Positions 1 to 64,000 of a stretch of 64,000 nucleotides of DNA are shown piece by piece (positions within the stretch are counted from its first letter, which is position 1; the number at the start of each line of letters is the position of its first letter). The stretch spans positions 193,633,741-193,697,740 of the forward strand of contig CM041465.1 of the NCBI GenBank assembly GCA_023213395.1. The letters run 5' to 3'. The notes beneath the pieces were generated by a model, which saw only the letters and a list, made by a program, of their open reading frames with translations, had not been told where the DNA came from and did not search any database. Made by a program: the position numbers and the translations under genes. This DNA comes from Cycas panzhihuaensis. Its lineage: Eukaryota > Plantae > Cycadophyta.

Positions 1-1700
1 ATGAGCTACATAAGCTTGATAGCCCTTTCATAAACTTCCCTTTGCTTATGTAGCTAATACTACTAAATGATGATTAAAAGTCTCTTTCCTTATATAAATT
101 TAGGTTGGTCATTATTATTAAGAAACTCTACTACTTTGTTAAAATAATCTATCTTGGCTTAGTGTTTCTCCAACCATTCCAAACCTATTAGAGCATCATA
201 CTCCCTAAGTTATAATATTTGGAAAATCGAATAGGTGTTCCATACTTCTCATTCTAATCCATAATCTTAAACATGCTTTGTTACCTTCTTCTTATTCCCA
301 TTTTCATGTGTATACTCTATGTAGGCTTTTGCTTTTGAATCTTCAACTTAGACTTTTCTATGATCCTAGGGTTTAGGAAGTTATGAGTATTACCTAAATA
401 AATTAACATAAAAATATATTAATCAATAATTTTACTTAATGCTTATACCAATATTAATTGATTTTATACTTAATGTTTATCAATGGTATCATATATATAT
501 ATATAGGTTCTCCTTCTTAGGATGCATTAACCATCGTTGGTTGTACATTCATATTATAAGCCCTTTCTCTTATTTCTTGTCCTTGTAAATATTTTTTTAT
601 ATAATATCTTGCCTTATTGCATCAAAGATGCTTTTAGTATTTAATAGATATAGGTGTATTCCCATAATGATGGGTTTATCTTAGAGTTCCATAAGGTTAA
701 TTAAAATTCCTTGTAGTTAGGTGTTATTGTGGATCTTTGGAATCTCTTCTTTGGGATACCAATCTTTCCTAGAATGTTTTTTCCAATAAACATGATTATC
801 TTACTGCTTTACCCATTATTCTTTACAATATCTTGATTTATTTATGGATTCATCTAGATCCCTTAGTTTATATATCTTAATTTTACTTTATATATTCTAG
901 TTCAATCCACTAATGAATCAATGTATCTTTACCTTATTTTCTTAGATGTAGGGAGCACATTAAAGAAGCTCCATGAACTACCTTTTATGCTTTTCCACTG
1001 ACATTCTCCTTTACTTTTAATCATGGAAAACTTCTACTTTCTTATCTAAATAATGTCTAAAAGGTTACTTTTATTTGAAATGTTTGATGAATTTACCCTA
1101 ACATAAATCCCTTTTTTGAATGATTTTCACCTTCTTATTATTTTCTCACCACATAGTTGCCCCCCTTGTAAGATTGTAGATAATCAGTCTTACTTTCTCA
1201 TTGGAGGTAAAATTATTTTATACAAACTACTTTTCAATGCTTAAGAGCCATACTTATACCTCTCCTTCACTTCTAACCTCTCCATTGAAGGTTAGTGGTT
1301 TAATATTTTATAGCTTAAATTAGAGTGCTTTCTTTCGTACCCTAAGTTCACTTGGTCTTGCCCTTGGAGTTTTAGTAAATGACTTAATTATAATGGATCT
1401 ATTTTCATTACTCTTATATATAGTCCATCTTCTAGTGCTTTTATTTATATGTTAGTGAACTAATAGTTCCCATGATCTCTCCCTTCTTCTATTACTTCTT
1501 GTATTCTAAGTTTCTCTATTAATGTTTTCTTGCTCAATAGTTCTTTGAATGTTATAAAGTATTTTATTTTGATTTGTCATAATTCTTTTATTATTCTCCT
1601 TAGATTTTTTAAATTTTCTTGTAAGTGATGGTACTTTTCTAAGGTGTGTAAATTTGAAGAATTGTTATGTTAAAAGAAGTGACATAAACTTCTAAGTAAC
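1..1700 (-). mobile_element. Decayed Ty3/gypsy (Tekay/Del-like) gag-protease region, continues beyond window start
   Basis: Minus-strand translation 1260->800 gives V*VWLLSIEK*F..NNFTSNEKVRLIIYNL..ATMW*..FIKHFK..YLDKKVEVFHD..MSVEKHKR*FMELL..KVKIH*FISGL (retrotransposon gag). A protease-like MLIYLGNTHNFLNP lies at ~410-365. Many stops; left/right limits approximate. Confidence 0.8.
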
Positions 1701-2399
1701 CAAAGGAAATCTACCTATAATTACATATCACCAATGCATAAGCTAAACATACAAAAATTATCAATTTATCTTCGTATAGGTCCTTGTTAATCAACCATGT
1801 CATTAGTTCTCAAAGGGTGGTATAAGCATTTTAATAAGATTAAAATGTATACGTAATCTATAAAGGGGACTTAACTTTTATGTTGGCACCTACAAGTTAT
1901 ATAACTACCCACCTATATCATGAACTAATAGGGCTAGAGGACTGAAGGAAAGGTAATCTCTTCTAATTTCCATTAATAAAAGAAAGTAATTTATACATGT
2001 GATATTCTCAAAATATAGTTGGGGAACCCAACCAATTTCCAAATAAATTATAACAACCTAAAATTAACTTTGACTAATTGCCCCCAAAACCTCAAAATTG
2101 ACTAGTTTCATTTGATTACTAACCTCACCCTAATAAGAGGGTAAACTTATCCTTATGATAAGTAGAGGGTAAATTATATAATAGGCTAAAAATAAATCAA
2201 CAACTTACAAAATGACTCAAAATGATTCCAAATAAATAGATTAAGCAAGTTTCCAAAAATATATTATAGTAAGGCTTATAGGCCTTAAATTATTTACAAA
2301 TATAATGAAAACTTCATAAAATATGATGCAAAATGTAGCACAGATGAGACCTAATTTTGGGGTCATCATTCTCTCTCCCCCCCCCCCCCCCCCAACCAG

Positions 2400-3680
2400 A
2401 TTGATAACTATTCGAGGATGCCTATTTCTACAAATTCTATTTCTCTTTTGAGTCTTACCCTATTGATGCATCTTTATTATGCAGAAGTCTATGCCAATTA
2501 GCTTTACTATTATTTCCTTAAATCCATTAGTTTTTTAGATTACTCCTCCTATTCTACCATGGTTTCTTTAAGCTAGTCATATTTAATATATGAACTATGT
2601 ACAAAACTATGGTGTACCTATATATTAAATAGAATATATAACAAAGAAGGGATGTGTAATTCTAGTCCATTAGACTTGGTACTTCATCATCATCTAGATT
2701 AATTTCTCTACTCATTTGACTACTGACTAGTGAGTTTCTAGATAGAATGATTTAACACTCTTTAAATATGTTATTAAGTCCTTGAACCTTTCTAAAACCA
2801 CAATTTCATTCTTCTTAAAGTGTTGATATTTCTCTTATACCCAATTATATATCAACATTTGTTGGATTTTAGTATAATTTAACTAGGCTCTAACATCTAT
2901 CATTAATTTCTTATAGAGGAAAAGGATCTACTCTCGAGTACTATATTTTCCCTTAATCTCTAAGGTACTTCCAACTCCTTTTTAGTATGATCAATTAAAT
3001 TTTCTTCTCTAATAACCTTATCCCTTTATGTTAGTCTTATGACATGTAGCTAAATGTTATTGAACAAAATATTAGGGTTACTTTCTTCTGGTTCTTGTAA
3101 ATATCCCCTAAAAAATAACTCTACCAACAAGTCATGATCTTCATCATCATAAATTTCCTAAATATCTCACAAGGAATCCCACATTTTATCTAAAATCTAT
3201 CACCTTATCTATAAATTTATAATCCTTAATGTTAATGTTCTCTTCAAGTACATCAAGTTATAATTATAAGGAGGTGGCTTATAATCTTATACTAAGATAA
3301 TTAGATTTATTAAAATTTTAGGGATTTAAGAACCTTTAGAACTTGTAGAATGTGACTAAGATCTCTCTTGCTCCATAGTTGTTAACTTCTTCTTCAACTC
3401 CTACATTTCCCTTGCTTGTTCTTAAATTTACTTTTTCATTTTCTTTATTTTCTATTTTGAAGTTTCTCTTAGTGATATTTATTATTTAATGATTATTCCC
3501 TTCACCTCCTTCAATCCCTTCCCTCTTACCTTTAGTTTATTACATAGCTAATATACTTCTTTTTTAAGGTAAAAAAATTTCTCAATTTGCTTCCAATATT
3601 TTTCTTTAAGAAATTAGAGTGAAGTATCCTTTAGAAGTTTTACCTTGTCTTGTAATTCTATAGCCTTTGAACCCTCTAGT
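2400..3680 (-). pseudogene. Coiled-coil plus unknown-domain cargo ORF remnant ending at the PPT
   Basis: E/K-rich translation (EQAREM*ELKKKLTTMEQE) then MWDSL*DI*EIYDDEDHDLLVELFFRGYLQEPEESNPNILFNNI*LHVIRL; purine-skewed minus strand up to the PPT. Confidence 0.45.
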
Positions 3681-3689
3681 TTCATCCTT

Positions 3690-4260
3690 TTATAATTGAT
3701 AATACATTTTATGATGGTTGGATGGAATATGGTCACTTTCTATCCATGCTTTAAAATGATCTAGGCTTCACTATTTTTAGTGATAATAGAATATAACAAG
3801 GTTCATACATTCACTTCTTCTCCTTTTCCTAGAAATGCAACACATGGGCTTGTGTAGTAAATATATAATATGGATGCTATCTTACAAAAATATGTATGGA
3901 AATCAAATTTACTAAATTTACCTAGGCTTTAGGTAGCCTAGATATTGGTAGCCCATCTTAAGTGTTTATGTTTTTGAGATCATCTTCATTAAAAAAGATT
4001 TTGAGAAATTCAATAAGACCAAACTAGTTACCTTTAGTGAATAACTCCTTTCCTTTTACCCTTATTATTAGGGCTTGCACAACTAATTCTAAGGTAAAAT
4101 AGATATTATTCACATAAACTTAAGTGTTTCCTTTGTTAAAACCATGAATAAACTAACTAACCTACTTTAGATATAATCAAGATTCATATAGTGGTATAAA
4201 CTATATAGTCTAAACTTCTTTAATGAGGCCTCTAATTGAGGATCCTTATCAATCATAACT
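3690..4260 (-). pseudogene. Cargo ORF remnant, putative plant-transposon accessory domain (ATHILA ORF1/Transposase_32-like)
   Basis: IDKDPQLEASLKKFRLY..FIHGFNKGNT*VYVNNIYFTLELVVQAL..KGKELFTKG..DGLPISRLPKA*VNLVNLISIHIF..LLYSII..IFHPTIIKCII matches the motif order I recognise from accessory ORFs of seed-plant gypsy elements. Confidence 0.55.
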
Positions 4261-4619
4261 CATGAATCCATCTCTATTTGAATCAAAAAAACCTTCTTTG
4301 TATTTATCTTATTATTTTATAAAATAGAACATAATAGAATCTTTTATTTCTTAACTATATTAGCCTTATGACCTTCTTCTAATTCAACCTTCTTTCTCCT
4401 CACTTCCTTATTCCCTTGTTCTACATCTCTATCCTTAATTTGATGTGCTACATATTTACAATCTTTAATAGAAGGTTTCTAGGCCTTTACTCTCTTATTT
4501 CATTTAATCATAAGCCTATTATTCTACTTCAAGGCATTGAATACCCTTTATTTAGTCCATTTACTAGTAGCCTCCATAGGTTTCTAAACTATTGTAAGCT
4601 TAACATTTCATTATCCAAT

Positions 4620-4990
4620 TGATCATGCATGTTTTTAATTATAGGTCCATCACTTCCTTGTATGACAACCTTTACATGTCTCTTACCTATAAGACCTTCC
4701 TTCTTCCTCTAAATGCTACTTATAGGTTCCTCTCATTTCTCTATGACATCAACTGTAGGCTTTATAGGCTCCTTACATTTTCTTAAAGTACCATCTATAA
4801 CTTTCTTAGTTATAGACCCCTTGAATTTCCTTGTATCACTACTTATAGACTTATTACATATTTTTATAACATAACCTATAAGCTTCATAGCTGTAGGTTC
4901 CTTTCATCCTTTTCTAGGATCACATATAAGCTTCTTAGTCACAAGTTCTTCATTTTCCCTCTTTATGATCTTTTCCTTTCCAAGCCTATA
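4620..4990 (-). repeat. Lys/Pro/Glu-rich degenerate coding repeats (EP.xKKP.G-like linker) in cargo ORF
   Basis: Recurrent gaacc/gagcc-tata/taca...aagaagc units on minus strand; translations EELVTKKLI, KEPTAMKLIG, KEPIKPTVD, EEPISS. Confidence 0.45.
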
Positions 4991-4999
4991 TTTTGTATA

Positions 5000-5850
5000 A
5001 TACCTTTCTTCATCTTGGGTTTTTTTTCATGTACCAAGTTTGAATATGCTACATGCTTGCCCTCTTCCTTCTCACAAGGTATAATCAAAAGTTACCCTTT
5101 CTTTAAGTAATGATATATATACATCATAGAATTTATTGTAATAATTACATTTTCTTTTAATTAATCACATTAGCCTTTTTTAAATATATATTTTTATGAT
5201 ATCCTCCCTAGTGATTAATTATATCAGGTCCTAATGCATAACTAAACTTAATTATTTATAATGTTTGCAAAATGGAAAAGACATTTATAACCATTTTTCC
5301 TTCATCTTTAGACTATGATGTCAGGGGTTATCATAACATCATCAAATAACATACTTACTACACTCCACCTATGTATAACAACTTAAAAGCACCTTGAATG
5401 ATCTTTCAAACTTGGCTAGAGCTCATTTGGTTGCTTGGTAATTCATTGCCCCCTACTTAGGATCAAAACAAAAGTATGCTACATCCAATGTTATTGTCAT
5501 GCTGAAGATCTATATCTATTACAAAGGATTATCCTTTGTCTATACTGTTGGTATAACTTTTAGATTACCCTCATCTATAATCAACGGTAGTTCCCATTAT
5601 ACATTATTATACTACATGAATTTGCTCTTGTGATTGATTTTAAAAATTTATTAGTGGAGCTTATAGACAACTAAAAGGTTGTCTTTATAATCAATACTAA
5701 GAATCACTGGTTACCCTTAAGTGCACCAAAGGGTAAATTAATGTACTAACATTCTAACTCTTTAGATATATAGAATAAGTAAAAGTCAACTACATTTGAG
5801 TAACTCACCTCCACACTTAAACAGAAAGGGAAATCCTACATTCTAATTCC
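5000..5850 (-). pseudogene. Cargo ORF remnant with ParB/sulfiredoxin-like motif
   Basis: One frame reads M*DFPFCL..SKELEC*YINLPFGALKGNQ*FLVLI..IIMYNGNYR*L*MRVI*KLY. NGNYR is two transitions from DGNHR. After a frameshift: LDVAYFCFDPK*GAMNYQATK*ALAKFERS..YT*VECSKYVI. Confidence 0.45.
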
Positions 5851-5874
5851 TATAATGACAAAATTAGAAGGGAT

Positions 5875-7409
5875 TAAACAAGATAAATTATAGCTTGTTG
5901 TAGTAGTATACAAATGAAATGCTTTTGAGAGGTTGGCTTCTTATATAGCTTCAACTAGTATTCATTTATGAATATTTGTTATGCAATATTATATATTGAT
6001 TATAATGTTAATTCTTAACTGTTAAAGACCTCAATCACTCCACATGGCCCCAACCATTGACATTGAAACTTTCTAATAAAGTCATTATATCTTGAGTAAA
6101 AATGAAGGGCCTAGTCCCTTACTTTGAAATGTTTTTCTCAAATGTATCTATCATGTTAATAATTTCTTTAACTTTGAAAAATGTTAGACCTATAATAAGC
6201 CTACTTTCTAATTTCATATAATTCATGGATGTCCTATGATCTTTGTTACTAGGCCTCCATCAAAGCCATATTTAGTTGACTAGTTGTTCATAAAATCTTC
6301 ATTTCAAGCTCAATGGGAATGATAACATGTTTTTTATATATGAGCTTAGATGGGATATATCTTATTATGATCTTCCATATGGTAAAATATACTCCAAGTA
6401 TCTCTAATAGCCTTTCACCTTAATCTCTTTAATGAAACTCAATTATTTTCATAATGAACTTCTTAATCTTTTAATCAATAACCTCTACTTATCCTTTAAC
6501 TTGAACATAATAAGGAGTGGAATTTTTAAGTTGATCCAAATGGGTCAACCATAATTATTAATAAATGCTTGAATAATCAAATGGGGCTAGTCTCCAAGAC
6601 TACACATGTGGTGCCTTGAAAAGAATTCCAAAGATAGTTTTGATAAACTAATGATAAACGATATTTAATATACAAATTCAATGTGTATATATACATAACT
6701 AATGGATTTTCATGAGGAGGCACAACCTACATTATAACCATTCCTAAATAATAATTTAAAAATAATTTCTTAATTAAATACATAACAATAATCACCATCT
6801 TAAAATACTTTGGCCTTGAAGCATTGTTAAAAAATGATAGCCAATAATTATCTCTTAGATATAGGAGAATGTCATATTCATCATCCTTATGTTTTGAAGT
6901 AGTTATTCAATGATATATAATTCATCATAGACTCCTAAAATAAGGTAGTATTATTAAAATTGGATGTTAGGGATTCTTTCATTTAATTATTCTATTAGAT
7001 TATTGATATGTTCTTAATTTCTTATAGATTTTATTTTATTATTTATTTCGTGTTACTTCTTGAAAAGTTGTTGATAGAGGTGTATCCACTAAGTAAACCT
7101 TTAATATGTCCTCTTATATGTCAAATATTAGGACCTATTTTGAATGGTTAAGAGATGAGATTATTACTAATAGAATGTTAAGTATATAATCTATAAAACA
7201 TGGGTTGTAAGTTGCTTTATCTTATTCTAAAAATGGTGTTGGGCATTTGATATATTTTTCCATAGGCATGTGATCTTGTTGAACCTTTAATTGACTATAT
7301 ATTTCTAATTTTCTTGTTCTACATATTCATTTATAATTTATTTATGCCATTCTTCTAGGTTAATTGGAGGTATAATAATTTCTAATTTTGCCTTTTGTAA
7401 TTTACACAT
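5875..7409 (-). pseudogene. Degenerate RNaseH-like + integrase-like pol remnant (no gag, protease or RT seen)
   Basis: Clear integrase motifs: DILLYLRDN (~6870), IM*VVPPHE (~6725), NSTPYYVQVKG*VEV..RD*GERLLEILGVYFTIWK..PSKLIYKKHVIIPIELE, HFKVRD*ALHFYSRYNDFIRKFQCQWLGPCGVIEVF (GPY/F module), INEY*LKLYKKP. The upstream WKNISNAQHHF..YLTYK..RFT*WIHLYQQ weakly resembles the gypsy RNase H C-half. Confidence 0.75.
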
Positions 7410-10194
7410 TTAAAAGTGACTTAAAAAATCAATTTAAAAAATACACAAAGAACAAAGTGCAAAAGTACTCTTTATACTTCTACCCTTCACACGTCATGCA
7501 TTTAAGACCATAGTAAAGAACTAACTTAATGAATTTTATAAAATAAAAAAACATAAAAATTCACTGAAAATATGAATTGATAGCTCAACTTTAAACAACT
7601 ATACCTTCCTCATTTGGCATTTTATTTTGGAGTTCTACCACTTATTTTTAAGGTTTCAAAATTCTCTTTCATATAATTTAATCATATTAGGCTAGAAAAT
7701 AACCTAAAATACTAACTTATCACTTCAAATTTAGTGAAGTTTCTCAAATTCATAACTATCAAGGTACCCTACAATTTCAAATTAAGAGAACTTTCCTATT
7801 TGGTGTGTAATTATTTACTTATACCATTTTTTTTAAGGTATCAAAAAATGATCTACCATATTTTTTATAACTATCATGCCAAAATCAAACCAACAAGAAG
7901 AAAATATCTTGGAAATACTCTATTATTATACTTTTCTAACCTACACCAAACACTAGCTTATGAATCCCTAAGATTCACAACCTATTATTTTTCCCTTATT
8001 AAGCTATTATTTAAAATTGTATTAAATGCAACTCTATTCTTATTAATTGATAATTATGACTTACATATTTAGAGAAAGAAAATACAATATGTTCTTTGCA
8101 TGATTATAATGGATTTTAACCTTCAAAATATGATTATTTCAACATAACTAAACTATCAACCAAATGGTGCATCCTTAAACATCAAATAGAGCATAGAATA
8201 AGCTTCCATATTATAAATAGGATATTTTAAACTAAATTATAGAAATGAATACATTAGAAACTATATTACAAAGTCAATATAGAATCAGGTAGTTACACCT
8301 AATATTCCTTATAGTGGTCTCTAAATGTTTAAAGGGATTCCTACTATCTTAGAGAAATTCCTTAGCATTGAACTCTTAAACTAGATAGAAAAATATTGAG
8401 ATTTATTCAAAATTTTTATCATAGAGTTTGCAAATATTAGAAGCTCTAAGAGCTAAATATGACTTTGTCACATCCAACCTATCTAATAGAACTTTACAGG
8501 AAATGAATAATTCCTTAGTTGATAGTATATTCTCAAATCTATACATACCACTCCTATCTATTATCGAAATTTTGGTCTTAGAATAGTTGTAAAATCCTCT
8601 AAGACATTCTATCTCCATCATATACTCACTCTTAGAGTCTCCATTTAATATAAAATACTAAAGAGATTTTGGAATATGAATAATTATCCCTCTATGTAGA
8701 ATTAAAATTTTAAATGACTATATAAAGTACCTAAATGATCAAACAAATATATTTTGGCTTGGTTTTTCATATAATTTGGGATTATAACAAACACTGGGTT
8801 ATTTAAAATGAAAATGTAAAATGCTTCTTGTCATATATTTAGATAGAGAGACTACTAAAAATCTAAATGGTCATGCACAATAATTAGCCATTAATACAAT
8901 ACTAGTAAATATAATAATTTATATGTTTGGGTATGAAGTTGCATCTTTAATGAGGCAATTTTTGAGCTTGATGGATAAGATATTATCCATATATAAATAT
9001 TTTTTTGTTACACTATAAAATTCGTTAATTCTTAATTATGAATATGAATAACTCACATAGCCATTTCTTATTATCTTTTGACCCATGTTCATTACATTCT
9101 AAACCATCATTATTAAAAGAAGTGTTATATAAAGTAGTATTAGATTAATTTCTATCTATATCAAGAAGAATAGGTCTCTTTCTACCAATTAGAGATAGGA
9201 GGAACCTTGTAAAGAGAGCAAGAGACTATAGATCCCATGTTGATCTAGCCCTAACTTAAAAAATAATGGGAATCATTACTTTGCAAGGAAAAGCTTATAA
9301 TAATAGCCAAGGTTAAGATGCTTGAGGTTTATTTTTAATAATAGGATGGCTTAAAACATAGTGTCAAGACTCTTAAGGTATGGGACCAAGTTATCATTAA
9401 AAGGTAAAGTCTTCTAATGGAAGATAATGTAGTGGTTGAGGTTGTGAGATACCATCTTACAACATGTGAGATGGTGAACGATGCTAGATAATATTTAATC
9501 CAAGATCTTGTTTTAGATTATTTCCTTTCTTATGTGTACTAGGGGTCTTATTATATACACTTCTTCATGTATTAATTGTTAGTTGATTATATGGTTCTTG
9601 GTGTATGATTGGACACCCACATAATAGCATGCACTATAAATATGCATTATTTTATAATGTAAATTGGAGATGATCATTTTCCTAAAAGAGTTATATTATG
9701 TTTTGGTGCATGTTTCATTTATCTTGTCATGTATGTAGTTATTGTATCTTTGACATATTTGTTATTATACATTGATGATATTAAATTATGTAATTTTTAG
9801 CATAGTACCAAACTTATTATCTGATATTAGAGAGACCTTAAGACTATAAGTATATCCCTTTATCTATGTTATTTAAGACTTATTTTAAGCATATTTATCG
9901 TGATTAGTAAGAGGGGTTATCTTGTCTAAGGTGAAGTGTATTATATGTTAGTAGGAAGGTTATCCAACTATAGTTTTTACATGTTACCTAGAGCACCTTG
10001 ATATATATGCCTAAATCATGTTAGTATGGAAGCCTAAGTAGTATGTTGGTACATGTATCTAAGAAGCATGCCAGTGCTTAAGCCATTATAAATACAATGA
10101 AAGCATAGGTATTATAGTTATTCAAACCCCACAAAGATTGACATCATAGTTTTATTTATTTATTAGATTATTTTCTTTTACATGTCAAATGGGA

Positions 10195-10260
10195 GTATGC
10201 ATGTATGTATACAAACACACACACATACAGAGATAGATAGATAGAGAGAGAGAGAGAGAA
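10195..10260. repeat. Compound microsatellite (ATGT)/(CA)/(GATA)/(GA)
   Basis: Directly visible. Confidence 0.9.
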
Positions 10261-11699
10261 ATAGAGTTGTTTATTATCTATGGATGAAGCCTTTGGTATA
10301 GGATTAATCACCCTATCAAAATAGTTTAACCCTTTACTTTATTGAATGCTAGGTTTGTTAGGGTTCATTAGTAAATTTTTGAATGTGTGAAGTTTATGTA
10401 TGGTGGAACAACTATATTTGGCTCTTGTTTTTAGTGATGTAGCATTTTATTGATGAATTAAATATTAAAGCACCTTTATTTTGATAAAAATGTTAAATCT
10501 ATAGTAAAATCTTCACCTGATGTGGGGTTTCCTACTCTTGAATGACTACATGCCATGTTTACGGATTTGTTGATAAGTATAGGATATTGGTAAGTGTACA
10601 CACTAAGATTATTAATATTTTAAGACCCTCATGATAGATGGATAAAGGTTTGGATAATTAGTTTGAAGAATTAAGCCTATTTTTCCTCCATTTTGATGAT
10701 ATTTTCTAAGTTTTCTACTTTTTGAAAGGGTAGCATAGTTTACACTAGGCAAATTCATTATTAAATCTATAACTAAAGACTTATTTTAGAAGACAATATT
10801 GATCCCAAGTTCTCTTTTAGGCTACGATGTTCTCCTCACTTCCTGAGTGTGTTTTGGTGTGAAATGAGCTCATTTCTCATTATTTTTAAAATATAAGGGT
10901 CTACAACTTACTAAAACATGTTGATATGAGATTATTTTAGTTTTTTACGACCTTATTTTATGAGAGATCTAACCATAGATCTCAATTTATGTTAGGAAAC
11001 CTCCATGAGAAATTACCATTTTTCTCTATATTCAAAACATTATTCTTCATACTTTTTACATTAAAGTAGGCCACTAGGATATGGCATAAAGCTAGAGTTC
11101 TAATGGTCATTTTTGCTATTACATCAATCAAAAGTGGAGGGTATATGTTGTCAAACCATGCATAGGTCATCATAATTTGGTAGTTAAAGATTATTAAATT
11201 AATTTACTTTAAAGTTATCTAAGGTTTATAATTGATTTAATCATACTTAATTTTAGTTTGAAGTTTGTTATGCCCCTCTTAAATGGTTATTTAATGATAA
11301 ACTATGCTAAAAAGGCAATGCTAATGGGGGCCAAAACCCTTTTCCCTCTTTTTTCATGATTTGAATAACATGTGCTCACAAAAAATATTGATAATTTTCT
11401 CACATGAAGTAAGAATTTAATTTTTCCTCTCAAATTAGAGACCTAACCCATATAGATTCATAATGAGTGGTTAAATTACATGATTTGAAGACTTTTAATA
11501 GTAGATTTTAATTCTTAAAGTTTTAGTAGTGGTTTAACATGGTGTTATTTGAGTTAAAAATGGAACTTGTGCCTAGATGAAAAGTCTTTTTCCACATGTT
11601 TTTACTTAAATAACCATTTGTGCAAGTTTGATACATAGTTTAGTAGATGGGGTTATGGGTTTTTATCTTACATTTCTCCTTATGATGTAAGAGAGAATA

Positions 11700-12590
11700 A
11701 AAATAGGTGGAATGGAAGCATGTGAAAGCTATTTTACATGCAAATATTGGTAAATAATCTATATGAAGAGAATTAATCTCTAAAATTTTAGAAATAAGAG
11801 ATAGGAATGTAAAGGTAAGATTGCATGTAAGGGATATTAAATATAAGGGTTAAATTACATAAGGGGAGGTATATATGGATATATATTAAGGATAGAGAAT
11901 TAAAAAACATAAATAATGGAGGATATAGATGAGTTATTTTAGAGGGAAACTAGTGAGAAGTATATATTAGGACTTAGATAGGGAACATGATATATGATGG
12001 ATAAGTTGGATAAGAGATAGATAGAAAGGATTTATAAGTGATGAAGGTATTATTATATAGAATGAAGGGTAAGTAAATATAGATCTACTAATGAATTTTA
12101 GATTTAATTGGGAAAAGAAAAATGAGTAAGGAATAAGTCCTAGGCATTCCTTATGAGAAAAGGATTTTAGTAATGGCATGTGAAGATGATTTGTAGAGAA
12201 ATTCAAAGGGTTAAGGGGAAAAATATAAGGTAGTGAGAAGGTTAGTGGTAATGAGGGTGGTGGTGTAGAGGAAGAAAAGATAATGCTTTATAAAAGGGGT
12301 AAGAATAGCATTAGAGGTTGAAACTTGTTGAGAGGGGGTTAAAAGATAAAGAAAATAGGGGTGTTAATAAAGAGACTTCCTAAGGAATGGGATGTAAAAA
12401 GGTATCTCAAGTGAAATAAGAATTTTGTCTACGAAGAGTAAGGGACCTATGGCCTCAAATCCTAATTTGTTTATAGGATTTTATGATATAAGGCAAGCGG
12501 AGGGAGTTTGCAAGGCTATAGAACTTGGAAAATTAAGATGAATAAGGAAAGTTCCAAAATAAATAGGTGAATGCAAGATATGATTATAAT
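11700..12590 (-). mobile_element. Possible very old non-L1 LINE RT fragment
   Basis: Minus frame LHSPIYFGTFLIHL..IGPLLFVDKILIS resembles RT motifs PLSPxLFxxF..LLFADD; strong pyrimidine skew on minus. Very degenerate. Confidence 0.3.
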
Positions 12591-14718
12591 TTAAATCAAA
12601 TACTCTTTTAGAATCATACATCTCAAATCCTTCCTTGAGTGGCTCATTGATAGGCATTTCCTTACCTGATTCATTTGAGTCATTTATGGATTTATTGTAC
12701 TACTCATGGATAAGCTTCTTACTAGATTGTTCTTTAATTTAATTACCTAGTCATTTATGTGTGCTACTTATCTTTTTGTTATATAGCTCTTTTATAGGCT
12801 CCTTACTAGATTATTTTTTCATTTGACTAACTCCTTCTATTTTTTCCTTATATGATCTCTCTTGCATTCTAGAAGAGGTAAGATCTCACTTTTGTTATCT
12901 TCCTCTCAACATTTATCTCTAAAATTTATAATTTATTTATATGTATAATCTTCATTATGTTCACACCACCACCTCTTAAACCTTATATCAAATTTGATGA
13001 GAAAATTTATTAAGAAATGCTTCCAATTAGGGTAATCTAAATGTTTATCCAAATCCCTCTCTTAAACTCATCCACCTATATATTCCTAAATATATGAGGG
13101 AAATACCCTTTTGTCCTATATGAGGATGAATATTAAAGACCTTTTTAACCTTATCCAACCACTCTATTAGTTGTATTTCTCCATCTTTAATAAAGATTAA
13201 CATACTTCCATAATTTTGTTATAAGGTTCCACTATTGAGCATTAACTTCTAATGGAATTTATAACATCAAATGGGAACAAAAATACATCATCTAATGGCC
13301 CATTTCAAATTTCTTTGAATTAGGATTATAATGCTTTAGAGAAAATTGAATTATAATACTTGTAGTAGAAGTTATGTCCCTTTTAAGGGGGGTCATGATT
13401 AAGTTTTTTATGGATTGTAATAGTACCTCTTACTAAGAAATGAATAAATCCTTTTATTTTAAATGATATATAATAGAGTTAAAACCACTTCCAATATAAA
13501 GTAAACATTAAAACACATTGATTCAAAAAAATATTTAGGTTAATTAAACATGTATAGTTAAAGTTATAACTTTCTAAAATGATAGCAATAAGTTTTAGGT
13601 TATAAAGATAGTGATAGGTGATAAGCCAAAACTAAATTCCCTACAATTTTCATAATTTCACTTCAAAACTTATAGTATTACCACTTAAAATTTATAAAAT
13701 AGGCCTCATTGATTTAAATTTATTATTACCATTTTAAAATTCTTTTGTTTATACTCTTAAAAATGCAAATCCTTGATATACCAAAAGTAAAGCTCTAATA
13801 CCACTTGAAGTGATCCTAAATTAGATCTACTTCTATAAACAAAAAATAAAGAAAGCTAAAATGAAAGATAAATAGACATAATTGCCCCAAGCACTAAGTG
13901 CCAAAATAAAATTAAGATTATCTAATAAATAAAACTTATAAAATGAGTTAGGGGTCTCCCTTATTTATAGGTGCCAATATGACTCCCTATTAAGAAAACT
14001 AACTTTAATAATAATATTAATAAAAAAATATTGACTTCATAATATTAAAACCAACTTGCAATGGTTCCCCAATTTGGGCTTTTACGAATTACTATGAATG
14101 CCAGACAAACTATTATGCAGAAATGCATGCTATGCTTAAAGCCCTAGATCAAGCTGTTGAAGGAAATATTCAGCGTTTGGTAATAGAGGGGGATTCAAAG
14201 GTTGTGCTAAATACGCTGAAAGGTGAGGCCCTTCTAGACTGGAGATTCCAGCCCCTTTTCAATGATGCCAAAGAGCTCATTAAGGGTCTGGCAGAAGTTC
14301 GTATAAGGCATACCCTGAGAGAAGGAAACAAACCAACTGACTTTTTGGCAAACTGGGGAGCAAGGCACAGGAAGGGTCAAGTGTGGAAGAGTGATTTCCC
14401 TAGGGACCTCATGGTTCTGGTAGAGAAGGATATGATCTGTAATAGCTAGCCGTGGGGCTTATCCCAGCATTTAGCTCTCTGGCCTAGACCATGGGGCTGT
14501 CACGGTCATATAATACTTGGTAGCACAAAATTTCCTGATGTAATAGGTTGTGGGATCCTGTTCAAACCCACTATAAATTCATTTTATCTTACCAAAAAAA
14601 ATATTAAAACCAACTTTCTATTAATTAAAAGTATCACTTCCTAATAATAATAATAATAATAATAAAATTAACTTCTAATAAAATATCAACTTATCCTCAA
14701 TCAAATAAGATCATTACA
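12590..14718 (-). mobile_element. Short gypsy-derived LTR element (5' LTR 14718-13806, PBS, gag remnant), LTR interrupted by a LINE
   Basis: LTR TGTAATGATC...CACTTCA on minus; tRNA-iMet PBS (gctctaatacca, 13792-13803); gag-like IEWLDKVKKVF..PNWKHFLINFLIKFD at ~13180-12985; possible PPT and truncated 3' LTR start near 12620. Confidence 0.55.
14058..14599 (+). mobile_element. 5'-truncated L1 LINE (RNase H domain + 3' UTR + polyA)
   Basis: ORF 14123-14449 with LVIEGDSKVV..IRHTLREGNKPTDFLANWG (plant L1 RNase H); A-tail; perfect 17-bp TSD aatattaaaaccaactt (14041-14057/14600-14616). Confidence 0.95.
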
Positions 14719-16350
14719 TATCTACTAAAAAAAACTTATAGAAATAGGAACCTAATGTAGAATATCTTACTGAAAAACTCTCAAAATAACTTATGAGATA
14801 ATTAGAATTAGATTATACCATTTTTAGCTAGTTACAACACGTTGTTTATTTATGAATGAAACTATATAGACGACAGGTTTATAAGGCTATAGTAAATGCA
14901 TCTCTCGTAAATGATTTGTTATGAGGGTAAAGATAGTTGTGGTCAATCAATAAGTGGATCACAAGAAGTTTAAGACTATGAGAACATCTATATGTATTAT
15001 TATCATGATTATTAGGGAAAAGGTAATGATACTACCATCAACACATACTTCAAAGTGGGATATAAAAAGGGAGAAGGAGGATATAATAAGGGATTATTAA
15101 TTCCATATTTAACCATTTAATCATTTTTTAGAGCATTGCATATTCTTTTAAGAGTTTTAAGAATAAAGATTAGGGGGAAGGATATGTAGAATAATTTTTC
15201 ATGTTGTATTAAGAGAACATTTTTTGGAATAAACCCTAACTAGAATCCATATCCAATAGAGCTAAGTTATAATGTCTTTTGGTACTTAATAGAATAGAAG
15301 ATATGAAGTGCATGTAAGATCTCCTACTATTGAGACATTTTCTATATATTTAGAGTAATTTATTATCCACTTAATATAATTTATAGATATCTTCTTATTT
15401 TGTATAAAATCTAGTTTCTTTTAGTATTCCTAATGAATGAAGAATTGTACATGTTTCTTTGTTATACATGTTATGAATTTTAAGCTAGAGTATTATTTGA
15501 TGGTAAACATATTAATGTGTATAGCTTAATCTAGTTCTTGATGATCTCAACAATACAAAATTTATATGTTTATTTCTCCCACATGATTCATCTACCTTAG
15601 TTGATGTTAATCTTTTTTATTATTATTTTCATTATTTAAATACATAATTACTAAAATTTTTACCTCTTCATGTTATGAGTAATTCTTGGCATACACTCAT
15701 AAACTACTTGTGATAAAAATAATGCGTAATTTTCTTTGTAAGTCCTCTTATAGCTATATATAAATAAAGGAAACTTCTTCTACCTAAGTGGATGGCCTAA
15801 TGTCCTCTTAGTTACATCTATGAAGTCATATCTTAGAAACTCATAAACATAATCAAATTATCATCTCACTCTAGTTACACTACAGAGGGCCAATAGGTAC
15901 TTAAGATATTCTTCCTACATTATCCATAAAGTTACTTATAAATTTTTGATACCTTACATCCATAAGTGATCATGATAAATAAGGGGTAAAAATCTATACA
16001 ACAAGGCAAAAAAGATGTGACCATTCAAAATAGAGAGTAAAATGAAGTCTAAAATAATGCTAATATTTAGCTAAATTGAGAGCCTAGAATGATAAAATTT
16101 TAAAAATCAAATAAATAAAAGAACATAATATATATCACTTTATAATATAAAATATATATGATGGTTATTTATGTTATTTTTCCTTTTAAAAAGTTGTTGA
16201 AGTGTATGTGATACCCTCAAAAGCTATCCAATTATAGAGGCAGGATAAGTGGGCTTATATTTTTGTTCTTATTCTTTATGTGTTAACTCTTTATTATAAA
16301 GGAGAAGTGATGGGATCCTAATATAAAGGCTAATCCTCATGGTGGAAATA

Positions 16351-16490
<140 letters not shown>

Positions 16491-16860
16491 GATTTTATGG
16501 TTTCTATATTGACTAATTTATCTAAATTTATTATTATCTAAGTCTTCATCTTAATGATTAATTCTTATTGTTAAGGAAGACTAATACATAAGAAAATCAA
16601 ATAATCAAACCAATTATGATTCCTTAGTCTCCATTTCATCTATAGTTGTAGGTATATGCTGGGTTTCATATGAAAAAATTCCTATATAAGAGAGGTTTCC
16701 TAGTTGTTGATGATTGATTATTAACTAAATTTCCTAGTTTATCCAATTTAGAATAACTACAATATTAATATTACAAATTAGGGTAGTTAAAATTATGATG
16801 AATTCTTCACATACTTTTCACTTCATAGTTATTATGATATAGCTAAGAAGAAATTAAATG

Positions 16861-19800
16861 TGAAGTGATCCTAAATTGGATATGTTTCTATAAACATAAG
16901 AGAAAATTGAAATAGGAAGAAGTTAGGAAGGCTCTTTTCAGCATGAAGAGAGACAAAGCTCCGGGCCTTGATGGATTTCCCATAGGGTTTTTTCAGGAGT
17001 TTTGGGACATTATCAAGGATGACCTTATGGAAGCTCTACATGAGTTCTATGTAAATAATAAGATTCTGTAGGAATGGCAGACCACATTCCTCATTCTCAT
17101 CCCTAAGAAAGATGGGGTGAAAAGAATGGAAAAGTTTCACCCCATTAGTCTCTGCAATGTTAAATACGAGATTATAACCAAGGTCTTGGACAATAGACTA
17201 AAGAAAATTATGCCAAATATTATCTCCCAAAATCAAGACGGTTTTCTCCAGGGAAGACATATCTATGATGGTTTCATAGTAGTTCATGAAACAATTCATT
17301 CAGTTACGGAAAGGAAGGAGCCTGCAATGCTCATCAAGATTGACCTCACTAAGGCCTTTGATAGGGTCTCCTGGGAGTGCCTTCTAGATTGTCTAGAGGC
17401 ATTTGGATTTGGGGAACCTTGGCAAACTTGGATTAAGCTTTGTATAGGCAATCCACAATTCTCAATTATTATTAATAGTTCATCTTCTAGCTTTTTCCCA
17501 GGCTCTAGGGGGCTGAGACAAGGTGACCCTCTCTCTCCCTTCCTATATATAATGATGGCTAAAATATTGGGTAGAACTTTGGAGTCAGCTAGAAGGCAAG
17601 GGATTATCAATGGCATAAAACCGACATCAGGGGTGGACAATGCAGTCCATCACTAATTCGTGGATGATAATATCTTCTTAGGGAAGGCTGCCATAAGAGA
17701 GGCATCTAAATTTAAGGAGATTTTGGGACACTTTGAGAGGGCTATGAACCAGAAGATAAGTTTGAATAAGAGTAATGTCTACTTCATAAATACCCTAGGC
17801 TATACCCAAGGTAAGATTAGCAAGATTTTAGGGATAGGTATTAAGAAGCTCCCCACAACTTACCTTGGATTGCCTCTCTTCGTATGTAAGATGACCAAGG
17901 AAATGTGGAATCCCTTCATTGATAGAATATAAAGGAAGTTGGATAGATAGAAAGGTACCCTCTTAAGCCTCGTGGGGAAGCTCTAGCTAGTGGCTTCTAC
18001 ACTTTAGAGCATCCTAGTCTTCTGGATGTCCATCTTCAAAATACTGCCTGGAATCTCAGACATTATCGAAACTATCTAGAAGAGATTCCTCTAGTCAGGG
18101 GTAGGGAATAAAGATAGGATACATTTGGTGAGCTAGAGTAAAGTTTGTACTCTGAAATGGGCTAAAGGTCTCAATCTCAGAAGGATTCCATCTTTTAATG
18201 TTGCTCCCAGGGCCAAGATGGGCTGGTGATTAATCAAAGGGGAAGAGCGACTGTGGGAGAAGATTCTATCACAAAAATATCTTCAAGGTGGCTCTCTCGT
18301 AGAAAACATTGCCTCACCAGTGGCCTCAACTATCTGGAGGAGTATTCTAAAAGCTTAGAAAGCTATCAGAGAAGGCCTGAAATGGAGATTGGGAGATGGT
18401 AACTCCATTAGGTTCTGGGAGGATGCGTGGTGTTATGACAAGAATCTAAAGAAATACCCTGATCTGGCTCCTATCCAGGGCCCCTATATTAGGCATTATG
18501 GAGTACACATAAAAGACTAGTGGACTAGGAATGGAAGAAATAGAAGTTGGAGAAATTTTGAGGAAATCCAGGATGAGCAACCTTTGCAAGAGGGGCTTTA
18601 CAAAATCAAAAGGATCCTGGGAAAGAGTTATATCCCTAGGATGCCTTCGCCAGATTCAGTTATGTGGCCCTTGAGCTCATCTGGGGATTACACCACCAAA
18701 CAGGGGTACCACTACTTATGTCTAATGAGAGGTGACCAAAGGAATCAAATATTAGAAGGCATTTGGAAGCTTCCTCTTATACCCAAGATAGTAGTTTTTT
18801 GGTAGATCTGTTTAGGGAATAAAATATTTACCGTAGATAACCTAAAAAAGAGAGGGTTCCACCTGCCCGATAGGTGCATACTATGTTGCAAAGAAGAGGA
18901 ATCCATGGATCATATCTTCCTTGGGTGCTCATTCTCAAGGGAGGTATGGAGGATGCTGCTGGATAAACTGGAGGTGTGCTAGACCTTTTCGGAAAAGGTT
19001 GTTGATCTATGGCTTGCTTGGCAAAGCCCGTTTAGAAGTAAAATCTTAAGTTGTATTTGGAAGAGCACACTATCGATACTAGCGTAGAATATATGGAAGG
19101 AGAGAAACTGAAGAATCTTCTAGGGGAATCATATGGACCAGTATGCCACCTTTAATAAAATTTGTATGGACATCAGGGAAAATGTCAGAAACACCAAGGA
19201 GAAGCATACAACCCTGACTGAGAATAGGATTCTACTTAAGTAGGGCATAGAACCAGTATATGAGGTTGTAAAGGCCAGATGTAGCAGCTGGATGCCGTTG
19301 GTAGGGCCCTGGCTTAAAATCAACTTTGACAGTGCTTCAAAGGGGAACCCTAGAGAAGCTGGGCGAGGGGGAATTTATAGAGATAATAATGTCTCCCCCA
19401 TTTGGGCCTTTGCAGACTACTATGAGCACCAAACGAACCACTTTGCAGAAACACACACTATGCTAAAATCTCTTGATTTAACCCTTGAAGGAGGCATTCG
19501 ACGACTAGTAATTGAAAGAGACTTAGAGGTGGTCATAAATTCTCTAAAAGGCGTGGCCCTCCCAGACTAGAGATTCCATCCCATAATCAAGGATGCTAAG
19601 GAGAGTATTAAGGGACTAGTAGAAGTATGTATAAGACACACATTGAGAGAACATAACAAAGTTGTAGACTTTTTGGCAAACTAGGGGGTGAGGCATAAGG
19701 AAGGCGATGTGTGGAGGCATGACTTTCCTAGGGATCTTATAGTTTTGATAGAGAAGGAAATGGTCTGAAGTAGCTAGCTGAGGGGCTTGTCCTAGCAATG

Positions 19801-20180
19801 TAATTCTTCCGCCTAGACTGTGGGGATGTCATGGTCATCTTTGACTTGGAAACCTAAAGCATATTGATGTACTAGGTTGTGGGATCTTATTTCAAACCCA
19901 CTCATAATTCAATTTTATCTTATCAAAAAAAAAAAAGAGAAAACTGAAATAAAATTTCAATAGAAGCTCCTAAGAGTCAAATGGTAAAAAGATCCCAAAT
20001 AGATTAACTTCCAAAAGATAAAATGGATGCTTTATAAAAGAATGATAATTCTCTATTTACAGGTGCTAAAATTTACCACCTTTAAAAAATTTGACTTCTT
20101 AATAATAATAAAACTAACTTACAATGATAATAATAAGATACCTACTTCCCTACTAATAATAAAACTAACTTCTAATAGTT
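16861..20180 (-). repeat. Solo/partial LTR related to the 13806-14718 LTR, split by a LINE (pieces 16861-16914 and 19952-~20180)
   Basis: tgaagtgatcctaaatt[a/g]gat..ttctataaaca shared with 13806; ..tattta[c/t]aggtgc..aaaactaactt repeats shared; no adjacent PBS. Confidence 0.7.
16915..19934 (+). mobile_element. 5'-truncated L1 LINE ORF2 pseudogene (RT, zf-RVT, RNase H), 3' UTR, polyA
   Basis: KAPGLDGFP, HPISLCNV, KIDLTKAFDRVSW, GLRQGDPLSPFL, FVDD, CILCCKEEESMDHIFLGC, WLKINFDSASKGNP; A12 tail; 17-bp TSD aagagaaaa(t/c)tgaaata (16898-16914/19935-19951). Confidence 0.97.
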
Positions 20181-20990
20181 TTGTGCCCAAATTCCATAAT
20201 TGAATTTGTTCACAACATAATGGCTCCAAATGTGAATGAGATGGTTACTTATATAGATTTCATAATTTCATACAAGTGATAAATTATAGGGTAATGGCTG
20301 ATCTATCACTTCTATAACCAATATTATTATACAACCTTCAAAAGTAATTAATATTACATCTACTATACATATGGTTTTATGATATGACTATTAAATACTT
20401 ATAGAATAATCATAATAAGGAACAAGCATTAGAGTTAAAGTTATTGAATGATTTGGAATGGCACAATTGATCCTAGTAACCCTTCATTAATAGTGCATTG
20501 TATCACTTTTTGTTTTATTATGATAGTATCCACATGAATTAAAAGAGTAGAAGCTTGGTTGGTAACTCTTATTATTTTTTAATTAAATATAATTATATCT
20601 TATGCATTTACATCTTTAACCTTTTTGGTATTGAGAAATAGTTTTCTTTATTCAAGGTTTCCTTATAAATAATTCTTCACTTCTATAGTTATACTACATT
20701 TCATAATATATTTATTGAGCATAAAAGAGAATATGGGTATGTATATAAGTTATTTATTCATCAAATTTATTTTAGAAAGGGCATATCAAAGATGTTCTCA
20801 GGTTGAATATTTGATGAAGAAGAATCAACTATGATTTTCGTTATTACTTATTACAAAATAATAGGTAGAGGTGTAAGTTATAATTTCTATAGCATAAGTT
20901 ATAGATCTATAATAAATGTTTAGAATAAGGAAAGTTGGATTTGGCAAGATATACTTTCTTATATAATTTAGATGTTATAATTTAAAAACA

Positions 20991-21268
20991 TGTTTAATTA
21001 TATGACTAATGATGAACTAGGGTTTAATAGGGTAGGGCTATGATATTTTGGATTTACATCTACATATTCCTTTACCTTAAGGCATTACATAATTAACATG
21101 AATATAAAGTAAAGAAAGCACCGTTAGACTTAATCATCACCACAAGACATGAAGATTTATATATGAAAAACCCATTATGGGAAAAACCATGGGAGAAGGT
21201 GGAGTTAGGATACTAATAAGGTTTATATATCTAAGTCTCGAACCTTTCTCCATTTCTCAAGTGGTAAG
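20991..21268 (-). repeat. Partial LTR related to the 48116-48528 LTR, inverted
   Basis: aaaaacccatt.t.ggaaaaaccatgggagaaggtggagttagga...ttctcaagtggt is the reverse complement of 48292-48480. Confidence 0.75.
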
Positions 21269-21329
21269 TGTATATTAACTACCATGCATTAATTAACATA
21301 TGAATGTAAAGTAGGCTTTAATAGGAGCT

Positions 21330-21749
21330 TTTGAATTAATTTGATGGTTAACCAAATGTTGATCATCCAACTTAATATTGATTAAAAGTCACCATACAGG
21401 TGAAAATATGGAGACGTATATAGAACACTTCATATATGTAGATTTTAAATAGGTTAATGCTTGATGGAGATAAGCATATCATTACAAGTTACGTATAAGA
21501 TATAGATACAATTATAGGATATAGGTTATTTACAGGATATACGATATAGGATATAGTTATAGATTACAAGCTATTTATAAGTTATAAGTGATACTGCATA
21601 TAGGATATAAGATACCATTACAAGCTATAAGTTCCAACATATAAGATGAAGACTTGAAAATTTTAGATCAAGATTCAAGGGCATTAAACATTATGGAGGG
21701 GTGTTAAAATATAATGTTTAATATGGGTTCATTATACATATGTACTTCC
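21330..21749 (+). mobile_element. 3' internal region, PPT and start of LTR of a non-coding LTR element (family X); LTR resumes at 39979-40088
   Basis: Direct repeat of ~47800-48165. LTR starts tgttaaaatataatg at 21702. Joining 21702-21749 to 39979-40088 reproduces the uninterrupted copy at 48116-48273. Confidence 0.85.
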
Positions 21750-24700
21750 TATTAACATGGAAATTGTTTGTTAATATACTAAGTTAATTTTCATGTGGTT
21801 TAACTAATGGTGCTTAGTGAAAAGATGTGAGATATTTAGAGGGTCACAATCCTTATTAGGTGACACCTCTTGAAAGGATATATATATATCCTAGAGCCCT
21901 TGTATTTTTATATATCAATTAGTATGTAATCAATATGATCCAAAAGGATATTTTGTGGTGGGTTTTTTCTCAAAAGGGTTTCTTGCGTAAACCCTATATA
22001 CTATGCATAAGTATTCTATATTTATATTTATATGCTTACTGTGTATGGTTAAAGATTCTACAGATAAGAACATACATGTATGACTTGATATTCCTAAATA
22101 TGGTATTAGAGCCATAAGATCCTACATAGTTGAGGATGAATGTTGAAGAAAGTAGTGTGATCATTAGTTGTCAGGTGAAGCCATCAAACCCAAGAAATAT
22201 CTTAAGGGTCTATCAACTCTAACAACATGTAAAAGTAAGCATAGCAAATCAATGGTGATTGGGGCAATAAAAATCACTAATCAACAAAAAATAAAGGTTA
22301 GTTGTGATTAATATTCAAATATGCAGGCCACAAATATGGAAAGAGGTGGCTCATTGGAGATCATATGAAATAGGTTGGTAAATAAACATATTATTAGAGA
22401 TAATAGAAGTACATATCCATGGGGATCAAATAATATTAAGTATATCCATATTTATATATATATAAGTTAGTTATTTCCTCAGTAAAAGCATTATAAAATT
22501 CAATGAAAATAGGCCTATTTTACTACCTTTTACTATTAAATCTCCTTTTCACACCTATGGACATGATTGGAGCTATGTATTAGTATTTGTTTGTCTATAT
22601 ATAAGTGTTGGATTGCATGTATAACAATAGTAAGTGTTAACCTTAATATCAAAAGTTATTTTATTAAATTTTGGCACCCTTATTTGAGTTTGGGTCTTTA
22701 TTTCCGCACTGTATATGTGAAATAAACCTATAAAAGACATGGAAATATTATCTAGGCTCTTATTAAGGTGGTTGGGCTACATCTAGAAGATCCTTACTAG
22801 TCATAAGGGCAGGAGGAGTGCACAAAGGGTCGAGCAACCTATGTTAGTCATGCGAATGTCATGACATTATATATTCACTCAAGAAGGTTAAAAGGATATC
22901 AAAGGGTGTATTTTTAATATATTTAATCTTATTAACCTTTGTTTAACCTTATAACATGTCAATCTTTGATATTAGACATGTGTGTTAAGTGATATAAGGC
23001 ACAAGCATATTAAAATGCTACACCTTTTAGAATATACCTTTTGGCATATTCCCTCCCAATGTAACTTTATAAAAAGGCCCTTTTTTACCATTGATACATA
23101 AGATATTGCATAGTGTGAAGATATTTGAAATATTATCAAGTCATTTTGAGTGTTATTCAAGGATATTTATTGTGATTTCTAACTTAGAGATTGTGTCTTA
23201 TCACTGTGAGATAATTTCCTTGGTCCTTGGAGTAAAGTCTTAAATATTTCATGTGATTTTTTAAGGCTTTTTGCACACTATTAAGAATATTTTAAGTCCT
23301 TTTATGAGGGGAAAGCAATCAGTGAGTTACCCAAAGTATGCATAGTCATTATTTGGGGCTCCCCGAGAGTATGTGCTTGAGCTAAAGGAGGCCAAAATGG
23401 TGCAATTTTATTTGGTAAGTTTGTAAGACCTTCATTTGGTATTGTTTGAACCATGTTGAAGCTTGTATCTCAAGATGGATTGTGTGTTATCGAAGGTTAT
23501 CTTCAACAACAATAATTTTAGCGAGTAGAAGGCCAACATAGAGCTTGTTTTAATGGTGAACCAAATGTTGGAGTTAATCATCATCACTCCACTCCCACCT
23601 TTCTAACTAGGATTATACACCTTATCAACTTCAATTTAGATATGTGATGCTCAACATGTCAAGGTAATTTAAGGTAAGTTTAACTTTGATTTATGTTAAG
23701 TTGAGTTAGTTTCATTTGAGTTAAGTTAATATTATTTTATTATTATTTTGAATTCAGGGGTTAAGGAGTTTCCCTCCTCCCCCAAATTATAAATATTGAG
23801 GGGAGTACAACTCTGGTGTCTTTAGACACCGCCCTCATTTAGGAAATTTATAATGCTTGCTTCTCACAATGTAATAACTACAATGGATTTTTAGTTTATA
23901 CTACATTAATATATTGCAATATTGATCTATGCGATTTTATTCTATGTTATACCCTATTCTCTTGCAAATATATTTTCCTTCATTTGGTATCAGAGTGAGT
24001 TTTTGCTGATATGTGAAGTTTTTCAAAAAAATAAGAAGATTTTGAGGCAGATATATTGAAATATTCTTCATTACAATATTGAGCAGCCATAGGCTCAAAT
24101 CTAAAAGCTCAATATATGAATGACATTTTCTTTCTATTTTTGAAAACATTTTGAAATTTTTTATAAAATCTAGAGTACTCAGCTTGGGCACCTTCAATAG
24201 ACTTCTTTGGCTCAAATCTAGAGCTTACATAAGTGATTTTATGTTAGTTTTAACTCTATGCTTCTCAAGTATTGACTTCTCTCACAAAATCCACCAAATA
24301 CTTAGCTGATACCATTAATAGATATCAAGAAATTTGTAAGGTGGATGTCGCATTAACCTACTGTAGCCTCATTTTTTAAGCTATTATATAGCCTTTCTTC
24401 CTGAAGATTTGCTTGAGAATAGTCTTTGAAGGCCTGAGCTTTGTAATGAATATTTTGAGAAAACTGGGCTGTTGATTAAGCCTTTGTAAAACTCATTATT
24501 ATGACACAAGCTTCTTACATAGCTTGAACTATTTTGCTGCCAAAATCCCTCAACACAACCAGTAGGCTTCCCATCTATCTTCACATAGCTCATTGATGAA
24601 GAATAATACTCTAAAAAATATAGTTTGTAGGGCATGAGTATTTACAGAAGTTGTTTTTGAATCAAGCAACTATTATAGAATCAGATGATCCAAGAAGCAT

Positions 24701-24805
24701 AAAGAAAGAGAGTAAACTTTTAATTGTATATATATAAGTGCGAGAGAGAATATCAATCACTGAAACATTTTTTTTGGATGCAATTGAGGTAATCGCCTCC
24801 TTGCA

Positions 24806-27800
24806 TGTAACATAACCTCACCTTTTCTTAGCAAAAGGGAACCACTAACAAGTAAGGATTAAGGGGTTTAGTAAGTTATGTATATGGACCACTAAGTCAT
24901 CCAATAAGATGTAAGGCCGCTAGGGCCACCAATAGAATCATTAAGGATGATGACCCTTACTTGTATATTTAAAGGGTTAAACCACTCATAATGTTATTAA
25001 GGATGATATCTTGAAAGGAGAAAGTACTTCGGTACTCATTTTGGTGATTCATTTTCTATGATCCGCTTGTGCATTCATGTTATTTGGCTTTATTTTCTGC
25101 TAATTATCACTTCTACGAGCCCTGGTTTCTGAGAAGGAATGGTCCAAGTGGTATCAGAGCTATGTTCGCGATCATGGGAAGCTGCCCAAAATAGTAATTT
25201 TTTTTTTTCCTATACGATTAAGTACTCTCTCTACCTAGGCAGAGATTAAGAAAAGAACTTCACTCAGTACTCTCTCTAAGAAGATTAAGGAATGATAGCA
25301 AGATAGATTAGAGGTCACGAAGCGAAGGGGAATTTTGACCTTCAGGTACCACAAGCAATTTATTTCTTCTAAACTTAATTCAATTTTTAAGCTTTCTTTT
25401 TCTGCATTGGGTTATATTCCAAGGGTAGATAACACCCCTGGGCGACTACCCTTTGTGTCCTCTCCCACCTCTCCTTTCTGGGTAGATAACACTACTAGGC
25501 GGCTACCTAAGTAGTTAGGTAGAGACCCTGTACCAGGGTTCTTTAAACATCACATGGATCTATCGATTTTAGCTAAGTGCATCGTGGCTTTGTTGGCCCT
25601 TGTGTGAAGGACTGGAGACAACACTCCTGAACCAAGCCCTAGACAGAACCTAGCTACGAAAGTGTGCCTCCATGTACCTCCAGGTCTATAGGAGGACCCT
25701 CTTTAGGATTCCAAAACCCTCCCTAGTACAGGTAACCTATCGGTCACTGAAGTCTTGCAGTGTAGTGGTTGCTTGATTAGTGCCGTGAAGTTACACCGCC
25801 TCTTCGCATCAAGTTTATCGGTGCCTATAAGACCAAGCACACCTCATTCTGCAGTGGGTAGGATACATCTGATCATTCGCTGCTTACCCTGCCCTAGTCT
25901 TTATCACAAGCCACTAACTGCCTGAATTCAAAACTTGTTAGAATAGTCAAGCCTCTAAAAAAAAAAAAAAATCTACTTAGCTCTTGCTCAAAGTGCAAAA
26001 AAAATACCCTTATAACTCATACACCTCAATTCGATTAGCATCTTGTAAGGGTTGTTTTGCATTAGGTTAGTCTATACCTCAATTTTCACTCTTTTTGTAT
26101 CTGGGCCACTAGTGGGCCCCATCACTCCAAATTCACCTTAAAAATCATACATCCCATTTCGATAAGTTTTTTGTGCTCTTTTTAGTGGACTAAATATCTT
26201 GCTTATGTAATTTTAGGGTCAATAGGTTATAGACACCCCACATTCCCCTATTTTGCCCCTTCTTTCCCATATAGCAACTTCCTATTCTTCTATCCCATTC
26301 TTTCTTGAATCTGTCCCACTTCATTCTTTCCCTTCTTTCTACTTACTCCTGCTTCCTTAATCCCTTTCTTCAACTCCAATGGCAAAAAATCAAATAGAAA
26401 AAATTTCTGAGTTGACCAATGATTTGTCTAACTTCAAAATAGAGGTCAGCAATAAACTCAGTAGCATGCCTACCAAATCTGACCTAGATGACACTAAGAA
26501 AGAGATTATCATATTGCTTCAACAGTGGGTGTCACCCCAACCCCAAAGCACAGGAGCTTCTACCTCAATGGGCAACCAACCTCCCCCTTCTCCAGGAAAC
26601 AATACATATACAGGAGGTTCTCCACCAAGACAGTCATTTTTCCACCATAAGATCAACATTCCTACCTTTGATCCAGACATGAATAGAGAGTGCACTTGAA
26701 GCTGGATTAATAAGTTAGAATCCTACTTCACTCTCCACTCGATGTTAGAAGAGGACCAACTCTTATATACTTCCATTCATTTAGATGGTCGAGCTCACCA
26801 TTGGTTTAACTGGTGGAAGCGGGAATACCCCTCTCACTAAACTTAGTCCCACTTCACTAGTTGTTTTTCGAGCAATATGAAGATACATGGAGTTAATATT
26901 TTTTCACACAACTCACCTAGCTTAAGCAGACATCAACTATAGAAGCTTACACAGATGAATTTCAAGCTTTATATAATCACATGCCATAAAGACAAAACTT
27001 GGACAAACAAACAGTGATTGATATTTATGTGACGGGACTCCAAGACCATATTCAGATGAGATTAAAGATAATGGCAATTTACTCCCTTAAGGAAGCTTTT
27101 AAGTGGGCCCGTGTAGTAGAAGCTGAGTTTGTAGTAGACAAACCCTCAACCATTCGACGGGATAACTCTTGGTTCTCATGCACTTGACAAGCAGATCTCC
27201 ATGCGATCTTGACCTTGATTTGATGATGCCTCTCGTCCTCAAGCTGACTTCACACATCTTTGACCATGACAGGATGATTCTCAACCATCTATTGATCGCC
27301 AGAATGAGGATATATCCACCAAAAGAGTCCAAATTTCTCAAGCTGAAGCACAACGTCAACTTGAGGCTAGCCTTTGTATACAGTGTATAGAAAAGTGGAC
27401 TTCCGGGCATGGTCATTTTTGTAAAGTGTGGCGTATAGTTTTCTCAATTGACCCATCTCTCTTCCCTGACGATCCCTCTGATTCTGACTCTGACCAGGAG
27501 GCTGATGATGAAACCCATGATGATCCTGCACCAGACCCCTAACCTGAAGTATTTATATCTGCTATCACCACCTCCTCCTGCCCTGAACCCTTAAGAGTTA
27601 GAGGCATTCTCTACAAGACTCTAATATCTATCTTGATCGATGGTGGCACGTCACTTAACTTCATTGATATTTCGATTGCTAGACAACTTAACCTATATAT
27701 TGTCCCAAAAACTGGCTTCACCTGTTCTCTACTAGGGTACTAGAAACTCCATTGTGTAGGTGTTATTAAAAACCTCTAAGTCCAAATTGGCTCATACCTT

Positions 27801-30800
27801 TTGGTGTCAGACTTCTATGCCTTGTCAATAGGAGGATCTGATGCCATCTTAGGGATTCAATGGTTGCAAACACTAGGGACCTATAACACGAACAACTCAC
27901 CTACAAATCCATTCATTGCCTTTAAAGACCACATGGGGTGAAACCACAAAATTTACGGAATGTAATCCCCCCCTAACCAAGTGGTCTCTCCTGGACGTAT
28001 GAAATGCCATCTTCAATCTCACCTAGGGTATATAGTCTGCCTCAATAATATTCAAATCGAACGACAAATTCATCCCTACATCCAGGATGTCATTACCCAA
28101 TATGAACAAGTATTTGCCCCTCTTCCTGCCACCACCCGTCCTGACCGCAGTTTCTTTCATACAATTGACGTCCAATCTAACCACGACCCTATCAACCTTT
28201 AACCTTACTGTAACTCATACTTCCAAAAGAATGAAATCGAGAAACTCACAAATGAACCCCTTGACATGGGCATAATCCAACCTAGTAAAAGCCCTTATGT
28301 AGCCCTAATTGTCTTAGTTTAGAAGAAGGATGGCTCCTTTTGCCTCAGTGTTGACTATAGGGAATTAAATAAGATTACCATTAAAAATAAGTTTTCCACC
28401 TCTTGCATAGATGACATGCTAGATGAAATCCATAGCGCAACCATCTTTTCTAAGTTAGACCTCTAATCTGGTTACTACCAAATCCCAATTGCCCTACTAG
28501 ATTGTCATAAGACAACATTTCGCACACATCATGGCCATTTTGAGTTTCAAGCAATGCCCCGGCAACCTTCCAAGCTCTCATGAATAGAATCTTTGGGCCC
28601 TACCTTCGAAAGTTTGTCATAGTTTTCTTCGATGACATTCTTATTTATAGTGCTGCTCGATCTCCATATCCAACACTTAGAAATTGTTCTTCAAATATTA
28701 TAGAACCACTAACTCTATGCAAAACTATCTAAGTGTGAGTTTAGACAATCAAAACTCAAATATTTAGGTCATATCATATCATCAGAAGGGGTATGTGTAG
28801 ACCCTGACAAAATATCAGTCATCACAATATGGCCAACACCTACCACTCTTACCCAACTAGGAGCATTTCTTGGGCTGACAGGCTTTTATCGATGCTTTGT
28901 GCATAACTATGCTTCTCTTGCCACCCCATTAACTAACCTCCTTCGTAAAGAGGCTTTTCAATGGTCTCTCGAAGCAGAGGTTGCCTTTTCCCACCTTAAG
29001 GTTGTAATGACCTCCACTTTGGTCCTCATCACTCCTGATTTTAACCAACCCTTCCAACTTGAATGCGATGCTTTGGGGTTTGGTTTAGGCATAGTCCTAA
29101 TACAAGACTCTCATCCCATTGCATTTGAAAGCCGAAAATTAAAAGATCACGAGCTTCATCTCTCTACATATCAGAAAGAAGTGAAGGCTATTCTCCATGC
29201 TATTGATAAATGGCGGCAATATCTCTTAGGCTATAAGTTCACTATTCTTATGGATTATCGTAGCCTCCATAATTTATTAACTCAGCCAGTCTTATCTAAA
29301 GAACAAGCTAAGTGGGTTCATTGATTACAAGTCTTTGACTTCTTAATAGCATATAAAAAAGGTAAAGATAATACAGTGGCAGATACTTTTTCACGTCTCC
29401 ATCTTAACAACAATGTTCCTAACCCAAGCCTCCATGCCATCAGCAACCCCCAACCCCTTTGGCTTGATGAACTATGTGTTGAAAATCAAGCCCAGCCAGA
29501 CTATCCTAATTGGAGGGAAAAAGTTCTCACCCATAAAGGTTGGTCAACCTTCAACAACCACCTCCTCTACCACAATCGTATCTTTGTCCATCCCTCCTCC
29601 TCATTCATCCCTAAAATCCTAACGAAATACCACTCGTCCCCCCTTGGCAGCCACTCTGGCTTCGATAAGACTTATTGATGGATTCATGCAGATTTCTTTT
29701 GGCCCCACATGAAGACCACCATATTCACCTTCATATCAGAATGTGACACCTATCAATGAAATAAAGTAGAGACCAAACCTCTCCCTGGCCTTCTCCAACC
29801 ATTAAATATTCCGCAAGGTAAGTGGCAAGATATTACCATGGACTTCATCACGGGCCTACCCCCATCTATCGAGTTTGACTCCATTTGGGTAATCATTGAT
29901 CGATAAACCAAGTACTCACACTTTCTCCCAGTGCACACCTCATATTCATCCTCCCATCTCACTGACTTATATGTCCAATTCATATTTTGCCTCCATAGTT
30001 TTCCATCATCTATTGTTTGTGACCGAGACCCTAAGTTTACTAGCTCCTTTTGGCAAGAACTCTTTAAGACTGTTGGAACCTTATTTAACATGAGCTCTGC
30101 CTACCACCCATAAACAAATGGCCAATCTGAGGTTCTAAACAAAACTTTAGAAACTTATCTACATTGCTTCACTTGAGAACACCAAGCTAAGTGGACCTCA
30201 TGGCTTGCCCTGGCTAAGTATTGGTATAACTCCTCCCATCATTCTGCCATTGGTATGTCCCTCTTTTTTACTCTTTATGGCTACCACCCACCTTCTCACC
30301 ATACCCTAGCCATAGATTTTAGAATAGCTTCTATGCAACAAAAGCTTCAAGAAATGGATCAAATCTCGCATGCCCTTCGATAAAATCTAGCTAGTACTCA
30401 AAATCGAATGAAGTAGCTAGCAGACTGCCACCGATCTGATTGATCCTTTGATATTGGAGATCTAGTATACCTCCGCCTCCAACCTTATAAGCAACAATCA
30501 CTCAAGTCCCATCAAGGGCATAAACTAAGCCCCCACTACTATGGCCCTTATAAGATCTTGCATAAAATTGGTGAAGTTGCTTATGCCTTTGAACTCCCCC
30601 TAAATACTAATATTCATAATGTCTTCTATGTGTCTTGCCTAAAAAAATACCTTAGAGCTAAAGTTACACCCCACACAACCCTTCCTATTCTCTCTAAAGA
30701 ACAAACTCTTACAATTCCTCCTAATAAAATCCTTGCTAGTTGCAAGCATCACCTCTAGAATCATACTATTTCTAAACACTTGGTATAGTGGGTCAGCTGC

Positions 30801-31236
30801 AATGTTGATGAAGCTACTTGGGAGTCAGAAGAGTTCATCCAGAAACATCCTCATCTTCAACGCTGCAAGGACTCAGCATCTCAAAGGAGGGGACCTGTAA
30901 CATAACCTCACCTTTCCTTAGTAAGAGGGAACCACCAATAAGTAAGGATTAAGGGGTTTAGTAAGTTATGTGTATGGACCGCTAAGTCGTCCAATAAGAT
31001 GTAAGGCCACTAGGGCCACTAATAGAATCATTAAGGATGAAGACCCTTACTTATGTATTTAAAGGGTTAAACCACTTGTAATGTTATTGAGGATGATATC
31101 TTGAAAGGAGAAAGTACTTTGGTACTCATTTTAGTGATTCATTTTCTGTGATCTGCTTGCACATTCGTGTTATTTGGCTTGATTTTCTACTAATTATCAC
31201 TTCTACGAGTCCCGATTTCTGAGAAGGAACGGTCTA
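24806..31236 (+). mobile_element. Full-length Ty3/gypsy chromovirus (Reina-like), pseudogenised
   Basis: 341-bp LTRs 24806-25146 and 30896-31236; PBS tggtatcagagc 25149; PPT aaaggagggg; TSD ttgca/ttaca. Confidence 0.96.
26379..30898 (+). pseudogene. gag-PR-RT-RH-INT-chromodomain polyprotein remnant
   Basis: [85 protein letters not shown] running into PPT/LTR. Confidence 0.95.
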
Positions 31237-31575
31237 TTACATTTATCCACCTTTCTCGGCTGTATTTACAAATTGTTAGAGAAACCACAGAAACTGTGCA
31301 ACTAGCATTACATTAAATGACTCATTTTCGAGCTCCAAAAATTTACTACTATCCCTTATTCTCTTATTTGCATTATTGAGGCCACATATAAATAAATTAA
31401 AAAAAAAAAAGGAAAAGAAAGAAAAAAGGGAGGGGGTTATCAATCCCTCCATTACATAAGCATAACATTTCACTTAGCCTTTTTCTAAAAAAGCTTCATA
31501 GCTTTCTACACTATTACCTCCATCTTCATCCCTAAGGGGAGGAAGTGAAAAATACAAAAATGTCCTTCATTTAAC

Positions 31576-31979
31576 TAGAAAGGCACCCTTAGTGCAGTTG
31601 GCACTACTTCAGAAAGGGACCTCCCCTCTTCATATGGGGTTGTCTTTGATGCAGATCTTTTTGCAATTGTATGGTTTTTATAGAAGAGAGCCTTCCTTTG
31701 GTAGCTTGTATCATTGTTTGCAGATATCTAAAAGACTTTGTAGGGCTTGAAGCATGTGGGTATGTGGACATTGCCTACCCTTATTCTAAAACTGACTCCA
31801 CTTGAAGGAACAATGTGTAAATAGTGAGCTACAGATGATTGCCTCTATTACTTGCCTTCTCTGCATCACCTTATCCATACACTTGACCACCGATTCACAT
31901 TTTAGACTATTACAGCATTTATGAATGGGAACTTCGTAGATATTCATACCAGCACATCCTCTATTTCTCTACTTTTGTC
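31576..31979 (-). pseudogene. Unidentified coding-like fragment joined to the POLQ piece, followed by UTR-like sequence
   Basis: Frame continuing from POLQ: DKSREIEDVLV*ISTKFPFINAVIV*NVNRWSSVWIR*CREGK..VAHYLHIVPSSGVSFRIRVGNVHIPTCFKPYKVF..RSLSEVVPTALRVPF*. Not the POLQ C-terminus and not TE-like. Confidence 0.4.
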
Positions 31980-32492
31980 CAAGTAGTGCTTCCTTCCATT
32001 AAGGGTTCTTATATACCCTTTTTTTGCTGGTGGATGAAACACTTGGAAAGGCATTCTTGAAACGTTCATGCCTTTTTGCAGCTTCAACTACAGTACATTC
32101 TAGTTGTTCTACAAAGGTATTGATACCCATGCCATACAATATTCCATAAACTAACATTTTGGTTTGATTTCTCTACTTCTCAGTTATTGCAGATTCATTC
32201 TGCCCTGTCCATCTTGCTACCATCATACAGAAAAGAACACCATCTAGATTCCTGAGAAGACTAATTAACGAAGCATCAATAAACAAATGAGCCATTATGC
32301 GTAATTCTATTTGAGAATAGTTTGCTGACATGAACAACCAATTTTCTTGACTAGGAACAAAAATATCATGTGCATTGATTTGGTACTGGTCAAACGTAGC
32401 AGTATCTATTCCAATCCCATATTAGGTCTAATTGTGAAATCCACTTGATGCTCTACATGCTGGAGGTTAGGCTCCTCCATAGAAAGCCTCCC
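31974..32492 (-). pseudogene. TEB: Captured, intron-less fragment of DNA polymerase theta (TEBICHI/POLQ) A-family polymerase domain
   Basis: GRLSMEEPNLQHVEHQVDF..QINAHDIFVPSQENWLFMSANYSQIELRIMAHL..MVARWTG..RNQTKMLVYGILYGMG..EQLEC..FKNAFPSVSS..KGYIRTLNGRKHYL. Includes PolA motifs A (DYSQIELR-type) and B (R..K..YG..YG) with plant TEB-specific flanks; 2 frameshifts, 1 stop, short deletion. Confidence 0.93.
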
Positions 32493-32719
32493 TTAATTAC
32501 CTCCAATCCGCCCTATATCAATCTGGTTGACTTACCATTGCAGAGGCGCAGGTGGCCCATGGTAACGTTTAAGCAGGAGCAATAGACGGTGCGTATCGAA
32601 TAACACAGACAGTGCGCAGCCAACAACACAGCAAGGTGGTAGGCATATCATCATGCAGGTTTCTCTGGCATTTTTTTAACGTTCGACGCGCCTTTTCATT
32701 CACTTCTTTTTTATATGTA

Positions 32720-33482
<763 letters not shown>

Positions 33483-35021
33483 TATTTCATATTGGGATTC
33501 TTATTGATTTAATAATCATCTTCATAGTGAAGTGTGGTTAGCCGTTTTTCTGTTTTAACAGTGGCGGCGATGTTTTTATTATCTATATTTAAATAGTTTT
33601 TTATAAAGTTTTTTAAAAAATTATATTATATAGGCCAATTAAAAGTATTAGCCCCTCGCATATTCAACCCCTGGTCACAAGACCATTCTCACGTGACCGT
33701 AGTTAGGGCCAACAAAAGTTTATAAACCATTTTCCATTTTTTTTTTTTTTTTTACATAGGGTTATTGGTGTTTTTTTGCCATAACTACTCACTTATTCAC
33801 TGGTTTCTAACGAAACTAGTGTCATTGCATTATAAATTTTCTTTAGATTAATTTTGACTAGTCATATGACCAATTTGGTGTTGATTTGACCCCGTTTCAG
33901 TCGATTTAAAGTCAATCAGTCATTTTTTCAGCATTTTTTTAACTTTTTACAAAATCACTTTTTGAACTGATTATATTCTATTATAGGGTTACTATTTTCT
34001 ACCTGGATTTATTCTAAAGTGATCTACGTTTAACAAAATTCATTACCCATTTTTTATTTTATTTTTTAGAATTTATTTTGATCACTATTTTAATCGTCAA
34101 AAGTGTCACTTTAGTGGTTTTCAGCATTTTTCTTAACATTTTACCATAAAGGTACCTGTTGCCATTTTTGCTATAACTTTTCTATTTGACATCCAAATTT
34201 AGTTTTATTAGTTTCGTTGGGAAGTTGACTCATTCCACTTCGAATTGATATAGTTTTTTATATGTTTTAATGTATTTTTACTAATTTTCAAATCACTCAA
34301 AGTAGAGGTATTTAATTACCTCCAACTTACTATTTTTACACATATATATATATAATTTTTTAGCTGAAAGTATATTGAAAAGTCTTCTAAACAATATTTA
34401 ATCATTTCTCAATACTTTGTAAAGTTTTATTAGCAATTTTATACTTTTTGAGCTCCCTACTCCCTTTAATTCTAAAAAAGAGGCCTGTTTATTTGACTTA
34501 TCAAAACTTAACTTGTAGAAACCCATTTTCAAAACGGTTAGTTCCTTTGGATTCATATTTTATTGATCTTCATACTAGTGAAGTTTTATATTCTTCTGAC
34601 ATCATTTAGCATACTTTTGAAATTGTTAAACTTGAGGTTATTCTCTCACCCTTCTTTTTAAAAGGTTTCTTCATACTCTTTATCTTTCAAAGTAAAATAT
34701 ACATATATTTCAGTTTCTTCAGTATCATATATTATCATCAAGGCTAAGGATTTATTGCATTAAGAATTTACATTTATCCATTTGAAGAAAATCCAAAGCT
34801 TAAGGTCTTATTTCAGATTTGTATCGTTAAAAGAATATTGGTGTATGATTTCAAAGTTACTTCTATATTCATTATTTCCTTATTGCATTTAGTTCATTTA
34901 TTTTTAAAAGGCATTACATTTCTTTTGAAGAGTATATTTGATATCATACAAGTTTAGTTACTTATTGACTTTATTTGATTTACTAAAAGCATACTTTATA
35001 TATTCTAAAGTTTTTTATAAT

Positions 35022-35531
35022 ATGGTACAATTATCTATATTTGATGGGTAAAATTTTTTAGAATGGCACAAAATTATGAAAAATTATTTTATTGCATATG
35101 ATCTATGGAAGTATTTACAACATGACTATGATGTTAGTATTAAAGAAAACATTAGAAAGGATAATAAAGCATTGGGATTATTATTTTGCACTATGAATGA
35201 TGATGTTTTTTCAAAGGTTTCTAAATTAACAACTTCTAAATTAGTTTGGAATGTATTGATTTCTACTTATAGGGGAGATACCCTCCATGTATTTGATGAT
35301 ATTTTTTATGAGCATGTGAGACAGGTGACAAAATAGGTGAAGCATAACGACAACACCCATGAAGATCCATATCAAATACAGGACCAACTTACTATACAAG
35401 TATCTGCTCCTCCATTTGAGGGGGAGGATGAATGCTATGACATGATGGAAAATGAATCTGATATAATAAAAAAGGATTATTATGATATGACAGTTGTTGA
35501 CAGCATACACATTACAAAAGATAAAGTTTAA
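35022..35531 (+). pseudogene. Truncated copia-type gag N-terminus (DUF4219/UBN2-like) with acidic tail
   Basis: MVQLSIFDG*NFLEWHKIMKNYFIAYDLWKYL..KDNKALGLLFCTMNDDVFSKVSKLTTSKLVWNVLISTYRGD followed by a D/E-rich tail; no zinc knuckle. Confidence 0.85.
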
Positions 35532-36187
35532 ATTCAATTTTTTCTCAATGTTCTAGTTGACAAAGACAAAGTTGCATCTATATATACCTACTTGAATTAA
35601 GTATTATTTACTTACAGCTTTTTCTAATTACTTCATGATACAAAGACATATGTTATAAGAAGGTTAAAGCATGTTGATGAAGATTAGATTTTTAAAGTTT
35701 TTTTTTAAGTACAAGTTCCATAAGTTTAAAGAAAAGATTCAAGTATTCGTGATGACATTAAGGGAGAGAATGTTGGAGTTAATCATCATCACTCCACCCC
35801 CACCTTTCTAACCAGGATTGTACACCTCATCAACTTCAATTTAGACATATGATGCTCAATATGTCAAGGTAAGTTAAGGTAAGTTTAACTTTGATTTATG
35901 TTAAGTTGAGTTAGTTTCATTTGAGTTAACATTATTTTATTATTATTTTGAATTCAGGAGTTGAGGAGTTTCCCTCCTCTCCCAAATTATAAATATTGAG
36001 GGGTGTGCAACCATGGTGTCTTTAGACACCACCCTCATTTAGGAAATTTGTAATGCTCACTTCTTACAATAGAATGACTATAATGGATTTTTAGTTTATG
36101 ATACATTGATGTATTGTAATATTGATCTATGTGATTCTATTCTATGTTCTGCCCTATTCTCCTACAAATATATTTTCCTTCACCAAA

Positions 36188-39100
36188 TATATGGAATTAC
36201 CAAGATAAAGGTTGGCTTAGTTTTTCTTGACTATAAAAAGTGCATGAGACTGGAAGAAATGTAATTTATAGCCTTAGGATAGTTGAAATTACCCCTAGTT
36301 CTAGACTAAAGAGCTCTAGTTAATAACTTAAAATAACCTGATGAGATTTAGATAAAATTGTGTGATACTTTTAAGAAAAAAAAAGACAAATAGATGCCTT
36401 GCTCTAATATTAGAGTTACTCAATTTGCATGTGGAAGATGCGAACAATATCAATTCTTACCTGAATAAGATTACAAACTTAAAAGAATAAGCTAGAAGAA
36501 CTAAAATAGAATTTGATTGATGATGTATTGTTATTTGCTATAATCATGTTAAAGCTACCTACTGCCTTTTCCACTTTTTAGACCATATATGGTAAAGATG
36601 AGGTGATGGAGGTAAAAACTTTTGATGGTCTTAAAAACCTTATTCTAGTAGAGGATGCCAAACTAAAACATCATGGTATGCTTGGAGGTTTTGAATCAAG
36701 CCAAGCTTTAGCCATAAAGACTCAGAGGAAAGAGGTCACTTAGGGGGAAAAGTTCACATAGAGGTTTAGAGAAAGTTCTTAATAAAAGATGAAATTCAAT
36801 GGAAAATATAACTACTATAAAAAGGATAGTTACAAAGAGAAGAACTATTGGATTGAGAGATGTGACAAGTGTAAAGTAATCCAAGATAACAAAAGAAAGA
36901 GAGTTGCAGCTTACTACATCAGGATAGAAACCATATCAGCCAAGTCTAATCAAAGAGATTATTAGATTCTTGACTCTAGAGCATAGAAGCATATCTCTTA
37001 CCAAAAACACAAATTTGATATAATGAATAAAAATCTTAGTGGTGTTGAAATCATCCTTGGAGATACTTGTATATTGATAGTGGAAGGTATCGATGAAGTA
37101 TGTATTATAGGTGGTAAGTTTACCAGGTTATATTGCATACCCAAGATGTAATTGAACCTTCTTTTAGCCTAAGAGATTTATAAATAAGGTATGAAGGTGG
37201 AGTTATACCATATCAGATGCCAGATAAAGGATTTGAAGTAAAAGTTTTCTGTCATTATTACTAGGAAAGTTAGAGGCAACTTTTAGGTGTCTCAAAAATT
37301 TTAATCTTAGAAGAAGTCTTATGCCTTTGTCACCAGCACTAATGATGTGACTAAACTTTGGCATGATCGCGTAGGACACCTTAACTATAGAAGCAACACA
37401 TTACTAAATAGGTTAAAGATGGTAAAAGGATTGCCATAAATTTCTTACTCAGATAGTGGGTGTAAAGGGTGTATGTATGGTATGCATCATCACTACCTTT
37501 TTACTCAACATAATGTATGGAGAGATAATGAGAATCTAGAGTTTGTGCATTTGTATATAATGGGTCTTTTCCTAAACCCTTCGATATCAGGAGCTTGTTA
37601 CACCCTTATGTTTGTGGATGATTATACTAGAAAGGCCTGGGTTTACTTTTTGAAAAATAAGTCAAATATATTTGATCACTTCTATGACTAAAAAGTGATG
37701 GTTAGTCAGGATATAAAATTCAATAAGTCATTGGTGTATCATATTGATAAATCATTAAAAGAGTTTTTTTACTCGATGTTACTTCCATTCCTAAATTCAT
37801 CAGGCGAAGAGGACGATGAGCCAATCATTGGAATACATGAAGAAGTAGGACCAAGTGGGTCAAGTAATTGTGAGGAGCCACCATAAGAAGAAGCACCTCT
37901 AGTAATGGGTTCTTCTATACCATTATAGGCAAGGAAGACTATTAAAGATTTTGGTATGGTGATGCATACCATTACTAATGAAATAAAAACAAGAACCCAT
38001 CATGCTAGTTAAACTCTACTGGTAGACACCCACAACTCTAGTGATCCTAATTCATTTGATAAGGCAAAATGAGATCCACAATGGAGAGATACAATGGAAG
38101 AAGAGTATGGTTCATTGATAAAGAATAATACATAGGATTTGGTTCTACTCCCTCTAATGAGAAACCTTGTTAGATGCAAGTGGTCTATAAGATAAAGTTT
38201 TACTTTGATGGAGGGGTGGACAAGTATAAGTCCAAGTCTATAAGGAGACATTTACACCAATCCCCAAGATGGTAATGGTCTAGTTAATCATTTCCTTAGT
38301 AGCTAATTATTGTTAGGAGTTACATTAGATGGATGTCAAGTCCATATTTCTTAATAGATATCTAAAGAAGGAAATATACATGTCATGGGCTTTGGGATTT
38401 ATTAAGGAAGGCTAGGAGCATCTTATATGTTGATTAAAGAAATCAATTTATGGCCTAAAATAAGCACCTAATGCTTGGTGTGAGAAGATGGATGCCAAGT
38501 TAAAAGCTAAAGGTTTCGAAATTTCTAAACTTGACCCAAATTTATATATAAAAAGAAGACGGACTTCAATAGTTGCTAATGTGGTTTATGTTGATGATTT
38601 AATCATCAATAGTAATTGTGGCAATACTATAGTAAAAGTTAAGTCCAATTTAGGAGCTTCTTTTAATATGACAAACCTTAGGATACTTCACTATTTCTTA
38701 GGCATTTAGATTAGGCAAATGGATGATCGAATCATGTTGTTATCACAGTATGTGAAGAACTTACTAGAGAAGCTTCGAATGCAAAATTAAAATCCTATTA
38801 CAATATCATATGTTAAAGGCATAAGATTATAGAAGGATATAGTCAAACCCTCTATAGATAGAACAAAGTATTGCCAATTGGTAGGGAGTCTAATTTACTT
38901 GACTCATACTAGACCAATTATTGCCTATGTTATTAAATTAGTATCCTGATATATGTGGAATCCTTAAGAGCCTCATTAGGTTATCATGAAGCAAATTCTA
39001 AAATACTTAAAAGGGATAATCAATCTTGATCTTGAATACTATGAAAATAAGAAGATAAAGTTGCATGGCTATATAAATGCTAATTAGGAAGGTGATTATG

Positions 39101-39500
39101 ATGATTAGAAGTCCATTGTTGGATATATATTTAGTGTTAGTAATGGATTTATTTCATGGCAATAAAATGAACAATAAATAATAGCACTATCTTCTACAGA
39201 GGTTGAATATCAAGGACTTTGTGCTAGTGTGAAGGAAGCTACATGGTTACAAAATCTCTTAGAGTTTCTAATGGATATCTAATTATCTTTATTAATAATC
39301 AAAGTACCATTCTCCTATCAATGAATTAAGAATTTTATGTGTATATGAAGCATATCAAGATTTAGTGCCACTACATCTCTAAATAGATTAAGTCAAGGAA
39401 GTTGCAGGTTAATTACTATCTAATTAAATTCTAGTTTATGGATGTGTTCACCAAGACTCTTACTGAAGATTAATTCACAAAGTTGTATACTAGATTATGA
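36188..39500 (+). pseudogene. Copia gag-pol remnant (gag split by insertion at 23566-36182; integrase internally deleted near 37690)
   Basis: Y*ILDSRA*KH (protease), LWHDRVGHLN, FVDDYTRKAWVYFLKNKS, *MDVKSIFLN, VYVDDLII, ALSSTEVEY; copia order PR-INT-RT-RH. Confidence 0.93.
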
Positions 39501-40088
39501 CTTATTAATGTTATCCTTGAGGGAAGATGTATCAATAAGGATAAAAAATTTGTAGGATAGTCTCATCCTTCATGATAACATAATTAGTATAGGTTACAAG
39601 CTCCTGACATTCATATTAAGGGGGGATATTAATATGGTAGTTATTTGTTAAACCACTAAGTTAAGGTTCATCTGGTTTAACTAATGGTGACTATTAAAAA
39701 TATGTGAGATATTCAGAGGGTCACAACCCTTATTGGGTGATACCTCTTGAAAGGATATATATCCTAAAGCCCTTATATTTTTGTATATCAATTCGTGTAT
39801 AATCAAGGTGATCCAAAAAGATCTTTTATCATGGATTTTTTCTTGAAAGGGTTTCTTATATAAACCATGCATATTGTTCATCTATATTCTATATTTATAT
39901 GTGTATGCTTATTGTGTATGGTTAAAGATTTTGTAAATCAAAACATACATGTATGATTTCATGTTCTCAAATACTTCTTACTATTCACCTACTGTAAGAT
40001 ATATGAGATGCACACATATCCATGCTATCTCTTTATCAGATGATGTAATGGCTCATTGTATTTGATAGGCTAGTCATGAGGTGATTTC

Positions 40089-40729
40089 TATTGAGAAGAT
40101 AGGGTCCCAATAACCTGAAGCTACTACCAAGATCTAAACTATTTTGTAACTAGTTATAGGAATCAAAACTAAAATTTAGCATGCAAGTTCCTAAACCAAA
40201 GATAATACAATAAAATAAATTAGAAAGTCAAAGCATCATATATACACCTAATATAATGTGATAAAACCCTAGCAGTATACTAGGGAAACATCCACACATG
40301 AAAGGTATCGATCTTTATTATCAAAGAATTGATAAATGTACATAATTTGTAGCAGAATGCTCATAGAAACAACAACCAGTTTCCTAACTCTTCACAGTAC
40401 ATCTAATACATCAAACACCATCAACATAATGAAAAAACACCCTAAATCAGGCTATATGAGAGAGTCATACAAGGCAAAAATCTTGGCCATAGAATTTAGG
40501 GTATTTTGAGAAAATGACCTTGATTCTCTTTATAATTTAGTATGCTTTTTAGTGCTAGCTTTTTGGGTTAGGGGCTATTACCTAAAAACCCCCTATTACC
40601 CCCTACACCCCCTGGCCAAGGGGACTCACACCTCCCTTGGAACCCCTTAAGGAAGTTTGGGGGGGGTAACTGCACTACTAACCTGTCAAAATTTTAGAAT
40701 CCAAAACATTGTTGTCACATTATCAAATA
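40089..40729 (-). mobile_element. Solo LTR of the same family as the adjacent copia 5' LTR, inverted
   Basis: Reverse complement of 40740-41388 along its length; flanked by atttc/aattc (TSD, 1 mismatch). Confidence 0.85.
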
Positions 40730-40739
40730 AATTCCTATA

Positions 40740-43487
40740 TGTTAGGTAATATGACAACAATGATTGGAGGCTAAAATTCTGACATGTTGTCAGTATAGTT
40801 TCCCCCTTAAACCTTCCTTGGGGGGTTCCAAGGGGGGCGGGAGCCCCCTTGGCTAAGGGGGTACGTGGGGTATGGAATGCCCCTCATAAAGAGGGGGTTC
40901 AAGGGCGATAGCCCTCGACCTAAAAAATTTAGTACTAGAAAGTATATTAAATTGTAAAGAGAATTAGGGTCATTCGCTCAAAATACCCTAGATTCTATGC
41001 TCAAGATTTGTACCTTAGATGACCCTCTCATGTAGCCTGATTTAGGGTATTTTTTATTATGTTGATAGTATTCAATGTACTGTGAGGAGTTGGGCAGCTA
41101 GTTATTGTTGCTGTGAGCACTCTGCTATAAGATTATGTACATTTTCTTCATTTTACAATAATAAAAATCGATACATTTCCTGTGTGGATGTTTTCCTAAC
41201 ACATTGCTAGGGTTTTACCATGTTATATCAGGTGTACATATGATGTTTGGCTTTCTTGTTCATTTTATTATTTTATCTCTAGTTTAAGAACTTACATGTT
41301 AAATTTTAGTTTTGATTCCTGTAACTAGTTACAGGAATAGTTTAGATCTTATTGGCAGTTTAAGGGTTGGGACCTTATCTTCTCAATAAGTGGTATTAGA
41401 GCCACTTTTATTTTTGTAGTGAGTTTGTGAAGGTTTTGGTGTCAGCTTCTTCTACACCAAATGGAGAAACTAACAAGTATAAAGTTTGAGGTGGAGAAAT
41501 TCAATGGCAAGATTAAGTTTGAGTTATGGAAGTTGAAAGCATATGGTATTCATGTACAACAAGGTTTGTATAGAGCTCTTGCAGGTAAAATGAAGAAACC
41601 TGTAGGGATTGACAATGACGAATAGGATGATCTAGATAAAAAGACTCTTAGCACAATACAATTATGCTTGATAGATGAAGTTCTTATTAATATCATAGGG
41701 GAGCAGACAGTAGCAAGATTACGAACTTGGTTGGAAGGCCTGTATATGACCAAATTGGCGATGAATTAAATCTACTTGAAGAGACAACTATACTCATTAT
41801 GGATGAAGGAAGGTACAAAAATTACTAACCATTTAAATATTTTTAATACTCTTATTTATCAGTTGGCTAGTATCGATGTTAAAATTGAGGATGAGGATAA
41901 GGTTATTATCTTATTATGATCATTACCAGAATCTTAAGATAATATTGTCACCTCAATTAGTTTTAGCACTACATATGAATTAGAATATGATTCTATTATG
42001 AGTGCTTTGTTGATGGAAGAAGTATGGAGGAAGTCTAGCCTTGAAACCTCCATACCAGAAGCTATGACAGCAAGGAGTAGAACAATTGATAGAGGACAAA
42101 GCTCCAAGGATACATCGAGGTCAAAGTCAAAAGGCAAGAAGAGTAAGCTCAGGTGTTGGCACTATAATAAGACCAGTCACCTCAAGAAGGATTACTTTAA
42201 AAGGAAGGAGTTCTAGAAAAAGGAAGATCCTTCCAAGGAGACTAATCAACTGGAGCCAAATCAAGGTATGAATGATGATGTCTTAGTTACTCGTAATGTT
42301 TCCCATTATCACCATGACTGGTTATTAGATTTATGTGCTTCACACCACATGTGACCATATAAGAGTTGGTTCTCATCATACCAACCTCTTAATGATGGTG
42401 ATGTTCTGATTGGAAATGAAGTTTCTTGTAAGACAGTAGCCATTGGTAGCATCGGAATTAAGATGTTCGATGGTATAGTGAGAACATTAACTAAGGTTAG
42501 ACATGTACCTGATTTGAAAAGGAATTTGATTTCTTTAGGTGAACTAGATTCAGGTGGTTATAAGTATATTGGTAATGAAGGAGTCTTAAAGGTGTCAAAG
42601 GTTGTTATGTAGCTATAGCATCAAAGACTGTAGAATATCTAGCTCAGTTATGGAATCAAAGACTTGGGCACATGAGTGAGAGAGGATTTAAGGTGATGAT
42701 AAACCATAAGTTACTTTCTAACTTACAACTTTCAAATTTGGCTTTCTGCAAACATTGTATTTTTGGAAAGCATTACAGACTCAAGTTTAAAGTAGGGAGT
42801 CACACTAATAAAGGTGTTATAGATTACATACATTTAGATGTATGGGGACCAACCCCTAAAATATCTTATAAAGGATCATTATACTTTGTTACATTTATAG
42901 ATGATTACTCTAGAAAGGTATGGGTCTATTTTTTAAAAAGGAAATATGAAGTTTTCAGTGTATTTAAGTAGTTCAAGGCTCTAGTTGAGAAGAACACTGG
43001 TAAGTCAATCAAATATTTAAGAACTGACAATGGAGGTAAGTTCAACTCCTTGGAGTTTAAAAATTATTGTAGAGAAGCTGGGATCGAAAGACACAAGACC
43101 ACTAGCTATACTCTATAGTAAAATGGCATTACTGAGCACATGAATATGACACTCTTAGAAAGAGCAAGAAGCATGCTAAGTAATGATGGAGTGGAACAGG
43201 GCTTGTGGGCAGAACCTATTCAAACATCTTGCTATCTGGTAATAGGTCACTATCACTTGCAATAGATTACAAGATTCTTTAAGAGGTATGGACTAGACAT
43301 CCATGTGATTATTCAAATTTGAAAGTTTTTGGTTGTGATGCTTATGCCTAGATTGATAAAAGTAAATGTTTAAAGTTAGACCCAAAATCCAAGTGATGTA
43401 TCTTTGTTAGTCATGGTGATAAAGATGGTATAAAGGGATACAGGTTTTGGGATACTATTGCCCACAAAATCACCATTAACAAATATG
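40740..43487 (+). mobile_element. Ty1/copia (Tnt1/Tork-TAR-like) 5' half: LTR, PBS, gag-PR-INT; 3' half missing
   Basis: LTR 40740-41388; PBS tggtattagagcc 41391; ATG 41461 ..KFEVEKFNGK; CWHYNKTSHLKKDY knuckle remnant; WLLDLCASHHM; DYIHLDVWGP..FIDDYSRKVWVYFLK; LRTDNGG; stops abruptly at ~43487. Confidence 0.92.
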
Positions 43488-45079
43488 TGTAAGGATATTT
43501 TGTTAATATAATGGAGGTACCTTAAGGGTACCGTTTGATCTTAGAGGTGTTTTTTCTATTTGTGAATATCTTTATTGCAAGGTCTATTTTCCAACATGGT
43601 ATCAGAGCGCCCAGGTTGAGAGAGGTGTTTTTGTTTATTATTAGAGCAGTGATTTGGGAGGTGCCATCAAGGGTTGAAAGCATATTCGAGAGAATAAACA
43701 TTAAAATTTCGTAAAAGTAATAGAAAAATTAAGACGAAATGGCTCGTTCTATAAAATTTGAGTGGTCGCACTCCAGATTTTGGAGTGAAAGTGCTAAAAT
43801 TATAGCAGAATTAATTTTGCCTTGCTTTTTTTTCCGTCATTGTCTTTTTAGGATAGATCTACAACCTCAACTTCAAAGAGCTATAACTTTAGCTATAGGT
43901 ATCTAAATAACCTCAATTTTTTTTTATTTTATGCATTTTTTAATTTACTTTCTAATGGAAGTGGTTTGATATTTATTAGAGTTTAGAGTGAAAAGTTATC
44001 AGTAGTTTATCAAAAGGTACCATTATAGTCCCTAAAAACCTTAATTATAAAATTCTTAAAAGGGGCACATAACTTTTGATATGGATGTCAGAATTAAATT
44101 TCGTCTAAACCATTGGAATCGTATTTTAGAGGCCATAATTTCCATCCATAGTTTATGTATTTTTTAATTATATTTCTTTTGAGAAATAAGTTTTTTAGGA
44201 ATTTAAGGGTTTCATATTGATATGGTGACTTGAATGAGGCAATGGTAATGAGGTGACTATTTGAGGCTCTCTTATGTATGTTGTGCATGGGAGAGTATTG
44301 TTACAATATGAGATGACATTAAGTCATGTTGATGTAAATGTATTTGGCACTCTATTAGTGATTTGAGATGTATGATGGTCATTATTTAATGGTAATTTGA
44401 GTGCTTTCTTACATGTATTCGTATGAGAGAGCTATTATGATGATGACATAGTATGGTAATGAAGCAACAATGCATGTGTTTGTATGAATGAGTTGGATGG
44501 CATATGGTAAATTAGTGATTCTTGTAATTTAATTTACTTGAAGGATCTTTATGGGTATGATAAGGCAAATTTGAGGACAAGAAAAATAATGATTTGAGGC
44601 AATGAGGTGCTTGTTGTATGCGAGGTTACATGACAAGATTAGACATTTTTTGGGCATGTTAAGGGTAAATTTAGGGTTATTTTGATGATGTTTTTTTAAT
44701 TGACTGAATGCAAAGAATGATGAGTTTTTTTAAGTTACCTGAGTTGCAGGGAAACAAACTTTGTGGAGTGGTGTTGTGGCATGAGTTATGTTTTAGGTAA
44801 TTAAGTGAAGTGTGATATGTCTTGGAGATTTAATAGTGGCATGAGGTATGCATGGTTTTTGCAAGATGTATGTGGTATAAGCTTTGATTCTATGGTGAAG
44901 TAAGTATTTCTTTGTATGTGACTATTTAGTAATATATAAGGTGCATAAGGCAATGATGTGATGATGAAGTTTATAATATGAGGGATATGAGATATCAGAT
45001 TTTTTGTTGAGAGTGATCAATAGGCAAGTTACTATGATAAGTGAGTTTATTAATTGAAAAGGGGATGTGGTGTTAGGAA

Positions 45080-46230
45080 ATGACATTTTCAATCATGGAG
45101 AAGAATGATGTGGTTATGTATATTCCTGAAACAAATGAATACTACTTAAAGGATTTGTTTCTTCCAATACCTAAGTGTAATGGACAAGACTACTTCTTTT
45201 GGACGATTAAAATGAAATGTTTTTTTAGAGCTAGAGGTTTGTGGAAGCTTGTTACTGATGGATATGTTATCCTTAAGGATGAAGAAGAAAAGGAAATGCT
45301 TGAGAAGAAAGATAAAAAGGTATTCATTATGATTCGTGATGAATTCAATGAGGCTGATCTTCCTTCTGAATAACATTTTATCATTCCTATGATTCTATAT
45401 ACAAGTATTGCTAAAGAGGCTTGGAATTTTCTAAAGGAAGTATTTGAACAAACTCCTAAAGAGACACAATGAATGATTGAAAAGGAAATTAAGGTTAGTT
45501 ATGGTTATAGTATAGGTACAATGAATGAAGAAAATATCAACAACACTGATGAAACGACATGTAAAAATAAAGAATATATGAGTACTGATGAAATTTCTAC
45601 TGAATGTAAAGAAACAATGGTTGAATGTATTGATGAGATTACAGCTACTGATGAAGACATTGAAAGTGATGAGTTGATAAAGGTTTATATAGATGACACC
45701 ATAATTTCAAGAGAAATTAAATATAAATCTAATGATCTTATAAAGGATGAGTCTTATATTGATGATATTCCTACTTTAAGTATTGATTCAAGTTTGAATG
45801 GTATTCCTTCTTTGAGTATTAATTCAAGTTCAAAAAGTATGCAAGTTAATCAAGAGTCCACTCTAAAGGTTGAAGAAATCATTATTGCACATGATCAAGA
45901 ACTTATATAGGATAATGTTGACAAGCAAGTTGTGTTTGAAGAAGGTTACTTAAAAGATCTTCATCAAAATCAGACTAGACCAACCACAATGAAGAATCAG
46001 GATTCACACTTGCTAGAGCTGCTACATCAACATCATCACTATAGGATTGAAGATGGAAATCAAGCTAAAGACATCATTCTACAAAGGCATCAGTATTGAA
46101 TTGAAGATCAAAATCAAGTTGAAGATATCATTATACAGAAAAGACATCACTACAAGATTGAAGATAAGGATCAAGTTAAAGACATCATTTTCAAGACATT
46201 TCTAAGGACAAGGCATTACAAATATAAATG
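45080..46230 (+). pseudogene. Truncated copia gag N-terminus + acidic low-complexity tail + tandem repeats
   Basis: IPKCNGQDYFFWTIKMKCFFRARGLWKLVTDGY..KKDKKVFIMI..AKEAWNFLKEVF, then D/E/T-rich ORF 45473-45910. Confidence 0.85.
46034..46200 (+). repeat. ~3 copies of a 54-57-bp tandem repeat
   Basis: catca.ta...[g/a]attgaagat....atcaag.t.aaga.atcatt repeated three times. Confidence 0.8.
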
Positions 46231-46473
46231 ACCTAAATGTGCATTAAGGGGGAGTGTTAGAATATTAATTTACATTTGTTTTGTCCCACATGCAAGTGGG
46301 TCCCACTCTCACCATCATGACATTTATTATAAATACATAATATAGTGTATCATATGTAATCATGTTGTAAGGATGTTTTGTTAATATAATAGAGGTACCT
46401 TAAGGGTACTGTTTGATCCTAGATGTATTTGTTCTATTTATGAATATCTTTATTGCAAGGTCTATTTTCAACA

Positions 46474-48528
46474 CTAGTGTAAACTCATATTGTGATTAGA
46501 GATGATATACAAAGGGTCTCTTGCCCATCGCATATTATAAAACACATTTGAATTGATGAAAATACAAATCAAAATGCCCTAGTCCTTATGTAGCCCACAA
46601 ATATACCCCTACTAATGCACACATGATAGCCTCATGAAAACATAGATCAATTAAATCGAATCAAACAAACATTCAAAAAGACAATAATATAATTGAATGA
46701 ATTTTGCAAAGTCAATTTATTTTATGGAATAAAAATGTCTCTATTTGATTTAAAAGATTTAATTGGATTGTATAGTTTTTAAAATCTATTTGTAGGAAGT
46801 CATATGAAATGCCTATATGTCTAAAGGCTAAGTTATTAAGGGGGCAGATTTTAACTTTTATAAATTAGGTTGGATTATTTTTTATCTTTTTAAATTTATA
46901 TTTAGAGTTTGATAAAGTTTTAGATTTGTAATCCATTTTCAAAGGATCACGCATTATTTCATGACATACTAGCATATTTTATAACATAACTCATCACTTG
47001 TATATTAGAATTAGATGTTATCTATTGTGTTGAAAGTAAGACTTTGAGATGATCAAAATGAGTGGTCATATGACCTACTTTAGATAGCAGAAGATAGATA
47101 AAATTTAGGGTAAAGTTGATGTAAAGTCTTAAACCTCATTTTAGATGAATGCTATATCAATTTTCAAAAATGTTTCAATTAATTTTGATGTTTTCTATGG
47201 CTTCAATCATGATGGTAAAGTTATTTTTAAGAAATGGTGGATGAAAAATAAAGTTAGTTTAAAATCAAGTATTTTAAGCACCATTTATGATATTTTAAGG
47301 CATATTTTAGTAGGAAAATTTTATTAAGTAGGAAATATTTGATGAAGTTATCATATGAGACATCCTTGATATGTTGGTATTTAATTTCCTCCTTGGAAAC
47401 ATCATATTTGGTTTAGTGGATGGAAAAAACCCTAACCAAACATACATATCACCTAGTTATTAAAGTATTTTTTTATGATCCATATTAGTTATAGATGTTA
47501 TCTAGTTAGATGTTAAGTATAGTTTGCCTTGTTACAGTTAACTTGCCATTACTAGGTAGTTCATCCTATTCCCAAAGTTGGCTATTCAAGATGATCTAGT
47601 TGTTGACTTGATCTAATTGATGAAACCTTGACATAACACACAAATTATATTGATCTTATAAGTAATTTGGAAGGATGATGAACCATGTATTTTAAGTAAT
47701 TTCCTAATGAACTAGCGATTATAATAGTTGGTCACCCATGTATTTTAGTAGATGGATATTATTTTATATAGACTCATATATCACTTTGCTTGATTTTTAA
47801 ATTGATTTGATGGTTATCCAAATATTGATCATCTAACTTAATGTTGATTGAAAGCCACAATATAGGTGAAGATATGGAGATGTGTATCAAACACTTCATA
47901 TACATAGGTTTTATATAGGTTAGTTCTTGATGGATATAAGAATATGGTTACAAGTTATATATAGGATATAGATACAATTATAGATTACAAGCTACTTACA
48001 AGTTACATGTGATACTGCATATAGGATACCATTATAAGTGACAAGGTCTAGTATATAAGATGAAGACTTGAAGACTTTATATTAAGATTCAAGGACAGTA
48101 AACATTATGGGGAGGTGTTAAAATATAATGTTTGATGTGGATTCATTATGCACATATACTTCCCACTATTCGCCTACTTTAAGATATGTGAGATGTACAC
48201 ATATCTATGTTATCCCTTTATTGGATGATGTAATGGCTTATTGTATTTAATAGGTTGATCATGGGGTGATTTCTACTAAATATATGTATATTCACCACTT
48301 GAGAATTTGAGCAATGAGAAAGGAGAAAGATGTAAACCTTTTGATTATAAGCATAGTCCTAACTCCACCTTCTCCCATGGTTTTTCCTACAATGGGTTTT
48401 TGATGTATAAATCTTAGTGTCTTATGGTAATTATGCTTATTGATGCTTACTTTATTTTATATTCATATTGATTAATTTACTATGTGTATATACTCAAGTT
48501 CATTATTATTGCATCCATTATTTTAACA
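46474..48528 (+). mobile_element. Family X non-coding LTR element: internal region, PPT and LTR (48116-48528)
   Basis: PPT ggggagg then tgttaaaata...ttttaaca; homologous to 21330-21749 + 39979-40088; followed by PBS tggtattagagc at 48529. Left limit uncertain. Confidence 0.75.
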
Positions 48529-49106
48529 TGGTATTAGAGCAATTCCAATACCTACTTTAAGAAGATGATTTAGTGGTCCTAATCTATTTTGAAATCCTTC
48601 CCAATCATGGATTCCCCTTATTGCTTCCCATGAGTAATCAACCAGTTTTTAAAGTGCTTAAGATCTTTCTATATATCTTCTTATTCAATGATCATAATTA
48701 CTTTATAATTTATAACCTCACAAATGCTTACATTATTCTCATATTTCTATTTACCTTGCCTTTGAATGTATTATTTGTGAAATTGCTATGATGGTACCAT
48801 ACATCCTTAATTTGATGGTAGTGCTTTATACACATTTTACTTTCTCATAGAGTTCTAATCTTCCCTATCTCTTCTAAGTGATCAACCAACTCACAAGTTA
48901 GATTAGATATGTCTACATATTTTTTAATCCTATAATGGACATCCCTTGTGTAAATTTCCTACTTGAAAACTTTAATTTTCTTAAAATATCATCCTTACAA
49001 GTGGCCTTACTGTAAATAGATTAGATGTAGCCTCTAATCTTTGATTAGATGTATGTTCCTCAACTCATAATTTTCCTACTCATAAATTTCTTACTTAATA
49101 ATTACT

Positions 49107-52100
49107 TATTGCATAACTAATCTTTTTAGTTATGTAAATCATTAACATGCAGAGAGACACCATGTGGTTAAGTGATAATATTAGTTATGAAACTTTGTAT
49201 ATGGGCGACTAGATGGTGGAATGAAATATAAAGTTACTTTGGCCACCAATAAGATTACTTAGAAAAGACCCTTTTTTATCTATTTAAGGGTTATGGATTA
49301 TAGAAGATGGTTAACTTGATACTTTTCTTCTTATAAGAATTATATTATGCTACTCTCTTTTAGTGATCAATTGATGTTCTTATACTCTCAAGTCCCTTTA
49401 TCGATTTATTTATTATTTCTAATTAGATAAAGTGGTTGCAAATCATCCATTTTTTTCCATTTTGAGAAGAATCTTTGGAAAGAAATATCCCAAGTGGTAT
49501 TAGCGTGAGGCTCGACAACTTGTAGAGTAGCCAGCAGTATGAGAAAAAAGGAAATTTGTTTTCCCCTCGATGACTCCATAATCCCTCTCTTCAATTTTAA
49601 TTTTTATTAGTTAAGATCTATTAAAGTGTAAATAATGTTGCTTCATAGTTATCCTTTCCATTCCTACCTTCTCCTCCCTTAGTTCTTAGGTAGATAACTC
49701 TATATGATAACTACTCACCATAGGCAAAGCCCTTATTTCAAGGTTCTTTAAATATCACAAAAGATCTATCATTCTAGACTAAGTGTACTATGGCTTTTTT
49801 AACTTTACATGAAGGACTTGAATTAACTTTGTTGAACTAATCCTTAGATATAACTCGTATATTGAAGTAAACGTCCATATACCTTTTAGTATATAAGAGT
49901 ACCCCCTCTAGGTTTTTCCTTCCTTTCTTAGAGGAGGCAACCCTTTGGTCATTTATCCCTATGGTGCATAAGTTAGTAGTTGGTACCAAAAAGTTACTCT
50001 ACACAAATACCTTTATATGGATATGGACCTTATAAAGATAATCTTTCCTCCATAGGTAGTGCCTTGCAATATTAGGCTGAGATATATAATCAATAGAGAA
50101 ATTTATCATAGGCCCTATAAAGCTAAGCAATCCCAAGATTAAAATCTGGTAGCTGTCATTTGATTTGAAAGTTCTATTCACAAAACAAAACTAAGTCTAT
50201 TGATCTATTACTATTCATCTATCCCTAACACCATAGCCCTATTAGGAGAAGGAAATAACTTCATTAATACTTGTCCAAATCTAAAATGGATTAAACCATT
50301 ACAATTGCTATGGAAAAAAAAAAAAAAAGTCCATAAATAAAAAATTATAGTTCAAATTCATACATCCTATTTTATTTAACACTTCAAGTTAATCAAGTTA
50401 CACTAAGTCTATTTGTTGATTATTATAGCACCCAAGTTGCTAATGGGCCTCATTGCCTAAATTTCACTGCTAAAACTGACCCACCCTAGTTCAATGAGCT
50501 CTTTGCACTCATCGAAGTGCACTAGGTTATTTTGTTATGTAAATTTTGGGGTTGATATGCTATAGACATCCTACCCCTATCGTAGTTCCCTTATTTTTCC
50601 CCCAGTAGGAATACATCTTGACTTCTTGGAGCACCCATTCTATCTTTCTTTTACCATTCATTTATACCCCTTCTATCTTACTCATCCCACTTTGTAAATT
50701 CCCTTCTTCTAGCTATGCTTACTTTCTTTAAACCATTTCTACACTCATCATGGCCCCTCATAATTAAGGCGATAGAATTATGACACTCGAGAATCAAGTC
50801 ACCACCTTATAAAAGGACATCAAATAAGGCATAACCACCATGTAAGAGTAGGTTAAAGAAGAACTCGCCACCATGCACTAGAGTATTATAGTAGAATTGT
50901 CAAGTATTACATCCAAGTCAAATATGACCTAGATAATGAATCAAATAGTATAAGTTTCCTCTAATATACCAAATCCATTAACTAGGGTTGGTCCCACACT
51001 ATAATAAATGATGGTAGAAATAATCATTTTACCATAAGATCAACATCCCCACATTTGATCTCGACCACACAAAGGATAGCATACAAAGGTAGATTAGTAA
51101 ATTAAAGTCCTACTTTGCCCTCAATATAATGCCAATGAATGATCAGTTTACATTTATATCTATCCATTTAGATGGAAAGTCACATCATTGGTTTTGGTGA
51201 TGGAAGTGAGAATACCTATCCAGTTGATGTTAGATCCATTTCTCTATTACCTTCTTCAAGCAATATGAAGATACTTAGAACAAATCCTTCTTCACTTAGT
51301 TGACATGGTTAAAATAAGTATCATTTATAGAAGTGTATATTGATAAGTTTTAACCTTCACATAATTAGGTTGATTAGCAACTTGATAAGTAGATAGAGAT
51401 AGATACACATGTGGTCAGGCTTAAAGAGTGAATTTAAATATACCTTAAGACCATGTCTTTACATACTTTGAAGGACACAATTAATGTCTAAAGTAGTTGA
51501 AGTGGAATTTGCCTCAGAAAGGCCCCCTTTATTTAGATGAGATTCCACCTAGTTTAAAGATTGTGATAAGATTATTATCAATAAGATACTACCTAGTCTC
51601 AAAGACCATAATAGGTAGACTACAATGATCATGCTTGTAATTGGAAGACCCTCAATATACACCTACTAAGTATCATTTAAAGGAACCATTATCAAAATCC
51701 ATTTAAATCAAACCAATAGAGGAATAAAACTATCAAGAATCTGGTCTTTATATATAATGCTTAGAAAAGTAAACTATAAATCACAATAGAGTCTGTAAAG
51801 GTAGGAAGATGGTGTTCATAATCAAACCTAACTTATCTCTAAAAGATGACCTTGATTCCAATCATAAACATGAAGAAGACCACCAAGAACACCCTATTAA
51901 AGAGTTTCCCCCTAATCCAAAACCTAAAGTTCCTTTATCTACTATTACCTCCATCTCATATCCTAAGTCACTATGTGTTAAAAGAACACTTCAAGAAAAC
52001 CCCATCACCCTTTTTATGGACGATGGTATATTATTAAACTTCATTGATATATCCATTGCTAGATAAATTAATCTCTATATAAAATATAAGATAGGCTTCA

Positions 52101-55100
52101 CATGTTTCTTACCTGGTTATCATACCATTCATTGAATAGGGATAATTAAAATCTCATCATTTAAATTGGCTCTTATACACTAGTATCTAACTTTTATTCT
52201 TTGTCCATAGGTGGGTCAGATGCAATTCTTTGTGTAAAGTGTCTCTAGATACTAGGAACCTATAGCACTAAAAACTCACCCACAACCTTATTTATCATAT
52301 TTAAAGACCATATAGGTCATTCGCATAAACCTTATAGGATGTATCCCCCTTTAAATAAAGTAATCTCACCTACCAGAATGCATAGATAACTTAATGGTAA
52401 TGTAGGGTACATTATCCATATTAACAATATCTAGGATTTTATAGTTATTTATCATGATATCCAACAAGTGTTAGATCCATATTAATTAGTATTTACTCTA
52501 TTTTGTACTAGTCCCACACTCGATTGAGGTTGTTACCACATTATTAATTTATAGAACTTGTATGACCCTATCAATCTTTGATCATATAGGAACTCATATT
52601 TTAGGGGGAAAAAATCAAAACATTTATAAAGGAATTAATGGACATGAGTATTATTCAACCTAGTAAGAGCCCATATATTGCACCCATCATGTTAGTTCAT
52701 AAAATGAATGACTCATTCTAGCTTTATATTGATTATGATAAATTAAATAAAATAACCATAAAAAATAAGTTCCCTATGCCATATATTGATGATATGTTAG
52801 ATGAGATCCATGGTATTGTGGTCTTCACCAAATTATATTTATAGTTAGGATATTACCACATCCCCATCTAACCAAAAAATTAATACAAAATGACCTTCTA
52901 AACTCGCCATGGCTATTTTGAGTTTCAAGTCATGTCATCTAACCTGTGTAATACTTTGGTTGGATTCTAAGTATTAAGAAATAAAATATTCTCTCTATAC
53001 CTAAGAAAATTTGTCATTATTTCCTTTGATAATATCCTCATTTATAGCTCAAACATGCTTGCCCATATAGGCCATTTAGAAATAGTTCTCCAAACCCTAG
53101 CTATGAATAAGTTATATACCAAATTCTCTAAATATGGGCTTAGAAAACTGAACTATAATACCTTGGCCACATTATATCATCTATAGGGATTTGGGTAAGC
53201 CCCTATAAAATTTTAGTTATACTAATTTTCTAATCCCCAAGAACCTTATCTAATTATGGGCCTTCTTAGGACTTATCAAATCCTATCGATAGTTCATCTG
53301 AAATTATGTTGCCTAAACAACCCCTTTAACTAACTTGCTTAGGAAAGATTCCTTCCAATAGTCTCCCTCTGCTAATGAGGAATTCATCCACCTTAATAAG
53401 GTCATATTGACCACCCTGGATTTTGCCTCACCAAACTTTACTCATTTGTTCCAACTAGAATATGATGCATCTAGATTTGGATTGGGTGTTGTATTAATGT
53501 AGGAATTCAACCCCATTGCTTTTAAAAGTAGGAAGATAAAAGAACATGAATGTAGACTTTCCACCTACTAAAAGGAAATGTGGTTAATCCTCCATGCCAT
53601 AAAAAAATAGAAATAATATCTAATTAGGTCAAAATTTACCATCCTTACTGACCAATATGGCCTTCTTCACCTACTAGACCAACTAATCATATTAGAAGAA
53701 CAAGCTAAATAGGTTGATTACCTTCAAGTTTTTTAGTTCATAATCACCTACAAAAAGGGAAAAGATAATATTTTGGCAAATGCTCCTTCCCACCTTCTAA
53801 CCCCTACATTCGATGAGACTACTCATCATCTTGAGGATCTTACCATTCATGCCATCTCTGCTCTATAATCAATATGGATACAAGAATTGGCTTTGGATAA
53901 CTAATCCCAAATAGACTTTTCAAAATAGGCTAATAAGGTCCATAAGTAAAAGAATCAATTCATCTATAACAATCTCCTATTATGCCAAAATTGCATATTT
54001 GTACACCCATAATTAGTTTTTATTCCTAGTATTTTATTTAAATATCACTCTTCTCCATTAGGTGATCATTTAAGATTTAATATGACATATTGAAAGATCT
54101 ATTCAAACTTCTTTTAGCTAATTATAAAGTTCACCATTCTCACATTTATCTTTGAATGTGATATCTATAAGCATAATAGAGGAGATAAAAAATCCTAACT
54201 AGCTCTCCTATAATTTTTGTATATCCCATAAGGTAAGTAGTAAGATATTACTGTGGAATTTATCATGAGATTACCATTATTTATTAGGTTAAATTTTTTT
54301 CTAATAGTCATTAATAGGTTGACCAAATACACCTATTTTCTACCTATCCACACTGCCTACAAGATGCCATGCATTATAAATATTTACCTCCAAATAGTAT
54401 TTCACTTGCATAGATTTTCATCCACTATTGTATACATTTAGATGCCAAATTCACCTATTCCTTCTAATGGGAACTATTTAGAGCCTCTAGAGTATCATTT
54501 AATATGAGCTATATGTATCATCCATAGACTGATGACCAATAAGAGGTCCTTAATAAAACTCTAGAGATTTATATTATTTTGCATTTGACCACTAGTCTAT
54601 AAGTGGACAACATGGCTTGCCCTAGCCAAATACTAGTACAACTCATCACATCATTTAGCCATTAGAATACCCCTATTTTTGGCCTTATATAGGTACCTCC
54701 CACCATCCCATCACACCTTATCCACTAACTTCTGCATGTCACAGTACAACAAAAATTATAGCACACGGACCAAACCCTCAAAACTCTCAAGAAAAATTTA
54801 TCCATGACCTATAATCGAATAAAATAATTAGTAGAATACCATCATTTTGATCAGTCCTTCAAGATTGGTAAGCTTATATTCCTTTGCCCACATCCATATA
54901 AGAAATAATCCATCTAAAACTGTATAAACCATAAGCTTAGCCTTTAGTATTATGGCCAACATAAAGTCCTCAAATATATTGGTGAAGTTGCCTATGTCCT
55001 CAACCTTCCTCCCACCACTAAAATCCAAAATGTTCTACATGTTTCTTATCTCTATAAGTGTATTAGCAAAACCTATATCCCACAGATAGTTTTACTAATT

Positions 55101-55691
55101 TTGGATGAAGAGAAATCCTTTAATATTCCTCTAAAATGTATCATGGCTATTAGACAATACCATCTCTAAAATAGATCAATTTTTGAATATTTAATATAAT
55201 GGGTTAGTTATAGCATGGACTAAGCAACTTAGGAATCTCATGAGTTTGTTAAGTAGCATCCTCACCTTAAATGCTTTATGGACTTATCATCTCAAAAAGG
55301 GGGACATGTTACATAACTAGTCTTTCTAATTATATAAAACATTAACATGCGAAGAGACACCATGTGGTTAAGTGATAATGTTAATTATAAAACTTTATGG
55401 ATGCACTATTAAACAGTCTAATAAAATGTAAGGCTACTTAGTCCACTAATAGGATTTCTTGGAAAATATCTTCCTTTTTCTATTTAAGGGTTACATATTA
55501 TAGAAGATGTTTAACTTGATATTTCTCTTCTTATAAGAATTGTATTATGATACTATCTTTTGGTGATCAATTGATGCTATTATGCTCTTGAGTCCCTTAG
55601 TGATCTATCTATTCTTTTTGGTTAGATAAAGTGGTTATAAATCATCTATTTTCTACCATTATAAGAAGAGTATTTAAGAAGAAACATCCCA
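49107..55691 (+). mobile_element. Older Reina-like chromovirus, same lineage as 24806-31236
   Basis: LTRs 49107-49492 and 55307-55691; degenerate PBS 49495; PPT aaaaaggggg; gag-pol ~50750-55300 colinear with the younger copy (YHKINIPTFD, FMDDGILLNFIDISIAR, LEYDASRFG, chromodomain); TSD unclear. Confidence 0.92.
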
Positions 55692-56079
55692 TTAACTTAC
55701 TCCTTTACAACTTACAATTCCTTATACTATAAACACTCCACTTCAAAAGTTACTGAGCATGCTTATTGTTGTATGGTATTTATATGGATGCTTCTACATC
55801 ACTCTATAACTTCAAATTATAATAACTTCTTGCCTAGAGTCTATTTAATACTTTTTCTACTTATTTTGAAATTGGTAATACCCTCTTCTACATGATGGAC
55901 TATTTTCATTCAAAATGTAAATAAAACATAAAATATTATTTACTTAAGATATCATAAAATTTTAATGGCTATATCAACTTCCTTACAATGTTCCTTCCCT
56001 ATTATTTTCTCACTTATATTATGTACTCTGCCATATAATACTATCTTATTTAATCAATCTAGTTCCATTTCTATAGTTA

Positions 56080-58969
56080 AGGGAACATAAAAAATAATTT
56101 ATAATATTATAAATATTAGGTTGTATTCATGCATAAATATAAAGGTTATGACCTTGGACAAAATCCTACAAAACTAACAACAAAGAAAGTGCATCCTTAT
56201 ACCTGATAAATCATGAAATAAGCATCCATCTCATAATAATATAATCTACTCTACTAAATAGAAATTATTGCATCTAGATACTTCACTAAGCTAACTCTAG
56301 ATATGCTAAATCTAGGCAATTATATCTCCTTCCTCTTTATGAAAGTATCATCCTTGATGCATCCTCCTTTGTCTATAAAAAGATGAGGATGTTATTATCA
56401 TATTTCATCCCATGTAGATTTTTTCATGTCAAGTGCTCCCACTATGCTTTAATGTGCTTGATTCTTTAATTTCTTAATACCTTTTCTCTATGCTCCAAAA
56501 TTCAAAATGGTTCTTCATCAAATTTGAAACCCAATCCTACTTTAATAATAGTATAATCAAAGATGTATTTAGAGTTCAATAATATTTTTTCAACAAAGAG
56601 ATATGAAACACATCATAAATATTTAGGTTTAGAGATAGAGTAAGCCTATAGTCTACAAGGCCTATTTATTTTAAGATATTAAATGGACCATAATATATGA
56701 TTACAAGCTTCTTGTAATTACCTAATTTAAGTAAACTATGCCTATGTTAGACTCATAGAAAATTATGCTCCCTGACACTATATTCTTTTATTATCCTTTT
56801 TAAATCAACACAGCTCATTTATGTATCTTAAGCTACTTTCAAATATTATTAAAATTTGATAACTTACCTCTCCATTTCTTAAAGCATATCAAGATCAAAC
56901 ACATGGTAGTTTTCCAAGTTTTACTAGTTGAGTGGGGTGTTGTATAGTTAACCATATAATGTATCAAAAGGACTCATGCTCAAAGAAGAGTGGTAGGCAT
57001 TATTATAAGTAAATTCCACCAAATGTAGGTAAATGTCCCACTTGGATGGTTATTTTATCATATACATATGAAGTATGTTTTTAAGTGCTTGGTTTATTCT
57101 TTTAGTTTGCCTGTCAAATTTAAGATGATATACAGTCCTAAAGTTTAACTTCCTTCCCAACTCCTTAAATAAGGTACACAAAAATTTTAAAGTGAATTTA
57201 TCATCTCTATCTGAGATTATGACGTTTGGAATACCATGCATTCTCATGATCTCCTTCATAAAAATGTTAGCTATATCAGAATCTATATGAGTTGTGTAAT
57301 ATAAAATGAAGTATAAAAACTTAGTTAATTTATCTACAACCACCATAAAGGCATCATGTTATTTGAAACCTCTCAAGAAACTTATAATAAAATTTATTAA
57401 AATAAGATCCCACTTCCACCTTGGAATACATAATGATTGTAGCAATCTTATTAGATGTTTATGTTTAATTTTGACCCTTTGATATTGCAAGAATCTTACA
57501 ATATAATCTATAATAGTTATTTTCATAGTAGCCTAATGGTAGTGGTTTTTAACTATTATATATGTCTTTTGGTAACCTAGATAGCTTACATATTATGTAT
57601 CATAAGCTTTTTTATGATAATCGTTTGAATTTGTAATCTTATTGGTATAAAGATTTCATTTCAAACATATGTAACCCACCTTGTGCCATTAAAAAATCTA
57701 CATATTTTTGTAACAACCTTGTATTTACCTAATTTATTTTAGTCTTTATTTTTTCCAAAATACTTGTTGCTTCCTTGCATAAGTTATCATCAAGTAATGC
57801 TTCCTATATATGTTCTTTTAAATCTGATTTAGAGATGCTTATGTCTATTTCATACCTCCTTTAACTAAGAGCATCAACTACTCTATTTTCCTTTCCTTTT
57901 ATGTGGAATACTTAGAAGTCAAATTTGGAAAGATACTCCATCCAACTCCTTTATCTTACATTTAATTATGGTTATGTGAAAATATGTTTTAAGCTATCAT
58001 GACTTCTTTTTATGTTGAATGGATTCTTGTGTAAATAATGCCTCCATGCCCTTAATGCATGTATAATAATTGTTAATTCTAAGTCATATGTAGGATACCT
58101 CCTTTTATAATCTTTCAACTTTCATGATTCATAGGAAACTTGCTTTCCTATTTACATCAGCACTACCCCCATTCCTTTAATATAAGAATCTGTATAAACC
58201 ATATAATCTATATCTACACCAGGCATAATAAGGATTGGTGCCATAATAAGTAAGTGTTTTAATTATTGAAACCTTTCTTTGCATCTTCCTATCCATTTAA
58301 ACATAAATCTATTCCTCTATAATGGTGTAATAGGGTATGTTATTTTAGAGAATCCTTCCATATACCTGTAGTAGTATCCCACTAAACCTATGAGAGTTCT
58401 TACGTCATGTGTAATCATTAGTGAGGGCCATTTTATAATTTCTATAATCTTTCAATAATTAATAAAAATCCTTGTTTCTAAAATAACATCCCCTAGAAAG
58501 TACACATCCTCCTTATAAAATTCATATATACTTAGATTGGCATATAACTTATTATTTTCAAGTAGTTGAACATGATATGCAAATGCTCTTCATGCTCTTC
58601 TTCAAATTTTTAGTAAACCAAGATGTCATCAATGAATACAATAATAAAGTTGTCTAAGTATTTTCTAAATATATAATTCATCTAGTATATAAATATAGTA
58701 AATACATTAGTTAATACAAATGACATTATTAGAAACTTATAATACACTTACCTTATCCTTAAGAAAGCTTTGAAGACATCTTTCTCCTTGATCTTGATTT
58801 GATAATATCCAAACTTTAAGCCTATTTTAGTAAACAACCTAGATCCTTTTATTTGATCTAATAGATCTTTAATTATGTGTAAGGGATATTTATTCTTAAC
58901 TACATATTTATTCAAATATCTAAATTTATTACATAATATCAAAATCTCATCTTTCATCTTTATAAAAAG
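56080..58969 (-). mobile_element. Decayed Tekay-like gypsy pol (RT-RH-INT-chromodomain), PPT and 3' LTR remnant; 5' part cut by an insertion at 58970
   Basis: KNKYPLHIIKDLLDQIKGSRLFTKIGLKFGYYQIKI, IVFIDDILV, YPTYDLEL, VVVDKLTK..HGIPNVIISDRDDKFT, YGPFNIL, KA*WEH; PPT aaagaggaaggaga ~56340-56326. Confidence 0.9.
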
Positions 58970-61427
58970 TGTTTGAATTAATGTTTGTACAATAATTAAA
59001 GTATAATGTTATCTTGAAAAGATTATGTATTTATTTAATTATTATATTAAAAGTTTACTATATGGATCATTTTCTATTATAACATCCTTGTATTATTTCT
59101 CTCATTAAAAATAGGAGAGCCACTTCATATAATCTTCTATGGAAGAGAGACAAGGAATGAGATCCTATTAAGTTTTGTATTATGCATTACGATGTTAATA
59201 TATTTTTCTATTCTAAGGTGGTTTTCCTTCCCTTGAAGGGGTTTTCCACATGTCCATATGTTGAACAATCTAGATGTATGATTTATATAATTGATTTAAT
59301 TTACCATTCTCCCTCTCCAACATGGTATCAGAGTGGGAATATTGAATAAAAGTTATCCTAAATACAAAATCAAACTAGGTTGCATGCATTGCTAGTTGCA
59401 TTAAGGAGGGTCTGGTCCCTTCATCAAATTGAAGATCCAAGTGTTTTGTATGCAAATCACTCCAAAAACGTTAAGTATGCAGATCACCTATCCAAAAAAC
59501 CTACAAATAAGGGTAGTAATAGAAAGGAAGTAGAAGCATATAACATTACGAGCACCCAGAAGAAGAACTAGTCCTAAAAGAGGTATCTGTTACAGTCATA
59601 GTCCTTTCTTATATAAAAGACAACTTATACCTAGACTGCCCATTGCTCCCATAAGTCTTATACCATACACATCATTCTAGTTATCACATTGAAGATGTAG
59701 CTATTATACACAAGACACAATTGAAGATAGCATAAATGATTCGCCATAGATATAGATAAAAAAATCTAAATAAATAGGGAGTATAACATTAAGAAGGAAT
59801 AAGCCATCTCTTGATATAATGAGTTAAAGTTTGAAGGTTAGTGAATACTTGTCACAACATCCATCCAATTCACATTGGAATTCTATGCTCTTCTTTGGAT
59901 GAAAACATAGCTCCTACCCATTGATATTTCTACCACAATTGAGAAAGAAGAAGCCATAAACGTTGTCATATCCCTCACATAGTGAATACATCATTATAGG
60001 TGATCATTCATCTATCGATATGCCCATGAAAATGTCCATCCATCATGTTTCCATCGCTATGAAGCCAACACCATGCCATTACTATCGTCTAAGTATGATC
60101 GATGCCATTAAACCATAGATGGAGCCCAAGCCATTATGCCTTCAAAGATAAAGATGCCATGATAAAGCTGCCACAGCCATAACTCCTACAAGATGAAGAT
60201 GAAGTTATTCAAATTGTTACAGCCCTACATAAAAATATTTGTTTGAAGCCCTAAAATATTTAGTGTAAAGTTCATTCAGTGCTCTTTTTTTTTTGCTTTG
60301 ATGGATTCAAATCAATTATATAATGTAGCATAATCATTTTACAAATGCAAAATGATTTCAATTTTATATTTTTTTTTCAACTCTACATCCCCCTCTCTAC
60401 TTAGCCCATGGTTATTTTAATTACCTATATGACCTTGTTTCTTATATGAAAGGGGATTAATTCCTTATTTTTTAGCCCCCTCATATTTTGTTAAGGGGTA
60501 GCCTATATGTTTTTAGTAATATCTTCATAATTTAGAGTCCAAATTCAAAACCGAATGTTGCATTAGATTCCTGACTTAGAGACCTTCATTTTGATAGTTA
60601 TTTAAGCCTTTTCGAAATCATTTTATGGGGCAAATATTCATCCAAAGTCAACAAAGTGGATTGCATCCAAGGTAACTATAGATATGTAACTTCAATTATT
60701 AATTTTCTTTATATTTCCATAATAATTTTAATTTAATTTAATAATTTTAATTTAATTTAATAATTTAATCATTAATTATTAAATTTATGAATTAACATCA
60801 TTATTATACCCCTCTATTTTTAACAAATTCACTTAATTAATTAGTATTAATGTGATTATTATTCTAATTTTATTTGCTTACAAATAAGATTATAACTTGC
60901 ATAATATTCTTATAAATTTAATTTAATCCTTAATATTTATTTTTGTAAGTGTATTTTTAAATAATACAAATAATAAAAGTGAATAAAAGCTATACCCCCT
61001 CTTATTTCGTTTTCAAATTACACAATCTATTTGTAAAACATCATTGTATCTTTATTTTCATTAATTTAATACTATTATATCTTAATTTTAAAATAAAATT
61101 ATTATGATAATAATTATTTCACATTTTATGTTTGTGGTTTGATTTAATATTATCATAATTTAGAAGTTTATTTAGTCATGCATCTTATCTTTTTATTTTT
61201 AATAAAGAGAATCTCTAATGTATCTCAGGTTATCTTCATATTTTTTTATTCAAATACATATATTTATTTTTCCAAAATGGATTGTATGCCTAGGATCATC
61301 CCCTCTACCAAAATTTCAGTTCTAAATTATTCAAATTATACTAACTAAAAAGTCAAAGTATCTAATCAGCTTAAACAACAAAAGCTATGATAGTACATAA
61401 CAAGGGAGTTTAAAAAACCTTTAGATA
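58970..61427 (+). mobile_element. LTR (58970-59322) + PBS + long non-coding leader of another probably non-autonomous element
   Basis: TGTTTG...CCAACA followed by tggtatcagagtggg (59323); no recognisable TE protein; gccat-rich repeats ~60000-60180 and AT-rich 19-mer repeats 60720-60770. Confidence 0.7.
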
Positions 61428-64000
61428 TGATAACATATGTCTCCATGATCTATCTAATTATTATGTACCCAACCTCCTTATAGTATATCTACCTTCTTAT
61501 ACAATTTTCATTATGTATCTTCTTCATCTTCTCTCTCTCTCCATTAGTCTCTTATTTTTCTCTTATTATAATTATCCCACATGCATGAGTTAAGCGGGAT
61601 AAGTAACTCTAGTAGTCTTATATATGTGTAACTCCACAATTATAATAGGCTTGAAGAATATTACCACATTGTATAGTTAGGAGGTTACCCACTCAAAGAG
61701 GCCCATTACTATAAGTTCTCTTTTATGATCAATAAAGTTTCTTGAGATTTCCTTGTAAATTATATTCTTATTAATTGTTAGGATTATGGTAAGGGTACTT
61801 GTAAGTGGTATCAAAGCTCTTTCTAGGGCTATTTCTAGAGTTTTTTTTTTTTTTTTCTTTTCTCCTTGGTATCTTACCATAATTATCTATTGTATGCTCT
61901 CACCTTGCCCTCATGGGATCTTGGTGATCAAAAAGCAATCAAAGTGGTGGGGTACAAGAAGGATGATAGGGAGATTTTTATAGTATTTTAGAGATATGGT
62001 AGTAAGTGGCATTTTCCGTCCCTTCCCTCATTATTCTTCTTGTAATGGTTCTAAGGGTAGATAACTCTACTCAACACCTACCTCTTGGTTAGGTTAAAGA
62101 CCTTGGCCTAAGGGTCTTATAATATCCTAGTAAGCTATTATTTCTAGCCCATCATGCCTGCATATTAAAGATTGTGTTCTAGGATTTAGACAACAGTTAT
62201 TATGGGAATGAGCTTCCATGTACTTTGAGTATATTAAAAGATCCCTTCTAGGTATTCTTGAACCCATCTTAGTGAGCCATCAAATGTATGTTATCTATGA
62301 TACACTAGTAAGTAGTTAGCCCTAGGAAGTTACTCTCCACATACCCTAAAGAAGGGACAATACTATTGTAGAGTAGAGCACAACCTCTACGATGGATATT
62401 ATGTATGCCTAGGATCAATATATCTGAGGGCCTATAGACCAAACACTCATTTGAAGGTAGGAAACTACATCCATATATTTTTTTCTATAAGAGAGTCGAA
62501 ACAAAGCTATTAAGAAGGGTTTTAATTAAGGGTCCAAGTAGGGTACGAAACTTTTGAACTAAATATCTGTGATCTAAGAGGGATTTAGAGGTATTATCTA
62601 AATTGAATTTAATTAAAGGCAAAAAAATAAAAAAAACTTTAAGATTGAGCTAAGATAAGGAAAAAGAATAGCCTCTAAAATCATCATCCCTAAATAGAAC
62701 TCTGATCTCAATGAGGCCATTACTACATTAGAGAAGAAATTGATGACAAAGTATAGGGCCTTATAGATTGACTTAAAGGAATGGAAGGCTAAGAGGACCA
62801 CATTAAGGAGTTTATGATTAAACTAATAGACAAGGGTACCACTAGTAAGGATAACCCAATGAAAGAAGAGAACCACCCTTGCAAAGGGAAGGAAAGGATA
62901 AATTTTCATATAGATAATGAACTCTTTGATAATAAACATGGGAGACCAACCTACCTCCTAAAGGTATAGCCAAAAGAATTCAATAATGCTAATGTTTAAA
63001 TTTAGGTATCCTAGATGGAGTAGTATTTTTGTCTTTATTAGGTCCCCAATGACAAGAAAATAGTAATAGCCTCCTTGTACATAGAGTCTGAGTCATACTA
63101 ATGGTACTAATATATAAAAAAAAGGTTAGTAGTCTCAATTATGGATGGAATAATTTCATGAAAGACTTGGAGACCTAGTATGAAAACACTTTGGATAATG
63201 ATTATTATATTCAACTTACAAAGATTTGACAGGAGGGGATAGTTTCAAAATACACCTCTATATACCAACATCTCTCTAAATGAGTTAACAACCTTAGTGA
63301 AGAGTAAATACTAGAATTATATATTAGTGGCCTTTAAGATGAGGTTTAATTATGAGCTTCACCTCTTGAACCTCAAATGATCACAAAAGCCATCAAGATA
63401 GGATACTATATTGAAGTAAAGAGCAAGGCATTCTGACAACCAATGCAACTATATACAAATAGAAGAATATAATCATATGCCCTAATTACATCATAGTCAC
63501 CAATTATTTACTAAATGAAAACCTAGAAAATAAACAAAAAAAGGTTAAAAGCTCTCTATTTCTGATGCAACTAAAAATAACATAAAGAATACCAATGTGT
63601 AAAGAAATAATTATTTATTATTGAGAACATAAATGAGGACACATTGAGGAAGAATATGCTTTAGAATAGTCATATGAGGATAGTCAAAATCTTCAAGGCC
63701 ACCAAAAGCATTAGTATATGAGGAGGAGGAAATAACAATAATTTCAATCCATGCTTTAGTAGGAATTACAACCCCACAAACCTTCAAAATCATTAGATAC
63801 ATTAAGAAATAAAGGGTGGTAGTATTAATTGATTCTGATAATACCTATAATTTTATTAATAAAAAATTAGATGAAGAACTCACTTAGTTTATATATCTAG
63901 TAAAAAAGATATAGGTCATGGTCACCCATGGAGAACACTACCATATGGGGGGAAATGCCACAATGTTTGTGTAACGAACCATTACACTAAAACCTCAAGG
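61428..64000 (+). mobile_element. 5' part of a third Reina-like gypsy (LTR ~61428-61803, PBS, leader, gag, protease)
   Basis: PBS tggtatcaaagc 61806; gag PKEFNNANV..ME*YF..KKIVIASLYIE..WY; protease VVVLIDSDNTYNFINKK ~63815; LTR left end approximate. Confidence 0.85.

Follow-up and report, generated by a model that had tools for sequence, protein, structure and literature searches.

The stretch of DNA analysed in the present study (the window, 64,000 nucleotides at its full length) holds a dead pseudogene fragment of TEBICHI/POLQ, which has no function and which lies between the LTRs of a retrotransposon. We consider it probable that this fragment is a processed copy, carried in antisense orientation by a non-autonomous copia-type LTR element, amplified together with the repeat, and decayed independently from copy to copy. 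No function is needed to account for its presence. The fragment, referred to below as the cargo, is the following:

31974-32492, minus strand: TEBICHI/POLQ polymerase-domain fragment, 519 bases or ~180 codons, with motifs A and B

Translation of the minus strand gives GRLSMEEPNLQHVEH, FVPSQENWL, ANYSQIELR, YGILYGMG and KKGYIRTLNGRK. A polymerase-domain reading with motifs A and B had been made for this interval in the first-pass annotation; the strings quoted there were recovered, and both Pfam and tblastn agree with it. The Pfam model DNA_pol_A matches the two larger stop-free pieces of the cargo, with E-values of 5.9e-12 (above the cut-off) and 3.2e-8. Three reading frames make up the cargo, namely 32492-32421 (GRLSMEEPNLQHVEHQVDFTIRPN), 32415-32032, which lies past a frameshift and includes motif A ANYSQIELRIMAH and motif B QTKMLVYGILYGMG, and 32024-31974 (KKGYIRTLNGRKHYLDK), which lies past a second shift and the loss of ~10 codons (Taxus residues 1121-1130). 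In addition to these two frameshifts and the deletion, one in-frame TAG stop is present at 32175-32173, between motifs A and B, and the motif A Asp is replaced by Asn at 32322-32320, giving the ANYSQIELR string quoted above. Neither motif C nor the helicase domain is present, and the cargo thus lacks the combination of motifs A, B and C in an open frame by which a working polymerase is recognised.

The source gene is identified by several comparisons. Residues 968-1147 of Taxus chinensis TEBICHI (KAH9300440.1; P0001), a partial helicase-plus-polymerase protein, align exactly to the cargo in a tblastn search against the whole window (E 1e-57, 66-79% identity). The same protein is the best match of an 82-residue cargo piece among 1.84 billion representative proteins (65% identity, E 1e-23), followed by TEBICHI proteins of Arachis and other angiosperms, Riccia and streptophyte algae; all protein searches were run per stop-free piece and never through a stop. 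The best relatives (TEBICHI-type proteins of Taxus, Arachis and Riccia) are 1250-2235 aa long, and a separate search with the 82-residue piece, restricted to proteins of similar length, returned no homologue. Bacterial Pol I chains in the PDB match the cargo only at E 5e-7 over 39 residues. A small tree was built from the cargo pieces, joined with X at each break, and from joined exons of a plant TEBICHI gene on a metagenome contig (L001, described below), the last exon of which was joined out of phase; cargo and Taxus group together in it at 96/96 support, a grouping that is independent of the L001 row. On the strength of the tblastn alignment, the best relatives and the Taxus grouping, the source was a gymnosperm-type TEBICHI gene and not another member of the PolA family; a TEBICHI/POLQ origin had been proposed from the motifs and their plant TEB-type flanks.

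The tblastn search with three TEBICHI proteins found no further TEBICHI pieces elsewhere in the 64 kb, and a decayed resident TEBICHI gene with TE-filled introns was rejected on this ground, as no further exons appeared. An apparent downstream continuation of the homology (..RRQVIEAIICSS.. versus ..ERQAVNSICQGS..) was likewise dropped, being unreported by tblastn at E 10.

Three nested LTR elements, all on the plus strand, occupy 21750-39973, and the cargo lies in the middle one, referred to here as the host element. Their features are as follows:

21750-39973, plus strand: outer, older Ty1/copia element with 351-bp LTRs (81% identity, K2P 0.214)
37473-38709, plus strand: RVT_2 and rve remnants of the outer copia element (Pfam)
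23566-36182, plus strand: host element with TG..CA LTRs of 417 and 412 bp (90% identity, K2P 0.095)
23566-23982, plus strand: 5' LTR of the host element (TG..CA), with the duplication CCAAA at 23561-23565
23985-23995, plus strand: primer binding site of the host element, TGGTATCAGAG, two bases past the 5' LTR, read from the alignment
24806-31234, plus strand: nested Ty3/gypsy element with 339-bp LTRs, primer binding site TGGTATCAGAGC and duplication TTGCA/TTACA (LTR K2P 0.096)
35022-35333, plus strand: copia-type gag N-terminal remnant, ~100 codons with one stop (Pfam Retrotran_gag_2, E 1.6e-11)
35760-35770, plus strand: polypurine tract AAGGGAGAGAA, directly before the 3' LTR of the host element
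35771-36182, plus strand: 3' LTR of the host element, with the duplication CCAAA at 36183-36187

The host element is structurally complete, in that TG..CA LTRs, a 5-bp target-site duplication, a primer binding site (which we take to be of the initiator-Met tRNA, iMet, type) and a polypurine tract are all present. Read from its 5' end, it begins with the LTR and primer binding site, an interior segment of 0.8 kb, the nested gypsy element and another interior segment of 0.74 kb. The antisense cargo follows, and after it come a 228-bp patch that has kept its CpGs, the (TA)n microsatellite (0.9 kb) and 1.5 kb of AT-rich sequence; the gag stub and a last 0.43 kb of interior lead to the polypurine tract with its LTR. 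The gypsy element holds RNase H and integrase remnants and is separate from the cargo. Its LTR divergence (K2P 0.096, against 0.095 for the host) indicates that the gypsy element is no older than the host element and entered it soon after the latter had inserted. With the gypsy element subtracted, the gag stub is the sole TE protein remnant of the host element, and no pol domain was recognised in the host's own interior among the longer stop-free pieces scanned with Pfam; a gag stub without a pol domain makes the element non-autonomous. LTR alignment and Pfam scan thus agree with the earlier placement of the cargo between the LTRs of a pol-less element at 23566-36182, in antisense to it. The description of this element as gag-only holds broadly, as no pol of its own was found, with the qualification that what is left of gag is ~100 broken N-terminal codons near the 3' LTR. 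The cargo lies 2.5 kb upstream of this stub, in an unusually long "leader" of 4.6 kb between primer binding site and gag.

The intron positions used for comparison come from a plant TEBICHI gene, with exons of both helicase and polymerase, on L001 (metagenome contig Ga0315914_1001657). The gene, at 2120-10990, is nearly complete and angiosperm-like (the C-terminal part of the helicase and the polymerase, in at least 10 exons); it is plant DNA from an environmental sample, in a contig filed as metagenome. In the part that corresponds to the cargo, L001 has three canonical GT-AG introns: intron 1 after ..PNLQ (phase 0), intron 2 after ..VPTQ (phase 0) and intron 3 inside the Gly codon of ..KG/Y.. 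(phase 2). The cargo reads through at each of them (32460/32459, 32347/32346 and 32017/32016, respectively), so that the three exon-exon junctions predicted in the first-pass annotation are crossed without an intron, exactly where L001 has one. The ends of other plant gene models fall at the same places: P0014, P0015, P0018 and P0023 start at Q/(E or D)NW, the position of intron 2, and P0005, P0015 and P0018 end at ..QKG, the position of intron 3. A gymnosperm-like fragment of 89 residues (P0002) starts MWLQ/ESWLL. An uninterrupted cargo where orthologues have introns very probably derives from spliced mRNA, a conclusion that draws its intron positions from an angiosperm orthologue and from the gene-model ends of other plants. 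By the same orthologues, the parent gene of the source genome would be expected to have introns at these three positions.

A DNA-level capture or segmental copy, whether from a parent lacking these introns or from a pre-existing processed pseudogene, would be a very unlikely origin. A retrocopy that already existed and was copied again would be indistinguishable from what is seen here, but many plant gene models place introns 2 and 3 where L001 does, intron 2 is also indicated in P0002, and both ends of the cargo fall inside L001 exons and not at exon borders. A processed pseudogene of the LINE type is also unlikely, because no poly(A) was seen downstream of the cargo where a minus-strand retrocopy would end, no target-site duplication was found flanking the cargo itself, and the cargo lacks the 3' portion of the mRNA. 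The lack of a duplication around the cargo bears equally on an independent insertion with a target-site duplication of its own, the event that had been named as incompatible with capture by the element.

The sequence on either side of the cargo contains the following features, none of which has an assigned strand:

31235-31973, no strand: non-coding flank from the gypsy insertion to the cargo, repeated together with the cargo in related genomes; no Pfam match
32493-32720, no strand: CpG-keeping patch of 228 bp, with CpG observed/expected 0.97 (11 CpGs) versus 0.18 for the whole window
32566-33485, no strand: (TA)n-type microsatellite of ~0.9 kb inside the host element, nearly pure with sporadic C/G

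The CpG-keeping patch abuts the 5' end of the cargo, directly upstream in the minus sense, and has no Rfam, tRNA or Pfam match over 32493-32720; candidate explanations are an unmethylated start site and a further captured piece. On its minus strand an ATG is followed by eight codons and a donor-like CAATG/GTAAGT, and the minus strand reads TTAAG/G exactly at the start of the cargo. Neither flank of the cargo has a Pfam match among its stop-free pieces, and no genuine hit came from scanning the cargo region for Rfam families and tRNAs; matches to mir-297 were rejected, as they are far below the Rfam threshold and correspond to the microsatellite. The microsatellite also yields spurious long ORFs.

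These surroundings bear on a different origin, in which the cargo would be an independent passenger of the element, either a cDNA patched in during double-strand-break repair or a minus-orientation unit (31450-32720 and flanks) that landed in it. We regard this as unlikely. The antisense orientation and the abnormally long distance from primer binding site to gag are as such a history would have them, and so is the G+C content, as the cargo sits within a stretch (31450-32720) richer in G+C than the remaining host interior, which is otherwise 23-31% G+C. No terminal inverted or direct repeats, poly(A) or duplication, however, bound either the cargo or the G+C-richer stretch; the search for terminal repeats around the cargo region returned only low-complexity matches and one exact 14-mer, TTAATTACCTCCAA. 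This 14-mer touches the cargo boundary at 32493-32506 and recurs 1.8 kb away at 34312-34325, which would suit an inserted unit, but by our own estimate ~0.5-1 such matches are expected by chance in an AT-rich stretch of this kind. The two copies bracket the microsatellite, and their placement relative to the junction is odd.

Copies of the region were sought among contigs of four low-coverage runs with three species labels, aligned to 30896-32560 (1665 letters) at a likeness of at least 80%. In each run, 5-14 distinct contigs overlap single positions inside the cargo. Summed contig depth, which is not copy number, is very high over the gypsy LTR and far lower and fairly even across 31344-32520, with no step at the edges of the G+C-richer stretch, a further point against a separately landed unit. 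Both cargo boundaries are bridged by contigs (one over 31974 at the 3' end, one over 32492/32493 at the 5' end), and all three exon joins are spanned (six contig records). The presence of cargo and both flanks in many diverged contigs indicates amplification as one unit after capture, before or across the split of the species labels. The aligned span, 30896-32560, lies inside the host element, and the repeat to which these copies belong is presumably this LTR family. Other contexts exist as well: one contig follows the flank over 31814-31977 to the 3' boundary of the cargo and is then unlike the window for 59 bases, and a pair of long contigs, 2583 and 910 nt in length and under two different species labels, share the same 46 differences and match the window over no more than 32176-32487. 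These point to copies of flank or cargo elsewhere than in the arrangement of the window, and they are the remaining observation in favour of an independent passenger.

Differences among the copies are overwhelmingly transitions, which together with a CpG observed/expected of 0.22 in the cargo fits long decay under methylation. At 32322, where the window copy has A on the minus strand, other copies have G and keep the motif A Asp, and after 32419, the exact site of the first frameshift in the window copy, they carry one extra base. The Asn of motif A and this frameshift are therefore private to the window copy.

The route by which the cargo entered the element is constrained by its orientation. 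Reverse transcriptase that switches to a co-packaged mRNA during minus-strand synthesis is expected to leave a sense insert. The cargo is antisense, and another route is therefore needed; a switch during plus-strand synthesis, a cDNA patch at a break, or a separate nested minus-strand unit could each supply it. The claim that the element captured mRNA by template switching of the reverse transcriptase accordingly divides: its mRNA-derived part is very probable from the intron-free cargo, and the template switching is not supported in its simple form, since an antisense insert misfits a minus-strand switch.

In its full form, that claim holds that a pol-less element took up TEBICHI mRNA by template switching in a virus-like particle and that its antisense transcripts feed siRNAs or methylation onto the host gene. 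As a whole this appears distinctly unlikely to us, more so than an independent passenger. It does account for a cargo that is intron-free, multi-copy, placed between intact LTRs and devoid of its own duplication or poly(A), and donor genes in comparable systems behave as it would have them: those of maize Sireviruses, whose captures have no orientation bias, draw more siRNAs and methylation (bioRxiv 10.1101/777037), and those of gymnosperms have higher exon methylation (PMC13477047). Set against this are the less usual route that the antisense orientation requires and the position of the cargo in the leader and not in place of pol, as in Bs1. A search for RNA runs containing the stretch found none. 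For the siRNA part, copies differ from the window copy by 5-15%, and few perfect 21-24-mers common to the parent may remain.

We therefore keep to the reading of an amplified and independently decayed processed fragment, the steps of which would be as follows. About 180 codons of the genome's own TEBICHI/POLQ polymerase domain would have been reverse-transcribed from spliced mRNA, and the cDNA copy would have joined non-coding sequence inside a non-autonomous copia-type LTR element in the opposite orientation, presumably either through a template switch onto packaged mRNA during plus-strand synthesis or through cDNA patched into a copy of the element. The chimera would have been copied many times as part of the repeat, and each copy would have decayed on its own, mainly through the transitions to which methylated DNA is prone. 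For the window copy, this decay would comprise a 1-base frame-shifting loss, a Gln-to-stop change, the ~10-codon deletion and the Asp-to-Asn change at motif A.

Theta-mediated end joining is a pathway that patches DNA ends. An amplified element family might make RNA antisense to TEBICHI/POLQ, from which 21-24-nt small RNAs might dampen or methylate this end-joining gene, and the patch at 32493-32720 could in that case be the promoter of a minus-strand unit reading into the cargo. We give this idea very little credence and place it lowest among the readings considered here. If true, a repeat family would tune a repair gene; an antisense or siRNA effect on a host gene is in itself a standard "epigenetic conflict" idea. 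The cargo matters little on its own. It does offer a clean, checkable example of an mRNA-derived host fragment that lies antisense in a non-autonomous LTR element and was amplified with it, and as such a test case both for how antisense, intron-free cargo enters LTR elements and for small-RNA cross-talk between such cargo and an essential repair gene.

The capture of host exons by LTR elements has long been known, from Bs1 of maize and from surveys of rice and sorghum (reviewed in PMC13317346). Like Bs1, the element described here is a non-autonomous LTR element that retains gag sequence and encloses, between its LTRs, part of a host gene without introns. In Bs1 the fragments are joined to gag in a hybrid frame that is transcribed and translated, implying the orientation of the element (PMC13317346), whereas here the cargo is broken, lies on the minus strand of a plus-strand element, and stands upstream of a gag that is reduced to a broken stub; a sense insert fused to or following gag was not found. 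A closer likeness in orientation is offered by the Sireviruses of maize, copia-type LTR elements that hold host exon fragments in either orientation without bias, so that an antisense cargo is not unusual in surveys (10.1101/777037). The same work, which includes small-RNA and methylation data, proposes siRNA cross-talk with the donor gene, and reports that Sireviruses mostly took 3' exons, while the cargo here spans internal exons (10.1101/777037). With a LINE-type processed pseudogene the cargo has in common that it is intron-free, reverse-transcribed and non-functional, and it differs in having no poly(A), flanking duplication or mRNA 3' end, with both ends within coding sequence. The nearest parallel is TE capture in the giga-genomes of gymnosperms, in which a 2026 comparative study counted ~400,000 captured coding fragments per genome, including copia and gypsy LTR cases (PMC13477047). 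The cargo groups with gymnosperm TEBICHI and differs from these cases in nothing of substance; it is an ordinary further case of the common gymnosperm type of gene-fragment capture, with POLQ as donor a curiosity.
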